Shown here: piece by piece, positions 1 to 64,000 of the stretch
Numbering within the stretch: position 1 is the first letter of the stretch
How the letters are laid out: each line of letters opens with the position of its first letter
Translations under genes and position numbers: made by a program
The notes under the pieces: generated by a model
Told to the model about the DNA's origin: nothing
Databases searched by the model: none
What the model saw: the letters and a program-made list of their open reading frames with translations, nothing else
NCBI GenBank assembly: GCA_963764725.1
Contig: CAVXTM010000018.1
Span: 608,001 to 672,000, forward strand
Source of the DNA: an uncultured Gammaproteobacteria bacterium
GTDB taxonomy: Bacteria; Pseudomonadota; Gammaproteobacteria; JACCXJ01
DNA length: 64,000 bases
Direction: 5' to 3'

Positions 1-1
1 C

Positions 2-1594
2 GCCGCGCATCTCCGTCTTGCCCCGCACGTAGAGAGCCCAACCGAAATCCGCCAAGCGCTTGTGCCCTCGGATAGGATCCACGAAGTACCTCAAGTCGGT
101 AGTTTCGTCCGTCAACCAGTCCCGAAAGGATAGATGAAAGAACGAGAGCCGTCCGTCTCTCGAGGTTATCAGAGAGCCGAGCGGTTCCAGAGTTCGCTTT
201 CGCGCGTAGTTGTCCCAACCGAGTATCTCCGAGAGCGTTTCCACCGGCAGCGGCTCATAGGCTGCCGTAAGGATCTCAAGCAAGGGCCGCACGTACTCTT
301 CGAACTGCCGCCACTGCTCATGGGCTCCGGACGAGAAGTGACGATCGAAGTAGAGCCTGTAGACAGATTTGAGGCCGCCCGGCAGCGTGCTCAGATCCTC
401 CGGCGCCATTCTCCCGCTCTTGAGTTCATCAACGACCACGGAAGCGTAGAGAAAAACGCCTTCCGAGTTCCTGACCAATCGGTCGACGAGTACTGTGTTG
501 CCGACGAGCGACTTCAGCTCTCGTTTGAAGTAGGTCCTGATATCTTGGACGTTGTCGGGGTGGCCGGTGTCGAGAGAAAAGGGAGTCAGGCGCGCTAGCA
601 TGTTCAGCACAGCGGTCTCGGGGCGACTCGTTACGAACAGCCTGAACCAGCTCGGAACGAGAGACCAGGATTGCCCCAGGAGTTCGGCGAGCTCGCTCCG
701 CCCCTCACGGAGGGTTTCATCTAGCGCGTCGACGACGACGAAGATCGTCGCTTCGGGCCGAGCAACGTGCCTCAGTGGTTGAACGATCAGCTGGTCGAAA
801 GCGGTCGCCGCATTCCACGTCTTGTACCCCTCCATTCGGTGGTTTGCCAATAGCCCTCGGTACTCGGGAAGCTGTGTCGAGAGCTGATAGCTGATCGAGC
901 CTATGGCTCGACGCGCATCGGATTTCACGACATCGGAGTAGTTGCACAGATGGACGGCACCCACCGCGGGATGTCGCTGGCTCAGATGGGCGCACAGGGC
1001 CGTCTTGCCGGTTCCCGGCCCGCCGGTCAGAAAGAATGCTCTGGACGCGTCCGGCGCCGCAAGCCAACCCTCCAGGGCGTCGAGCAACCATCGCCGGCCG
1101 AGGAAGCCCCGTGACTTCTGCTCGATCTCCGCGTCGAAGTCGAGAGGTGCCAGCAGGTCGATAAGTCGCGCCTGCGTACCTTCGAATTCGCCACCGTCCA
1201 TCGCCATCGCCGACCGAACGAGATCCAGCTTTTCGACAGTTCGGTCGGGAGCCTCTTCGTAGCCCCTGAGATCCAGCCACTGCAGCCGGCTGATGCAGAG
1301 CGGCGGACGAGAGTCCTCCACCATCAACGGCAGAATGCGCTTTCCGGAGAAACGAGCGAAGCTCAACTCATCGAGGCAGACGCCGTCGGGCCTGCGGACG
1401 GCATGGGGCGTCATCATTGCGATGACTACGTCACTCGCGGCGAGGCCTTCTTCGATAGACATTTCCCAGGCGCTTCCGTGCCTGATGTTGGTCTCGTCGA
1501 ACCACACCTGATGACCTGCTGCCGTCAGTGTCTCCTTCAGTTGCCTTGCCAGCGCGGCGTGCCGATCGTGGCCGTAGCTGATGAACACCCGCAT
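2..1594 (-). CDS. TIR domain + NACHT/STAND NTPase protein (NLR-like, putative antiphage); 3' end beyond the window
   Basis: Manual translation from ATG 1594 gives MRVFISYGHD...VWFDETNIRHGSAWEMSIEEGL...GVCLDELSFA (TIR_2 with the catalytic-position Glu), then FLGRRWLL, Walker A GGPGTGKT, Walker B VVVDALDE, LFVTSRPE, SEGVFLYA and FFHLSFRDWL. Open to the window edge, so absent from the ORF track. Confidence 0.9.
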   Translation of the reverse strand, partial: MRVFISYGHDRHAALARQLKETLTAAGHQVWFDETNIRHGSAWEMSIEEGLAASDVVIAMMTPHAVRRPDGVCLDELSFARFSGKRILPLMVEDSRPPLCISRLQWLDLRGYEEAPDRTVEKLDLVRSAMAMDGGEFEGTQARLIDLLAPLDFDAEIEQKSRGFLGRRWLLDALEGWLAAPDASRAFFLTGGPGTGKTALCAHLSQRHPAVGAVHLCNYSDVVKSDARRAIGSISYQLSTQLPEYRGLLANHRMEGYKTWNAATAFDQLIVQPLRHVARPEATIFVVVDALDETLREGRSELAELLGQSWSLVPSWFRLFVTSRPETAVLNMLARLTPFSLDTGHPDNVQDIRTYFKRELKSLVGNTVLVDRLVRNSEGVFLYASVVVDELKSGRMAPEDLSTLPGGLKSVYRLYFDRHFSSGAHEQWRQFEEYVRPLLEILTAAYEPLPVETLSEILGWDNYARKRTLEPLGSLITSRDGRLSFFHLSFRDWLTDETTDLRYFVDPIRGHKRLADFGWALYVRGKTEMRG

Positions 1595-1870
1595 CTCGTT
1601 CCGCAACGCCCTCTCGCCAAGAGTCCTCAGGTAAGTTGCCGCAGTATAGTCGCAACAAAGCCTCTTCCCCAAGTAGACCGAGTCATCCCAGATCACCAGA
1701 CACTGTCTAGTAGCCGTCAACTTGCTCTCCAACTAGAAACAGTTCTTGGTGAGACCGCTCGCCAAATAGTCACGGTTCTTTGGTAGCCACCTAAACTGTA
1801 CCCACGTCATCGATGACTGGCGCTGGCGAAGACCGCATGCTCGACGAGCGAATGCGTGAACGATAGGCTT

Positions 1871-2040
1871 CCGTTCATCCAGATTTTGATAGACGGAAGC
1901 GCCCGAGGTAATATCTTGTCCGGAAAGAGCATCCTCGGTACGACCAGACCTATTGCGGGAAGAGGTAGACGGAATGGATGCTCTGTTCACATAACAGTCG
2001 GGCGTCCAAAAGATCTAGGAGGTTTTGCGTCGGAGTTGAT
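1871..2040 (+). repeat. attI-like element, apparently empty copy
   Basis: 1871-1997 matches 12280-12405 (about 14 differences in about 127 nt by manual alignment). It continues GTCGGGCGTCC...GAGGT...GTCGGAGTTGAT, resembling the 57-bp arm GTTCAGCGTCC...GAGGT...GTCGGTGTGAAT. Confidence 0.7.
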
Positions 2041-2097
2041 CTAAGCGAAGCTGTGCTCTGGTCCCTGTCGTCGTGCAATTCACCAAGGAGATACGTC

Positions 2098-2532
2098 ATG
2101 AGCAACGGAAAAACTTACACGGGTAGTTGCTTTTGTGGCGACGTGCAGTTCACCGTCAACGGTGAGCCGGTCGCGATGGGCTATTGCCATTGCGAGTCAT
2201 GTCGGCGCTGGTCGGCAGGGCCTGTCAACGCCTTCACTTTATGGAAACCCGAAGCGGTGCAGATCACGCGGGGAGCAGACAACATCGGCACTTACAACAA
2301 GACGCCGCACAGTTATCGCAAATGGTGCAAGACGTGTGGAGGCCACATCTTCACTGAGCATCCCGGCATGGGACTCACCGACGTGTATGCAGCGGTCATT
2401 CCGAACTTCCCGTACCACGCCGGCGTCCATGTCCACTATCAGGAGACGAAGCTGCGAATTAAGGACGGGTTGCCGAAGATGAAGGACGTCCCGAAGGAAA
2501 TGGGTGGCTCGGGCATCAGCGTAGCGGAATAA
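2098..2532 (+). CDS. GFA/CENP-V family protein
   Basis: GSCFCG, CHCESCRR and CKTCG zinc motifs; RBS AAGGAG before ATG 2098. Confidence 0.9.
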   Translation: MSNGKTYTGSCFCGDVQFTVNGEPVAMGYCHCESCRRWSAGPVNAFTLWKPEAVQITRGADNIGTYNKTPHSYRKWCKTCGGHIFTEHPGMGLTDVYAAVIPNFPYHAGVHVHYQETKLRIKDGLPKMKDVPKEMGGSGISVAE

Positions 2533-2746
2533 CAGGCCGAAACGACCCCGACGCGGCGCTCCTATGCGGAGATCCCCCAAGATCCCCCATCCCAGGAGGG
2601 CGCATCGCATCGTTGACAAGCCGTTGGTCCATCGATACATTTCCTCGCGCCGAAAAAAACCATCGATATCCCCATAACCAAGAGGGTCGCGTGTTCCAGG
2701 CGGCTATGGCCGAGCGAGGTTTCAAAGTTCGAGGGCCACGCAGCGC

Positions 2747-3283
2747 ATGACCGGGCATTCCCACAGATCCGCGCGTGCTTTCCTGCTCGCGGTTGCGTTC
2801 GCATTCGCCGGGCTGAACCCGGGCGCTTCCTGGGCTCAAGATGGCGGGGGCGGCGCCTTGGATGAGATCTTGTCCCGGTTCCAGGATCGGATCGCTGCGT
2901 GCACCGCCCGTTACGGATACAGCCGGGCGAAAGGGGATGTCCTCGGAGCCCGTGAGCTTGGAGAGAACGAGGTGCCCTGGAGGCACTGCGTCTACCGCGG
3001 CGTTCGAGAGGTGCTGATGCCGCAGGCGCGGGTGCCGCGGCTGTATCAGCAGGCGATCGAGGAAGACCAGGCCATGACGGCGCGCATCGCGAAGGGCGAG
3101 CTGACCCGCGCGGAGCGCCGCCAGCGCCTGGAAGACCTCGCGGAGAACATACGGCTGACGGAGCTTCTGAACCCACCGCATACCCGAGAGCAGAGCGCGG
3201 ACCGGGAGTTACTAGACCCGGTCAAGCTGGAGCACCTCAAGCAGATGTATCGCTATTCGGTGCTCGACTCACTCGGCCGCTGA
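2747..3283 (+). CDS. exported hypothetical protein
   Basis: Signal-peptide-like N-terminus (…ASWAQ), helical body, two Cys. Confidence 0.6.
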   Translation: MTGHSHRSARAFLLAVAFAFAGLNPGASWAQDGGGGALDEILSRFQDRIAACTARYGYSRAKGDVLGARELGENEVPWRHCVYRGVREVLMPQARVPRLYQQAIEEDQAMTARIAKGELTRAERRQRLEDLAENIRLTELLNPPHTREQSADRELLDPVKLEHLKQMYRYSVLDSLGR

Positions 3284-3345
3284 CCGCGATACGCCATCGG
3301 CGGCGTTCCGGCGCGGTTCCCGGATCTCACGATCGCCGGATTACG

Positions 3346-3597
3346 AACGCGGCCACGCCAGATCAGGCCGAGATACCCCAGCCCTCAGCCTCGGCGCGTA
3401 TCAGCTGGGCTCGGTTGCTCAAGCGTGTATTCGATATCGACCTGGAGCATTGCCCCAACTGCGGCGGCGCCTTAACGATCATCGCCGCCATCCTCGACCC
3501 CACCGTGATTACCCAGATCCTCGCGCATCTCGGCTTGTCCGCCCGAGCACCGCCGCGCGCACCCGCGCGCCGACGCGATCTTTTCGAAGCCGCCTAA
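3346..3597 (+). pseudogene. IS91/ISCR transposase C-terminal remnant
   Basis: ISWARLLKRVFDIDLEHCPNCGG...IIAAI...ILAHLGL...APPRAPAR is the typical IS91/ISCR C-terminus. Confidence 0.85.
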
Positions 3598-3793
3598 CCG
3601 ACAACGTTTCTTCCACCGCCCCGGATTCTCGTTCGGCCTCAATTCACGCCCTTCGCCCCTTCGACCGAAACCACCGCCTCCCGAGGCCATTTCACTGCCC
3701 CGACCATGCCTCAGCGCACAGTTTCTGACTCCCTGACTCACTATCCCGTGTGATTGAACACGCACACCCACCGCTATAAACTCTCACCAACCC

Positions 3794-3818
3794 AAAAAGG
3801 CGGTTTGAAAATACTATT
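3794..3818 (+). mobile_element. oriIS-like end of the IS91/ISCR element
   Basis: AAAAAGGCGGTTTGAAAATACTATT about 200 bp downstream of the transposase remnant, resembling ISCR oriIS (GCGTTTGAA.TTCCTATA). Confidence 0.7.
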
Positions 3819-3848
3819 CACCAGCAGAACACCCTGTGGAGGTTAGTA

Positions 3849-4310
3849 ATGTTACGCAATCTCGCATTCGTCGTCGGTTATGCCGTGATCCAGGTGCTTT
3901 CCACTACCGCCTCAGTTGCGGCAGCTGACTTCGGCACTGCAGAGGAAGCCAAAGCTATGCTTGAGAGAGCAGTGGCCGCAGTGAAAGAGGACAAGGCGAA
4001 GGCGCTTGATATGTTCAACAAGGCCGAAGGCGGCTTCAAGGATCGAGACCTTTATGTGTGGTGCGCTAACGCCTCGGACGGCATCATAACGGCGACACCT
4101 TACTGGAATAGGGGAAAACAGGTGAGAGACATTGAGGGCAAGCACGGTGCTCCGTTCGGTGAAACGATTATGCAGAATGCCACCGAGGGAACGATAAAAG
4201 AGACCACCTATTGGTGGCCGCGCCCTGGCACAGACAAGCCGCTGGAGAAGACTATCTTCTATACTAAGGTCAGTGACCAGATTTGCGCTGTCGGCTACTA
4301 CAAGGAATAA
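3849..4310 (+). CDS. stand-alone periplasmic Cache-domain protein
   Basis: GTAEEAKAMLERAVAAV...FKDRDLYV...YWWPRPG...K...VGYY; signal peptide; RBS GGAGG. Confidence 0.85.
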   Translation: MLRNLAFVVGYAVIQVLSTTASVAAADFGTAEEAKAMLERAVAAVKEDKAKALDMFNKAEGGFKDRDLYVWCANASDGIITATPYWNRGKQVRDIEGKHGAPFGETIMQNATEGTIKETTYWWPRPGTDKPLEKTIFYTKVSDQICAVGYYKE

Positions 4311-4523
4311 CTCGCCAAGCAATTATATCCGCTTATCTACGTCTGGCGTTAGCACGAACGCCGTCAGGCCGATCGTCCCGTTTCAGGGGACGAGTCCAAT
4401 CAGCACTGCACGGAATAACATTCGTGTCACAAGGGTATTGCAGTCCCTCGTCATGCCGCTCGCCGTGCGTTTGGGTTGACCCCATGGGCGCATGCCCCGC
4501 TTCCCGTTGCATTCTTTCTTTCA

Positions 4524-4553
4524 ATAATGGCAGCTGCCGGCCCAGAAGCGGAC
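4524..4553 (+). repeat. short recombination-site-like repeat
   Basis: ATAATGGCAGCTGCCGGCCCAGAAGCGGAC shares TGCCGGCC(C)AGAA with 12173-12184 and the AATG.C..CT..GG.C spacing with 11411. Confidence 0.5.
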
Positions 4554-4643
4554 GGTCACCCCTATCTGTGCCTTGACAGGTGCGCGCCACACCTATTGAA
4601 ATTCATACGCATTGCGGGTCGTACCCATGCGTGTAGTTTTGAA

Positions 4644-6969
4644 ATGGGTAAGAAGAGTCGTTTAAAAAAGACTCGCCGAGAGGCGAGAAAGCGTCTTCCG
4701 CTAGGACTTGAGCTGTCACAATTCCAGGATCCTTTCGCAGGAATTCCGGTTCAACTACCTCACGCAATGATTGACTGAGGTCGGACGAAAACAAGCGCAG
4801 GAATTTGTCACGACCACCGCTAAGATTCAGGACCTCATCGATGCCACCAACCCTCTGTGCCTGATGGCATCCATGGCCTTCTACGGGCTTATCGTAGGCA
4901 TTCGCGACGATGGATCGATCGTTTCGATCGTTGGGTCGAACAAACGGGAAATCCTTCCTGCGCACGTCGAATTAGCACAGGCTCTATGCCTTCGTGTGCC
5001 GGCGCATTCGCATTCGCACATGCCTGTCTTGGGCAAAAGTATGCAATCCGTGTTTGATACCGTCGGCGATTGGTCGGATCAATTCCACTGGAAGCGCCTT
5101 GTCCAACTTGACACCGCTCTGAGCGAAGCGGAGCGCGATCGCTTGCTAGTCCAAGAGCACATCCGTTTAGACACGCAGATTGTTCGAAACTGGGGCTACT
5201 ACGATCATGTCAAACGCATCGCACAGGAGATCATGGCGCCGCTCGATGCGCGCTTCGAGGCCCTCTACGGATTCAAGGCTACCGAACTGCTTGCGATGTT
5301 CGATCATCTCGTTCACGAATGTGAGATTCGACTCAACGCTCACTGGGAGCGCCTGCGCGGCATGATAAAAGCGACAACGCTTCGCCATGCGGTCGTCGCG
5401 TACTACACCGCGTTTCCCGACCTCAAGAATAACGTGCAGGATTTTCACGCGCACCTACGCGCTCGCCGTGTCAATCTCATGCAGGCCAAGACGATGATGT
5501 TATCCCACTCGGATTTGCGGCTGCCCGCGATCTTCACTTTTTCACCTGCACATATCGCGGCAGCGATTGGACGAACGGCAGACACGGTTATCAGAGCGCT
5601 TGGAAAACTCAGCCTTAGCTTTGGTGATTTGCAGGGCACCAACGTCGAGCACTTCTTCATGAACAATCCGGTTTGGACAAAACCCGTAGTCAAGCTGGAG
5701 GACCGCTCCTATTTTTGCATCATGCCCCGATCGTTCTTTGCATTCCCGTTCGAAACGTTTACCACACTGGTTCGAGAAGACGAGGCGTTGCGCAAAGCGT
5801 ACGAAAATCGACGCTCGGACTATCTGGAGCAAACGAGCGCAAAGGTGTTTGAGGCCGCTTTCCCGGGCGCGAAGCTCATAAAGAACTTCAAAGGGTATAC
5901 GCCAGACAAAAAACAAATCGAAAGCGACCTCATCGTGCAGGTCGATTCTTTCTTGATCCTCATGGAAGCCAAATCCGGGCGCATTTCACCAGCAGCTCGC
6001 CGCGGCGCTCCAGAGAGCTTGGGAGAGGATATCGATAAATTACTGATCGAACCGTCTCGTCAATCACAACGGCTCCAAAAGGCCATAGAGTCGGCCCAGA
6101 GAGGCGAGGCAGAAACGGAGGCTTTTGCTGAGGCGTTCCCCGTTAACCTTTCGACGATCCATCAAGTGCTGCGTTTGTCCGTGACACTCGAATATATGGG
6201 CGTTCTTCAAACCAACATTAATGGCCTAAGAACGGCGGGCTATGTACCGCCCGACATAAAGGTAGCGCCTGCACTGACTCTCGCAGATCTGGAAATTGTC
6301 TTTGATATACTAAGGACTTCACCCGAACGCATACATTATTTGATCCGACGCGGCGAGTGGGAAGGCAGCGCAGACTACACCGCGAATGAAATCGACCTGC
6401 TCGGAACGTACCTCAAGACTGGCCTCAACGTAGGCGATCTAGAGTTCGCGCACGCTCATCTCATGCTAGTTGGCCAATCGAAATCGATCGACGATTATTA
6501 CGAAGCTAGGCAGCTAGGTATCTCCAAAGAAAGACCACAGTACCAAGCAACGCCCTGGTGGCGCGATATGCTTCAGCGCCTTCGGACGAAGAGGCCGCAC
6601 CGCTGGATCGAGGCCGCAGCCGTCTTGCTGTGTGCCGGACTTGAACAGCAGATGGAAATCGAGAATCGGACAAAGGGCGTTATCGCCGATGTCAAGAAAC
6701 GCCGTGAGCGTGCGGCTTCGCGCAACGGATTGATATTCAGACCGGCCAAAGGCCGCAGCGAAGCAATCGCCGTGCTTGCATTAATGCGTACGGAGATACC
6801 GGATCGGCGTCAATTGATGGAGAATCTTACCGCACAGGCTTTCTCCGAAAATGCAGCCCTGCGCCAATGTGTGGCGATCACGCTCAACGTTGACGAACCG
6901 ACGTATCCGTACAGGTCGCTGGCATGGTTCACTAAGCCGGCAAAGAAAAACGTACCGACGTTGACATAA
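4644..6969 (+). CDS. large hypothetical protein with PD-(D/E)XK/NERD-like nuclease motif; probable frameshift near 4740-4770
   Basis: 732-aa ORF 4771-6969 with YLE...F...IESDLIVQVDSFLILMEAKSG. The upstream MGKKSRLKK... (ATG 4644) in another frame is the likely true N-terminus. Confidence 0.7.
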
Positions 6970-7100
6970 TGATCTCCGAAAAACCCAGCGACTGTGTAGC
7001 GGATGACAAGCTTACTTAGCCGATCCCCGGTTGGATTCTACGACGGGTTCTACCAAAAAGAGCAACCGCAACCACTTTTGCATCGTTCGGAACCCGGTTC

Positions 7101-7130
7101 GTGAAAGTCCGCTCAGGGTCGAACTGGGAC
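7101..7130 (+). repeat. short recombination-site-like repeat
   Basis: GTGAAAGTCCGCTCAGGGTC matches GTGAATGACTCCTCCGGGTC (11411-11430) at 15 of 20 positions. Confidence 0.55.
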
Positions 7131-7218
7131 ACTACCAAAAATATAAAAATTTTAGAGATTTCTGATTCTCCGAGGCCGGGGGGCTGAAGCGAGAACGGCG
7201 CACGACACTACTGAGGGG

Positions 7219-7575
7219 ATGGATACGAAGTGGTTCCGGCTCGACCTGCCGCCACAAGACCGGCTTATCGGAGCAGCCTTTGTGTTCGTGATCTTCGCCG
7301 TCGCTCACCGAGAGTTGACCGGGTTGCCGGTGGCCGGTGTGTCTGCGGCGAACCTAGCCCTGTTCTACATGGGATTCACTATTCCCGGTACTCGGTTCGC
7401 TCCTACCGCCGCCCTGCTCTGGCTCGCGGTGTATGCGGGCTGCCTCTGGGCTGGCGTACCGCACCGCGCTTTCAGCTTCACGGCGATGGCTGTTAGCCAC
7501 GTCGATCGTGGTGTGCGGCGCTCTGTTCTACGGCGCGTACTGTCTCGAGGGCGGGCAGTACTGCTCGGCTATCTC
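7219..7575 (+). pseudogene. degenerate membrane-protein fragment
   Basis: Hydrophobic helices in the first ~90 codons of ORF 7219-7764, then loss of protein-like character. Confidence 0.3.
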
Positions 7576-7719
7576 CCAGACAAAAAACAACCCGGAATTT
7601 CTATAAAACTTTTTAGGTTTGTGTTTCGGAGACGGGGGGCAGGGGCCCCTACAAAAGCGCATCGTCGAGGCATTGCAAACGCTGGCGTGAGCCATAGGCG
7701 CGCTATTGTCCGCGGACCG

Positions 7720-8589
7720 TTAGAGGTGCGCTTGCCGCATTTGCTCCACGGCCTGGGAAGCTGAGCGACGCACGTCATCGTCCTGATCGGACGCCAGCCC
7801 TTGCAGTACCGTCACCGTATTCGGATCGTCGAACTGGCTTTGCGACGCGATACGCGCTAAGGCCTCCGTAGCCAGGTAGCGCCCCGGCCCTTGCTGAGCC
7901 ATTTTGATGAGCATGTCGGTAGCGCGCTGATCATTGAGCATACCCAATTGATCGATGGCATACGCATACAACTGGCGATGGGGAGACTTCAGCACATCCA
8001 ACGCCCGCTGTAGCATCTCCTCGCGTGTTTGCGCTTCATCGGTCAACGCTGCCGGGTCGTCGCCGGAGTGGCCAATCGTCTCGCCGTTGGCGACCGAGAC
8101 CAATGATCGGAAATCGTCAAGCGTTTGCGGTCCCTTAGCGGGCGGCTCCGCGGTTGGAATGTCGTTGCGGCCGGACACCGCAATAGTGTCTGTGCCCTTG
8201 CGCTTTGGGGGTGTCGATAGCACCACTGCCGTACAACCTCGCGCCGAGCAATGCAGCGCGTAGGAGAATCCGCTGAGTACTATCTTTATGCCTTGCTCAA
8301 TGGAGCGACTGCGGATACTCGCCGAGATGGGTTTCTCGGCGATAGCCGGGTCGTTGAACAGCATCTGGACTCCGGCCTTCGTTCGCAGGGATTTGGCGAC
8401 AGCACCCAGCGGCGCTGTTCTAATCTCAGCATCGAGCAGCCACCCCTCATAGCGGATCTCGATAGCGCCGCCTGCGAGCTCTTCTGCAATCCGTCGATCC
8501 TGAGCGGCACTACCGTTCGCGGAGCAGGCTAACGCGCAACAAGCACTCAGCGCGGACCGCCACTTTCGCTTCGTAACGAAGATCTTCAT
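7720..8589 (-). CDS. exported protein with STN/secretin-N-like domain and C-terminal HEAT repeats
   Basis: Signal peptide; APLGAVAKSLRTKAGVQ...ISASI...IEQGIKIVL (STN-like); AIDQLG, ATEALARI and DQDDDVRRSASQA (HEAT). Confidence 0.7.
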   Translation of the reverse strand: MKIFVTKRKWRSALSACCALACSANGSAAQDRRIAEELAGGAIEIRYEGWLLDAEIRTAPLGAVAKSLRTKAGVQMLFNDPAIAEKPISASIRSRSIEQGIKIVLSGFSYALHCSARGCTAVVLSTPPKRKGTDTIAVSGRNDIPTAEPPAKGPQTLDDFRSLVSVANGETIGHSGDDPAALTDEAQTREEMLQRALDVLKSPHRQLYAYAIDQLGMLNDQRATDMLIKMAQQGPGRYLATEALARIASQSQFDDPNTVTVLQGLASDQDDDVRRSASQAVEQMRQAHL

Positions 8590-8621
8590 ACAGCTCGCGC
8601 AATTATAGCGGTTCAGGCAAA

Positions 8622-8652
8622 GCCGCCTCTCCGCGAGCGACGGAGAGGCGGC
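8622..8652 (-). terminator. probable intrinsic terminator after the 8685-9278 gene
   Basis: Perfect 12-bp stem GCCGCCTCTCCG/CGGAGAGGCGGC followed by TTT on the minus strand. Confidence 0.6.
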
Positions 8653-8684
8653 AACTGTACCAGTGTCGGATTAGTGTGCGGTCG

Positions 8685-9278
8685 TCACTTTGTCGACACT
8701 GGGTCAAAAATAATCAGAGGTGGGACGAGCCGATTATCCGTGCAGGTCACCGTCAGCGACGCATCGATTACCGTCAGATTCGGTGTGGCCGCGGCGGCTT
8801 TGCGCGCCAGAAAATATAGGGTGCGGCTTCCGAATATGAAGGGATTGGCCGCGACGGTGAAATAGCCCGGATCGGCATTGGCCGGCGACATCCAACCGCC
8901 CGTCGTGGTGATTTCCTTGATGCGGTTATCCCATATTCCCGCTTGGTTCCAGAACGTCAGGGTGCGTTCCTGCCCTTGGTCGAATATGGGATTAGGCGTG
9001 TTGCTCACCGTAAAGTAATAAACACTTTCGCCATTGGCAAGCGTGGGCCGTACCGCATCCGCGCTACCGGTCGCAGTACAGTAGCGCTGCGCTGGATTAG
9101 AGAAGTTGACCGATCGAAGGATGGTCCAGCCCGCGCCAGGGACTACGACATTGATATTGCTCGCACTACCGCCAACCGCATCGACGGCCAGCGCAGGGCT
9201 TGACACTATGGTAGCGCAAAGTGGCAGTGCGGCTACCAAGCAGGTACGGCCTGTCTTACTGAATAAACGAATTTTCAT
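8685..9278 (-). CDS. secreted beta-rich hypothetical protein
   Basis: RBS GGAGG, signal peptide ending PALA, Thr/Val/Gly-rich body, two Cys in the mature part. Confidence 0.7.
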   Translation of the reverse strand: MKIRLFSKTGRTCLVAALPLCATIVSSPALAVDAVGGSASNINVVVPGAGWTILRSVNFSNPAQRYCTATGSADAVRPTLANGESVYYFTVSNTPNPIFDQGQERTLTFWNQAGIWDNRIKEITTTGGWMSPANADPGYFTVAANPFIFGSRTLYFLARKAAAATPNLTVIDASLTVTCTDNRLVPPLIIFDPVSTK

Positions 9279-9625
9279 GGAAATTCCTCCATTGCTGTTG
9301 ATTGAGAACCAAGTGCTAACACAAACGAGGTATTAGCTGGTTTTAGGATAGGAGGATGGTGTTTCCGAAACAGTGGCATTCGCTACACCGACCATGTTAG
9401 ATTCGCCACTCGATCCGAGATGAAGTTAAATGACCACCGGCAAAGCGATGGCATACGTAAAGGTCAAACTTTTGGGAGTCCCGGGCTTACCGAATTTAAT
9501 TAGAGGACGTGCTCGACAAGGCCGTGGACACATTTCGGTCCAAAGGCTATAGAGCAAGCTCGACCCTCGATCTGGTTGACAACTGAGGATCCATCGCGGC
9601 AGCCTCTGTGACGCATTTGGCGACG

Positions 9626-10456
9626 CTAAAAGCGCTGCGGCAAGGGCCTTTGTAAAACAATACATTCTCTTTCACATTTGACGAAACCACCGCGCTTTAA
9701 TTCCATCATAAATTTAGCGACCGTTTCTCTAGCGCAACCGGCCAGCTCCGCCAAGTGCTGCTGGGTCCACGGCCCGCGAATGACGAGCTCACCGTCCACT
9801 TCGCACGCTAAGCGGTAGAGGAAGAAACGCAGGCGTCTATAGGCATCGACCGCGAGCATCGCGCGTGTTTCAGTGAGTTCGTTGACCAAGTGGGCCAGTT
9901 GACGCACCATCGCATGCCATAATGTCGGTCTGTCGGCGAGACATTCGAAAAACCGGCTCTTATGTAAGACCGCGAATTGCGAGTCCTCGATTGTGGCCAC
10001 GGAAGCCGTACGCGGTCCGCCCGTGAGCAATGAAAGCTCGCCGAAGAATTCGGCCGGCCCCTTGCGGCGAAGCAAGGTCCGAGAACCGTCATTCTCTAGG
10101 AAGATCTCGACCTGGCCCGCGAGGATGAAGAAAAAGCGATTATCTTCGTCGCCCTTCTCGAAAACATGACGAAACTTCTTATAGGACTTAACCGTGGCAT
10201 GGTCACGTAAGAATAAATGGTCTTCGGGTGACAACGCGGTCCGTAGGCCAGACCCCTGCGAGCCTGGGTCCTCGTCTATCGAAACTGCCGCTGAACCAGC
10301 CAAGTCTAAGATTGAGACGCGCCGCCTCAGGTCATTCACAGAATGAAGCAGTGTGGTCACGGTATTATTTTCACTACTGAGACTTTTTCCGAATAGCTCA
10401 GGCTCTACCGATGCTCTACCGGTCCTGTTCATACTTATATTACACGTCGATTCCAA
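9626..10456 (-). CDS. Crp/Fnr family transcriptional regulator (start uncertain)
   Basis: cNMP domain FFGELSLL...PRTASV and HTH WTQQHLAELAGCARETVAK. Confidence 0.9.
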   Translation of the reverse strand: MESTCNISMNRTGRASVEPELFGKSLSSENNTVTTLLHSVNDLRRRVSILDLAGSAAVSIDEDPGSQGSGLRTALSPEDHLFLRDHATVKSYKKFRHVFEKGDEDNRFFFILAGQVEIFLENDGSRTLLRRKGPAEFFGELSLLTGGPRTASVATIEDSQFAVLHKSRFFECLADRPTLWHAMVRQLAHLVNELTETRAMLAVDAYRRLRFFLYRLACEVDGELVIRGPWTQQHLAELAGCARETVAKFMMELKRGGFVKCERECIVLQRPLPQRF

Positions 10457-10463
10457 TATAGTT

Positions 10464-10479
10464 AGTGAGATATCTCACA
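10464..10479. promoter_or_regulatory. CRP-type operator
   Basis: AGTGA-GATATC-TCACA is one mismatch from TGTGA-N6-TCACA and lies directly upstream of the Crp-family gene. Confidence 0.55.
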
Positions 10480-10649
10480 TCCGGATTGTGACTTTTGACG
10501 ACAAGCGTGGTATTGCGAAGCGCCGTCGTCAGGGTCCCGCAGCAGCGCGTGGGGTCCCGCGCCCGCGCAGTCGCTATTAAGCGTAAAGCCGACCTTGATG
10601 CCGCGGGCCATTGCCGCGTGGATGAAGGCATCCGTCAAAAGCTGGAGCA

Positions 10650-11012
10650 AAGAGTTGCCTTCGGCCGTGGCCTGTTTTGAGGATGATTTCGCTTATCGCC
10701 CATCTGCGGCTCCCGATCGCACACCGGCGGGTGACGCGAACAACAAATCTATTAGAGCGCTTGTTCCTTGAAGAACGCCGGCGAACAAAAACCATTCCTC
10801 ATGCGTTCGGTAAACGCGCCGTCTTGAAACTTATGTTCGCCGCTATCCTACGGGCTTCCCAACCCTGGCTCAGGATCGGTATGAACGACTTCGAACGGCG
10901 GCAGCTTCAGGCACTGCGCCAGGAACTCGAACAACAGTTTCATGAACGAAATACTGTATCCATAAAACCCGCATCCCGCTCAGAAATTTACAGCAACCGG
11001 GGGGGACTTGGC
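10650..11012 (+). pseudogene. IS256 family transposase C-terminal remnant with right end
   Basis: HRRVTRTTNLLERLFLEERRRTK...LKLMFAA followed by TTTACAGCAACCGGGGGGACTTGGC. Confidence 0.8.
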
Positions 11013-11330
11013 CTGACAGTCGCCGGCTTAACTAGCGTCAATTCCTCGCGCCAGCCTGGCCAGATCCGAGAGACCCAGGCCCTGAGAAAGCGGTCCATAC
11101 GGCGAAGCTTCGGCCGGGGGTTGACGGCGCTGATACACGTTAAGCTGGTGCCGAAGCATTGTGTTCTCCATCTGTAGTGCTGCGCGAGAGCGAAAGAAGG
11201 TGCACACAAGGGTAGACATCATGGAACACGCGAGGGTGTCGAGGGTTCCCTGTCACCCTACATCCAAATGCTTTCCCCAAGCTAGATCTGCAGCCTTTCA
11301 ACTACATATGGATTTTCGGGAAGACAGGTG
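11013..11330 (-). pseudogene. integrase-core (DDE) IS transposase N-terminal remnant with left end
   Basis: FRSRAALQMENTMLRHQLNV / LRRMDRF..WVSRIWPGWREELTLVKPATV; the end-like ACCTGTCTTCCCGAAAA abuts a truncated attC. Confidence 0.7.
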
Positions 11331-11380
11331 TTCTTGCTTGCCGGCAACGTGCCCGCGCGCACCGACGCTTTTCGTTCAGC
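11331..11380 (+). other. right half of a truncated attC site
   Basis: ...CCCGCGCGCACCGACGCTTTTC-GTTCAGC; the left half was apparently removed at the adjacent IS end. Confidence 0.5.
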
Positions 11381-11430
11381 GTCCGCTTTGAGGTGAATCA
11401 CGATGTCGGTGTGAATGACTCCTCCGGGTC
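11374..11430 (+). repeat. 57-bp conserved right arm, copy A
   Basis: GTTCAGCGTCCGCTTTGAGGTGAATCACGATGTCGGTGTGAATGACTCCTCCGGGTC is identical to 15109-15165 and has 2 substitutions versus 13939-13995. Confidence 0.95.
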
Positions 11431-11497
11431 AACAAGCGTCCCATATTTGTGATGAGCCAGACTTGTGCTTCCCCACTGAGAATGGAGGAAACACACC

Positions 11498-12132
11498 ATG
11501 TACAGCAACGCAAATAGCGCCGACATCGGCGCCAACCACAATCCGTGGAACAAGGGCCGACTGATCGGGCCGAAACCCCCATTGAAACTCCGAGATCTGG
11601 GCGATTCGGATTCGACTGCAACTGGCCAAGCGCGCCAGAGACCTTGCCCTTTTCAACCTCTCCATCGACAGCAAGCTTCGGGGCTGTGATCTCGTCAAAC
11701 TCCAGGTACGCGATGTCGCGCATAGCGGCCGGGTCATTCCCCGGGCAACGGTCATGCAGCAGAAAACGGGGCAGCCCGTCAAGTTTGAATTGACCGAGCA
11801 AACGCGAGAAGCGGTCGAGGCCTGGATCGCCAAGGCGCAACTTTGCTCCAGTCAATTTCTATTTCCAAGCCGCATGACCCGCTCACCGCATATTTCGACC
11901 CGGCAGTATGCGCGGATCGTGAAATCGTGGGTCGCTCGCATCGGATTGAACCCGGGAGATTACGGAACCCACTCGATGCGCCGCACCAAGGCGACACTGA
12001 TTCTACCGGCGAACGAAAAACCTCCGAGCGGTGCAGCTATTGCTCGGGCACACCAAGCTGGAAAGCACGGTCAGATACCTCGGCATCGAGGTCGATGATG
12101 CCTTAGAGATGTCGGAGCAAACCGAAGTCTGA
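11498..12132 (+). pseudogene. small tyrosine recombinase (PWNKG type); two apparent frameshifts (~11590, ~12002)
   Basis: Joined frames read NPWNKGRLIGPKPPLK..IWAIRIRL..DLALFNLSIDSKLRGCDLV..QQKTG..YGTHSMRRTKATLIYRRTKNLRAVQLLLGHTKLESTVRYLG. All catalytic R-K-H-R-H-Y residues are present; RBS GGAGG. Confidence 0.9.
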
Positions 12133-12143
12133 AACCATTTAAA

Positions 12144-12190
12144 ACCGGCAGCGTCCGCCCAGTGCGGTCGCTTGCCGGCCAGAAACAGTC
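12144..12190 (+). repeat. imperfect hairpin and site-like repeat downstream of the recombinase
   Basis: CCGGCAGCGTCCGC...GCGGTCGCTTGCCGG inverted repeat, overlapping TGCCGGCCAGAAACAGTC. Confidence 0.55.
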
Positions 12191-12279
12191 AGTGGCGCGT
12201 AGCCCAAGACACCGCGGTAGCGGACACTCGGGGAAGCACCGTGCTCGCCCGCGAAGTGCAGCTGGCCGAGCTGCCGGAC

Positions 12280-12411
12280 CCGTTCATCCAGATTTGGATA
12301 GACGGAAGCGTCAGAGGTAGTATGTTGTTCGGAAAAGGCTTCCTGGCTACGACCAGACCTATTGCGGGAAGAGATAGACGGAATGATGTTCTGTTCACAT
12401 AACAGTTAGAT
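12280..12411 (+). other. attI-like site heading a cassette array (no intI in the window)
   Basis: Hairpin CCGTTCATCCAGATTTGGATAGACGG, direct repeat TAGACGGAA twice, ending ACATAACA-GTTAGAT (GTTRRRY) 10 nt before the first cassette ORF. Confidence 0.7.
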
Positions 12412-12420
12412 TCCTCGACC

Positions 12421-12912
12421 ATGCCAACGGTCCATCCATTGCGTGCGGTTTGGCTTCTCATTGCGAGACCTCGTCGGTTTGTCGAACTGGCGACTCGCCA
12501 TGACATCGACCAGGAGTTCCAACGGAACCCCCAACTGCTTGCTGCTTACCCCTCCCGCGAGCTCCCACCCGAAAGGGTGAAGAATTTCGAGGACAACGCA
12601 CAAGATCGTACCCGGAAGATGCGGAGTGCATTTGGGTCTGCGCTGTGGTCAACGGGTACCGCCGTTCTGCTTGGTTACCTTGTGGGGTGGGGCGTCGCCG
12701 CATACTGTGGGAAACCACCTCTCTGGGTGGTCTCTGTTCTCGCGGTCTCCGGGGCGGCCGTCATTCTCGTCGCCACGCTCGCGCTTCTGGGCTGGGAAAT
12801 CCAATCGTACAAGGGCGTCTCCCTGCCGGAGAAGGTCAACCGATGGTTGTTTCGCTCGCAGTATTGGTTCGGCACCTTTCTCATTGTGCTTTCTCTATCG
12901 TGCAGCACCTGA
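12421..12912 (+). CDS. gene cassette 1: multi-pass membrane protein of unknown function
   Basis: Lies between the GTTAGAT core and an attC; about three C-terminal hydrophobic segments. Confidence 0.75.
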   Translation: MPTVHPLRAVWLLIARPRRFVELATRHDIDQEFQRNPQLLAAYPSRELPPERVKNFEDNAQDRTRKMRSAFGSALWSTGTAVLLGYLVGWGVAAYCGKPPLWVVSVLAVSGAAVILVATLALLGWEIQSYKGVSLPEKVNRWLFRSQYWFGTFLIVLSLSCST

Positions 12913-12919
12913 TGAGCGA

Positions 12920-13009
12920 AGCTAATTTTTGCGTGCAGCGGACGCGCCGGAAGCAGCGTTCTTCTTTGCCAGCAAAGTGCCGGCGCGCCGCTGACGCAAT
13001 TCGTTAGCC
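12920..13009 (+). other. attC site 1
   Basis: AGCTAAT...TGCGT[G]CAGCGG[A]CGCGCCGG pairs with CCGGCGCGCCGCTGACGCA...GTTAGCC, giving two extrahelical bases; R'' is degenerate. Confidence 0.85.
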
Positions 13010-13030
13010 CTGATATCTCGAAAGTGTGGA

Positions 13031-13879
13031 ATGCCTATGAGCGAAGTCGAGGATCGCTACAAGACGATTTGCACCGATTTCGACACGCTCGTCACCTACG
13101 GGATTCGAGTATCTACATCGCTCGGAGGAAAAAACGCTCCGCACGATCGCGAATACTACGCTGATCGGATCTTTAGCAAGCTGCTTTGCCATGCAATCAC
13201 GCTCAAGCATATTGTCCCAACGGGATTGTCCCCCGTGGCTGCCGGCTACTCCGAACTTTGGGATGTCTCATCGGCGTGCGCTGTCTCGCGAGCGTTGCTT
13301 GAAGCATATGACACGCTGGCCTACGTCGCCATTGAGGATGTTCAGGTTGGCGAACGAGAGTTCCGAATCTTATTGTGGAAGTTGCATTCCGCAGAACGGA
13401 GACAGAAGATGCTTAGGCTCATTGGCTCGACCGCGCCGGCCGTCTTGGAAGTGGACAAGAACGTCACTGAGTTGCGCCAGAAACTAACCACGCATGATTT
13501 CTTCGACAGCGTAGAAGCAGGGCTGAAAAGAAAGGCTCGGAATGGCAACGTTCCACCTTTTCACCTGAGTCAGGCGGGGCGGAACAAGCGTGCCGGTGTG
13601 AATCACGAGTACTACAACGCCGCCCTAATGTTTCTTTCATCCTATGTCCACACCCACCCGTTTTCCGTTCACCAACTAATGGAATTTCGGGCCGGTGACC
13701 CGGAGAGTTTGAGGCTAATGTCCTCGCCTGTTCAATACGCGTCGGGCTTTCTCGCCAAAGGAATCGAGGGTACGAGTCTAGTCTTCGGGGATATTGTGCC
13801 GCTCCCATCGGAGGCAGAATCCGAAATCCAGAGCACTTGGATCGAGATTATTAGAAATGGCTTCGCAAGAGTCGGCTAA
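13031..13879 (+). CDS. gene cassette 2: DUF5677-like (HEPN-related) protein
   Basis: SRALLEAY and Y...LSSYVHTHP motifs; the stop TAA lies inside GGCTAAC. Confidence 0.7.
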   Translation: MPMSEVEDRYKTICTDFDTLVTYGIRVSTSLGGKNAPHDREYYADRIFSKLLCHAITLKHIVPTGLSPVAAGYSELWDVSSACAVSRALLEAYDTLAYVAIEDVQVGEREFRILLWKLHSAERRQKMLRLIGSTAPAVLEVDKNVTELRQKLTTHDFFDSVEAGLKRKARNGNVPPFHLSQAGRNKRAGVNHEYYNAALMFLSSYVHTHPFSVHQLMEFRAGDPESLRLMSSPVQYASGFLAKGIEGTSLVFGDIVPLPSEAESEIQSTWIEIIRNGFARVG

Positions 13880-13945
13880 CCCATCAATCAACCGGACCGC
13901 CAAAAAGCTACGCTTCTTGTCGTCCGGTTATCTCAAGCGTTCAGC
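13874..13945 (+). other. attC site 2
   Basis: GGCTAAC-CCATCAATCAACCGGAC...GTCCGGTTATCTCAAGC-GTTCAGC, 72 bp; R'' is complementary to the cassette's own GTTAGCC core. Confidence 0.9.
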
Positions 13946-13995
13946 GTCCGCTTTGAGGTGAATCACGATGTTGGAGTGAATGACTCCTCCGGGTC
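13939..13995 (+). repeat. 57-bp conserved right arm, copy B
   Basis: Two substitutions versus copies A and C; starts at the attC2 GTT. Confidence 0.95.
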
Positions 13996-14061
13996 GGCAA
14001 GCGCCTCATATTGTGACGAGCCAGACTTGTGTTTCCCCACTGAGTATGGAGAAAACACACC

Positions 14062-14210
14062 ATGTACAGCAACGCAAATAGCACAGATGTCCAGTGCCAT
14101 TCACAATCCGTGGAACAAAGGCCGACTGATCGGACCGAAGCCCCCATTGAAACCGCAAGAGATCTGTGCGATTCGGATCCGACTGCAACTGGCCAAGCGC
14201 GCCAGAGACC
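14062..14210 (+). pseudogene. second PWNKG tyrosine recombinase, 5' fragment
   Basis: HNPWNKGRLIGPKPPLKPQEICAIRIRLQLAKRARD, then an abrupt break; the upstream DNA is similar to 11431-11497. Confidence 0.85.
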
Positions 14211-14225
14211 GTTTATTTACTCTAT

Positions 14226-14253
14226 GGGCCGCAGCTCACCGGGAGCGTTATGT
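14226..14253 (+). other. right half of a truncated attC site
   Basis: GGCCGCAGCTCACCGGGAGC-GTTATGT, 31 nt before the next ATG. Confidence 0.65.
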
Positions 14254-14283
14254 GGCAAAACCTTCCCGAAGGAGGCTAGGAGA

Positions 14284-15099
14284 ATGATTCCGAACAGCGG
14301 CGCCATCAACTGGGTGATTGACCCTGTCACGCGGGCGATTGGATACGTCCTCGAAGAAACGAAGATTGTAGGTACTCTCCACAGGAGCCTTGCCGTGTTG
14401 GAAGGTCATGAGATTTTCCTGCGGTTGGCTCGAGAGAAGTTCGTGGAGGCAGAAACGAAAGAGGGCCTACCTTACATCGACCAGCTTATCGCGCAGGCAC
14501 CAGGTTTAAGTAAGGAAGCTGCCGAACTCCGGCAGAACGACTACTCGGTGGTGAATAGCCACAGTCTCATCGGAATGTGGGGTGCCGTAGAGATCGCGGT
14601 TGAGGATACGGTAGTGCTCGTACTCTCCAAGGAAACCTCCGCCCTCGGCGTGGTAGCCAATGCTGGTGTCAAGATAGCGAAGTTCGAGGGGCCAGTATCG
14701 GAAGACGATGCCCGAATTCTATTCTCTCGGCTTGAGCGGAAGCTTCGGGAAAGCCTAAAAGGAAAAGTGGGAGAGTTCTATGTCCAACTCCTCGGTCTCT
14801 TTGGAGTAAAGTTTAGCTGCAGCCGCCACACCCTTTCCAAACTGGATGAAATAAATTGCGTGAGGAACTGCATCCTGCACCGCGGCGGTATCATCGACGA
14901 TCGAGCAGCCCAGATTGACGGATTAAGGCCATTTCTGGGGACGCAGTTCCCGACCACGCAAGCTCGTTACCTTGAATACTATGATGCAATCGGTGATTTT
15001 TTGAAGGAGATGCTGAACGCGGTACTTGCAAGCAGCTACATTCAAACCGTGCCGAGCGGGACAAGTGGTTCTTCCAATGCCACATTACGCACGCCCTGA
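14284..15099 (+). CDS. gene cassette 3: HEPN-like protein
   Basis: RBS AGGAG; LDEINCVRNCILHRGG (R-x4-H) and an upstream W..VE..VED helix. Confidence 0.7.
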   Translation: MIPNSGAINWVIDPVTRAIGYVLEETKIVGTLHRSLAVLEGHEIFLRLAREKFVEAETKEGLPYIDQLIAQAPGLSKEAAELRQNDYSVVNSHSLIGMWGAVEIAVEDTVVLVLSKETSALGVVANAGVKIAKFEGPVSEDDARILFSRLERKLRESLKGKVGEFYVQLLGLFGVKFSCSRHTLSKLDEINCVRNCILHRGGIIDDRAAQIDGLRPFLGTQFPTTQARYLEYYDAIGDFLKEMLNAVLASSYIQTVPSGTSGSSNATLRTP

Positions 15100-15115
15100 G
15101 CTGGGCACGTTCAGC
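15079..15115 (+). other. decayed (internally deleted) attC site 3
   Basis: GCCACATTAC is one base from GCCACATAAC, the complement of the cassette start GTTATGTGGC; then CCCTGAGCTGGGCAC-GTTCAGC. Confidence 0.65.
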
Positions 15116-15165
15116 GTCCGCTTTGAGGTGAATCACGATGTCGGTGTGAATGACTCCTCCGGGTC
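15109..15165 (+). repeat. 57-bp conserved right arm, copy C
   Basis: Identical to copy A; diverges immediately after GGGTC and is not followed by a recombinase gene. Confidence 0.95.
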
Positions 15166-15423
15166 GTTACTGCGCCCATCGGGAAAGCACCGCCTGGGGT
15201 GAAGAAGCTTACGACGGACAGCAACAATTCCGAATCCGAAGCGGGCCACACCCTTGACCACTGCTGAACAGAAGGAAATCTGGCGATCCTAATTCGCCTA
15301 CAGCCCGCTCAGCGGACCCGAGATCTTCCTCTGTTCAATCGTGCTACCGACATTACGCGGCCCAGCGAGAGATTTGAGTTTCCTAGAAGCACGAGTAACA
15401 TATGATGCAAAGGAGCCTATTCG

Positions 15424-15648
15424 ATGAGCACCAGCATCCTTTCTCCTGAGCAAATCGCCAAACTTACAGCCGAGCAGCGTCTCGCGCTGATCGAAGCGCT
15501 GTGGGATAGCCTGGAGCAAGATGACTTACCGATTACACCTGCGCAAGCGGCAGAACTTGATCGTCGCATGGAGACCTACGAGCAGGATGCTGTCAACGCG
15601 CAGCCGTGGGAGGCGGTGAGGAAGCGCATTGAGCGCAACTTGCTTTGA
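15424..15648 (+). CDS. putative addiction-module antitoxin
   Basis: LTAEQRLALIEALWDSL...Q.AELDRR...PWEAVRKR. Confidence 0.85.
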   Translation: MSTSILSPEQIAKLTAEQRLALIEALWDSLEQDDLPITPAQAAELDRRMETYEQDAVNAQPWEAVRKRIERNLL

Positions 15649-15689
15649 AAATGGACGCGTTGATCCTGTACCGAAGGGGCCGAGCGTGA

Positions 15690-15864
15690 CATGGACAACC
15701 CACAGCAATTTCCCGTCGTACACCGCGACAAGCGTCGCGCGCTACTGAAGCGCTTTCCGTACGGGTTATATTTCTTATATTTCCGGATCGAGTTGACGTC
15801 TGCGGTGGTGGTCGGCTGTTTCCACGGGCATCGAAACCCAACGGCGTGGAAATCTCGCCAATAG
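15690..15864 (+). pseudogene. RelE/ParE toxin, N-terminally deleted
   Basis: NPQQFPVVHRDKRRALLKRFPYGLYF...VVVGCFHGHRNPTAWKSRQ*. Confidence 0.8.
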
Positions 15865-15976
15865 TGTCAAGCGAAGCTGTCAGTTCGTCAGTTTGGGCGG
15901 ATGGTCGTTAGCCCGCGAGCTCCTCCCAAAAGCGAAGGCTGTTGCACTGCCTCCGGAGGCAGTCCCTCAAACCGAA

Positions 15977-17056
15977 TTATCTCCGAAAAATAAAGCGGAA
16001 GATTACCGATCCGGAAAGTGCCGCGGCAAAGCTAGATCCGGTGCGTTTATGCAAAGCGGGTAGGACCACCTGAAGTATAAAATCGTGTAGCCCGCGTAGC
16101 TCGGGATATTCCGCGCTCACCTCTGTGATATATCCAAGCGTTCTCGGGATATATTCCAAGAAGCCGTTCTTTTCGTCGCGATGCCATAAACGCGCAAAGA
16201 TTCCGCCGGCCATCAGATGGCGCTGCATACCCATCCAATCGAACCAGCGTAGAAATGTGGCAAGGTTCAATCCGCCTAAGATACCGAATTCGACCGCTTG
16301 CTCAAAATAACGCGTGGCCCAAGCAATCACTTGCGGACGCGGCCAGCATACATAACAATCCCTTAACAGCGAAACCAAGTCGTAGCTGACCGGACCAATG
16401 ACCGCATCCTGGAAATCGAGGATCCCCGGATTGTTGCTGCCGATGACCATCAGATTGCGCGAATGATAGTCCCGATGCACGAAGGTCTGCGGCTGTGACA
16501 AGGCGGAATCGGCTAGCAGCTCGAAACTATCCGTAAGCATGTCATGTTCGTTTAGGGTGAGGTTGATACCGAGATGCCACCGCAGTAACCATTCCCTAAA
16601 GAGCTCCATCTCTCGCATGAGCAATTCGCGCCCGTAGGGCGGTAATCCGTGTCCCTCGACCCGCGCCTGCATGGCGAGGATCGCATTGATTGCATCGCCG
16701 TACAAGCGCGCAACTTTGTCCCCGTAGAGTTCCTGGAGATATATTCGGTTACCGAGATCTGTCAGCAGGAGGAAGCCGTGTTCTACGTCCCGGCTGACGA
16801 TTCGTGGCGCTGTAAGTCCCGCAGCGATTAAGCGTTGGGCGATCGCAATGTACGACCGGCAGTCCTCTTTCTCGGGTGGCGCGTCCATCACGATTAAGGA
16901 CTCGCCTTGATGGCTGACGCGCCAATAGCGCCGGAAGCTCGCGTCGCCAGACGCCGGGGTGAGATCGGCGCAGTGCGTCGCCAGTACGTTTTGTAGCCAA
17001 TGCTTAAGCAACTCGCCGCGGTTACTAAGGTTCCGATCACCGCATTCCATGTCCAT
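15977..17056 (-). CDS. amgK: MurNAc/GlcNAc kinase (APH family)
   Basis: ASGDASFRRYWR, MDAPPEKEDC, HRDYHSRNLM, ILDFQDAV, GMQRHL. Confidence 0.85.
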   Translation of the reverse strand: MDMECGDRNLSNRGELLKHWLQNVLATHCADLTPASGDASFRRYWRVSHQGESLIVMDAPPEKEDCRSYIAIAQRLIAAGLTAPRIVSRDVEHGFLLLTDLGNRIYLQELYGDKVARLYGDAINAILAMQARVEGHGLPPYGRELLMREMELFREWLLRWHLGINLTLNEHDMLTDSFELLADSALSQPQTFVHRDYHSRNLMVIGSNNPGILDFQDAVIGPVSYDLVSLLRDCYVCWPRPQVIAWATRYFEQAVEFGILGGLNLATFLRWFDWMGMQRHLMAGGIFARLWHRDEKNGFLEYIPRTLGYITEVSAEYPELRGLHDFILQVVLPALHKRTGSSFAAALSGSVIFRFIFRR

Positions 17057-17299
17057 TTCATTCCACCCTCGGGGCGCGACGCGAGCGCGCCCCCTGGTCC
17101 CGGCATTCGCGAAACTTTGTTGCAGCGCGCTACGGAGTACCGTCCCTTGGCCCGACTGTCTTTACGTACTCCCCGCCAACCTGACGGTAGATCTCGTCGA
17201 TTGCTCCTTAGGTTCGCATTATACTTGAATAAGCAGAAGGGCGTTACGCGGACTGTGTGGGAGCCGTTTCACCCGGTAGCGTGTCGAGCTAACGCTGTT

Positions 17300-17329
17300 T
17301 GCCATGTCGGCTTCGGGACGGACATGGCA
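17300..17329 (+). repeat. palindromic site-like repeat
   Basis: TGCCATGTC-GGCTTCGGGACG-GACATGGCA; the left part fits ATG.C.GCT..GGG.C. Confidence 0.5.
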
Positions 17330-17429
17330 CGAAACTGCGAGGCAGTGTTCAATATCCCGTAGCAAAAATGGCGTAAGACACCGATAGTTACGCGGGTTGA
17401 CACCTTAGATTCCATGTCTGATTTGAGCG

Positions 17430-17550
17430 ATGGCCTATATCGACGGTTTTGTGATCCCGTGCCGAACGGCAACCGGGACGCCTATCTTGCGCTGGCCAAG
17501 AGGGCCGCGCCCGTCTTTCTCGAACACGGCGCGACGCGCGTGTTTCACAT
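17430..17550 (+). pseudogene. DUF1428 family N-terminal fragment
   Basis: MAYIDGFVIP/PNGNRDAYLALAKRAAPVFLEHGATRV. Confidence 0.65.
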
Positions 17551-17583
17551 GACCTAGTGCTGTTCAAGACGAGGTGACCGAAG

Positions 17584-18697
17584 ATGCGGATCGGTGTACC
17601 GAAGGAGATCAAGGACAAAGAGGGCCGCGTGGCATTGACGCCGGCCGGCGCGAAGCAACTGTGCGAGGCGGGGCATGCCGTCCTGGTCGAGGAAAGGGCG
17701 GGCGTGGGCTCAGGTTTTTCGGACGAGAGTTACCGGGCATGCGGGGCGGCGATCGTCTCCGCGGATCTCGCCTGGGATGCCGGGCTCGTGCTCAAGGTCA
17801 AGGAGCCGCTCGAGTCCCGAGTATCGCTTTCTCAAGGACCAGATCCTCTTTACCTTCCTGCATCTCGCCGGTGTGCCCCGCAGGCTGACCGAGGCCTTGC
17901 TCGCGAACAAGACCGCGGCCTTGGCGTATGAGACTCTGGAGGATAAGAACGGAAGGTTGCCGCTGCTGGCGCCTATGAGCGCTGTTGCCGGCGATGTGGC
18001 GATCACGGTAGGCAGTTACCATCTCGCCAAGGTCCATGGGGGTCGAGGGACGCTGCTCGGAGAAGTGCTAGGAACGCGTCATGGGAAGGTCGTGGTCCTC
18101 GGCGATGGTGTGGTCGGGCGCCATGCCGCTCGCACCGCCGACGCCCTCGGGGCCGCGACCTTTATCGCCGGGCGCCACCCGGAGCGGGTCGAAGGACTTC
18201 AGCATGATACCTCGGAGAGGGTAAGTTTCTTTTTATCGAGCCCCGAGGCCATCGTCGCACATCTACAGGATGCGGACCTCGTCGTTGGGGCGGTTCTCCT
18301 GCGCGCGGCACGCGCGCCGTGGGTGGTGAGCGAGAGCATGGTAAAAGCCATGCAGCCGGGTGCCGTCATCGTCGATGTCAGCATCGATCAAGGAGGATGC
18401 ATCGAGACCTCGCGCCCAACCTCGCATTCCGACCCCGTGTACGAGAAGCACGGCGTTATCCACTATTGCGTGCCCAATATGCCAGGGGCTTATCCGCGGA
18501 CCTCGACCTTGGCACTCACCGCCGCGACCTTGCCCTACGTGTGTCGCCTTGCGGATCGAGGCATGGAAGCCGTGAGCGGCGATCCGGGTTTTGCGAAGGC
18601 CGTGAACACCTGCAATGGCTACCTCACCTGCAAGCCCGTGGCGGAGGCCTTGGACCTCCTCGACCGTTATCGCGGGATCGAAGATCTAGGTCTTTGA
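17584..18697 (+). CDS. ald: alanine dehydrogenase; one apparent frameshift near 17818
   Basis: MRIGVPKEIKDKEGRVALTP...LKVKEP in one frame; FTFLHLA...LLAPMSAVAG...DVSIDQGGCIETS...HYCVPNMPG in the next. Confidence 0.9.
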
Positions 18698-18764
18698 GCG
18701 GCGGGCGGTGGGCGTCGCCATCGTAGCCACGGACGTCTATCGAGCCCACGCTTCGATAGATCGC

Positions 18765-19235
18765 TTATCGGGTCCGGTTGCGGCCAGGTACCTCGATAGG
18801 GCCGTTGAGCACACCTCGGCGTTCTTGGAGCTCCGATCGAGGTATTTGCTCCTTGGGACTCAGGAACGGGGCCGCGGCGACGGCGAGGAGGCCCAGGAGA
18901 CCCACGACGCCGAGTCCCACACGCCACGCGCCATCCTCGCCGGGCCGTCCACGAATTGCGTTTACGATCCAACGCCAGTGCAGGATAAGATGCAGGGCCA
19001 GGATCGCCATGAGGCATACCGCGATCCAAAAGTGCACCTCCCCCCATTCGTGACGGGTGAGCCCCCAGATGAGTGTAATCGGTTTAAGCGCCGATCTCGG
19101 GCCGATGCCGAGGCCGTAGAGCGCACCGCTGCCGGCGGGGAAGGCATAACGGATGAGAAACCCGGTCGCCATCAATGCGACCAAGCCGATCAAAGCCGCT
19201 GCGTCGACGAGCGCGGAGAGTGTGCTGCGTTTCAT
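18765..19235 (-). CDS. DUF4405-like membrane protein
   Basis: ATG...WGLTRHEWGEVHFW...LHLILHWRWI. Confidence 0.75.
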   Translation of the reverse strand: MKRSTLSALVDAAALIGLVALMATGFLIRYAFPAGSGALYGLGIGPRSALKPITLIWGLTRHEWGEVHFWIAVCLMAILALHLILHWRWIVNAIRGRPGEDGAWRVGLGVVGLLGLLAVAAAPFLSPKEQIPRSELQERRGVLNGPIEVPGRNRTR

Positions 19236-19276
19236 TGCGTTAGTTCGGCGTTGGACCAAAAACTACCACAAGACTT

Positions 19277-19816
19277 TCACCAAGTACGGAAGCGGCCCGT
19301 ATCTAGGTGCACGAAATCCGAACTGGGGTAATAACCAACCCCGCCGTGAGCAAGCGAGATCGCCGCCTTGCGGACCAGGCGGGTGGGCACATCGCTGAGG
19401 CGGATGTCGATGGCCCGACCCTTGAGATGCAGACTGCCTTGCGAGACACTGCTGCTGTGCCGGCGTAGCATCTCGTTGGTTTTGGGCGAGCGGTAGCCCG
19501 AGATGACCTCGAACCGGCCACGGCTCTCTGTTCGGATCCGCACGGTGTGCAGGATGTCCAGCAGCCGAGGGTCGATCGCGTGCACATCGCCGGTGCGGAA
19601 GTCGCGCAGCAACTGATTGATCTCGATGAGCGCTTCGGGAACGTACCGGCCGTCCTCGCAATAGACGATGCTTAATTTTTCGCTCGTATGCATGTGAGTA
19701 AATGTCAGGTGTCGCGCGCTGCGCAACCTGGCGAAGCCGGCTACCGGGACGAGCGCTACGGGCAGCAGTAGGCCCGCCGCTTGGAGCAGACGGCGACGCT
19801 TACGGGTAAACTGCAT
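19277..19816 (-). CDS. YcbK/DUF882 peptidase M15 family protein (MepK-like)
   Basis: Tat-like signal; LLRDFR, ISGYRSPKTN, SLHLKGRAIDIR, GGVGYYPSSDFVHLDTG. Confidence 0.9.
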   Translation of the reverse strand: MQFTRKRRRLLQAAGLLLPVALVPVAGFARLRSARHLTFTHMHTSEKLSIVYCEDGRYVPEALIEINQLLRDFRTGDVHAIDPRLLDILHTVRIRTESRGRFEVISGYRSPKTNEMLRRHSSSVSQGSLHLKGRAIDIRLSDVPTRLVRKAAISLAHGGVGYYPSSDFVHLDTGRFRTW

Positions 19817-19931
19817 GCTGAACCTCCCAAGCTATGCTATGAATCAACGAACCCCTCGGCATTTTCCCAGACTCGATGCGGGTCCGCAACGACCGCCGCT
19901 GCCGTGCAGCCCGGAGCGCTCCAGCTCGCAG

Positions 19932-21755
19932 ATGGATCGGCCCACGACGTTGATTAAGGCAAGCCTCCGGCTCGTGTGTACGGGGCTCTTCGCCGTATCG
20001 GCTGCCGTCGCTCAATCTCCATCCGAGGACAGGGTATCGGAACAGTTGCGCCAGCGCATGGAGACTGGCTCTCTGGTGGTGCAGGGCGCGAACATCGGGG
20101 TCGAGGATCCGCTGCCCGAGTTCTATACCCGCCGCGATTTCCGCCGGGTCTGGACGCGCGCGGAGCAGGTGCAAGAGCTCCTGCGACTGCTTGCGACGTC
20201 CGGGGACCATGGGCTGAACCCGGAGGATTACTTTCTCAGCAAGCTGCAAGACCAAGTGAAAAACACCAGGCGCGATGGATCGCGACCGGTGACGGACCCG
20301 GCGGTTGCGGGAACGGGCATTGAGGATCAGGCGATACCGGACGAGGCGAGCCGGCTGGCAGAGCTGGACATACTGCTCACCGAAGCCCTGATCCGCTACG
20401 GTTACCACCGGCGTTTCGGCAAGGTGACTCCGACGACAGTAGAGCCCAATTGGAATTTCAAGCGGGCATTTGCGCCGGGTGTAGACCCGGTAGGCCTCCT
20501 CGAGGAGGCGGTCCATGCGAAGTCGCTCGCTGACTTCGTCGAGGAGCGGATCCCACACGGCCCCTGGTACAAAAGGCTTCAGGCAGCTTTGAAGCACTAC
20601 CGGTCTATCGCGGCGTCCGGCGGCTGGGCTGCGGTGCCGACCGGTCGGGCGCTTAAGCCCGGCGGTGCTGATCCGAGGGTAGCGGCGTTGCGGGAGCGGC
20701 TCGGGATCACGGGCGATCTCCGTGCGCGCGGAGCCGGCTCCGGAAATTTATACGATGACGAACTGGAGCGGGCAGTGCGGCGTTTCCAGGACCGCCATGC
20801 ACTGAGCGTCGATGGCATAGTAGGTCGCCAGACATTGGCGGCGCTGAACGTGCCGCTGCAGGCCCGGATCGACCAGTTGCGCCTCTCCCTGGAGCGGGCG
20901 CGATGGGTACTCGAGAGTGTCGTCCCGCGCTATGTTGCGGTCAACACTGCCGGTTTTCGCGCAGCCATGGTCCGCGAGGGCAACGTCGTCTGGACAGCTC
21001 GGGTAGTCGTCGGACGGGCGTACCGGCAGACTCCGGTGTTCCGCGGCGAGATGCAATACTTGGTGCTCAACCCCACCTGGACGGTGCCGCCCGGGATCCT
21101 GCGCAACGACACGCTACCAAAGGTGAAGGAGGATCCCGATTACCTGCGGCGGGAAAACTTCCGGGTAATCGATCGCAATGGCCGCCGGGTCGATCCGTCA
21201 TCGGTCAACTGGCGGGCCTATGGCGGCAGCGTCCCGTATACGCTGCGTCAAGATCCGGGAGCGGACAATGCGCTCGGCCGAATCAAGTTCGTGTTCCCGA
21301 ACCCGCACGCCGTGTACCTGCATGATACGCCTGCCCGAAACCTCTTTGAGCAGCCGGAGCGTACCTTCAGTTCCGGCTGCATCCGGGTGGAAGATCCGTT
21401 TCGGCTGGCGGAGCTATTGCTCGACGATCCGAAATGGACGCGGCAAGCTCTGCAACGCGCGGTCGACGCGGGGAATACGCAGGTCGTGCGGCTGGGGGAG
21501 CCCGTGCCGGTATTCATCCTCTACTTCACCGCGACCGTGGATCCCGACGGGACGCTGCGGTTCTACAAGGATGTCTACGAGCGGGATGCCAGGCTGCTGG
21601 CCGCGCTGAACGGGGAAGTCCGGATCGATCTACCTCCGCTGCCCATTCCCCTCGAATCGAATTTCCGGGCGGCATCTACTATGTCACTTCACGCGGTGGC
21701 CGGGACAGACGCCGCTCCCCGTCGAAGGGGCGCATCCACCAGGGTCGCGCAGTAA
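19932..21755 (+). CDS. L,D-transpeptidase, YcbB/LdtD-like
   Basis: PG-binding AVRRFQDRHAL..DGIVG; NPTWTVPP, NALGRIKFVFPN...YLHDTP...FSSGCIRV. The C-terminal tail runs into a RAYT relic. Confidence 0.9.
   Translation: MDRPTTLIKASLRLVCTGLFAVSAAVAQSPSEDRVSEQLRQRMETGSLVVQGANIGVEDPLPEFYTRRDFRRVWTRAEQVQELLRLLATSGDHGLNPEDYFLSKLQDQVKNTRRDGSRPVTDPAVAGTGIEDQAIPDEASRLAELDILLTEALIRYGYHRRFGKVTPTTVEPNWNFKRAFAPGVDPVGLLEEAVHAKSLADFVEERIPHGPWYKRLQAALKHYRSIAASGGWAAVPTGRALKPGGADPRVAALRERLGITGDLRARGAGSGNLYDDELERAVRRFQDRHALSVDGIVGRQTLAALNVPLQARIDQLRLSLERARWVLESVVPRYVAVNTAGFRAAMVREGNVVWTARVVVGRAYRQTPVFRGEMQYLVLNPTWTVPPGILRNDTLPKVKEDPDYLRRENFRVIDRNGRRVDPSSVNWRAYGGSVPYTLRQDPGADNALGRIKFVFPNPHAVYLHDTPARNLFEQPERTFSSGCIRVEDPFRLAELLLDDPKWTRQALQRAVDAGNTQVVRLGEPVPVFILYFTATVDPDGTLRFYKDVYERDARLLAALNGEVRIDLPPLPIPLESNFRAASTMSLHAVAGTDAAPRRRGASTRVAQ
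21650..21712 (+). pseudogene. RAYT/Y1 transposase N-terminal relic
   Basis: An alternative frame reads PRIEFPGGIYYVTSRG. Confidence 0.6.
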
Positions 21756-21854
21756 AAGGGCCGCCTTGCAGCGACACGTCCGCTCATCCAAATGTGAACG
21801 CGGGCCGCGGCTCGCTCCAATCGTCATGCCCGTCGTTAACGCTACCGTCGCAAT

Positions 21855-22158
21855 GATGCAACGCGTTATCCGTAAAGCCAAGGCACGCGGCGTCGCCTTG
21901 GAGGTGAATGCCCATACGCAGCGGCTTGACATGCTCGACATTTACTGTCAGATGGCTAAGGAGGAAGGGGCGCGCGTGGCGATCAATTCCGATGCCCACA
22001 ATACTTTCGAGCTCGATGGCCTGCGCTTTGGTGTCGGGCAGGCGCGGCGCGGATGGCTGGAAAAGCAGGACATCCTCAACACCCGGAGTTTAAAGGAGCT
22101 CAGCGTTCTGCTTCACAGGACTTCGAAACAGGACACTTGTCGGTATGTCAGTTCATAA
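21855..22158 (+). pseudogene. PolX/PHP C-terminal fragment
   Basis: ALEVNAHTQRLD...AINSDAH...FGVGQARRGWL...ILNT. Confidence 0.8.
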
Positions 22159-22252
22159 TGCGCGGCAAGAGCACCTTCCGTCCTTCTTCCGAAAGCTGGA
22201 GCACGGCTAGTCCGCTCGCGGGCGTCGTCCACGGCTGCACGACGGGCGAGCG

Positions 22253-24250
22253 TCAGAGCCCGAACGGGTAGGTGTCGGGCAGCTCCTCCGATGTGGGCCG
22301 CCGAACCGCCTCCAGCGGCTGCACCGCGCGCGTCTCGTCGAACCAGAGATACTCGTCGAACTGCTGCGGTAGGCTCGCCAGGAAGTAGTGGCTGGCGAGT
22401 TCCGTCTCGGGCCGATACACGACGCCGATGGCCCGCTCGAGGCGCGGCGGCGCCAACTCTTCGCGGACGGCCGCGCGCGCGGGCTCCCGTAGGTGCAACG
22501 CGCACGCGCGCACACCGGTGTCGTGGAAGATGCGTTCGTAGCTGGCCTCGTGGGCGGGGCGCACGGACATCCTCTCCATGGGCTCGTCCCAGTCGGAAGC
22601 CGCCGCGACGGTCCCTCGATCGGTGCCGAAGCCGACGATGTACGCGGCTTCGCCGTAGGCGACGCGGCACAGCTGCCCGACGTTGTGCTCGCCACGAACG
22701 CTCATCTCGGTAGCGCTGGCGTCGCCCACGTGCGAGTTGTGCTCCCAGACGATCCCCTTCGAACCGGGGCCGTAGAAGGCGAGCAGCGACTGCAGCGTGT
22801 CGAACATGTGCGCGTCTCGCAGGTTCCAGGACGCGACCGAACCGTAGTACAGGGCGCGGTAGTAACGCTCCGCGTCCGCGACCAGGCGCGCATTCTGCGC
22901 GGCATCGAAGAAGCGCTCGCCGTCCTTCTGCGCGTACTCGATCCTGCGCGCCAGCATGTCGCGGAGCATGGCGACCACGGCCTGCTCCGCGCTCTCGTAG
23001 CGCCCCGCCAGCACGGCCCGGCCATAGGCCCCCGGGTCCTGTTGCCACGGCGTCAATGTGCCGTACCTCTGCCGCGCGACGCGCGACGCGGTGGGATCGA
23101 CCTCGTCGAGGTAGGCGAGGACCGCCGCGATGGACGTGAACAGGCTGTAGAGGTCGAGCCCGTGGAAGCCGACCCTGGCCGCGCCGACATCGAGCGCCGC
23201 GTTGTGCACGCGCAGCCACTCGACCAGCTCGTGGACTTCCTCGTTCCTCCACATCCAGGTGGGAAAGCGCGAGAAGGGGGTGAACCCGGGCGTCGAGCGC
23301 GGCCTCTCCCCGCGCACGTAGTCGTCGATGCGCGCCGCGTCGGGCCAGTCGGCCTCGACGGCTACGAACTGGAAGCCCCGCCGGCTCACCAGCTCCTTCG
23401 TGATCCGTGCCCGCATGCGGTAGAACTCGCTCGTCCCGTGCGTCGACTCGCCGAGCAGGACCAGGCGAGCGTCGGCGATCCGCTCAAGCAGCGCGTCGAG
23501 GGCGGTGGTCTCGATGTCGTCGATCGGCTCGGCCGCCTCGCGGAGGAGGGTCGGGAGCCCGGTCGATCTCGTCGGGAAACGGGCGCCGCGCAGGCGAGCC
23601 GGCTCCTCGCCCCACCCTTGCTCCCCGACCAGCGGCACGAAGCGCACTTCGGCGATCGGCTCTTGCCGGTAGTCCGTTTCGCCGTCTCGGGTAACACGGA
23701 CCAACGTCTGCAGCGCCTCGTCGGGACCGACAGGCAGGACCAGCCGACCGCCGACGGCTAGCTGCTCGAGCAGCGCGCGAGGCACCCGGGGGGCGCCCGC
23801 CGAAACTACGATTGCGTCGTACGGCGCGTGCTCCGCCCACCCGACGGAGCCGTCCGCGCAGAGTATGTGGATATTCTCATAGCCGAGGCGCGCGAGGCGC
23901 TTGCGCGCCTCTTCGAAGAGGGAGCGCACGCGCTCGACCGTGTACACCTCGGAGGTCAGCCGACTCAGGATCGCTGCGGCGTACCCGGAGCCGGTGCCGA
24001 TCTCCAGTACGCGTTCCCCTCCGCGGAGCCCGAGCGCCTCGACGGTCATCGCCACCACGTGCGGCTGCGAGATCGTCTGCCCTTCGCCTATGGGCAGCGG
24101 CGTGTCCTCGTATGCGAACTCGGCGAGCCGTGGCGGCAGGAACACCTCTCGCGGCACGCTACGGAACGCCTCGAGGATGCGCCGGTCCGTGATGCCTCGC
24201 CGCGCGAGGACCTCGGTCATCCGCTCGCGCAGACCTTCGAATTCGATCAT
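22253..24250 (-). CDS. protein-L-isoaspartate O-methyltransferase fused to an erythromycin-esterase domain
   Basis: GQTISQP, VLEIGTGSGY, APYDAIVV; then LLGESTHGTSEFY, VEADWPDA, WEHNSHVGDA, ERAIGVVYRPETE. Confidence 0.9.
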   Translation of the reverse strand: MIEFEGLRERMTEVLARRGITDRRILEAFRSVPREVFLPPRLAEFAYEDTPLPIGEGQTISQPHVVAMTVEALGLRGGERVLEIGTGSGYAAAILSRLTSEVYTVERVRSLFEEARKRLARLGYENIHILCADGSVGWAEHAPYDAIVVSAGAPRVPRALLEQLAVGGRLVLPVGPDEALQTLVRVTRDGETDYRQEPIAEVRFVPLVGEQGWGEEPARLRGARFPTRSTGLPTLLREAAEPIDDIETTALDALLERIADARLVLLGESTHGTSEFYRMRARITKELVSRRGFQFVAVEADWPDAARIDDYVRGERPRSTPGFTPFSRFPTWMWRNEEVHELVEWLRVHNAALDVGAARVGFHGLDLYSLFTSIAAVLAYLDEVDPTASRVARQRYGTLTPWQQDPGAYGRAVLAGRYESAEQAVVAMLRDMLARRIEYAQKDGERFFDAAQNARLVADAERYYRALYYGSVASWNLRDAHMFDTLQSLLAFYGPGSKGIVWEHNSHVGDASATEMSVRGEHNVGQLCRVAYGEAAYIVGFGTDRGTVAAASDWDEPMERMSVRPAHEASYERIFHDTGVRACALHLREPARAAVREELAPPRLERAIGVVYRPETELASHYFLASLPQQFDEYLWFDETRAVQPLEAVRRPTSEELPDTYPFGL

Positions 24251-24390
24251 GCTTGCCCTGCGTCGCTCACCGACCCGTCGGGTTCATCCTGCGATCGGCT
24301 GATCCAGATCAAGAAAGCCGTACGGGATCTTCTTATCCTAGCTTTTAACGGAGTTAAAATACAGTTTAATTTCATTTGAAGGGTAAGGGT

Positions 24391-25038
24391 ATGAAAACAG
24401 ACCGTCAGATTCAAAAAGATGTCATGGATGAGCTGGCTTTTGATCCGAGTGTAACATCCGAGAACATTGGAGTGTCAGTAAAGGGCGGCGTGGTCACGCT
24501 CAGTGGGTTTGTGCCAAGTTACGGCGAGAAATATGCGGCTGAGAGAGCGGCATTTCGCGTAGCCGGCGTTAAAGCCGTGGCTGAGGAGATCGATGTAAAA
24601 TTACCGGGGTCAAGTATTAAAACAGATGTCGATATTGCAAAGGCAGCTGCCAATGCATTGGAATGGCGTAGCAATATTCCTTCTACTGTGCGAGTTTCGG
24701 TCGAAGATGGGCAAGTCATTCTACGGGGCGAAGTAGATTGGGCTTACCAGCGCGAGGCTGCCGCTGCCGCCGTACGCTTTTTGAACGGAGTTGTGGGCGT
24801 AACGAATCACATTGCGGTTCGCGCACGAGTGCGCCCTGATGACATCAAGGAGAGGATTGAAAAAGCCTTGGTGCGCTCAGCAGAAAAAGACGCGAAAAAG
24901 ATTCGTGTCGAGGCATGGGACGGCAAGGTTGTTCTTTCGGGAACAGTTCATTCTCGTTCTGAGTTTAACGATGCAATGCGGGCTGCTTGGGCGGTACCAG
25001 GCGTAACGAGCGTCGACAATCGCCTGTCGATTGGGTAA
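24391..25038 (+). CDS. BON-domain (OsmY-like) protein
   Basis: Three BON repeats (GVVTLSG...GVKAV; GQVILRG...GVVGVTN; GKVVLSG...GVTSVDN). Confidence 0.9.
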   Translation: MKTDRQIQKDVMDELAFDPSVTSENIGVSVKGGVVTLSGFVPSYGEKYAAERAAFRVAGVKAVAEEIDVKLPGSSIKTDVDIAKAAANALEWRSNIPSTVRVSVEDGQVILRGEVDWAYQREAAAAAVRFLNGVVGVTNHIAVRARVRPDDIKERIEKALVRSAEKDAKKIRVEAWDGKVVLSGTVHSRSEFNDAMRAAWAVPGVTSVDNRLSIG

Positions 25039-25039
25039 G

Positions 25040-25160
25040 GCCGCTGGCGCGGACGCCCGGGTCCGCGCTTGTCAGTGTGGGGTCCCACTTCATCGCAATG
25101 AGCTTTCGGTGCCAGGCCATCAGCGTATCAGGCGTCCCGGCGAGGCTTAACTGCAGCGCC
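25040..25160 (-). pseudogene. integrase-core IS transposase relic
   Basis: TPDTLMAWHRKLIAMKWD. Confidence 0.6.
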
Positions 25161-25281
25161 ACGGCCAAGGGGCTGGGATCATCTTCAGCGTGGCACGTTT
25201 CCGAGACCGGCCATTCCTGCATCGCGGCTTCTTCGATATGCCGGACGGACCTCCGGCATCAGCGCACCATGTCCCTTTGTT

Positions 25282-25304
25282 AAATCGGGTTGAAAGTCCT
25301 ATCC
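25282..25304 (+). mobile_element. orphan oriIS-like motif
   Basis: AAATCGGGTTGAAAGTCCTATCC resembles 3794-3818. Confidence 0.45.
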
Positions 25305-25338
25305 TGTTCCGCTTGAATTCTCGCGAGAGGAAACAACC

Positions 25339-25818
25339 ATGAGACGAATTCTCTGCACTGTAGTAGTGGTCTGTGCCGCGCTGGCCCTGGCCGCGCAGCC
25401 GATGGAGCCGATGAAGTCCTCCCCGGTGGCCAAACCGGCCGCAACTGCTGACGTGAAGCAGACATTGAAAGACCGGTTCCGCGAGTACACCGAAGCGCTG
25501 ACCAAGCGCGATCTGGCGGCGCTGGACAAAATCTGGGCCGAGGGCTACACCTTCACCAACGGCCGTGGCGAATTCCTCACCAAGAAGGACCGCATGGAGA
25601 ACATCAAGAGCGGCGCAACCCAATTCGACTCCATCAGCCGCGAGGACGAAGAGATCCAGGTCTTCGGAGACACAGCAGTGGTCACGGGCCGTGTCGTGCT
25701 GAAGGTCATCTATAGCGGCAAGGAAAGCAGCGGGCCATACCGTTTCACCAATGTCTGGGTGAAGATGCATGGGCGCTGGCAGATGGTTGCCAACCAGATC
25801 ACGCCCCTCGCGCAATAG
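25339..25818 (+). CDS. secreted DUF4440/NTF2-like protein
   Basis: Signal peptide; DLAALDKIWA, GDTAVVTG, RFTNVWVK..GRWQMV. Confidence 0.85.
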   Translation: MRRILCTVVVVCAALALAAQPMEPMKSSPVAKPAATADVKQTLKDRFREYTEALTKRDLAALDKIWAEGYTFTNGRGEFLTKKDRMENIKSGATQFDSISREDEEIQVFGDTAVVTGRVVLKVIYSGKESSGPYRFTNVWVKMHGRWQMVANQITPLAQ

Positions 25819-25869
25819 CGAAGAGACAATTGTGGGTCGTAGTCGAGGGCAGTGGGTAAGAGCACTCGA

Positions 25870-25936
25870 TACGATTCTTCAACCAGCTGGGCCTTGAAGC
25901 CGCCCCAGAACATGCGCTTGCCGTCGAAAGGCAGCG
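25870..25936 (-). pseudogene. DUF1428 C-terminal fragment
   Basis: PFDGKRMFWGGFK. Confidence 0.65.
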
Positions 25937-26434
25937 CTACCCCGCGTACGCCCGCTTCAGTCCGTCGATGTCGAGCTTTTTCATTTGCAGCATCGCCGCC
26001 ATCACCCTTTCCGATTTTACGTAATCGGGGTCGGTCATCATCTCGATCAGGGCGACAGGCACCACCTGCCACGACACACCGTATTTGTCCTTGAGCCAGC
26101 CGCATTGCTGGGCCGCTTCGTCGCCGCCCTCGGACAGCTTTTGCCAATAATGGTCCACTTCTCTCTGCGTCTCGCAATTGATCTGGAACGAAATCGCTTC
26201 GTTGAACTTGAATAGCGGGCCGCCGTTGAGGGCGGTAAACGCATGTCCATCGAGCTCGAACGCGACGACCATCACCGAGCCCACCGCTCTTCCATGAATT
26301 TCATGCCCCGCTTCCCCATACCGGGAAATATTGGTGATCTTTGAATTCTCGAAAATGCTGGTGTAGAACTTTGCCGCTTCTTCGGCTTGATTGTCGAACC
26401 ACAAGCAAGGAGCGATTTTTTGCAGCTTCAGCAT
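25937..26434 (-). CDS. VOC family protein (PhnB/3-dmu-9 type)
   Basis: PCLWFDNQAEEAAKFY, ALNGGP, CGWLKDKYGVSWQVVP. Confidence 0.9.
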   Translation of the reverse strand: MLKLQKIAPCLWFDNQAEEAAKFYTSIFENSKITNISRYGEAGHEIHGRAVGSVMVVAFELDGHAFTALNGGPLFKFNEAISFQINCETQREVDHYWQKLSEGGDEAAQQCGWLKDKYGVSWQVVPVALIEMMTDPDYVKSERVMAAMLQMKKLDIDGLKRAYAG

Positions 26435-26504
26435 GATGTTTTCCTTTCAGTTTGTCTTGGTTGCACTGTGATTGACTGGATACATGGGTTTTTTGTTCGT
26501 TCAA

Positions 26505-27218
26505 TTACGTCTCGTGGCGTGGCTGCTTGCCGTACTCGTCGTGGCGGCGCCACCACTCATACGGTGGGGTTTGCGGCGTGCCAGCCGGTGAGTCCTCCCA
26601 GGTTTCCTGGCGGCCGAACGGTGTCATGTCAAGCAGGCCCCAGGTGGCTCCGATCGCTTCGGTGCCACGCGCACTGGTGTAGTACGTGTAGAAAATGCCG
26701 TCACCGTCGCGGAGAAATACGTTGACCCGGTGTAATTCCTCGTCGTCTTTCGTGACACCGATGTCGACGTTGAAGTCGTTCTTGGCCGAGGAGTACCACG
26801 GCAAGGTCCAACCCATGCGCTTCCTGTATCGCTCGATATTCTCGAGCGGTGCTCGCGACACCAGCACGAGGGACACATCGCGAGCGTGCAGGTGGTCGGT
26901 GTTTCCGATGTTATCGACGACGAACGAGCAGCCGGGGCAACCCGCCGTGGGCCAGCCGTTGACGCCGGGCGCGAACATGAAGCTGTAGAGGATGAGCTGG
27001 CGGCGTCCCTCGAACAGGTCGCGGAGACTTGCCGTGCCTTGGGGTCCCTCGAAGACGTAGTTCTTTTCGATCCTGAGCCTCGGCAGCCTGCGACGTTCCG
27101 CGGCCAGCGCGTCTCGCGCACGGGTGGCCGCTTTTTCTTTGGCGAGCAGTTTATCGTGAGCTGCTTGCCACTCGGTTTGGGATACGATTTCGGGGTGTGG
27201 AATAGTTGCTTCAGTCAT
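26505..27218 (-). CDS. DUF899 thioredoxin-like protein
   Basis: LAAERRRLP, DLFEGRRQL, GCPGCS, LDMTPFGRQE. Confidence 0.9.
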   Translation of the reverse strand: MTEATIPHPEIVSQTEWQAAHDKLLAKEKAATRARDALAAERRRLPRLRIEKNYVFEGPQGTASLRDLFEGRRQLILYSFMFAPGVNGWPTAGCPGCSFVVDNIGNTDHLHARDVSLVLVSRAPLENIERYRKRMGWTLPWYSSAKNDFNVDIGVTKDDEELHRVNVFLRDGDGIFYTYYTSARGTEAIGATWGLLDMTPFGRQETWEDSPAGTPQTPPYEWWRRHDEYGKQPRHET

Positions 27219-27396
27219 GGTCGTCTCCTTTGTCGGTGTTTCCAGTTACTTGCGAAGATTCATCTTTCCGTTCCGATCTCCCGGACTGGATGCTTGTGCT
27301 GCACCCAAACCGCGTCATAACGAGAGCGGCCAGCCCGCCCGCAGTACTGCCAGCGGTGGCCATCAACGCAATGGATGCCATGCATAGGGGACACAT
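27211..27396 (-). CDS. small hypothetical protein
   Basis: MCPLC...AGSTAGGLAALV; overlaps the DUF899 start in operon fashion. Confidence 0.55.
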   Translation of the reverse strand: MCPLCMASIALMATAGSTAGGLAALVMTRFGCSTSIQSGRSERKDESSQVTGNTDKGDDHD

Positions 27397-27418
27397 CGAA
27401 ATTCACATCCAATTGTGA

Positions 27419-27790
27419 TTAGCCGTAGCGCCGCTCCACTCTGAGCGCTTCCTCGACCGGACGGACTTCGATATTGCCCAGCCGTGCCGATGGCCATTTG
27501 GATGCCACCTGGATGGCCTCATTCAGGTCCCGAGCATTGATCAGGAAGAATCCGCCCAGCTGCTCCTTCGTCTCTGCGAAGGGGCCATCGGTCACCGACA
27601 GCTTGCCGTTGCGAACCCGCAGGGTCGCCGCAGTCCGGGCGCTTTGCAGGGCGTTGGTGAGGATCAGGTGACCGCTTCGCTGTAGCGCTTCGGCATAGAC
27701 CAGGGTTTCCTTCCTTAGCGCATCCCACTCGCTTCGCGACATCGCATGGAACGTTTCTTCAGCTTCGTAAGCCAGGCACAGGTATTTCAT
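27419..27790 (-). CDS. YciI/DGPF family protein
   Basis: VTDGPFAETKEQLGGF, IEVRPV. Confidence 0.9.
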   Translation of the reverse strand: MKYLCLAYEAEETFHAMSRSEWDALRKETLVYAEALQRSGHLILTNALQSARTAATLRVRNGKLSVTDGPFAETKEQLGGFFLINARDLNEAIQVASKWPSARLGNIEVRPVEEALRVERRYG

Positions 27791-27899
27791 TGCATGCTCC
27801 AGGTCAGGGATTTGGCATCGAGGTCAGTACCATCCACGACACGCCGAAGCGGTCGGCCATGATGTCTCCCTTCAGGGTTTGGTTTATTGCTGACAATTA

Positions 27900-27926
27900 G
27901 TCGAATGCGGTTGCGCGAAATCGACA
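27900..27926 (-). promoter_or_regulatory. ECF42-type promoter candidate
   Basis: Minus strand TGTCGA-N17-CGAC upstream of the DGPF operon. Confidence 0.5.
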
Positions 27927-28266
27927 TCAATCCCTGAATTCTTTCTATTGGTTGTCTATTCCTCGCAGCGTCTCCGGGACTTCTTCTGGATCACGCACGG
28001 ACCAATTAACCATGCTTAGGCGCGAGGGGGCTAAACACCGGAAGGACGGCTGTCATTCCCGAACATCCGTATGCAACTAAAACGAGCACCGGGCAAGGTC
28101 TGCCGAAATCACCATGCCCGGCGACTGTCACGAGTCGCCACGTTTCATGGAGCCCGGCCGTCGGTGTTCTGGAGAGACTCCAGCTCCTCTAACAGCAGCA
28201 AACTTTGCTGCCCAACTTGCAAGCTCCGACAATACGGATTACGAAGTGCCTGCACCTTTCACTGAT

Positions 28267-28818
28267 TCACCCTCGAACCTTTTCATAGATCGCTTCAACG
28301 GCTACCGATAAGCCCACCGAGTGCAAATGCATCGTATCGCTCTCAGTGCACGTCTCAAGCTCCCATCCATCGGAGGTGCGGCGGTAGATACGGATTTCGC
28401 AGGAGTCCTGAGCGACCATGACATACTCTTGCAAGCTGTCGAGTGTTTGGTAAGCGACGCGTTTTTCCAGATTGTCCCGTACTTCAGTCGAGGGCGACAG
28501 CACTTCGATAATAAGCACCGGATACTCGCAATAATAGTCCTGGGATTCGCGTGGGTCGCAGGTCACAACGAGATCGGGATAATAAAATGCTTCTCCTACC
28601 CGGACCTTTACATCGGACATGAATACCTGGCAGGGTTGGCTCCGAAGATGGATATTTAAGGCGGTGTGCAGATTCCCCGCGATCTGGTTGTGATTGCGGC
28701 TCGCGCCGACCATCGCGTACACCTGCCCGGCGATGTATTCATGCTTTATCGCACTGTTCTTTTCCCCTTCCAAGTAATCTTCAGGGCGTATCGGAACTAA
28801 TTTTTGAACGGTAGGCAT
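28267..28818 (-). CDS. Uma2 family endonuclease
   Basis: KHEYIAG, YYPDLVVTC, LIIEVLSPST, LQEYVMV. Confidence 0.9.
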   Translation of the reverse strand: MPTVQKLVPIRPEDYLEGEKNSAIKHEYIAGQVYAMVGASRNHNQIAGNLHTALNIHLRSQPCQVFMSDVKVRVGEAFYYPDLVVTCDPRESQDYYCEYPVLIIEVLSPSTEVRDNLEKRVAYQTLDSLQEYVMVAQDSCEIRIYRRTSDGWELETCTESDTMHLHSVGLSVAVEAIYEKVRG

Positions 28819-28893
28819 GACGAAAATTACTCCACGCTCAGCACACAAATCATAGCAGCTTCGTTGTGCTAATAGCTTTTCTAGCTTCACTTT

Positions 28894-29361
28894 CTATCTT
28901 AGCTGTATTGTCCTTACACTTGCCTCAGGCGGTCTGCGCGCGGTCGAAGTGACCTCTCCCTCCCCCCGCGCCCCGGCGATCGCTTTATTGTGGCGCAATG
29001 GCGTGCCCGCAGGAATAGTCCAAGTCTGCCGGACCTCCGGTGTCTCGGGTAAACCATAGCGCTTCTGAGCCTGTTTCGGCGACAGGGGACGACCGGCCCT
29101 GCTTCGCGAGGTCATGTGGTTACCGACCGCTAGCCCGTGCCGGGTTTCGTGCCGCGCCTGAGCACGGGTCGTGTAACGGATACCGTTATGGGTCTCGTGA
29201 GAGGCGTAGCCGTCGTGGCTGCATCCCGCGCCAGATCGCGCTTGAGTACCTTGTTCATGGCAGAGCGGGCAAACAGCTTTGCCAATACCCCGTACAGCGG
29301 CGGCGGGCGCCATGAAAAGCCCTGTTACGATCACCATACATAGTGGTCTATGGCGAAACAT
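28894..29361 (-). CDS. hypothetical exported protein, probably with two compensating indels
   Basis: Hydrophobic N-terminus; C-terminal RYTT...HMTS...AQKRYGLPETP...GEGE. Confidence 0.4.
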   Translation of the reverse strand: MFRHRPLCMVIVTGLFMAPAAAVRGIGKAVCPLCHEQGTQARSGAGCSHDGYASHETHNGIRYTTRAQARHETRHGLAVGNHMTSRSRAGRPLSPKQAQKRYGLPETPEVRQTWTIPAGTPLRHNKAIAGARGEGEVTSTARRPPEASVRTIQLR

Positions 29362-29409
29362 CAGGGACGACCTCCATCATTCAACCAAACGAAGGAATGC
29401 GCGGAAACC

Positions 29410-29510
29410 GCGTCGTTGCATCCGGCATTTCCTCATAGATATGCAGGGCTTCAAGCACCAACTGTGCATTGCCATGAATGGCACTGAGAGGCGTACGCAT
29501 TTCATAATAT
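29410..29510 (-). pseudogene. histidine-kinase HisKA relic
   Basis: EMRTPLSAIHGNAQLV. Confidence 0.45.
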
Positions 29511-29602
29511 TGTCTTAAGGGCGCGCGGCGAAATGTAGTATCATCCGAGGCGTGATAAACACGCACTAGCGTCATATTTAACTAGCTGCGAGGCCTACGT
29601 CC

Positions 29603-29806
29603 ATGAAAGTCTTGCGCCGGCGGTTGGAAGGTGAAGCGACGGATACTCGAGATGAAATCAGTTCGGTCGTGAAAGATCCTGAGTTGTGGTTGGAGCTGCC
29701 TAATGACCAGTTGGGCGGTAAAATGCCTCAGGATCTGATTGGAACCCCAGAGGAAGAGAATTTACGAGATTTGATTCGCGCCATTAAGCACGGCATACCT
29801 CTATGA
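29603..29806 (+). CDS. MbcA/ParS/Xre-type antitoxin (toxin-binding domain)
   Basis: WLELPNDQLGGKMPQDLI; ATGA overlap with the RES gene. Confidence 0.8.
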   Translation: MKVLRRRLEGEATDTRDEISSVVKDPELWLELPNDQLGGKMPQDLIGTPEEENLRDLIRAIKHGIPL

Positions 29807-30195
29807 ATCTCTGGGCCTGTGGTCAACTGTCCACAAGCCCGGAAATCCAGACCTGGTACCGAGCCATTCAGCCGCAGTTCTGGACGACGGCACTGCAAAC
29901 GTCGCAAACAACGACGTTTCCCACCCGGTTTAACGAAGGCGCCAACGCCCACCCGCAGTTCGAGATCCTGTATTTGGCGGAAGATCACCAACTTGCACTC
30001 TTTGAGGCGCAAGCGCTTTTGGGCTCACCGTTAACCCCGGGTAGTATCGTGCCCCAACCCCGGAAAGCCTGGGTAATCCTGAACGTCCAGGTTGTGCTGC
30101 AGGCAGTCGCCGATTTAACGCAGGTGACTTCACAAAACATCGTCGGTACGACGGCGCAGGAACGCACTGGTGATTGTCGCGGCTATACGCTCCGC
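29803..30195 (+). pseudogene. RES-domain toxin, 3'-truncated
   Basis: WYRAI, TRFN, LYLAEDHQLALFE, VADLT; broken at the junction with the restriction-enzyme fragment. Confidence 0.75.
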
Positions 30196-31060
30196 AGTCC
30201 TTCGACCTCGATATCTCAAAGCCCCTGGAGCTCAATGCCAGCCAGACCGCGAAGCTGGCCGAGCTTGCCCCGATCCTGGAGGGCAAACCGGATGTCACCA
30301 AGATCGCCGAAATTCATCTGGAGCAATTGGCACGCGACTTTCGGATGCAAAAGATCGTCTTCGAGACGGCCCGCGACGTTTACGACCAGATGCAAAAGGA
30401 CTGGAAGGGCAGCAAGGAGTTCCTGCTCGCCCAGCTCGTCCGCCTGGTCGAGCAGTTCATCGGCTCGGACAAGATCAGCATCACGCCGGCGCTCTTCCAT
30501 GAGGATGAGCTCAAGCGCCGCCTAATCATCACGCTCAACATGACCCGCGTAGTTCAGCATATCTGGGAAGCGATCCGCTTCGAGAATACGGAAAGCCTTG
30601 AGCCGGTCTTCGATCAAGATCACCCGATCCGCTCCACCGGCGACATGGGGACCTGGTACACCGGCAAGCCGTGCGAGCCCACAAAGCGCTCGCACATCAA
30701 TTTCTGCGTTTTTGATAGTACATGGGAGTCCTCGGACGCCTTCGAGCTTGACCGCAACCCAGCTGTGGCCGCCTGGGTGAAGAACGATCACCTCGGCTTC
30801 GAGGTCCTCTACATCTACAAAGGCGTAGTGCGGAAATACCGCCCGGATTTCATCATCCGTCTGGCATCAGGCACGATGCTCGTGCTGGAGACCAAGGGCA
30901 AAGACACCGAGCAGGACCAGACCAAGCGGCGGTTCCTGGATGAATGGGTGAAGGCCGTGAACGCGCACGGGGGTTCGGCCAGGGGTCCTGGGATGTTTCA
31001 AGGAATCCGGGCGACGTGAAGGATATTCTGGCGCGACACAGGAAAGCTCAAGCAGCATGA
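30190..31060 (+). pseudogene. type III restriction enzyme Res subunit, C-terminal part
   Basis: SHINFCVFDSTWE, AWVKNDHLGFEVLY, YRPDFIIRL...LVLETKG; helicase part missing; frameshift near 30975. Confidence 0.85.
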
Positions 31061-31198
31061 CAACGCATCGACGAACAGTAATGCCTGATGACGCTATAGA
31101 ACGATCTTTTAAAGGGTTTACAGCCGTTGCACGGGAAGTCGCTGCACTTGACAAGACAAAATGGTCTGAGGCGGATAAAGCTCGTGCACGCGCGTCCT

Positions 31199-31494
31199 TC
31201 ATGACGTCTCAAACAGGTCCGGGAGGTCCCGTGCGCCGTGGACCACCCGGACGATTTCGACGCCGCCGGTGATCTCACGGTAAAGAATCAGGTAGCTGCC
31301 GACCGGAAAGTACGAAGCTCGGGGCGGATGTCCGGCCGGGCGGGGCCAAGGCGAGGTTGTTCGGCAAGCATCTGGCATCTGGCCTCGATCTCATCGAGAA
31401 GACGATCAGCCGCAGCCGGATTGTCCTCGGCGATATAGAGCCAGAGTTCGATGAGGTCCTGTTCACAGCGTTCTGTCCGGGTGAAGCGGGGCAT
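31199..31494 (-). CDS. ParE/RelE toxin; one apparent frameshift near 31305
   Basis: DLIELWLYIAEDNPAAADR...PRLG..RPDI; the next frame reads VGSYLILYR...VEIVRVVHGARD. Confidence 0.8.
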
Positions 31495-31504
31495 CCTCTA
31501 AGGC

Positions 31505-31786
31505 TCACTTCGCCTCGTCCTGGGCGGCCTGGTGACGGCGGCGCGCTTCGGCCTTGATCGCTTCCATCTCCCCGAGCTTGCCCGGCCCACTGGCCATGCC
31601 TGCATCCCAAAGCTGGCCCAGCTCCTCAATCCGTTGCTGGCGCAGGGAACGCTTGAGCGTCCAGTCCCGCAGGGCCTCCCGGATCACTTCGCTGCTCGAA
31701 GCATATTCGCCGTTACTCACGGCGGCGCGCACCGCCGCCGCCATCTCGGTGGTCAGGGCGATGCTGACTTTTTCGACGTTGGACAT
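31505..31786 (-). CDS. ParD-type (RHH) antitoxin
   Basis: KVSIALT...AVSNGEYASSSEVIREALR...GMASG. Confidence 0.9.
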   Translation of the reverse strand: MSNVEKVSIALTTEMAAAVRAAVSNGEYASSSEVIREALRDWTLKRSLRQQRIEELGQLWDAGMASGPGKLGEMEAIKAEARRRHQAAQDEAK

Positions 31787-32019
31787 AAGAATACCTCCTT
31801 ATTCATTAGTAGCAATTCTTCCTACCAATAGCAAGGATAAAAACTGTCCGGAAAACGACCAGTTACCGGACAATTTCAGAGGATGGTTGCCGGGAGCGAC
31901 GAGGCTATCCTGAAACGCGCGGCGGCCGTCCTTGAGGCCCGCTGCGTACGCGAGGGCGATGTGCTCTCGAATCCCACCGATACGAGACGCGCCGAGGGTC
32001 GAAAAAGGGTTCGTAGTGA

Positions 32020-32946
32020 TTGAACTTGGTGCATTTCATGAGACCATACCAGAACCGCTGCTCATGCTACCACTTGACGTTCTCGCTACCTATGGTCTCT
32101 TCACTGCGTCGATCGCAGCTCTCTGGTTTCGGTTATCGGACGCGGCCTTACGCTGGGCTAGCCGCTGTCTGGTTACTTCCGTTTCTGGCGTCGCTGGCGG
32201 TAGGCTTTGGGGCCGGCTTTGTCACAACCGTTGCATTACCGTTTATCGCCGTCTTTTTTTTTACCGCCTATATTGTAGGTACTGATCGGGCGGTACCCTA
32301 CCAACGCCGTGCCGCCATTGTTGCCATCATCGTCTTGTCGGCCGGCTTTATGACGCATGTCGTGCCGGGATTTGCCAATTACAAGGTCATTTCCGATGTG
32401 ACCTTCAGCCCCGGGGCGTTACCTTACAGCCAATATTTTAACTACGACAAAGCGCTGATTGGGTTAGCCCTCGTTGCGTTTTGTGTTCCGGTGTGTAGGG
32501 AGAGATCACACTGGGGGGCTATGCTCACGGCAACCCTACCTTGGAGCTTGCTTGTCTTTATCGTGGTTCTCTCCTTAGCGATCCTGATCGGGTATGTCCG
32601 GTTCGATCCTAAATTCCCGCCGGAGTTCTTTCTATGGGCGTGGATTAATCTGTTCTTTACCTGCATTCCTGAAGAGGCACTGTTTCGAGGCTTTGTGCAA
32701 CAGGGTCTGCAGGACCGTCTACGCGGCTCCCGCCATGGGGAGCTGATCGCATTGACTGTAGCCTCCATTCTATTCGGCATCGCGCATTTCGCCGGCGGCT
32801 TACGCTATATTTTCCTGGCGACGGTGGCGGGCTTCGGCTATGGCTGGATTTATCAACGGACTCGCGCAATTGAGTCGAGCATACTGGTGCATTTCATGGT
32901 CAATGCGCTGCACTTTGTCTTTTTCACCTATCCGGCCTTAAAGTAA
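32020..32946 (+). CDS. CPBP (CAAX/Abi) intramembrane metalloprotease (start uncertain)
   Basis: PEEALFRG, FGIAH, ILVHFMVN. Confidence 0.88.
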   Translation: MNLVHFMRPYQNRCSCYHLTFSLPMVSSLRRSQLSGFGYRTRPYAGLAAVWLLPFLASLAVGFGAGFVTTVALPFIAVFFFTAYIVGTDRAVPYQRRAAIVAIIVLSAGFMTHVVPGFANYKVISDVTFSPGALPYSQYFNYDKALIGLALVAFCVPVCRERSHWGAMLTATLPWSLLVFIVVLSLAILIGYVRFDPKFPPEFFLWAWINLFFTCIPEEALFRGFVQQGLQDRLRGSRHGELIALTVASILFGIAHFAGGLRYIFLATVAGFGYGWIYQRTRAIESSILVHFMVNALHFVFFTYPALK

Positions 32947-33335
32947 CGGGAAGCGAAATGACGACGGTGAAAATGGATCCGGCATCGATGCGGCTTTCTA
33001 CACTGATCGTGCCGTTCATCAGTTCACAGAAAAACTTGCTGATAGCAAGATATTCGATCTCCTTCAGGGCCTGCTATTCTCTTCGCCAGCGACCTTGATC
33101 ATCTCGTTCGCCTGTTTTAGTCTGTGCGCTCGCGGCTGAGCGAGCGACGCGGCGGCATTGGTTTCCTTGTCGCCGTACGCTAACCACACATATACCTCCA
33201 CGGCCACGGTGGATGCCGAGCTGCCCAACGCTTGGCAGGTTGCTCGCGTGCTCAGGCGAGTGCGCGGCTTGCACGGCGGGCCTCGCGAAGGTGTAGGACC
33301 CATCAGCCGACCGAACCATCGTAGAAGAGGTTTGC

Positions 33336-33842
33336 ATGCAGGTACTCGTCGTTCGTCACGCCATCGCCGAGCAGCAAAAGGAGTTCGCGCGCACCGGGAA
33401 AGACGACTCTCAGCGTCCTCTCACGGATGATGGGCGCAGGAAGATGCGGCGCGGCGCGGCCGGGCTGCGGGCAGTTGCGCCGGCGATCAACGTCCTCGCG
33501 ACGAGCCCGCTCCTCCGCGCCGTTCAGACGGCGGAGATCCTTGCTGTGGTCTACAACGGGCGGAACATAGTCACGGTGAGGGAGCTCTCCCCCGACAGCG
33601 AGTTCCCCCCGTTCCTCCGGTGGTTGCGCACGCAGAATGCCGGCGGCACGATCGGGATCGTGGGGCACGAGCCGCATCTCTCGGGTCTCACGAGCTGGCT
33701 GTTGACTGGGCGCAAACCGTCGTTCATCTCCCTCAAGAAGGGTGCAGCGTGCCTGCTGGAGTTCCGGGAGCAGCCAAAAGCCGGCGCAGCGACCCTCGTG
33801 TGGGCACTCACCCCGTCCCAGCTTAGGCAACTCGGAGCGTAG
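33336..33842 (+). CDS. sixA: SixA-like phosphohistidine phosphatase
   Basis: VRHAIA, RPLTDDG, TSPLLRAVQTA, VGHEPHL. Confidence 0.85.
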   Translation: MQVLVVRHAIAEQQKEFARTGKDDSQRPLTDDGRRKMRRGAAGLRAVAPAINVLATSPLLRAVQTAEILAVVYNGRNIVTVRELSPDSEFPPFLRWLRTQNAGGTIGIVGHEPHLSGLTSWLLTGRKPSFISLKKGAACLLEFREQPKAGAATLVWALTPSQLRQLGA

Positions 33843-33847
33843 GGCGG

Positions 33848-34042
33848 TGGATCTCCCCGGTGTGCTCCTCGAAAACCTAACGTGGATCGAGGCAAGGGAT
33901 CGGCTCTCCGCCGACACTGTGGTGGTCATCGCACTCGGTGCCGCAGCGAAGGAACACGGGCCTCATCTCAAGCTAGCGAACGATTGGATCATGGCCGAGT
34001 ACTTCAAACGCCGGGTCATGGAGCGCGCCGATGTTGTTGTCG
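33848..34042 (+). pseudogene. creatininase family 5' fragment
   Basis: LENLTWIEA...ALGAAAKEHGPHLKLAND. Confidence 0.75.
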
Positions 34043-34134
34043 GAGGAAAGAGAACAACATTGTCCGGGATCTCGACGGTGCCAGGTGGGACCAAGATCGT
34101 TTTTGTTCGTTTTTTGTGAGCTACAATCAGGATC

Positions 34135-35331
34135 ATGCCAGTCAAGCAAGTCCTCACCGAAAGCCGCGTCCCGGTCAAGCTCTATACCGACGAGATCGAG
34201 GGCTCGGCGCGCCAGCAGCTCTTGAACATCGCGACCTTGCCCTTCGTGCATCACCATGTCGCGGCGATGGCCGATGTGCATACCGGGATCGGGGCCACGG
34301 TCGGGTCCGTGATCGCCACCCATCGGGCTATCATCCCGGCCGCGGTAGGGGTGGACATCGGCTGCGGCATGATGGCCGCGCGCCTGTCGCTCATGGCCGA
34401 TGCGCTCGATGAGAAACGCTTGCAACTCGTATTCAATCAGATCGGTCGCGACGTGCCGGTCGGCCGCGGCCAGCACCGCGAGGAGCGGGCGTCCGGCGAG
34501 GCGGCGCGGGCGTTAGAACCTCTGCTCCGTGGCATCCTCGAAAAGCACCCGGGGGTCCGGAAAGCCTGCGGCAAGTCCACGAACTGGGTCCTGCAGATGG
34601 GAACGCTCGGGGGCGGCAATCACTTCATCGAGATCTGTCTCGACGAGGACGGGCGGGTGTGGGTGATGCTGCACTCGGGCAGCCGCGGGATCGGCAACGC
34701 CATCGGCACCTATTTCATCGATCTCGCCCGGCGCGACATGGAGCGCTGGTTCATCCAACTCCCGGACCGTGACCTCGCCTATCTGTCCGAGGGCAGCGAG
34801 CACTTCGAGGACTACATCGAGGCCGTGGGCTTTGCGCAGGCCTATGCGGCACGGAACCGCCAGGCGATGATGACGCTCATCCTGGCGGCGTTAGAGAGAC
34901 ACCTGCCGCCTTTCGAGGTCACCTCGGAGGCGGTGAACTGCCACCACAACTATGTCGAGCGCGAGCATCATTTCGGCGCCGACGTATGGGTGACCCGCAA
35001 GGGCGCCATCCGGGCCAGGTGCGGCGATCTCGGGATCATCCCCGGCAGTATGGGCGCCAAGTCCTACATCGTACGCGGCAAGGGCGCCGCGGACAGCTTC
35101 CAGTCCTGCGCCCACGGCGCCGGCCGGCGCATGAGCCGGAGGGCGGCCATGAAGTCCTTCACCCGCGAGGACCTCGCGCGCCAGACCGAGGGTGTCGTGT
35201 GCCGCAAGGACGAGGGCGTCATCGACGAGATCCCCGGGGCCTACAAGAACATCGACACGGTGATGGAGAACCAGCGCGATCTCGTCGAGGTGGTGCACAC
35301 GTTGAAGCAGGTGGTGTGCGTGAAGGGCTGA
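34135..35331 (+). CDS. rtcB: RtcB family RNA ligase
   Basis: MADVHTGIG, VGVDIGCGM, GTLGGGNHFIE, HSGSRG, HHN, GSMG, HGAGR, DEIPGAYK. Confidence 0.95.
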   Translation: MPVKQVLTESRVPVKLYTDEIEGSARQQLLNIATLPFVHHHVAAMADVHTGIGATVGSVIATHRAIIPAAVGVDIGCGMMAARLSLMADALDEKRLQLVFNQIGRDVPVGRGQHREERASGEAARALEPLLRGILEKHPGVRKACGKSTNWVLQMGTLGGGNHFIEICLDEDGRVWVMLHSGSRGIGNAIGTYFIDLARRDMERWFIQLPDRDLAYLSEGSEHFEDYIEAVGFAQAYAARNRQAMMTLILAALERHLPPFEVTSEAVNCHHNYVEREHHFGADVWVTRKGAIRARCGDLGIIPGSMGAKSYIVRGKGAADSFQSCAHGAGRRMSRRAAMKSFTREDLARQTEGVVCRKDEGVIDEIPGAYKNIDTVMENQRDLVEVVHTLKQVVCVKG

Positions 35332-35438
35332 CCGCCACGCTGCCCCACGCCGGAGGCTCTGCTTGCTTCCAGCAACGCGTAGCTACTGAGAGGTTTTGCA
35401 AGTGCGGGGTTCATACCCCGCCCGCGAAGTATATTGAT

Positions 35439-35981
35439 TTACGCCACCCACTTGATGGAACAGCCGATACTCGGAAAAATCTCACCGGGGAGCTGCCCCC
35501 GGCCGAGCGCGGCGAGGACTGCGTTCTCCAGGCTTTTCTCTTTTACTGCTTCCGGATTCTGCCAGTTGTCGTTGATCCGGCCGTGATAATACAGTGCTCC
35601 ATCCTTGAAAAGATATGGGTCCGGCGTACACTCGGCTCCGTAGGCGCTCGCCGCTTTCTGGTCTCCGTCGAAGAGATACGGAAAATTTAATCCGATGGAC
35701 TCTGCATAGGGTTTCATCGCCTCGAACCTGTCGTCGGGATACGCCGGGTTGTTGTTGGGATTCACCGCAACGGCCTGGAATCCGTCTTTTGCGTAACGCT
35801 TTTGGAGATCGATCAAGGTGGGCCACGAGGCCTTGGCATACGGACAATGATTGCACGTGAAAACAACAAGAAGGAGGTTGTCTCTGTAGTCCAGGATATT
35901 CACGGACCTGCCGTCAACATCCGGCAGCGTGAAGGGAATGAGCGCAGTGCCTGCCGGCATGGCCTTTGACTTAACCGCCAT
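35439..35981 (-). CDS. AhpC/TSA-like thioredoxin family protein
   Basis: CNHCPY, YGAECTPD, GRIND, SIGCSIKW. Confidence 0.9.
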   Translation of the reverse strand: MAVKSKAMPAGTALIPFTLPDVDGRSVNILDYRDNLLLVVFTCNHCPYAKASWPTLIDLQKRYAKDGFQAVAVNPNNNPAYPDDRFEAMKPYAESIGLNFPYLFDGDQKAASAYGAECTPDPYLFKDGALYYHGRINDNWQNPEAVKEKSLENAVLAALGRGQLPGEIFPSIGCSIKWVA

Positions 35982-36324
35982 ATCAATACCCCGCTTTCTG
36001 AAAATGCCTGTTCGAGCGCAATGGAACTTCCGCGGAACCGCCGCCGCTCCGCGGCATCGGTGAAGAGTCCGTCCGAACCGAGTCGGCGCAGAGCCTCTGT
36101 CACTTCGTATTCAATGTGTAATGGTATGCGATCAAGCCTGCTTTATGCACCGGGGCTCTGTCAAATTGGCAAACATTCATGCACCATGATCGCATGCACG
36201 AGCTTATTAGTGATCGCGGTTACCGCTACCCGCCGGAAGTCATTAGCTCCCGGAAATATACGTTTCCGTATCCATCAATTTGACAGAACCCATCCGGCAG
36301 ATTACTCACACAACGGAGGACCTT

Positions 36325-37800
36325 ATGGCTCGACAACACGATCCCGAAGGGCGCCGCCTGCCCATCAAGCTCGATACCACCACCAACGGCGAATTTGCAC
36401 CCATACCGCTGGCGCGGGTGCATCACCAAGCGCGCCGACTCGCGTCCGATCTCTCGACCGAGAACGCCAAACGCCGAGGTGTTTCGCGTCGATCTTTTCT
36501 CGTCTCGGCCTGCGGCGCGGCTTCGACCTTGCTGGCGATGAACGCGGCCTATGCGGCCGCCGGGCGCAGCGGCGGATTCTATGAGCTTGCCGACGCGGCC
36601 GCGGTGGATCCTGAGATCGCGACTGCGGCCTTGGAGGGCAATGAGTTTATTTTCGACGTGCAAGGACACTTCGTGAACCCGGACGGCGCCTGGCTCAAGC
36701 AACTGCCCCCGGATGCAAAGCCGCTTTCCAGCTTCGAGAAGTCGGCCTGCGCGCTCGCGGCCGAGCCGGGCAAACGCAGCTACCTGCAGTGCTTAAACTC
36801 GGACGAATTCATCAAGGACGTCTTCATGGATTCGGACACGGACATGATGGTGCTTTCTTTCGTGCCCTCGCGCCGCGCCGCCGAACCGCTCACCATCGAA
36901 GAGGCCGCCGCCACCGCCGGAATCGTCGAACGCATGGAGGGAACGCACCGGTTGCTCATACACGGGCGCGTGAACCCCAATCAGGACGGCGACATGCAGG
37001 GCATGGACGAGCTGGCCGAGCGCTGGAAAGTTTCTGCCTGGAAGACCTACACCCAGTGGGGGCCGGACGGCAAAGGCTATTTTCTAAGCGACGACATCGG
37101 CCTCGCCTTCATCGACAAGGCGCGCAAGCTCGGCATCAAGAATATCTGCGTGCACAAGGGCATTCCATTCGGCAGACAATCTTATGAGCACTCGCTGTGC
37201 AATGACATAGGCCAAGTCGCGAAGCGCTATCCCGATGTCAATTTTCTGATCTACCACTCGGGGTTTGTGCCCGGCCAACCCGAAGGTCCATACGATCCGG
37301 CGCGCAACGAAGGCATCGATTCGTTGATCAAGACCGTCGTCGAGAACGCCGTGCCGCGGAACAGCAACGTGTATGCGGAGCTCGGCAGCACCTGGCGCCT
37401 GCTCATGCGCGATCCGCAAAGCGCTACGCATGCGCTGGGCAAGCTGTTCAGATACATCGGCGAGGACAACGTGCTGTGGGGTACGGATTCTATTTGGTAC
37501 GGCTCGCCGCAGGATCAGATCCAAGCGTTCCGGACTTTTCAGATTTCGGAGCAGCTTCGTGAAAAACACGGCTACCCCGAAATTACGCCCAACCTCCGGG
37601 CCAAGGTTTTCGGATTGAACGCGATGAAGCCTTACCGCATCAGCGCGGACGAGATGAAACGGCACACGACGCATGACCGCATCGCCAATGACCGAATCGC
37701 CTACCGGGAAGCGCCGAACCCGCACTTTCGCACGCATGGGCCGAGAACGCGCCGCGAATTTTTGAATCTTTTGGCGTGGAACGGCGGGCAGCGACTTTGA
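36325..37800 (+). CDS. amidohydrolase family protein with Tat-like motif
   Basis: SRRSFL, FDVQGH, VHKG, IYHSG, VYAELGSTW, WGTDSIW. Confidence 0.88.
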   Translation: MARQHDPEGRRLPIKLDTTTNGEFAPIPLARVHHQARRLASDLSTENAKRRGVSRRSFLVSACGAASTLLAMNAAYAAAGRSGGFYELADAAAVDPEIATAALEGNEFIFDVQGHFVNPDGAWLKQLPPDAKPLSSFEKSACALAAEPGKRSYLQCLNSDEFIKDVFMDSDTDMMVLSFVPSRRAAEPLTIEEAAATAGIVERMEGTHRLLIHGRVNPNQDGDMQGMDELAERWKVSAWKTYTQWGPDGKGYFLSDDIGLAFIDKARKLGIKNICVHKGIPFGRQSYEHSLCNDIGQVAKRYPDVNFLIYHSGFVPGQPEGPYDPARNEGIDSLIKTVVENAVPRNSNVYAELGSTWRLLMRDPQSATHALGKLFRYIGEDNVLWGTDSIWYGSPQDQIQAFRTFQISEQLREKHGYPEITPNLRAKVFGLNAMKPYRISADEMKRHTTHDRIANDRIAYREAPNPHFRTHGPRTRREFLNLLAWNGGQRL

Positions 37801-37979
37801 TTCCGAAGCATCGGCGAAAAGCAATGGCGCGAAATGGCACCTCCCCGCGCCTTACCATGTCAGTAGCGACATTCCCAGTGCTGATGTGTTTATCTATCCG
37901 CAGAAGCGTACCCAAAGGATTTTCCCCGCGTTAGATGAACACTCGTTCGGTTTCTCATCCGGAGAGAGCGGGATAGGGG

Positions 37980-39497
37980 ATGAACCAGATCGCCGGAGCA
38001 GAGGCTCCGGAGCCAGTCTCGCTTGTTCGCCAGCTTGCCGACCAAGCGTTCTCAAGGGCTGCCGGTGCGCTGCTCATTCCAGGCAACAGCGTACACCTCT
38101 TGAAAGATGCACAGGAGAACTATCCGGCGTGGTTGCAGGCGATTGCTTCCGCCCGGCGAACTATCCACTTCGAGAACTACATCATCCGAGAGGATGACAC
38201 GGGACGCATGTTCGCCGACGCACTGATTGTTAAAGCGCGGGAAGGCGTGCGCGTGCAGCTGATTTACGACTGGATGGGAAATTTCGGCAAGACCTCTCGT
38301 AAGTTCTGGAATCACCTGCGCGAGGGAGGGATCGAAGTCCGTTGCTACAACCCGCCGCGCCTCGATAGTCCACTTGGCTGGCTCTCGCGAGATCACCGCA
38401 AGATGCTGGCGGTAGACACGCAGGTGGCTTTTGTCACGGGCCTGTGCGTCGGCCGAGAGTGGGTGGGCGAGCCTGAAAAGAATCTCGACCCTTGGCGCGA
38501 CACCGGTGTTGAGGTACGCGGTCCGGCGGTCGCCGAAATTGAGCGGGCATTCAAGCAAATTTGGGCGATGACGGGCGAGCCGATACTCGAAACGCATTCA
38601 CTCGGCAAAGAATTAGCCACTCCCGCCGGCGATATCGCCTTACGTGTTGTTGCGAGCGTGCCGAACGCCGCCGGGATGCTTCGCTTGGATCAATTGGTCG
38701 CCACGCTCGCGCACGAGAGGCTATGGTTGACGGATGCTTACTACGCCGGAACCCCATCGTACGTGCAGGCGTTGCGCGCCGCACGCCATCACGGGGTGGA
38801 CGTGAGGTTCTTGGTCCCCGGCGTGACCGACATACCGGTGCTGAGACTGCTATCGAGAGCCGGCTATCGCCCGCTGTTAGAAGCGGGCGTGAGAATATTC
38901 GAGTGGAACGGCTCGATGCTGCACGCAAAGACGGCGGTCGCTGACGGGCGGTGGGCGCGCGTCGGTTCAACTAACCTCAACCTTGCCAGCTGGCTTGGCA
39001 ACTGGGAGTTGGACGTCGTCGTGGAGGACGAAGAGTTCGGACAGCGGATGGAAGAGATGTATCTCGAAGATCTGACGAACGCGACGGAGGTCGTCTTGGA
39101 CGCTAAGCATAGAGTGCGTGCTCCGGGCGCGCCTACACGCGCGCGAGGTGCGATATCGAGCGGGGCAGGAAGTGCGGGACGCGCGGCCGCCGGCGTGTTT
39201 CGCATCGGGAATAGTGTCGGCGCGGCAATGAGCGATCGCCGGGTTCTCGAACCGGTCGAAATGCGCATTATGACTGCCGCTGGCTTGCTGCTTCTAGGCT
39301 TGGCCGTCCTATTTGCACTTTTTCCGCGCCTGCTTGCCTATCCGCTCATCGCCATTATCGTATGGCTCGCAGTAGCGCTGCTCTATAGAGGCTACAAGCT
39401 CAAACGGGAAAGGGGACGAGGCATACCTCATCCAGCGCAAATCACCTTACAACAAGCTGTAGAAGACGCACATGAGGTTGAACGAAAGAAAGAGTAA
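37980..39497 (+). CDS. cardiolipin synthase / phospholipase D (ClsB-like)
   Basis: Two HKD motifs ([10 protein letters not shown]; [10 protein letters not shown]), WRDT, GSTNLN. Confidence 0.92.
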
Positions 39498-39519
39498 GCA
39501 AAACAGCTGGTGTCTCAGT

Positions 39520-39556
39520 TGAATTTCGGCTATCGGTCCTATTCTGTTGAAAAACA
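39520..39556 (+). mobile_element. site-like repeat interrupted by an IS1182-like terminus
   Basis: TGAATTTCGGCTATCGGTC (same spacing as 11412-11430) directly followed by CTATTCTGTTGAAAAAC. Confidence 0.4.
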
Positions 39557-39821
39557 ATTGGTCTGTTATATGCTCAGCGAGCTTGCGCCAGTTCGGTGGT
39601 CTACACTATCACTATCTCAGACAAGCGGCTTGAGATAGGAGCAGCTAGATCGCCCTCCAAACTCGCACGTATGAATTTTCAGGAACGACAAGTTGGAAGA
39701 AGAACGCGACGCCATCGCCGAAATACTTGGATAAACAGACTTCTTGATCTTTAAGCGGATCGTCTTCGGCGTGAGCTTTCGCACTTTACATCACACGGTT
39801 TGGTTAGGAGAAGCGCATCAT

Positions 39822-40169
39822 ATGAATGATTCTTCATCGTTAGAAAAAACATCGACCGATTTACCAGAAGACGCCCTGGGTATCGCAGAAATCGCCGATG
39901 GCATTGTGCAACTTGGCAACGGTCTCGCGTCGATCGCCCATGGAATATCGAAAACCGGACAAATCATAAGGCCTATGCAAGGGTTGTTAGGCGAGTTCTT
40001 CGGCGCGGTCCAAGAAGTTCAAAAGGATCGAATGAAGCTCGGCGGGTTTCTGGGGTTGATCCGCCTTTTACGCGACAAAGACTTTCAACGCACGATCCAG
40101 CTTCTCAAGGTCGTTCCTCTGCTTCTAGATCGCATTACTTCAGCGCAGGCGGCCGGCAAGCCGTCGTAG
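39822..40169 (+). CDS. hypothetical helical protein (DUF1641-like C-terminus)
   Basis: RBS AGGAG; GFLGLIRLLRDKDFQR. Confidence 0.55.
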   Translation: MNDSSSLEKTSTDLPEDALGIAEIADGIVQLGNGLASIAHGISKTGQIIRPMQGLLGEFFGAVQEVQKDRMKLGGFLGLIRLLRDKDFQRTIQLLKVVPLLLDRITSAQAAGKPS

Positions 40170-40245
40170 AGAAACGTACGGACGCGCTTCCTGCAAACTT
40201 TGAATATCATAGCGGCCCATTAGCGCCGCGTTGAGGAGGAGTATC

Positions 40246-40680
40246 ATGCACGTATCGCTTGAACTGGCCGAGCGCGCTGTGGCTGCGGCACAAAAGAAAG
40301 CAGTCGAGCTAAACACTCAAATGTGTATCGCCGTGGTGGATTCGGGATCGAATCTTAAGGCATTTGCCCGGATGGATGATGCCTGGGTTGGGAGCATCGA
40401 CATCGCTATCAAGAAAGCGAAGACCGCGTGCTTTTTCGGCATGCCGACGGGCCAGATCGGAAAGCTCTCGCAACCGGCAGCTCCTTTGTACGGAATCGAG
40501 CATTCTAATGACGGATTGATCACTTTTCCAGGTGGACTACCGATTGTGGACCAAGACGGAGTATTAATCGGAGGAATCGGCGTCAGTGGTAGCTCGGTCG
40601 AGAATGACCACCTCGTAGCGCTTGCGGGTGTGCAGCTCATCGGTGTATCCGACCTGCCTGCGCACCCCTGGCGTACATAA
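40246..40680 (+). CDS. GlcG/HbpS heme-binding protein
   Basis: [31 protein letters not shown]. Confidence 0.92.
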
Positions 40681-40768
40681 CGGGGCGAGTGTCCACCGCG
40701 GACATGGATGATATGCAGTTGTCCGCGTTTTGCGATATAAGACATAACGTTTGCAAGGATTAAATGAC

Positions 40769-41035
40769 ATGAAGATCCGTATCGATATTGAGGCTACCCC
40801 AGCCGAGGTACGCGAGTTTTTTGGCCTACCTAACCTGAAGCAATTGCAGGAGGGGCTCGTTGACTCGATATCTGAGCACATGAAAAAGGGAACTGCAGGT
40901 TTCGACCCGTTTACCGTCATGAAGTCTGTATGGCCGACACAACTGCAAACAATCGAAGCGCTACAGAACGCGTTTGTGGATAGCATCAAGGCCAGTGCAC
41001 CGACTACCGAGAAAAAGGGCGGTGGCGGACGTTAG
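40769..41035 (+). CDS. DUF6489-like small protein
   Basis: MKIRIDIEATPAEVREFFGLPNL. Confidence 0.7.
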   Translation: MKIRIDIEATPAEVREFFGLPNLKQLQEGLVDSISEHMKKGTAGFDPFTVMKSVWPTQLQTIEALQNAFVDSIKASAPTTEKKGGGGR

Positions 41036-41121
41036 CGCGGACCGCGCCGCATTGATTGAAAGGCAATAAGCTCGCATAATCTCGCGACGATTAACAGACG
41101 AACCATTCGAAAGGAGACGGT

Positions 41122-41511
41122 GTGGCTAAACTTCCGATTCGGCTCAAGCGCAACATTGAGGAGCCCCTCAAGGCGCAAGTGGTGCGGCAGATAAGCGAAA
41201 TTATCAAAAGTGCTAAGCTTAAACCCGGGGCGGCGCTGCCCTCGACCCAATCGCTCGGTGCGCAACTCGGTATTAGCCGGGAAACGGTGAGACGAGCTTA
41301 TGTGCGGCTTCGGGAAGCGAAGCTGATAGAGCTTGAGGAAAAGCAGGGGTACCAGGTGCGGGGCAGCAGCGCGAGACGGATCCCGGCGGTCAAAACGCCC
41401 CCGGCAATGAAAGCGCATCCGGGTCTCAAAAGCGACTCGGTAGGGCGCATCGGCGGTGCTGCGAACCTAGACTCGAGCGCCTGGCCGGCGCGATCGAATC
41501 GGGGATCCTGA
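41122..41511 (+). CDS. GntR-family HTH protein
   Basis: LKPGAALPSTQSLGAQLGISRETVRRAY. Confidence 0.75.
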   Translation: MAKLPIRLKRNIEEPLKAQVVRQISEIIKSAKLKPGAALPSTQSLGAQLGISRETVRRAYVRLREAKLIELEEKQGYQVRGSSARRIPAVKTPPAMKAHPGLKSDSVGRIGGAANLDSSAWPARSNRGS

Positions 41512-41634
41512 AGGTGCCGTTGCCACTCGCCTGGTAGGCGGCCGTGCTCCGTGGATCGTTTCGGTTGGGGAACGTGACCTCGACAGGTAGGCGGCACGCA
41601 CCCCGGCGGGTTGCTCCACGATAAGTAAGCTCGT

Positions 41635-41913
41635 TTATCGAGGCGCCTTCGTCTCGCCGTTCAGATACCACAGGATCATTGCGACATTGGCAATATCCAC
41701 CTCTTGGCCGGTCGGCGAGAGGGCCTGATCGCGAAGTCGATTAGCGAGAGCCCGGTAATTCTCTTTCTGGTTCCAACCCCGCAGGCCCTTGATCGCTTTT
41801 TCGGCGAATCTCGCTTTCATCTCGATGGCGAATTCATCCACGGCCGCGTGCAGCCCCACGATCTCTTCGCGGATGGCCGGATCAACCGAGTTCAATAGCG
41901 TGTTAAATTCCAT
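41635..41913 (-). CDS. small helical hypothetical protein
   Basis: FAIEMKARF...KGLRGW...EVDIANVAMILW. Confidence 0.55.
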   Translation of the reverse strand: MEFNTLLNSVDPAIREEIVGLHAAVDEFAIEMKARFAEKAIKGLRGWNQKENYRALANRLRDQALSPTGQEVDIANVAMILWYLNGETKAPR

Positions 41914-42053
41914 ACGCAACCCCTCAGCCCAGTGCGAGTAGTTCGGTACTTGAATACCAAGCCGCCCTTGCGACCCCCTGAACATTATAAGCTGTACCGA
42001 CCGGGCGTTTCTCACCCCCACCCAGCATGCCTGGCCTCTAACGTGACGCGCGC

Positions 42054-43388
42054 ATGATCCGACCGCGGGTGGTCATCTCGACCTTTGGCTCCCTTGGCGA
42101 TCTGAACCCTTACGTCGCGATCGCGCTAGAGCTTCGGCACCGGGGCTATGAGCCGGTGATCGCAACCACGCCTCTCTACCGCGATAAGATCACCTCGCTT
42201 GGGCTTATGTTTCATCCGGTCCGCCCAGACCTGCCCTCCTACGACCGCCCCGAAGAACTCGAGGCGATCGTACGAGGTGCCATAGACCCGATGACCGGAA
42301 TTCGGACCATCGTCGGGGAGTTGATCATGCCCTATCTACGCGGCATCTACGACGATCTCTGTCAGGCGGTGCAAGGCGCCGCCTTGTTGTTGAGCCATCC
42401 CCTCCCGCTGGTCGCACCGATCGTCGCGGAGAGGACGGGCGTGCCGTGGGTCTCGAGCGTGCTTGCCCCGATGTCGCTCTTCTCCGTCCATGATCCCGCC
42501 GTTAACGCCCAGATGCCGTGGTTACACCCGTTCCTTAAGCTATCGCCCGCCCTCTGTCGCGCCAGCATCCATCTCGTCAGACGATTGTCGGACCGGATGC
42601 TGAGACCGCTCTATGCGTTGAGGGCGGAATTGGGGTTACCGCCGGGACCGCATCCGCTTATCGAAGGGCTCCATGCCCCGAGCGCGGCGTTGGCGCTCTT
42701 TTCCAAGCTCTTGGTCCGGGATCAGCGCGATTGGCCGCGACAGCTTCGAGTCACAGGCTTTCCTTACCACGATCTTCGCGGCCGACCCGGGGATCCCGTC
42801 GACTTGCCCTGCGGATTGCAACGATTCCTCGAAACCGGTCCGCCGCCACTGGTTTTTTCGCTTGGCTCCGCAGCCTTCTGGGCGGCGGGGGATTTTTTCA
42901 AGCAGAGTATCGAGGCTGCGGTGGCCCTAGGCCAACGTGCCGTCTTGCTGGTGGGCGACGATCGCTTTCTACCCCGCGATCCCCTGCCGGCTGGCATCGC
43001 GGCTTACGACTACGCCCCCTACGGCGCGCTCTTCCCGCACGCGAGCGTCGTTATCCACCACGGGGGGATCGGGTCGACCGCCCAGGTCTTGCGTGCCGGG
43101 CGGCCGATGCTTGTCGTGCCGATCGCCCACGACCAATACGACAACGCGGCGCGTGTGGGTGCACTCGGCGTCGCCCGCACCCTTCCCCGCCGCCGCTACC
43201 AAAAGCAGCAGGTTGTCTCCGCGCTGCGGGCGTTGCTAGAAGAGCCGAGCTACGTCGAAAGAGCGCGCACCACGGCCGAGGAGGTACGATGCGAACGAGG
43301 GACCGCCGCCGCGGTCGACATTATCGAAGAGGTCCTGGCACGCGGCGGTTTGCACAGTCAGTTTTTATCATCCTTGAACCCCATGTGA
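42054..43388 (+). CDS. family 1 (GT-B) glycosyltransferase
   Basis: GSLGDLNPY, FSLGS, IHHGGIGST, PIAHDQYDNA. Confidence 0.92.
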   Translation: MIRPRVVISTFGSLGDLNPYVAIALELRHRGYEPVIATTPLYRDKITSLGLMFHPVRPDLPSYDRPEELEAIVRGAIDPMTGIRTIVGELIMPYLRGIYDDLCQAVQGAALLLSHPLPLVAPIVAERTGVPWVSSVLAPMSLFSVHDPAVNAQMPWLHPFLKLSPALCRASIHLVRRLSDRMLRPLYALRAELGLPPGPHPLIEGLHAPSAALALFSKLLVRDQRDWPRQLRVTGFPYHDLRGRPGDPVDLPCGLQRFLETGPPPLVFSLGSAAFWAAGDFFKQSIEAAVALGQRAVLLVGDDRFLPRDPLPAGIAAYDYAPYGALFPHASVVIHHGGIGSTAQVLRAGRPMLVVPIAHDQYDNAARVGALGVARTLPRRRYQKQQVVSALRALLEEPSYVERARTTAEEVRCERGTAAAVDIIEEVLARGGLHSQFLSSLNPM

Positions 43389-43993
43389 TAGTGCGACCCA
43401 TCGCAGAACGGCTTGTTCTTCGACCCGCCGCAGCGACACAGCGTGTAATGCTCAGGGGACAGTGGGCGGGCCTCACCCCTCAGTTCTGGGCCACCGACCA
43501 CGAACAGGGGCCCATCCCTCATCACATGGATGCACGGCGTGCGCACTTGATCCCGGCACAGGATGTTATTCAAGGTATAACTCAGCGCCCCGGAAGGACA
43601 CATTGTGATGGTTTCCATGGTTTTGGTTGCGGGATCGCCGTCGGGGTTGATCCAGGGTTCCGTCTTCAGGCTGAAGACATTCGGTGAGTGCTCGGTGCAA
43701 AACCCTGCGTGTGAGCACGTAAACCGGTTGTCATGGATGGTGAGTTCCTTGCCCACGTAGTCATCGGTCTTGCTTGCTGACGGATCGCGCAAGCGCTCCC
43801 CGGAAAAACCGATCTTCTTGTGTGTGCCATCGCAGAACGGCTTGTTCTTCGACCCGCCGCAGCGACACAGGTACATCGTCGGCTCGGTTCGGATCGGCTC
43901 GCCCTTCGAGTTGCGGCAATCCGTTATGCCGTTAACCAGGTAAGGGCCGCTCGGCCTGAGATCAATGCTTGCTACCTGAGTTGAATCAGACAT
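43358..43993 (-). CDS. CDGSH iron-sulfur protein (two CDGSH domains plus divergent ferredoxin)
   Basis: LCRCGGSKNKPFCDG twice; CSHAGFC, CPSGAL. Confidence 0.92.
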   Translation of the reverse strand: MSDSTQVASIDLRPSGPYLVNGITDCRNSKGEPIRTEPTMYLCRCGGSKNKPFCDGTHKKIGFSGERLRDPSASKTDDYVGKELTIHDNRFTCSHAGFCTEHSPNVFSLKTEPWINPDGDPATKTMETITMCPSGALSYTLNNILCRDQVRTPCIHVMRDGPLFVVGGPELRGEARPLSPEHYTLCRCGGSKNKPFCDGSHYHMGFKDDKN

Positions 43994-44698
43994 AGTGGTC
44001 TCCTTCAACGAACAGTCAGTGTAACAGTTCGGGGTAAAGCACGCGAATTAAAACGGCTGACGGCTGACGCCATAGCGCTGGCAGATCCCGACCACATCTT
44101 GGTTCTCGACGAGATGCCAGCGGGGGCGATCCCTTGAAGTACATTGCAGGTCCTATACCGCCTGCTAAAGCGTATTTTTATTCCATAGCGCGGCCGCAAT
44201 GTAACGGTGGCATCCGGGGTAACCGGATGCTCCGATAAAGCTCAAAACGAAAATTCTGTGCGATAGTCAGTAAAATTCCTTCTATCATGGCGAAAGTATT
44301 ACCGATGCAGATGCCGGCCGAATCTTACACGTAGCTGTTCACGCTGTGTTTGTCTCTTAGCGGGTGCCACGCCACGATGAATCGCGGGGCGTTGGGTCGG
44401 CATTGGGCGGACCATGGGGTGCCGCGGTAGGGCAACGGCATGACGGATATGATTCATGGTGACCATTATTGCGAACGACAGCGGTACAGACACCGCCACC
44501 ACTATAAAGGCCAGGATGACGGGCGTTTCTACTATCGAGAAGCCGCGTAAGTTGGCTCGATCTAGAATTTGGTCAGAACGGGTTCGGACACCGGCCGTCT
44601 CATCACGGCAATGCCGATCGCGCCATCAGTTGGGACTCACCAGTCCCGGGCGGCGTGGAGGGAATACACCCCGGTCCGCGCCGTGTACGAGAAACGCC

Positions 44699-46780
44699 AT
44701 GAAGCCCAGTAGATTCTTGACCGCCCTAGGGGCGGCCATCCTCCTCTACACGGTCATCGGGTTCCTGCTCTTCCCGATGCTCGTCGAGAGGGTTGCTGTC
44801 GGAGAGCTGAAAAAGGCCTTGGGGCGCAATGTAACAATCAGGAAAATCCACTTCAATCCTTATAACCTGTCGGTAACCGTCCAAGGGTTTCAGATCGATG
44901 AGCTAAAAGGCGGGGCGTTCCTCTCCTGGGACACCTTCTACGTCAACTTCGAGCCTTGGTCGTCGCTCTTTCATCGCACCTGGGTATTCAAGGACGGAGC
45001 ACTGCTTGAACCTCACGTGAACGTCGTTCGGAACGCCGATGGCACGCTGAACTTCGCCGATCTGCTCCTCCTGGAATGGCCGAAAATCCCCCAGTTCCGC
45101 CTCAACCTAATGCGTCTCGCAGATGGAAAAGTCGTCTTTCACGACGCGGCTCTCCCCAGCAGGTTCTCCACGACCATCGGCTCCATCACAGGAAATTTCA
45201 AGGACTTCTCGATGAGCCCCGACCACAAAAACCCGTATTCGTTTACCGCCGTCTCTGAAGCAGGTGAGAAGTTCTCGTGGAACGGATTTGTTCGTCTGGA
45301 CCCATTGAGTTCGCATGGGGAACTCGCAGCGGAGGACGTCCGGATAAGGAAGTACTACCCGTACTTCGAGGAGTTCTTGAACTTTACGATCGCGGGCGGA
45401 ACGCTCACGGCGCGTGCGACATACGATTTGGATCTTTCTCGGGACCACTTCAAGGCACTTCTGAGTGACAGCACGATCACGGCCCGCTCTCTCAAAGTGC
45501 ACGAGCACGAGAGTGGCGCGGCCTTTTTTGGTCTCGCGGAGCTCGCGCTTACCGAAGCCCATTTGGATTTTGTGCAGCAGAAGATCGAGGTCGCCTCGAT
45601 CGCAGTCACTGGCGGATCGGTAGTTCTCAGGCGCCTTCCGGACAACTCGTTCAACGTCCAGCACGTGATAAAGCCTGTGACCACTCCTTCGGTGACGAAG
45701 GCAGCGACTGCTGCCAACTGGCATGTGTCTGTAGGCGAAATCCGTTTGGCGGATTTCGGCGCGGAGATGAACCAGGTTTTCGGCCGGGAAACCGTGCAGT
45801 GGAAGGAACTCCGGTTTTCCAAGCCGACATTCCGGATGAATCCTCTAGCCGCCTCCATAGCCGCGGTCACGCTTAAGGATGGAAAGCTAATGTTCAGCGA
45901 TCACTCCTTAACGCCGCCCGTCAGGATGGCCCTGACTCATCTGGATATCCGAATTGGAGGATTCTCGTCGGACAATCCCCGAGAGGCCAGCGTAGCGGTC
46001 ACGGCCAAAATCGACAATGTCGCCAAGCTTAAGATTTCCGGGGAGACCAATCCGATCCACAAGCAAGGAGCGACGAACGTCCGCGGGCTCCTTCAAAACG
46101 TCAATCTCGTCCCGCTCAGCCCGTACGTCGCAAAGTACCTCGGTTATGAACTGACGAAAGGGGAGCTCGGTCTAGACGTAAAGTATTTGATTCAACGCCG
46201 GAAGCTCAGCGCCCAAAATAAAATAGAAATTGATCACCTTACGTTAGGCGAGAAGACAAAGAGCAAGTACGCCACGGAGCTCCCGGTGAATCTGGCCATC
46301 ACCCTTCTCAAAGATACGAGCGGAAAGATCACGCTGGACGTTCCCATCACGGGAACGTTGGACGATCCCAAGTTTCAGCTTAAGGAAGCGATCATCAAAG
46401 CAGTGCTTAATCCGTTCACGAAAACCGCCACGGCCCCGTTTGCGGCGCTGGGTGCCCAATTGGGAGGCGGAGGCGAAGAGCTCGCCTTCCAGGAATTTTT
46501 TCCCGGGAGTGACCAGCTCCCCCCGCAGGAAACACGAAAGCTAGATAAGATCCTCCAAGGCCTGAAGCGATGGCCGGAGCTCATACTCGATATCGAGGGC
46601 TCCGTGGACGCGGAGAAGGACACCGGTAATCTTCAACTTCTCGCCGCCAACCGGGCCAAAACCGTAAAAGAGTATCTTCTCCGCCAGGGGGCGCTGGAAC
46701 CGGGCAGGATCTTCCTGATCGACAACTCGCTGGAGAGCGTCCCCAGAAAAGGAAGCCGCGCTCTCCTCCACCTGAAATAA
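44699..46780 (+). CDS. DUF748 domain protein
   Basis: N-terminal TM, FNPYNL, LSPYVAKYLGY, LPVNLAITLLKD..G.I.LDVPI.G.LDDP. Confidence 0.88.
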   Translation: MKPSRFLTALGAAILLYTVIGFLLFPMLVERVAVGELKKALGRNVTIRKIHFNPYNLSVTVQGFQIDELKGGAFLSWDTFYVNFEPWSSLFHRTWVFKDGALLEPHVNVVRNADGTLNFADLLLLEWPKIPQFRLNLMRLADGKVVFHDAALPSRFSTTIGSITGNFKDFSMSPDHKNPYSFTAVSEAGEKFSWNGFVRLDPLSSHGELAAEDVRIRKYYPYFEEFLNFTIAGGTLTARATYDLDLSRDHFKALLSDSTITARSLKVHEHESGAAFFGLAELALTEAHLDFVQQKIEVASIAVTGGSVVLRRLPDNSFNVQHVIKPVTTPSVTKAATAANWHVSVGEIRLADFGAEMNQVFGRETVQWKELRFSKPTFRMNPLAASIAAVTLKDGKLMFSDHSLTPPVRMALTHLDIRIGGFSSDNPREASVAVTAKIDNVAKLKISGETNPIHKQGATNVRGLLQNVNLVPLSPYVAKYLGYELTKGELGLDVKYLIQRRKLSAQNKIEIDHLTLGEKTKSKYATELPVNLAITLLKDTSGKITLDVPITGTLDDPKFQLKEAIIKAVLNPFTKTATAPFAALGAQLGGGGEELAFQEFFPGSDQLPPQETRKLDKILQGLKRWPELILDIEGSVDAEKDTGNLQLLAANRAKTVKEYLLRQGALEPGRIFLIDNSLESVPRKGSRALLHLK

Positions 46781-46795
46781 CAGTAGCGATCCTAT

Positions 46796-47290
46796 TCACG
46801 CCGGACCTTGTTTATCCGCGCGATCGAAGTGGCGATGCTGCTTCATCGCCTCAATAAACTCCCGAACTAGTGTCTTGATATCGACGCGCGAAGTGATCAC
46901 ACCCTTGTGACTCACGATCTTCGATTTGGTCGCTTCGCCAGCGAGGTCAATACCGGGCAAGTTCGCCGCGGCCATAAGCTGTATGCCTTCCCCGCTCGCG
47001 CCTAGCGTCTTGCAATGTCGGAAGGCTTCCTGAACAAAATGGATCGCATCGCCCTGCTTCGTCATCGCCATGGCGCTTGCGTTCCCGCTGGGAACAAACA
47101 CCGCGTCGTAAAACACCGACGCCGCCGTGAGATGACTCTTGTCGGCCTCGACCGCGCTTTGCAACGCCTCGACCAGATGCTCGCGTTCCGGCGCCGATTG
47201 ACTCTTCAAAAACATCGTCGCCTGACTGTAGTGGTCTTTGAAGCTATCGCTGCGGGCGCGGATCTTGTTGCCGTCCACTCACTCGGCGTA
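46796..47290 (-). pseudogene. large-subunit catalase (KatE-like) C-terminal remnant with internal deletion
   Basis: KIRARSDSFKDHYSQATMF...EREHL; ASVFYDAV...FVQEAFRHCK...HRHFDR. Confidence 0.8.
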
Positions 47291-47369
47291 GTGGGTGTAC
47301 CAACTGCGGTTTTAAATCAGAACTCTCGGCGGCCGGGGAGCCCGTTACGCCAGAATCGCGCGATACGTG

Positions 47370-47972
47370 TTACAGCATCTTCTCGCGCGCTTGTTCCGCG
47401 CGCGCCGCGCCAATAGCGGTTTTCACGTCTTTTTCTTCTTCGGGGGGCGGCAGGACCGCGGGCATTCCGAGCGACTGGATCCACAATTCGCGGCACCAGC
47501 CTTTGCTGTGGTAGAGGTGCTCGTCTTCCTCACCTTCAACTTCTTCGCACGCCGCTGTTAACGCTTTCTTCTCGTCGCCTTTGGCTTTATCGGCGCATCT
47601 CGAAAGCAGTTCCCAGTTTTGATGGTCCTTGGTTTCGGCGAGTACCACGCACTCACAGGCGAGAAGCTCGGCAGCTTCCCGCTTGCCGCTTTTTTTTGCC
47701 ATTTGAATAGCCTGCACCAGTCCTTCACCGAGATGGTGAACAACCTCGCGTCCCGGTGTTTGCTGTTCCGGGTCGAGACCGAATTTCTCAAAGAGATCGC
47801 GAACGACTTCGATATGAAGCATCGTCTGTTCAAGGTATTCTGTCCATTCCTCTTTCAGGTCCTTGTTAACCACGCACTGCAAAGCGCTGGTATAAACCTG
47901 CGCGCCACCCATCTCGGTTTCCAACATCTGGTACAAGAGTTCTTTAACCTGTTCGTTCATTTTCGTCTCCAT
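47370..47972 (-). CDS. ferritin-like DUF892 family protein
   Basis: LETEMGG, AETKDHQNW, EEDEHLYH. Confidence 0.8.
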   Translation of the reverse strand: METKMNEQVKELLYQMLETEMGGAQVYTSALQCVVNKDLKEEWTEYLEQTMLHIEVVRDLFEKFGLDPEQQTPGREVVHHLGEGLVQAIQMAKKSGKREAAELLACECVVLAETKDHQNWELLSRCADKAKGDEKKALTAACEEVEGEEDEHLYHSKGWCRELWIQSLGMPAVLPPPEEEKDVKTAIGAARAEQAREKML

Positions 47973-48054
47973 AGGTGCGTCTAGCGTAGAAGCGCTTATG
48001 CCTGATGTGCCGACTGCTAACTGCTACACTATATCGTGTGTTTCAGCCGTGATC

Positions 48055-48074
48055 GGCGCACCGGGGGGACTCGA
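48055..48074 (-). other. tRNA 3'-end-like relic (possible att scar)
   Basis: Minus strand TCGAGTCCCCCCGGTGCGCC resembles a T-arm plus acceptor strand; no 5' half found. Confidence 0.3.
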
Positions 48075-48209
48075 GAGAGTTGCCTCACAGAGTACGTTTT
48101 CTAGCTTACGTCCGTTTCACCGGCCGTCGAAATATCGTTCGATGGTGTGCGATAGCTCGATCAAAAGACATTGCAACCCTCGGCATCGCGGGTGAGTGTT
48201 CAACCCTGC

Positions 48210-48287
48210 TCAATTCATAACAAGATAAATAATGACCAGCACGATGGCAGGTACACCCAGAAGCCATCCAATAAAATATTTGCCCAT
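48210..48287 (-). CDS. 25-aa single-TM small protein
   Basis: RBS AGGAG, MGKYFIGWLLGVPAIVLVIIYLVMN*; below the ORF-track cutoff. Confidence 0.7.
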   Translation of the reverse strand: MGKYFIGWLLGVPAIVLVIIYLVMN

Positions 48288-48350
48288 TGCCGTTCTCCTA
48301 AAATAAATAAATTTAAATGTGTGTCGAAGCCGCTGTCTACACCCGATTCA

Positions 48351-48554
48351 CTAGAATTTCATCGGCGGTTGGTCGTCCCAAGCCTCCGGTGGTGTTGCCG
48401 GGATTACTGGCGCAGGGGTGCGCACCGAGCCCTGGAATTTATTAGTGGCGCTCGTGCATCGGTCGCGCAAACGTACGCGGCGCGGCCGGCCCGAATCGGG
48501 ATCAAAGAAATACATCAGCGCAGCGCCGATGCCCATGAGTATTAGTGTCGTCAT
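48351..48554 (-). CDS. small membrane-anchored protein (YtxH/BON-associated N-terminus)
   Basis: RBS GAGGA; GIGAALMYFFDPDSGRPRR. Confidence 0.6.
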   Translation of the reverse strand: MTTLILMGIGAALMYFFDPDSGRPRRVRLRDRCTSATNKFQGSVRTPAPVIPATPPEAWDDQPPMKF

Positions 48555-48924
48555 AGGGTCCTCCTCTACTAAGTGACGCAGAGCGTATCTGCATCGATTG
48601 ATCGACGCGTGTGGCGGGTCACCCGCTTGGTTCAGGGGTGAGCAACGCATATGCCATAGGCTTCTTTTCCCTACTCTTGCCTTAGCGATCAAGCATCTGG
48701 GGCTAGGGCGAATCAGAATAAAAAACATTTTTGCGAGGAGGTCCGGTAAAGATTACCGTTCCGTTGTAGACCTTACAGCGAGTGCACGGGTCAAGCGCTG
48801 CGCGCGAGGTTGTGACGATGAAATAGCACGGGCGAGGAGACCACGCGATGGACACTGTCCGCTCCGCTGGTCGGGCTTTGTAGGGCGGGGCGACCGGCAA
48901 TCCCGCCGACATGCTGAAAAAGCG

Positions 48925-49248
48925 TTACTTCTTCTCCAGCAGAAGTTGACCTTCCTTTCTTACTCTACCCATAATGGTGTCGGCGATGGTGGCGAGGATG
49001 TTTGGTAAAACCACTTCCAAAATCACCGACTCTTCGAACACATCAAGGTGCCCATGTATCGCCTGACCAAATGTGCCGCCCTCGAAATAAAGACGATCGT
49101 CTTCCCAACGTTCATCAAACGACAACATCAAACCGGTAACGCCACCGGTCATTTGTGCGCGCATATTCCCGAATCCTTCCCCAATACGGCGGCGCGCCTC
49201 AGCCTTTCCAAGCTTGTGGGGAATATTGACAGTGACAGGTCTCGACAT
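48925..49248 (-). CDS. polyhydroxyalkanoic acid system family protein
   Basis: IPHKLGKAEARRRI...W...EVVLP. Confidence 0.8.
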   Translation of the reverse strand: MSRPVTVNIPHKLGKAEARRRIGEGFGNMRAQMTGGVTGLMLSFDERWEDDRLYFEGGTFGQAIHGHLDVFEESVILEVVLPNILATIADTIMGRVRKEGQLLLEKK

Positions 49249-49426
49249 TCGGCTTTTCCTCGTGAACTCTCATTTTAACTATGTAATGTGCGCGCCGCCA
49301 TCATGTTTACGCCGTGGAACATCTAACTGGTAGGCAACGTTCGCGGGGTACTTCCGTCGTGCGGTTGGGATGGTCATTGCAGTCGCGGGCGGCTGTGTGG
49401 TAGAACTGCCAATCCTGAGAGGGCCC

Positions 49427-50704
49427 ATGCGTACTCCCCGCGTAGAATTCATCTCGATGATCGTTCTGGCTGTCGCGGTCGCGGCCTGTAGCGAACGCTC
49501 CGGCGTGGCCGCGGACGATGCCGGGTCTCAGACGTCTGGCGACAGCGTTCCCGGCCGCGCGGCCGCCTGCATGCCGCTCGAAACACGCGAGGCAAACGCG
49601 CCAGACCAGCGTCCGGCGTTCCCCGGCCAGACACGAGCATGCGCGAGCCAATCGAACGTCGCGTTCGATGTCGGCGTGCTCGCGAAGGGACTTGAGAACC
49701 CGTGGGCCGTGGAGCCGCTCCCCGGCGGCGACCTGCTGGTCACAGAGAAGCCCGGCCGCCTGCGCATTGTCTCGGCAACGGGTGAGCTGGGGCAGCCGAT
49801 TGGTGGCGTGCCAGCCGTCGATGCACGCGGGCAGGGCGGCCTGCTCGACGTCGCGCTGAGCGCGGCATTCGAGTCCGACCGGACGATCTATTGGAGCTAC
49901 ACCGAGCCTCGGCAGGAAGGCAACGCCACCAGCGTTGCGCGTGGGCTGCTGTCGGCCGACCAGCGGCGCCTCGAGCAGGTTCGGGTGATCTTTCGCGCGA
50001 TGCCAACCTACGACGGCAACAAACATTTCGGCTCGCGGCTAGCCTTCGGTCCGGACGCGATGCTGTACATAACGCTCGGCGAGCGCTCGGACGCACCGAT
50101 GCGGCCGCAGGCGCAGCAGCTCGACAGCCACATGGGCAAGATCCTGCGCATCAGGCCGGACGGCTCGGCCCCAACCGACAACCCGTTCGCCGGACAGCCC
50201 AACGCGCTGCCTGAGATCTGGACGCTCGGTCATCGAAATGTGCAGGCCGCCGCGTTCGATCCACAGGGACGATTCTGGGTGGTGGAGCATGGTACGAGGG
50301 GCGGGGACGAGCTGAACCTGATCGAGCGGGGCAAGAACTACGGCTGGCCGCTCGTGGCGTACGGCGAGGAGTACTTTGGATTGCCGATCCGCGGGGCGGT
50401 GACCGATCGCCCCGGCTTCGAGCAGCCCCGCTACTATTGGGACCCGGTGATAGCGCCATCCGGCGCACAGTTCTACACCGGCGATGCCTTCCCGGCTTGG
50501 CGCGGCAGTCTCTTCGTCGGCAGCCTCAAAGAAAAGAGGCTCGTGCGGCTGACCCTCGAGAACGATCGCGTGACTGGCGAGGAGCACCTCCTCGCCGACC
50601 GCGGTCAGCGCGTGCGCGACGTGCGGCAAGGTCCGGACGGCGCGCTGTACGTTGTCACGGACGAGGCAAACGGCGAGCTCTGGAAAATCGCACCGCGCCG
50701 CTGA
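49427..50704 (+). CDS. PQQ-dependent sugar dehydrogenase (YliI-like lipoprotein)
   Basis: Lipobox VAAC; GLENPW, GQGGLLDV, HFGSRL, GHRNVQ, GGDELN, NYGWP. Confidence 0.92.
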   Translation: MRTPRVEFISMIVLAVAVAACSERSGVAADDAGSQTSGDSVPGRAAACMPLETREANAPDQRPAFPGQTRACASQSNVAFDVGVLAKGLENPWAVEPLPGGDLLVTEKPGRLRIVSATGELGQPIGGVPAVDARGQGGLLDVALSAAFESDRTIYWSYTEPRQEGNATSVARGLLSADQRRLEQVRVIFRAMPTYDGNKHFGSRLAFGPDAMLYITLGERSDAPMRPQAQQLDSHMGKILRIRPDGSAPTDNPFAGQPNALPEIWTLGHRNVQAAAFDPQGRFWVVEHGTRGGDELNLIERGKNYGWPLVAYGEEYFGLPIRGAVTDRPGFEQPRYYWDPVIAPSGAQFYTGDAFPAWRGSLFVGSLKEKRLVRLTLENDRVTGEEHLLADRGQRVRDVRQGPDGALYVVTDEANGELWKIAPRR

Positions 50705-50780
50705 AGACATCGGTCGCCTGCACCGCACTTCGAGTCCTCCTAAGATCGCGCGAGTTTTTTTAAGCTTTGGCGCCATCCTT

Positions 50781-51491
50781 CTACCGCGAGTCCTCTCCAA
50801 CGCCTGCTTCCGCGAGCTTTTCTTTGGCTTTCTTGGTGACCAGGAATGCGACTACGATAGTCGCGGCGAGACCAATTCCGAAAAAGACCCATTGCGCCGT
50901 GCCCCACTCGCCTCCTCCGCCGGTTAAAGCCCCGCCTATTGCACCAAGATATAAGTACAGTATGACTCCGGGAATAATCCCGACGAAGGTCGCGAGGACG
51001 TAGTGCCAAAATTTGATCTGCGTAATACCAAAAAAGTAGTTCTGAAGATTGAACGGCACCAAAGGACTCAACCGCAGCAGCAGAACGACCTTCCAACCGT
51101 CCTCGGCGACTGCTTTATCCACTGCCTGGAACTTGGGCCGCTTTTCGATCATACCTTTTAATCGGTCACGCACGAGATAACGCGCGGTCAAAAAGGCAAG
51201 TGCCGCGCCGACCGTCGCACCGACCATAACGACGGGGAACCCCCATCCCAAACCGAACACCAGACCGGCTGCGATTGTGAACGGCGCGCCCGGCGCGAGG
51301 ACTACCGTGGCAACGATGTACGCGGCTGCAAAAACCACTCCGCCCCAAACACCCAGTCCCTCTATCCATCCGCTGAATGAATCTAGCCAGTCCTTTAGCG
51401 GTAGTAAAAACCAGGCGGCGAAAACCGCGACCAAGGCGATAGCCGGGATAATCAAATTCCTGGGGATTCCTTTTTCTTTCGATTCCGGCAT
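50781..51491 (-). CDS. TVP38/TMEM64 (VTT) membrane protein
   Basis: AGLVFG, LLRLSPLVPFNLQNY, GIIPG. Confidence 0.9.
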   Translation of the reverse strand: MPESKEKGIPRNLIIPAIALVAVFAAWFLLPLKDWLDSFSGWIEGLGVWGGVVFAAAYIVATVVLAPGAPFTIAAGLVFGLGWGFPVVMVGATVGAALAFLTARYLVRDRLKGMIEKRPKFQAVDKAVAEDGWKVVLLLRLSPLVPFNLQNYFFGITQIKFWHYVLATFVGIIPGVILYLYLGAIGGALTGGGGEWGTAQWVFFGIGLAATIVVAFLVTKKAKEKLAEAGVGEDSR

Positions 51492-52000
51492 CGCGTGCTC
51501 CTTCAAATCGAAAAGCGTTTGCCATTCGCGCGCAAATGCTTAGGGAAGCACTGCAAAAGTGTTATGAGCATGCCCAGATGCGCGAAGCCGCGGAGCGAGT
51601 CACGAGACATATCAGGTAGATAGGCGAGTGACGAGCGAGCACGCGACAATGCAGATGGGCAGCGCAATAGCTTTTGCAGAGCTTCCGGGTATTCGCCGGC
51701 CCCCGCAAACTCAAGGTCCAACTCAGCAACTTTTTCACCGTTGGCGTCAACCTTTGTTCCATCCGTTCCCAGCCTCACGCATGTTTGGGCATTCGCCGAA
51801 TGCCGCAGCGCTTTGCTCGGAACGCATCCCAGCTCCGGATCGACGATGCCTGGTTTTACGACTATCATAGAAAGATCCCTTTCGCCCGATGGTGATGGTA
51901 GGTGAATAAGAATCTTAAAAAGGAAGATACGACTGGACCTGTGAGCTGTCAATCACGCGCTACTCGGTCGGGAATCGGGGAACTCTCGGGCTAGTCGTCA

Positions 52001-52022
52001 GCGGCGCTTAAAATTCCTATAC
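52001..52022 (+). mobile_element. orphan oriIS-like motif
   Basis: GCGGCGCTTAAAATTCCTATAC. Confidence 0.5.
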
Positions 52023-52061
52023 TCATACCCAATTACCGTTCCGGTCAGCCCTTAGGGTCCA

Positions 52062-53078
52062 ATGACGAGAATTGAACAACTTCAAAAGACGGGCATCATA
52101 CGCACCGGCTCGCCGAAGAGAGGTTTCAGCTACAAGAAAGCCGATGGTGCCAAGGTTAGAGCTGCGGATCTCTCCCGGATAAGGAATCTGGTAATTCCAC
52201 CAGCCTGGACAGAAGTTGCTATCAACTCGCTGCCTGCTGGCAGGCTGCAAGCAGTTGGCAAAGATGCGGCTGGCCGCTGGCAGTACCTCTACCACGAGAA
52301 TCACACTCGCGCGCAGGAACTGAAGAAGTTTCAGCGGCTCATCAAATTCGCGGAAGCCCTGCCTAAGTTGCGTTCGACCATCAGTCGGCATCTCCGGCAA
52401 CCCGACCTTGGTAGAGAGCGAGTGCTGGCCTGCATGCTTAGAATTCTCTCGTCCTGCTTTATGCGGCCGGGAAGTCAGGTCTATGCAAGCGAAAATGGCA
52501 GTTATGGCATAGCAACGCTGCGGCCAAAGCACGTAAAGGTCAAAGGCGGCGCCGTGGAATTCGATTTCCCTGGCAAGTCTGGGGTGCGCCAACAACGGCA
52601 GTTGAAGGATCGGCCGGTGGCGAAAGTTGTGAGAAGTCTGCTCAAGCACCCCGGCAAGGAAGTTTTTAAGTATCAAAACGGCGACGGCGAGTTTATCAAT
52701 GTCACCAACCGTCACATCAACGAATACATAAAGGCGATCATGGGCGAGAAATTCAGCGCCAAAGACTTTCGCACCTGGGCAGGCACGATTATCTGTGCCT
52801 GCGCCCTGGCGCGTCTGGGAACTGAGACGATCGAGAAAGGCGCGGCTCGCAAGCGAAAGGTGGTGGCCGCAATCAAGGAGACCGCCGAGATGCTTGGCAA
52901 TACGCCAGCGGTTTGTCGCAGCGCTTACATCTGCCCTGGAGTGATCAACAGTTTCGAGGAGGGGCGAATTATTGACGACTATTTTGAAACACTCGAACAA
53001 TTCGTCGCCTATCGCGGCAGGAAACTGCACCGAGCGGAAAACTCACTGCTCAAATTCCTAAAACGCAGCGCGGGCTGA
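52062..53078 (+). CDS. DNA topoisomerase IB
   Basis: IPPAW, GRWQYLYH, MRPG, SYGIATL, FPGKSG, AKDFRTW, LGNTPAVCRSAYI. Confidence 0.95.
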   Translation: MTRIEQLQKTGIIRTGSPKRGFSYKKADGAKVRAADLSRIRNLVIPPAWTEVAINSLPAGRLQAVGKDAAGRWQYLYHENHTRAQELKKFQRLIKFAEALPKLRSTISRHLRQPDLGRERVLACMLRILSSCFMRPGSQVYASENGSYGIATLRPKHVKVKGGAVEFDFPGKSGVRQQRQLKDRPVAKVVRSLLKHPGKEVFKYQNGDGEFINVTNRHINEYIKAIMGEKFSAKDFRTWAGTIICACALARLGTETIEKGAARKRKVVAAIKETAEMLGNTPAVCRSAYICPGVINSFEEGRIIDDYFETLEQFVAYRGRKLHRAENSLLKFLKRSAG

Positions 53079-53159
53079 TGGCGTGCCGCTCCGGGTGGCA
53101 TCCCACTTCCCCAGTAAGCTAAGGGCAAGTTCCTGGCACAGGAATTGGCGATTACACTT

Positions 53160-53290
53160 ACCAGTACTTCTCCATGATCGCGACAACATTTTCTCCACAG
53201 ATCTCGATCGGTCGATAAAGAAGCTCGGCTTACGGGTTTTGAAAAGTGCCTACCGGAGTCTCCGCGCGAATGCTGTCTTGTGAGCGCACC
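53160..53290 (+). pseudogene. integrase-core IS transposase relic
   Basis: LLHDRDNIFS..LD..IKKLGLRVLKS.YRS.RANA. Confidence 0.65.
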
Positions 53291-54069
53291 GATCCCCGAC
53301 GCGAATTGGCGATCGTCCAGTCATAGTCGGTGAAGCGGACCTCATAGTCCAGTGGGATAGGCTCGGGGAGGTACTGATTCACATAGGCGATCCAGCTCGG
53401 TCTGGCCGCAGTGAGAAAGTCCTCGGGATAGAAATCCAACAGCTCGCTCAGGTAGACGAGACGGCTGCTGTGCGCAACCAAGAGATTGCGCGCCTCGGCG
53501 AAAAACTTGCGCGCCTCCCGCTCCAATTCCGCTTCGAGGTCTTTGCCCGTGAACGGCGTGCGCGGGAGTATGGGGCAATCCAGGGCGCTGCAGTTCAGGG
53601 CAAAGTGTACGCGCGGGTCACCGAGCGGACGGATGATATCGTTTTCGTACTGGTAGAGCGACAGCCGGCGGTTGCCGATCACCAGCTTGCGCAGATAAAA
53701 GAACTTGACCTTGGCCAGACCAGCATGCGTCTCCGGGATCCCCGCCTCCAAGACGTTGTACATCGACAAGGCGTTATAGCTGTTGATGTAGTGGGCGAGC
53801 CGATCATTGGGGGTCGCGAATTGGTGGTCGGGCGTCCGCGCGACGTAGGCGATGTAATGGTCGAGGTCCGCTCGATCGCGGGCTAGCGCCGGAAAATCCA
53901 CTTCGCCGCGCTCGTTGACGTAGCGGGCTAAGACTCGCGCATAGGCCTCGAGCGGTGCTCCGCGCGCGGGATCGGGCGGGTACTGTGGTGCTTGCACCAG
54001 GGTCGCACAGGCTTGCAGTGTCAGTTGTAGCAATACGAAGAAATAGACTGCGCTGCGCTTCACCGTCAC
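53230..54069 (-). CDS. DUF547 lipoprotein
   Basis: LQAC lipobox; LAHYINSYNA, DPRVHFALNCSALDCP, YDW. Confidence 0.9.
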   Translation of the reverse strand: MTVKRSAVYFFVLLQLTLQACATLVQAPQYPPDPARGAPLEAYARVLARYVNERGEVDFPALARDRADLDHYIAYVARTPDHQFATPNDRLAHYINSYNALSMYNVLEAGIPETHAGLAKVKFFYLRKLVIGNRRLSLYQYENDIIRPLGDPRVHFALNCSALDCPILPRTPFTGKDLEAELEREARKFFAEARNLLVAHSSRLVYLSELLDFYPEDFLTAARPSWIAYVNQYLPEPIPLDYEVRFTDYDWTIANSRRGSVRSQDSIRAETPVGTFQNP

Positions 54070-54087
54070 GGCCCCGTGGTATCGCCA

Positions 54088-55576
54088 CTACGACTCTTGT
54101 TGATCGGCATGTGCGTGGGCTAACGCCCGCTGGCGGGCACGACCCTTGAGGTATTTCAAGGGATAGACGAAGGTCGAATGGATCCCGGGCGGTGGTTGTC
54201 GCGATCCCGAATTCGCGGACTCGGTGCCTGTGGATCCATGCGTTACCGCACCTGCTTCGGCAGCCGCCTCGCTCGGCAGAATGTACCGATCGCGTTTGGC
54301 GTTGTACAGACACATCGACATCGGTCCTTCCGCGGTGGCCACCATGAAGACGCAAGCCTGTACCCGGTCGGGCTCTAACCGCGAGGCGTCCATGAAATTG
54401 TGAATAACGAAGGAGAGTTTGTTAATCCGTCCCCGCGCCGACCGCAAGTCACGGCGCGCCGACCAGAGCGTCTTGCCCAACCAGCGTGCGCCTTTCCACC
54501 ACAATGTCGGAGCTTTTGCAAAGGCGGCGAGGGCGGCGCGAACTGCGGCCTTGCGCTTGGTACGCTCGAACGTTACGTTGGCGGTGGCTTGGAGAAGCGG
54601 CACGATGAAGCCCGGATCATCGTAAAAGTCATAGAGGTTACCGTTAATCGCAAAGGCCATCGCGTAACGGTTACAATGCGGGTGGCCCGCGGCCAAGGTA
54701 TCGAAGCTCAGCGGAATACCGGCCCCCTCTTGAATCTTCTCGATGACCGATTGCTGATGGATGATGGGTGCGCGTTCGCGAAGGATGCCGCGCCCGGTGT
54801 CGGCCTGTAACTGAAAGGAGATGAGGGAGACAACATCGGTGTGTGCACGGAAGAACCGCACGAGTTGGGGGATCTCCACAAAGTTGCGGGCGTAGATGGT
54901 CGTATTGAAGAAAACCGCCAATGGAAGGCCTCGGGCCCGGCTGATGTACTTCTCGCGCACGGAATTGAGATCTGCTTCTGACTCGATAGCCCTTGCGCCC
55001 TTGGGTGGTATCGACATGAAAGGCGACGTCGCTGAGCCCAACGGCGCAGAGATCTTCCAATAAATCGCGGGTCGCGAGTATTCCATTGGTAAAGAGCGAC
55101 GCGCGCATGCCCAATTCGGTGATGCGCCGGACGATACTCACCAACTCCGCGCGCTTGCGCAGCGTGGGATCGCCGCCCGACACCTGCACGTCGGTGTCTT
55201 TGCCGTAATGGCGATGGATAAGATCAATCCGGCGAAAGATCTCCTCTAGCGGGATATCCTGAACGGCTTCGGAGTGCTCGGAGAGATAGCAAAGGGTGCA
55301 ATCCAGATTGCAGCGCTGTGTGATCTCGAGGGAAACACAGCCGATGGGCCAGCGGCGCCCGGCAATCTGGTTGGGACCCCACTGGCCGACTTCGACGAGG
55401 CGCTGCCTGAGCCGCTCGTGGTGCCCATCGCTGTCTGGGGGCTGCGTGTCAGGCCCCCAGGCCTCGATCTCCTCGGGGCTAAGATAGTTGATCTCCAGTC
55501 CGTCGGCCTGATGCAGCGTCACGTGCGCTCCCTGTCGGTACCGTCGTCCCACGCCGTTCCAACCCGTGGCTGGCAC
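54088..55576 (-). CDS. radical SAM protein; one apparent frameshift near 54985 (start uncertain)
   Basis: EITQRCNLDCTLCY, SGGDPT, FTNG in one frame; SFQ, HNFMD, ACVF, SMCLYN in the next. Confidence 0.85.
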
Positions 55577-55627
55577 CGGACGCCGTGGGTTGGGTAGACA
55601 AAAATACGCATCGCCATAGATCTCCCG

Positions 55628-56457
55628 CTAAAGCTCGCGGTCGTTGAGTCTCCAGTCATAGTCCAAATAATCGAGCGGAGCCTGTTCTGTTCCGATCAAC
55701 TCCTGATCCGCTGGCCGATCGGCAAGTAGCTCTGCATGTGCGGCGAGGAATGCCGGTACTGACCGGATGCCGCGGTAACCGCGGCTGAAGTCCTCGGCAT
55801 ACCACTCGAAGATACTCGAGACTTCGAGCGACTGGCTCGCGGCCGAATAACGATTGCGACTGCGATCCGACAGGAAGCGTATGACTTGATCGTCGAGCTG
55901 TGAGTCCAAGCGCGCGCCCACGTAGGCCTCTTCACGCAGCATCGGGCAACCGATCGACGCGCAGTTTACGGCCATATGGATGCGCGGGTCGTCGAAGGCG
56001 CCGGGTTTACGGATGATCTCATGCTCGATGTCGTCTAGGCTTTGTTCCTGACCTAGCAGCATAAAAAACCGCTGTTTCCAGGGACTTCGTAACAGGCTGG
56101 CCAGGTCCTTGATCGATTCGAGTTTCGGGTAGCGGGTAAGAATGAGTTTTAGCGTAAATGCATTGTAGGCATTGCATTGATGAGGAAGGCCAATCGATCG
56201 CGCTTGTCCCAAGCCGCGAATTCCCGCGCGGTGACTCGGGAAAGCACGGCGAGATAGTTCTGCAACCGCCCACTGTCGGCCTGCAGAGCTGCGTAGGCGA
56301 CGCGCGAAGCCCGCCCTTGGTCCATCAACACGACGTGCTTGCCGAGCAGTTCGGTCCAGGCGCGGTGACTGAGATCGAACTCGTCCGCCTTGATCATTTG
56401 TACAGGAAACAGCAGCACCGCTAACAGCGGAAACAAAATCTTCATAATCATCGTCAT
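55628..56457 (-). CDS. DUF547 protein; one apparent frameshift near 56175
   Basis: Signal peptide, LAFLIN / AYNA, SLDDIEH, DPRIHMAVNCASIGCP, YDWRLN. Confidence 0.85.
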
Positions 56458-56698
56458 TATAGGCCTATCCGGTTAAACCGGGACAACCTGGACACCGTCC
56501 TCGGCCATCGATACGGCGTTCACCGTCAAGGGTTGCGTTAAGCAGCATGAGCATGAATGAGAGTACTGTAGGCGCCCACATCTTCGCTGATGCGCTGGTC
56601 CGGATTCACGGTTTTGCCGTTTGCGCCCATGCTGTTGTTAAGACGATAGTAAACCGGATGCTCTAGGTAGCGGTTGACCCATGGCACTTGCAGCCAAA

Positions 56699-57550
56699 CT
56701 AGGGTCTGACGATCGTCTTGTCGGCGCCGGGGCTGCGGTTGAGGTTGTGCCGATGTTCGATGTGCCGTACCGCGAGCCCCGCCGCGAACGCCGCGAGGAA
56801 CCCGTAGGTCGCGATCGATAACGCGAGCCCGTAGGTCAGCGCAATCAGGCCGAGCGTCAGAAAACTCTCCATGCCGAAGGCCTGCTCTCGTTCGTGTCGC
56901 AGGTACACGATCGCTCGGCTCAACGCGAGGCCAAGGGCCCACCCGAGCGCCAGGCCGCCGAGCGTGGCCCATGCGACATCGACGCTCCACCAGCGCGAGC
57001 CGAGCGGCCCGAGTTCATGCAGGCCGAGCACGCCGAGCGCGAGCATCAGGAACGGGAACGCGGCACCGTCGTTCAGGCCGCCTTCGCCGGTCAGGCTGAA
57101 ACGAAGCTGGTCGCGGTCCTTGATGTTGTCAACCTGCACGTCGGAGGCGAGTACCGGGTCGGTGGGCGCGAGGATCGATGCGAGCAGCAGCGCCGTGCCG
57201 AGCGTCAGGCCGAGCGCGATGCCGACGACAACCATCGCGGCGATCGTCAGCACCATCGCGAGCGTCGCCATCAGCACCGGTGCAAGCCACATGCGGTCGG
57301 ACAATGCAACGCGCAGCCGCAGCCCGACGGCGAAAAGCGATATCAGCAGCGCTATCTCGGTCATCATCTCGACGATGCCGGCATCGTTCGGCAAGCCGAT
57401 CTGGATGAAGTCGAAGCCCTGTGGTCCGAGCAGGTACCCGGCGACGAGATACAGTGCCGAGGTGCTGACCGGCAGCTTCTGTCGCCAGGTGTCCGACAGG
57501 CCGATCAGGATCAGCAGCACGCCGATGATTAGGCACCAGGTCGAAAACAT
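56699..57550 (-). pseudogene. CPA1 cation:proton antiporter, 3'-truncated
   Basis: LAPTDPVLASDV, LTGEGGLNDG, GFLAAFAAG; ends abruptly. Confidence 0.8.
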
Positions 57551-57624
57551 AGAAATAGTCAAATGTTGTGTACGAGGCCAAGTCAGGCGGCGATTCTATC
57601 GGTATCTTCCCACATGCCGTCCTT

Positions 57625-57870
57625 GAAATTCACTCCCCACTGCCCACTGCATCCCGAGACGGAACATATGTTCGACGACAAGCTCATCGGCAAGATGAAC
57701 GTAGCGCGTATATCGTCAATACGGCGCGTGGCAAGATCTGTGACCGTGACGCGGTTGTGCGGGCGCTTGAGAGCGGGCAGCTCGCCGGGTACGCCGGGGA
57801 TGTGTGGTTCCCGCAGCCGCCACCGAAGGATGACTCGTGGCGGACAATGCCGCACCATGGCATGACGCCA
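57625..57870 (+). pseudogene. NAD-dependent formate dehydrogenase internal fragment
   Basis: HCPLHPETEHMF / YIVNTARGKICDRDAV...GYAGDVWFPQP...MPHHGMTP. Confidence 0.8.
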
Positions 57871-57927
57871 AGCATCGTTCTAAAAGTGCCGTGCCCATAA
57901 ACTATAGACAAACCAGGGTGCTGTACT

Positions 57928-58923
57928 ATGATGAGATGTCGTTTTGAAGACCCCCATGAGGCACCGTCCCGGGCGATGGAGCCAGCCAACATCGCGGCGG
58001 TCCATGAATATGCCAGTCGGCTGCGGACTCAGCCGGGGGTGAAGCGGGTAGTGACCCGTTACCAGCAGTCCTACAGCCAGATCGCCCTCAACCCCGGCAC
58101 CCTTAAGCCCAAGGAGCGCTACGCCAGCGGCCCCTACATCATGCTTAATGTTTATTACGACGGCGATTCGCAGTCAAAACAGACGCAGGATCTGGTTAAG
58201 CGGATTCGCCAGGTGCCGGCCCCGGAGCGGTTCGAAGCGGAGGTTGGCGGCGAGACGGCCGCCCTGGTCGATCTGCTGGCGGCCCTGCGCGAATACATCC
58301 CCTATGCCCTGGCGATTATCGTGGGGACGCTGTTTATTCTCCTGATGATAATGCTCCGCAGGCTGCTCATTCCGCTCAAGGCGATCGTCATGAATATTCT
58401 GGCTTTGTCGGCTGCCTTTGGCGCCCAGGTTTGGATTTTCCAAGACGGACGTTTTACCGACCTGATTGGCTTTGCCCCGGTCGGCTCAATCGATGCGACC
58501 CAGCCGATTTTGATCTTCGCGATCGCGTTCGGCCTATCGATGGACTACGCCGCATTTCTGCTCAGCCGCATCAAGGAGGAATATGACCGCACCGGCGACA
58601 ACACCCAGGCGGTGGCGGCCGGTGTCCAAAAAACGGGCGGCATCATTACTTCGGCCGCTCTCCTGCTTTTGGTTGTAATCGGATCCTTTGCCACGAGTTC
58701 AATTCCGATCATCCGGCAAATCGGGATTGGCTTGGGACTTGCCATCGCGATTGATGCCGCGATTGTCCGACTCTTCCTGCTACCGGCGACGATGCGACTG
58801 CTGGGTAGGGCGAACTGGTGGCCGGGTGGCCGTAAACGGCCGCCGGGTTCGGACGATGCCAGGCCATCGACGCCAAAGGATCCGGATCTGGTTTGTCGAG
58901 CCGCTGATCGCACAAACGCGTGA
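57928..58923 (+). pseudogene. MMPL family transporter, C-terminal half
   Basis: VGGETA, PLKA, FGLSMDY..FLLSRIKE, IITSAA, DAAIVR..LLPA.M.LLG..NWW. Confidence 0.8.
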
Positions 58924-59271
58924 TAGTTCACTTCATCCGCACGAACAAGATTCCCTTCGTCCAGGGCCGCATGCGTCATCCCGGTCTATGTCTTCAAAGA
59001 GTCCTCGGAATTCCTCCACCGCGCCGCATGGCTTGCGTCGTTGTCAGCCACACGGGTGGATCATTTTCGTACTGCACCGCGCGCAGAGTCCTGGGTAAGC
59101 TTCTCCTCCCCGCCTGCAATTCTTACAATAAACCCGCACCTTTTACCGGTTCAGTGCACGGCTTCTCTCGTACTTCGCTGAGCATTCGCAGTAAAACAAT
59201 GAGTTACAAAAGCGGTATACGCCATGCTACTCAAGCGTCCGCGGCTAAATCAACTTTTGGAGGAAAGGCAT

Positions 59272-60081
59272 ATGGTAACCACATACGATGAAAGTGCGAC
59301 CACGAGAAGCGCACCCTACACTAGCCCGGCAGCGGATGTTATAGCGACGAAGCGGATTTCGTGGGCCGCTGTTGTCGCCGCCGTCATTATTGCGCTAGCG
59401 GTTCAACTAGTCCTGAACATGATAGGCGCAGGAATCGGCTTTAGCGCGATCGACCCGCTGCAAGGCGAAACCCCTAGCGCTACGACCTTTAGCGTAGCGG
59501 GCGGGATTTGGATGGTCGTGTCGAGCATGCTTGCACTGTTTGCGGGTGGATGGCTTGCCAGCTATCTCGCGGGCGTGACGCGCGATGAAGACGGCACGCT
59601 GCACGGTTTGGCCGTCTGGGGTCTTTCCACTCTCTTTGTAGTGCTGTTCTTAATGACGGTGTTCGGCTCTTTGTTGGGAAGCACATTGAACGGTCTCGGT
59701 TACGGAGCAGCGGCAGTGGCGCCGCAGGTGGCCCAACCAGGAACGCCGACGAGTGCTCCGATTAGCGCGGAAGATCTCCGAGTGTTGATCAATCAGCTCA
59801 TTAGTGAGGGCAATACCACGGAAGCATTAATCGATACGGTAGTGGTACGTACGAGGATGAGTCGGGCAGAGGCCATCCAAGCGGTGGAGCAAGCGCAACG
59901 GACAGCGCGCGTCGCGGTAGATAAGACGGCTGAAGCTTTAGCCCACGTAATGCTCTGGGGGGCTTTATCCCTTATCCTCGGCGCAATGGCAGCTGGGTTA
60001 GGGGGTGACATAGGCGCACGTGACGCACGGCGAATCCCTGTACAGAGAATCGAGCCACGCGATCACACGCCGGCGGTTTAA
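59272..60081 (+). CDS. membrane protein of unknown function
   Basis: RISWAAVVA, FAGGW, GTLHGLAVW; RBS present. Confidence 0.75.
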   Translation: MVTTYDESATTRSAPYTSPAADVIATKRISWAAVVAAVIIALAVQLVLNMIGAGIGFSAIDPLQGETPSATTFSVAGGIWMVVSSMLALFAGGWLASYLAGVTRDEDGTLHGLAVWGLSTLFVVLFLMTVFGSLLGSTLNGLGYGAAAVAPQVAQPGTPTSAPISAEDLRVLINQLISEGNTTEALIDTVVVRTRMSRAEAIQAVEQAQRTARVAVDKTAEALAHVMLWGALSLILGAMAAGLGGDIGARDARRIPVQRIEPRDHTPAV

Positions 60082-60254
60082 AACCAACAGCCTCCCTTTT
60101 TCGGTTTCGGTCTTTACCGGGCGACCGGCCTCCCACGGTCAGGTATGAACGCTAAAGCGTAATCTGAAGTTAACGATGGCCGCGCTATGGAGAGAAGGGC
60201 GAGCAGACGATTGCTGCGCACGCTTTTATGAACCCAACAAGAGGAGTGTAATTC

Positions 60255-60707
60255 ATGACCAACGACGAGATAATCTCCACCCTTGATGACTTGATTGAAA
60301 CCTCCAAGGATGGGGAATACGGTTTTAACACCTGTGCGGAAAATGTTAAAGACATGCAACTCAAAAAGGTTTTTACAGCGGCGGCGCAGCGATGTGCCGA
60401 AGGCGCCAATGAACTGCAAGAACAAGTACGCCGCTTAGGTGGAGATCCGGACAAACATAGCAGTGTCGCCGGGACCCTTCATCGCGCCTGGGTGGATATC
60501 AAAGCGGCAATCACGGGCAAAGACGAGCAGGCCGTGCTCGAGGAATGCGAGCGCGGAGAAGATGTGGCGAAGAACACCTATGAGAAAGCCTTAGTAAAAG
60601 GCTTACCGGACGATATCCGATCTATCGTTCAGCGCCAGTATCAGGGCGTAGTAGAGAATCATGACCGCGTGCGGGATTTGCGCAACCGGTACCGGCAGGC
60701 GAACTGA
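60255..60707 (+). CDS. PA2169/DUF2383 four-helix-bundle protein
   Basis: LIETSKDGEYGF, LGGDP, LHRAW, ECERGED. Confidence 0.92.
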   Translation: MTNDEIISTLDDLIETSKDGEYGFNTCAENVKDMQLKKVFTAAAQRCAEGANELQEQVRRLGGDPDKHSSVAGTLHRAWVDIKAAITGKDEQAVLEECERGEDVAKNTYEKALVKGLPDDIRSIVQRQYQGVVENHDRVRDLRNRYRQAN

Positions 60708-60850
60708 GCGGTTCAAACGACCATAGGTCGTGACGGACACTGGGGCTATAGCGTGCTTTTGACTAGGCGCCACGTCGGTGTTGAGGTCGCCAATGATCTG
60801 AGGATCTCGGAGCCGACATTGTGCCTCACTGCAAGTACCCCAGTGGTTTC

Positions 60851-62863
60851 ATGCTTCTCAGGATCGCAATCGCCGTAGCCATCCTCTTCGCTGGCGCCGT
60901 AGTGGCGCTGGTGGTGGTCGTCGCAGTCTTCGACTTCAACCGGCTCAAACCGCTCATCACGGCGCGAGTGGCGAACTTTTCGGGACGCCAGCTCGAGATC
61001 GGCGGCGATCTCAACGTTCGCAAGTCGCTGAGCCCAAGTGTGGAGATCTCTGACATCCGGTTCGAGAACGCGAAGTGGGCGAAGGATCCGAAGTTCGTGG
61101 CGATCGAGAAGCTTAGCGTCCGCATCAAGCTGCTCGAATTGCTTCGCGGCCGCGTGGTGATGCCCTATCTGAAGATAGAGGGACTGCGCGTGAACCTCGA
61201 GAAAGACGCGGAGGGCCGGGCCAATTGGCAGTTCACCGGCGCATCCCCGGCAGAGGCCGCGGCCGAGACGATCCTGCCCGAGGGTCGTACAGATTTCCCC
61301 GCCATCGGCAGCCTCAGCGTGCGGGATGCGCGCGTCGTGTATCGTGTCGCCGGCAAGACGTTGCGGGACGCGCAGATCGACGAGGCAACCGGTCACAGCG
61401 ACAACAGGGGGGTCGCGCTCCGAGCGCAGGGGAAATATCAGGAGCGGCCGTCGCAGCTGCGGGTCTATGGAGACTCCGTCGGGCGACTGTGGGCTGCGGA
61501 CCGTCCTTATGCGATCGAGATCAAGCTCGAGACCGGCGCACCCCCTGACACACCCAAGGAGAGGTTCGCGGCGCACGCGAAGGGTACGCTCACCAACGCT
61601 TTCGACCAGGGCCGCTTCGGCTTGAAGCTCACAGTCGAAGGCTCCGACATGGCTCAGCTCTATCCACTCGCAGGCGTCGTGCTTCCCAAGACGCCGCCGT
61701 ACTCGTTGACGGGCATGCTCGGTAACAAAGGCAACGACTGGAGATTCGACGACTTTCAGGGTCGTATGGGCGACAGCGATCTAGCGGGAGACCTCGCCAT
61801 TCGCTCCGCCGCCGATCCACCGCGCATGGACGCACGCTTCGTTTCCGACAAGCTCGACTTCGACGATCTCGCGGGCTTGGTTGGCGCACCGCCCTCAACT
61901 GGAGAAGGGGAGACCGCATCAGCCGAGCAGAAGGCGGAGGCGAAGCAGCAGGAAGCCGAGGAGCGAATCATTCCCGCGACGGCGATCGAGCTCGAGCGCC
62001 TGCACGCCATGGACATACACGCGAAACTGGACGCGAAGCGCGTGAGCACGAAGCGGATCCCCATCGACAACATATCGCTCGCGATCGTGGTCGAAGACGG
62101 GGTGCTGCAGGCCAAGCCGGCTCGCTTCAAGCTCGGCGAAGGAACGATCGACCTTGCAGTGACCCTGCACGCCGATAGGAAGCCGGTGCGGGCCGAGATC
62201 GAGGGAGACCTTCGCAACGTCCCGCTACGGGCGCTGTTCAAGAGCACGGCGTTCCAAGACGAGAGCAGCGGTATGATCGACGGGCGAATGCATCTCCGCT
62301 CCGAGGGTGGCTCGGTGCGCGAGATGGCGGCTCACGTCGACGGGGAGGCCTTCGTCGCGATGTCGCGCGGCAAGATCAGCCACTTGCTGATGGAGCTCAT
62401 CGGGCTCGACGTATTCGAATCGATCGGCGTCGCGATCAGCGGCGACGAGCCGATCGAGATCCGTTGCGCGCTCGCCAAACTCGCGGCAGAAAACGGACGC
62501 GTGAAGGTCGATCCGCTGGTCATGGACACGACCGATACCAAGATCACCGGTAAGGGTGAGGTGGACCTCGCCTCGGAAAAGATCAACGTGCTGGTCACGC
62601 CCCATTCCAAGGACTTTAGCCCGTTCACGTTGAGTTCCCCGATTCGGATCGGCGGCAAGCTCGCCGATCGGGACGTGTTCCCGGACGCCGCGAAATTGGG
62701 CCCCGGCGACAGGCTCAAGCAAATCGTGAGCACGACGTTGTCGGCGATCATCGGCCTGTTGCCGCCGATGGATATGGTGCTCGCCAATGACAGCCCGTGC
62801 CGGGATCTGTTGACTGAAGTGCGCGAGTCGAACACCGAAGTGTCGGAGACACCGGCCCGTTGA
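60851..62863 (+). CDS. AsmA family protein (YhjG-like)
   Basis: FDFNRLKP, GRANW, LPKTPPY, GDSDLAG, LDFDDLAGLVGAPP, IRCA, DTTDT. Confidence 0.9.
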   Translation: MLLRIAIAVAILFAGAVVALVVVVAVFDFNRLKPLITARVANFSGRQLEIGGDLNVRKSLSPSVEISDIRFENAKWAKDPKFVAIEKLSVRIKLLELLRGRVVMPYLKIEGLRVNLEKDAEGRANWQFTGASPAEAAAETILPEGRTDFPAIGSLSVRDARVVYRVAGKTLRDAQIDEATGHSDNRGVALRAQGKYQERPSQLRVYGDSVGRLWAADRPYAIEIKLETGAPPDTPKERFAAHAKGTLTNAFDQGRFGLKLTVEGSDMAQLYPLAGVVLPKTPPYSLTGMLGNKGNDWRFDDFQGRMGDSDLAGDLAIRSAADPPRMDARFVSDKLDFDDLAGLVGAPPSTGEGETASAEQKAEAKQQEAEERIIPATAIELERLHAMDIHAKLDAKRVSTKRIPIDNISLAIVVEDGVLQAKPARFKLGEGTIDLAVTLHADRKPVRAEIEGDLRNVPLRALFKSTAFQDESSGMIDGRMHLRSEGGSVREMAAHVDGEAFVAMSRGKISHLLMELIGLDVFESIGVAISGDEPIEIRCALAKLAAENGRVKVDPLVMDTTDTKITGKGEVDLASEKINVLVTPHSKDFSPFTLSSPIRIGGKLADRDVFPDAAKLGPGDRLKQIVSTTLSAIIGLLPPMDMVLANDSPCRDLLTEVRESNTEVSETPAR

Positions 62864-62885
62864 AACGCGAAATTTGGATTCAAAT

Positions 62886-62947
62886 GGTGCATCTCATTCG
62901 CTTCCATGGTGTGCTCGCGCCTAACGCCAAGCTACATCCCGCCATTC
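62886..62947 (+). pseudogene. IS91/ISCR transposase internal relic
   Basis: HLIRFHGVLAPNAKL. Confidence 0.75.
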
Positions 62948-63044
62948 TATTTCATGAGCGCCGCAAGCGCCGTGGTGAGCACGAGCGAGGTGAGCAGCAG
63001 GAAACCGATGACGAGTACCATACCGAACGACAAGAGTGCTTGGC

Positions 63045-63161
63045 TACCCGATCGGGCGTCCAGGACCACCCCAAACCGTGCTCGATGAGCTCGCGAGACA
63101 TGGTTGCTATGCGCTTGGCATCCGATAGCCTGGCGAGCCCGAGTTCAACGTGTTCAGTCAT
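63045..63161 (-). pseudogene. GNAT acetyltransferase 5' fragment
   Basis: LARLSDAKRIATMSRELIEHGLGWSWTPDRV. Confidence 0.5.
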
Positions 63162-63406
63162 TCAATGCGTACCAGCGTAAGCGAACCAATGTTCGAAGGA
63201 GGAGCGAACAAGGTTCTATGCCCGGTCACGCGGCTTTACCCACCGCTTCCCGGCGTTTAGTCTCCCAGGCACTCGCCAAAATCTTCCACATCCATCGCTT
63301 GCGGCGAAGAGACCAGCTAACGTTTCCTGCAGGGTGTCCAGCTTAAACCTCCCAACCTGCAAGGGCCGTTTTACGGGGCTCGCTGTCCGCGCTTTGCACC
63401 GACAAG

Positions 63407-64000
63407 CTATATTCCCCATCCCGCCACCGGGAGAATCTGTCCTGTGATGCCTGCTGCCGCGTCGGATCCGAGAAAGAGCACCGCTTGCGCAATGTCTTCT
63501 CGTCGCGTCCATTTAGCAAGGTCCTTGGGCTTCATCGCAGTGATGTTGGACGCCGTGTCCACTAAGCCGGGCGCCACGGCGTTCACCCGAATCTTGGCAT
63601 CCCGTCCCTCCAGGGCAAACGTTTGGGTCAGCGCTTCGATTGCGGCTTTGGCACAATTGTAGGCCACCATGTTGGCTTGAGGGCGCGCGGCGCGCGAGAA
63701 GTTAACAATGCACCCGCCGCCACTTTCCCGCATGTGGGAAAACACCGCGCGAGAGCAAAGAAATGCGGTGAGAAGATTGTTGTTGATTTCGGCGTTCCAG
63801 TCATTGAGGGTGTGATCGATCGTAGACTTGTACCGGGTCAAACCGCCCGCGAGGTTGACCAATATGTGAATCCTGCCATAGTGAGCGATCATACGCTCTA
63901 CAGCCTGGCCGACCTGGGTTTCATCGGTGAGATCTCCCTGAAAAGCCAGCACCTTCGCGCCTTCTGCCTCAAGCTCTTTGGCACGCGCTTCAACGTTTTT
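63407..64000 (-). CDS. SDR family oxidoreductase; 5' end beyond the window
   Basis: LVNLAGG, YNCAK, IRVNAVAPG, ITGQ. Confidence 0.9.
   Translation of the reverse strand, partial: KNVEARAKELEAEGAKVLAFQGDLTDETQVGQAVERMIAHYGRIHILVNLAGGLTRYKSTIDHTLNDWNAEINNNLLTAFLCSRAVFSHMRESGGGCIVNFSRAARPQANMVAYNCAKAAIEALTQTFALEGRDAKIRVNAVAPGLVDTASNITAMKPKDLAKWTRREDIAQAVLFLGSDAAAGITGQILPVAGWGI

What the first reader, a model, noticed from the sequence alone, without database searches (positions are those of the whole stretch)
1871..15165. Integrase-less 'mini-attI' platform seen both empty and cassette-loaded, next to a non-IntI tyrosine recombinase
Seen in the sequence: (i) A ~127-bp left arm occurs at 1871 and 12280, with a hairpin, TAGACGGAA twice, and the end ACATAACA. 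(ii) A 57-bp right arm occurs at 11374, 13939 and 15109, each starting exactly at the GTT of an attC or attC remnant. (iii) At 12280-13995 the two arms enclose two complete cassettes. (iv) At 1871-2040 the left arm runs straight into a diverged right-arm-like sequence (GTCGGGCGTCC versus GTTCAGCGTCC, plus GAGGT and GTCGGAGTTGAT), with the GTT apparently mutated to GTC. (v) Two right arms are followed by a PWNKG-type tyrosine recombinase gene. Established: integron cassettes insert at G|TT of attI. Inference: this is a compact (~170-185 bp), multicopy, intI-free capture platform that loads different cassettes in each copy, using IntI in trans or the adjacent recombinase, and is itself moved as a unit. 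This is the best candidate for an undescribed system in the window.
Basis: partly seen in the sequence, partly recalled or inferred. Interest (0 to 1): 0.9.

Follow-up and report, generated by a model that had tools for sequence, protein, structure and literature searches.

The report
Orphan integron attI sites, integrase lost
The repeated "arms" are leftovers of a decayed chromosomal integron: an attachment site (attI) that has lost its integrase gene, plus the start of one common gene cassette, which is an ordinary kind of integron decay and not a new capture system.

Summary
The repeats are real. The left arm (1871-1997, 12280-12406) has 7 copies in this genome. It always ends at ...ACATAACA|GTT and is then followed by unrelated, cassette-like sequence. 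In three other loci the start of an integron-integrase gene lies 57 bp to its left, on the opposite strand. It is therefore the attI and promoter region of an integron whose intI has been deleted; intact adjacent intI was found in 0 of 14 loci.

The right arm is the 5' leader of one cassette, always starting at the G|TT of a preceding attC. That cassette carries a small Xer-like tyrosine recombinase gene. The gene has two frameshifts at 11498-12132 and is truncated at 13939-14210, and only 57 bp of the leader remain at 15109.

The "empty" copy is not empty. Sequence 1997-2040 resembles the right arm no more than chance, and it leads into a GFA-family ORF with an attC-like hairpin.

Right-arm-to-left-arm units (11374-12406 here, and a 211-bp mini version elsewhere) match the known "delta-attI-type cassette" or tandem-integron pattern.

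Verdict: a decayed, locally duplicated integron (a CALIN that keeps its attI). It is a new member of a known kind, of modest interest.

The parts
2..1732 (-). TIR + STAND/NACHT-like NTPase gene that occupies the place where intI would lie (a neighbour, not part of the integron)
   Evidence: Pfam TIR_2 3e-24, NPHP3_N 2e-23, AAA_16; weak ThsB/Avs-like PADLOC and NCBIfam matches
1829..1870 (+). Remnant of the intI-attI intergenic region. It is homologous to C9:722-763, which lies between the intI start codon (C9:706) and the left arm
   Evidence: C9 722-759 matches C18 609829-609868 at 92.5%
1871..1996 (+). Left arm A: orphan attI region. Crossover triplet at 1997-1999 reads GTC
1886..1914 (+). 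Promoter-like site TTGATA-17-TAATAT pointing into the cassettes (candidate Pc)
   Evidence: 1 found against 0.2 expected; the same place in copy B does not pass
1997..2629 (+). First cassette-like unit after attI A: GFA-family ORF 2099-2532 and an attC-like hairpin 2527-2629 whose R'' overlaps the stop codon
   Evidence: hairpin z -1.5, so only moderate
11374..11497 (+). Right arm A: leader of the recombinase cassette, starting at G|TT after the 3' part of an attC
11498..12132 (+). Small Xer-like tyrosine recombinase pseudogene (about 211 aa when intact; two frame changes)
   Evidence: (P0001 211 aa, 96% identical to the middle 139 aa)
12141..12183 (+). Imperfect palindrome just after the recombinase stop codon. 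Its 3' arm plus ...CCGGCCAG is conserved behind homologues elsewhere
12280..12404 (+). Left arm B: attI-derived sequence inside the array. Crossover GTT at 12405-12407
   Evidence: a contig of run X4 has 159 more bases between 12276 and 12280
12406..13003 (+). Cassette 1 (ORF 12421-12912, 163 aa, no family; attC 12920-13009)
   Evidence: z -3.8
13004..13939 (+). Cassette 2 (ORF 13031-13879, 282 aa, weak DUF5677; attC 13874-13945)
   Evidence: z -4.1
13939..14210 (+). Right arm B: same cassette leader plus the first ~50 codons of the recombinase, then an unrelated 898-bp segment (14211-15108)
   Evidence: the junctions are bridged by contigs of runs X2, X4 and X5
15109..15166 (+). Right arm C: first 57-58 bp of the same leader only, with weak similarity to about position 72
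15258..15343 (+). attC-like palindrome. Its R'' GCTGAAC is the exact complement of the right-arm start GTTCAGC, so it is the likely original attC of the leader's cassette
   Evidence: z -4.0

Best explanation
This is a decayed and locally duplicated chromosomal integron.

The left arm. It is the attI recombination site of one integron lineage, together with the short promoter-bearing stretch between attI and intI. Where the neighbourhood is preserved, the integrase gene starts 57 bp to the left on the opposite strand. In the window, and at every other place found, that gene has been removed or cut, leaving orphan attI sites that head short cassette arrays. These are clusters of attC sites without an integrase (CALIN) that still keep their attI.

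The right arm. It is the first 58-125 bp of one cassette, whose leader is followed by a small Xer-like tyrosine recombinase gene that is dead here. This cassette sat next to attI in the ancestor. Later cassettes were inserted between them at G|TT by ordinary attI x attC recombination. The two arms therefore flank variable cassettes in the way the 5' and 3' conserved segments flank class 1 arrays.

How the copies arose. The unit was then duplicated in tandem and dispersed, and deletions trimmed it. This produced right-arm-to-left-arm units (11374-12406 here; a 211-bp ORF-less version at C9:1876-2083 and on C5). Those units have the architecture of delta-attI-type cassettes.

Shown: the sequence relationships, junction positions, intI remnants and broken genes.
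Inferred: that an integron integrase acting from elsewhere in the genome made the junctions, and that the sites are now mostly or wholly inactive.
For: 1. The right end of the left arm is a recombination junction. In 12 aligned copies homology stops just after ACATAA(C/T)AG. 10 of 12 read GTTAG or GTTAT there. 10 different sequences follow.
2. ORF plus attC-like hairpin follows 4 of 6 own copies examined.
3. intI linkage. TIGR02249 matches C9:425-670(-) (model positions 1-82). The ORF starts at C9:706 and breaks off after about 85 aa. The same arrangement is in metagenome locus L131, 91% identical over 485 bp, where intI is cut near aa 125 beside an IS91-like transposase ORF. About 10 intI codons remain in G007:C381. 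Window copy A keeps 42 bp of that intergenic stretch.
4. The arm does not fold like an attC (z -1.1 to -2.3, no end-to-end stem).
5. Right arms start at the G|TT of attC-like ends in 6 of 8 own copies. W15109 has no attC-like end and the C5 copy lacks the start. They are cut at different right ends.
6. The order left arm, then cassette(s), then right arm occurs at 12280-13995, at C9:764-1972 and at G007:C168 984-1777.
7. Several intI genes exist elsewhere in the genome, one of them intact (C15, 496 bits). None is on the window's contig.
8. Published precedent. Delta-attI-type cassettes with variable-length attI remnants (8 to 238 nt before the crossover) and attI1-gene-attI1 units are described in class 1 and 2 integrons and recombine with IntI1 (PMC12901181: abstract, Introduction and the section on their identification read). 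CALINs arising by intI loss or IS-mediated rearrangement are described in PMC4889954 (passages).
9. IS91-family and Mutator-family transposase fragments lie inside 3330-3600 and 10677-11177.
Against: - No intact cognate intI was found next to any homologous arm (0 of 14 loci). The closest intact integrase in 61 genomes is the genome's own C15 paralogue, at 72% identity to the 85-aa remnant. The attI assignment therefore rests on position and junction behaviour, not on a working pair.
- The attC-like hairpin after the GFA ORF is statistically weak (z -1.5, 19 of 200 shuffles).
- My crude scan found no attC within 2.6 kb after the C5 and C9:1970 copies.
- IntegronFinder and its attC model were not available.
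- Whether the right-arm-to-left-arm units arose by integrase-mediated capture of attI into a cassette or by tandem duplication plus deletion is unresolved. The stretch before left arm B does not fold end to end as an attC.
- Three of the 14 loci come from unpublished genomes (G007, G009).
Confidence: 0.7

Rival explanations
1. The attI-plus-promoter module persists and multiplies without its own integrase, as a satellite platform. It still captures cassettes, using an integron integrase encoded elsewhere (for example the intact C15 paralogue), and it spreads within and between genomes.
For: - 0 of 14 loci keep an intact intI, yet the arm stays 87-98% identical across two genera and four metagenome contigs.
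- Copies sharing the same truncated left end have different neighbours on both sides. This holds for 12280 against C18:505283, and for C9:1970 against C5. Junctions were therefore remade after the truncation, with no intI in cis.
- Copy A has a promoter-like site.
- Delta-attI units are recombination-proficient in class 1 systems (PMC12901181).
Against: - There is no empty allele.
- Left ends vary (nine classes).
- The intI remnants show an ordinary origin.
- Two copies have a spoiled crossover triplet: GTC at 1997 and GAT in L166.
- attI sites are normally recognised only by their cognate integrase (stated in the abstract of PMC2095811, seen only in the listing), and the cognate one is dead here.
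- The differing neighbours can also come from duplication of larger segments followed by deletion.
Confidence: 0.15
2. The arms are the ends or target of a mobile element moved by the small Xer-like recombinase, not by an integron integrase.
For: - The recombinase gene is followed by a conserved imperfect palindrome, and a similar half-site lies at leader positions 52-66.
- Several right-arm copies break close to that half-site, at position 58-72.
Against: - Of 80 homologous loci in other genomes, 0 carry the left arm, 0 carry leader positions 1-36, and only 5 share the gene-proximal leader.
- The gene is broken in every copy here.
- Both arms end exactly at G|TT junctions with attC sites or cassette starts, which is the signature of an integron integrase.
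Confidence: 0.05
3. Assembly artefact: the repeated arms were joined wrongly.
For: Right arms A and C share 57 identical bases, which is long enough to confuse a small-k assembly.
Against: - Contigs from three other runs of different studies span 14022/14053/14062 to 15145/15166. They thus bridge the 14210/14211 and 15108/15109 junctions (X2, X4, X5).
- The other copies differ by 2-13%.
- The same architectures recur on other contigs and in other genomes.
Confidence: 0.03

Closest known systems
CALIN (cluster of attC sites lacking an integron integrase; Cury et al. 2016, PMC4889954, passages read)
   Same: Cassettes with attC sites and no intI nearby, in a genome that has intI elsewhere. IS fragments are present. 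intI pseudogene remnants lie beside some copies.
   Different: Here the attI and the promoter-side stretch survive and can be recognised, because they recur as a repeat. CALINs are defined without reference to attI, which IntegronFinder cannot search for in unknown classes.
Delta-attI-type gene cassettes and attI-gene-attI units of class 1 and class 2 mobile integrons (PMC12901181; abstract, Introduction and identification section read)
   Same: - attI-derived sequence of variable length, ending at the crossover, sits inside an array in place of an attC.
- The architecture is attC-ORF-delta-attI (11374-12406).
- The published cases include a long remnant (238 nt before the crossover) and complete duplicated attI1.
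   Different: - This is a chromosomal, environmental integron lineage with a new attI sequence.
- The remnant is about 113-125 bp.
- One version has no ORF (211 bp).
- Function is untested.
- An origin by tandem duplication plus deletion is equally possible.
5' and 3' conserved segments of class 1 integrons (recalled from general knowledge; no call)
   Same: One conserved sequence ends at the attI crossover, and another begins at the G|TT after the last cassette. Variable cassettes lie between them. The downstream segment is a degenerate former cassette, truncated to varying extents.
   Different: There is no intI in the upstream segment and no transposition module. The copies lie in tandem and dispersed on a chromosome.
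Complete integron
   Same: attI, probable Pc and attC-bearing cassettes are present, and the crossover is at G|TT.
   Different: The defining integrase gene is absent from the window's contig and broken beside every homologous arm.

Membership tests
Integron attI site | Lies next to intI, divergently oriented, upstream of the first cassette | tested here: inconclusive
   Met only through remnants. intI N-terminal fragments lie 57 bp from the arm at C9, in metagenome L131, and about 10 codons at G007:C381. No intact intI is adjacent in 0 of 14 loci, and none at all in the window.
Integron attI site | Crossover at G|TT, followed by different cassettes that start with the GTTRRRY core | tested here: met
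   In 12 aligned copies, 10 read GTTAG or GTTAT and 10 distinct sequences follow. ORF plus attC-like hairpin follows 4 of 6 own copies.
Integron attI site | Double-stranded site, not an attC-type folded hairpin | tested here: met
   No end-to-end stem; z -1.1 to -2.3.
Integron attI site | Bound and recombined by its integrase | not testable with these tools
   Needs a recombination assay. The direct repeats TAGACGGAA (x2) may correspond to accessory binding sites, by analogy with DR1/DR2 of attI1 (PMC12901181 Introduction). This is inference only.
Complete integron | Functional intI with the integron-specific domain, in cis | tested here: not met
   TIGR02249 search of the whole genome gave 26 matches, none on contig C18.
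CALIN | At least two attC sites with no intI nearby | tested here: met
   attC-type hairpins at 12920-13009 (z -3.8), 13874-13945 (z -4.1) and 15258-15343 (z -4.0), and a weaker one at 2527-2629. No intI on the contig. The attC calls come from folding and motif position, not from IntegronFinder.
Delta-attI-type gene cassette | Unit begins at the G|TT of an upstream attC, carries an ORF, and ends in attI-derived sequence at the crossover instead of an attC | tested here: met
   In 11374-12406 the leader starts at G|TT after the 3' part of an attC. It is followed by the recombinase pseudogene and then by 125 bp of attI ending at GTT 12405. A mini version lies at C9:1876-2083, where a full attC precedes it.
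Delta-attI-type gene cassette | Excised and inserted as a unit by an integron integrase | not testable with these tools
   A contig of run X4 has 159 extra bases before the arm. This fits a deletion history at least as well as capture.
   The left end varies from -90 to +66, and the right-arm end from 58 to full length. The supposed empty allele is at chance similarity. No left|right junction was seen in the own genome, in 61 relatives, or in the 4 metagenome loci that hold the arm.

The most novel reading that the evidence does not exclude
The attI-plus-promoter module of this integron lineage survives and multiplies as an integrase-less satellite. It keeps acquiring or exchanging cassettes through integrases encoded elsewhere, possibly non-cognate paralogues. 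Cassette capture would then be uncoupled from carrying intI. The 211-bp right-arm/left-arm unit would be a mobile attI that can seed new capture sites inside other arrays.
Probability: 0.15. Interest if true: 0.6.

Novelty: new member of a known kind. Interest (0 to 1): 0.3.

Why it matters
Practical value. It gives a worked example of how an unknown attI can be recognised from sequence alone: a repeat whose one end is fixed at G|TT while everything beyond it changes. Current integron finders cannot locate attI outside the known classes.

Biological value. It extends attI remnants inside arrays, described so far for clinical class 1 and 2 integrons, to a chromosomal integron lineage of an environmental bacterium. 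It also shows a lineage in which every sampled copy has lost its integrase.

If the orphan sites were shown to be active in trans, that would bear on how integrase-less cassette clusters stay connected to the cassette pool. As it stands, this is ordinary integron decay.

Tried and rejected
- A home-made attC covariance model. Sixteen and then seven hand-picked attCs were aligned (A1, A2). RNAalifold found 0 consensus pairs because MAFFT does not align the stems, so no model was built.
- Rfam has no match in the window at gathering thresholds.
- An energy test for "junction GTT closes an attC-like hairpin" against 400 random GTT sites did not separate even the clear attCs from background. I dropped it, and the script also stopped on an indexing assertion.
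- Generic hairpin scans gave 185 and 117 candidates, mostly inside genes. I used only those at ORF ends.
- The stretch before left arm B (12141-12288) as an attC. A constrained fold pairs its ends, but the free fold does not (z -1.9). Inconclusive.
- A 14-mer shared between 12228-12241 and 15179-15192 (13 of 14 bases) hints that right arm C is a recombinase-less form of the same cassette. This is too short to rely on.
- The metagenome scan with a 16-mer gave mostly chance hits.
- Earlier findings of the scan: nothing for this genome.
- Read laying. No listed contig spans the whole stretch. Parts without cover say nothing. For the joint 12410 to 15108 in X2, what lies between is not known, so it cannot be counted as an empty or differently loaded allele. 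X1 record 7 reaches only 27 bases past 13939 and is not counted as bridging.
- Supplementary tables of PMC12901181 (the list of delta-attI cassettes) could not be seen.
- No structure or complex prediction was run; none was needed.

Full report
**1. What is in the sequence**

The repeats exist as described.
- The left arm at 1871-1997 and 12280-12406 is 89% identical over 127 bp.
- The right arm starts at GTT 11374, 13939 and 15109.
- Copies A and B of the right arm are not 57 bp long. They run through a 124-bp leader into an ORF, and they stay alike up to 14210.
- Between left arm B and right arm B lie two ORFs, each followed by a hairpin with attC architecture. One is 12920-13009 (z -3.8). 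The other is 13874-13945 (z -4.1); its R'' GGCTAAC overlaps the stop codon and its R' is GTTCAGC.

**2. The "empty" copy is not empty**

The sequence after left arm A (1997 onward) shares only the 6-mer GCGTCC with the right arm. 1894 of 2000 shuffles and 92% of 1798 genomic controls score at least as well.

It is the leader of a GFA-family ORF (2099-2532). The stop codon of that ORF lies in the 5' foot of an end-to-end AAC...GTT hairpin at 2527-2629. The hairpin's z-score is only -1.5, so I call the unit cassette-like, not proven. The crossover triplet there does read GTC.

**3. The left arm across the genome and beyond**

BLASTN of the arm against the laid assembly (19 contigs) finds 7 places:
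- the two in the window;
- C18:505283, C9:764, C9:1970, C5:115325;
- a half copy at C1:396474-396534.

A DNA search of 61 genomes (own plus 60 relatives) finds it in 3:
- the own genome;
- G009:C288;
- G007:C168 and G007:C381.

G007 and G009 are flagged unpublished. The three loci L010, L011 and L013 rest on them.

A metagenome scan with a 16-mer from the arm returned 80 loci, of which 4 hold the whole arm. These are L131, L135, L177 (identical to L135) and L166.

In an alignment of 12 copies, homology ends immediately after ACATAA(C/T)AG:
- 10 copies then read GTTAG or GTTAT;
- the window's copy A reads GTC, and L166 reads GAT;
- 10 different sequences follow.

After 4 of 6 own copies a crude scan finds an ORF followed by an AAC...GTT hairpin. 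The arm itself does not fold like an attC.

**4. Link to an integrase**

A whole-genome search with the integron-integrase model TIGR02249 gives 26 matches:
- an intact gene on C15 (496 bits);
- one with a stop codon on C7;
- partial ones on C13 and C12;
- a fragment at C9:425-670(-) covering model positions 1-82;
- none on the window's contig C18.

The C9 reading frame starts at C9:706, 57 bp left of the arm and on the opposite strand. It loses similarity after about 85 aa.

Metagenome locus L131 has the same arrangement, 91% identical over 485 bp. There the integrase frame ends near residue 125, beside an ORF with the look of an IS91-family transposase. That family name is my recognition of the translated sequence, not a profile hit.

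G007:C381 keeps about 10 codons and only the first 40 bp of the arm.

Window copy A keeps 42 bp of the intergenic stretch. Then, instead of intI, comes a TIR-STAND gene on the minus strand.

Taking C9 as reference, homology to the left stops at these positions:

| Locus | Left end of homology |
|---|---|
| G007:C381 | -90 |
| G009 | -55 |
| window copy A | -42 |
| G007:C168 | -22 |
| L135/L177 | -9 |
| L166 | -8 |
| window copy B and C18:505283 | about 0 |
| C9:1970 and C5 | +14 |
| C1 | +66 |

Across the 14 loci, an intact adjacent intI is seen in 0 and a remnant in 3.

The closest intact relative of the 85-aa remnant among 61 genomes is the genome's own C15 integrase, at 72% identity. Several of the compared genomes are flagged unpublished.

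**5. The right arm**

It occurs at 8 places in the genome.
- In 6 of them it starts at the G|TT of an attC-like 3' end. The exceptions are 15109, where nothing folds, and C5, where only positions 39-97 remain.
- Its right end differs from copy to copy:
  - about 58 (C12:112872 and G007:C168);
  - 64 (C12:313589);
  - about 72 at lower identity (15109);
  - 97 (C9, C5);
  - about 112-159 (C10);
  - 270 (13939);
  - complete (11374).

The gene behind it encodes a roughly 211-aa protein with only the catalytic domain of tyrosine recombinases.
- Pfam PF00589 matches.
- NCBIfam Xer and invertase models match far below their cut-offs.
- The window's full-length copy needs two frame changes, and no intact copy exists in the genome.

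The family is very common. All 8000 scored candidates were significant, and 486 relatives were found in the genome collection.

Among the 80 loci kept:
- 0 carry the left arm;
- 0 carry leader positions 1-36;
- 5 share the gene-proximal leader;
- 3 share the hairpin behind the gene;
- 1 has a true intI within 2.5 kb.

So the recombinase is a passenger with its own conserved flanks, not a partner of the arms.

Downstream of right arm C lies an attC-like palindrome (15258-15343, z -4.0). Its R'' GCTGAAC is the exact complement of the right-arm start. This fits a small original cassette whose leader is the right arm.

**6. How the pieces are arranged**

The order left arm, then cassette(s), then right arm occurs at three places:
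- 12280-13995 (two cassettes);
- C9:764-1972 (one cassette);
- G007:C168 984-1777 (one cassette).

The reverse order also occurs:
- 11374-12406 (right arm, recombinase, left arm);
- a 211-bp fusion of right-arm positions 1-97 to left-arm positions 14-127, at C9:1876-2083 and on C5.

The first order is what ordinary insertion of new cassettes at attI, in front of an older cassette, produces. The second has the published architecture attC-ORF-delta-attI.

PMC12901181 describes the precedent (abstract, Introduction and identification section read). It reports attI remnants of 8 to 238 nt before the crossover, and complete duplicated attI1, inside class 1 and 2 arrays, and shows that such units recombine with IntI1. 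I could not see its supplementary tables.

A contig of run X4 carries 159 more bases between 12276 and 12280. The sharp start of left arm B may therefore be a deletion scar of a tandem integron head, not a capture event. I cannot decide between the two.

**7. Assembly**

Contigs from three other runs of different studies cover 14053-15166 (X2), 14022-15145 (X4) and 14062-15166 (X5). They bridge the two oddest junctions, 14210/14211 and 15108/15109. The remaining junctions are not independently bridged by the listed pieces.

**8. Reading**

The evidence fits a decayed, duplicated chromosomal integron.
- Orphan attI sites, with a candidate Pc (TTGATA-17-TAATAT at 1886-1914 in copy A; not passing in copy B), head short arrays.
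- IS fragments lie inside the region (3330-3600 and 10677-11177).
- An old, now dead recombinase cassette marks the far side of later insertions.

This matches the CALIN concept and its proposed origins by intI loss and IS-mediated rearrangement (PMC4889954, passages).

What remains open, and is the only part with some novelty, is whether the orphan sites are still used in trans. Copies with the same truncated left end have different neighbours on both sides. This holds for 12280 against C18:505283, and for C9:1970 against C5. Junctions were therefore remade after intI was no longer in cis. Duplication of larger blocks followed by deletion could give the same picture.

**9. Verdict**

- Observation: partly confirmed.
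- Interpretation: partly supported. It is an attI without integrase, multicopy, with different cassettes. It is not a new system, it has no empty allele, and it is not a defined mobile unit.
- Novelty: a new member of known kinds (an attI-bearing CALIN, and delta-attI-type units).
- Interest: 0.3.

Noticed in passing
window 2-1732 (-): A TIR + STAND/NACHT-like NTPase gene (577 aa shown, running off the window). It has weak ThsB/Avs-like matches and sits exactly where the integrase gene would be, 139 bp from orphan attI copy A. It may be an anti-phage gene at an integron head.
   Followed up: partly
window 11432-12183, and loci L019-L098: The small (~211 aa) Xer-like recombinase family carries a conserved imperfect palindrome ending in ...CGCTT.CCGGCCAG just after its stop codon, and a similar half-site about 70-90 bp upstream of its start. 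Mean fold energy of the 67 nt behind the gene is -13.0 against -7.9 for shuffles, in 77 loci. It looks like a self-contained recombinase-plus-site module of unknown function, widespread in Beta- and Gammaproteobacteria records.
   Followed up: partly
window 3330-3600 (+) and 10677-11177 (+): The C-terminal end of an IS91-family-like transposase (recognised by eye from the translation) and a Mutator-family transposase fragment (Pfam 5e-05) lie inside the stretch between the two left arms.
   Followed up: no
G000 C10:132129-132926, C10:138177-138974, C7:104036-104833, C9:8485-9282, C15:170351-171124: A multicopy gene of about 334 aa for another tyrosine recombinase (about 30% identical to the C15 integron integrase). 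It recurs near integron loci together with an identical 49-nt hairpin (for example L102:5977-6025, L099:3270-3318). This may be an attC- or array-associated mobile element.
   Followed up: no
window 4771-6969 (+): A 732-aa ORF with no Pfam or PADLOC match lies in the region between the arrays.
   Followed up: no
window 14211-15108: An 898-bp segment with an ORF of no known family is fused in frame behind the first ~50 codons of the recombinase (ORF 14062-15099). It is followed directly by right arm C, without an attC. The same arrangement is present in contigs of three other runs.
   Followed up: partly
G000 C15:164702-165643, C7:99992-100918, C13:52921-53691, C12:400958-401382: The genome holds at least four further integron-integrase loci: one intact, one with a stop codon, and two partial. 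In the relatives' family, 13 of 14 genomes match the integrase fragment, several of them at multiple places. This lineage is unusually rich in integrons.
   Followed up: partly
window 15977-17056 (-): An APH-family phosphotransferase gene (Pfam 8e-33) lies just beyond the last right arm, on the opposite strand. It probably marks the end of the array.
   Followed up: no
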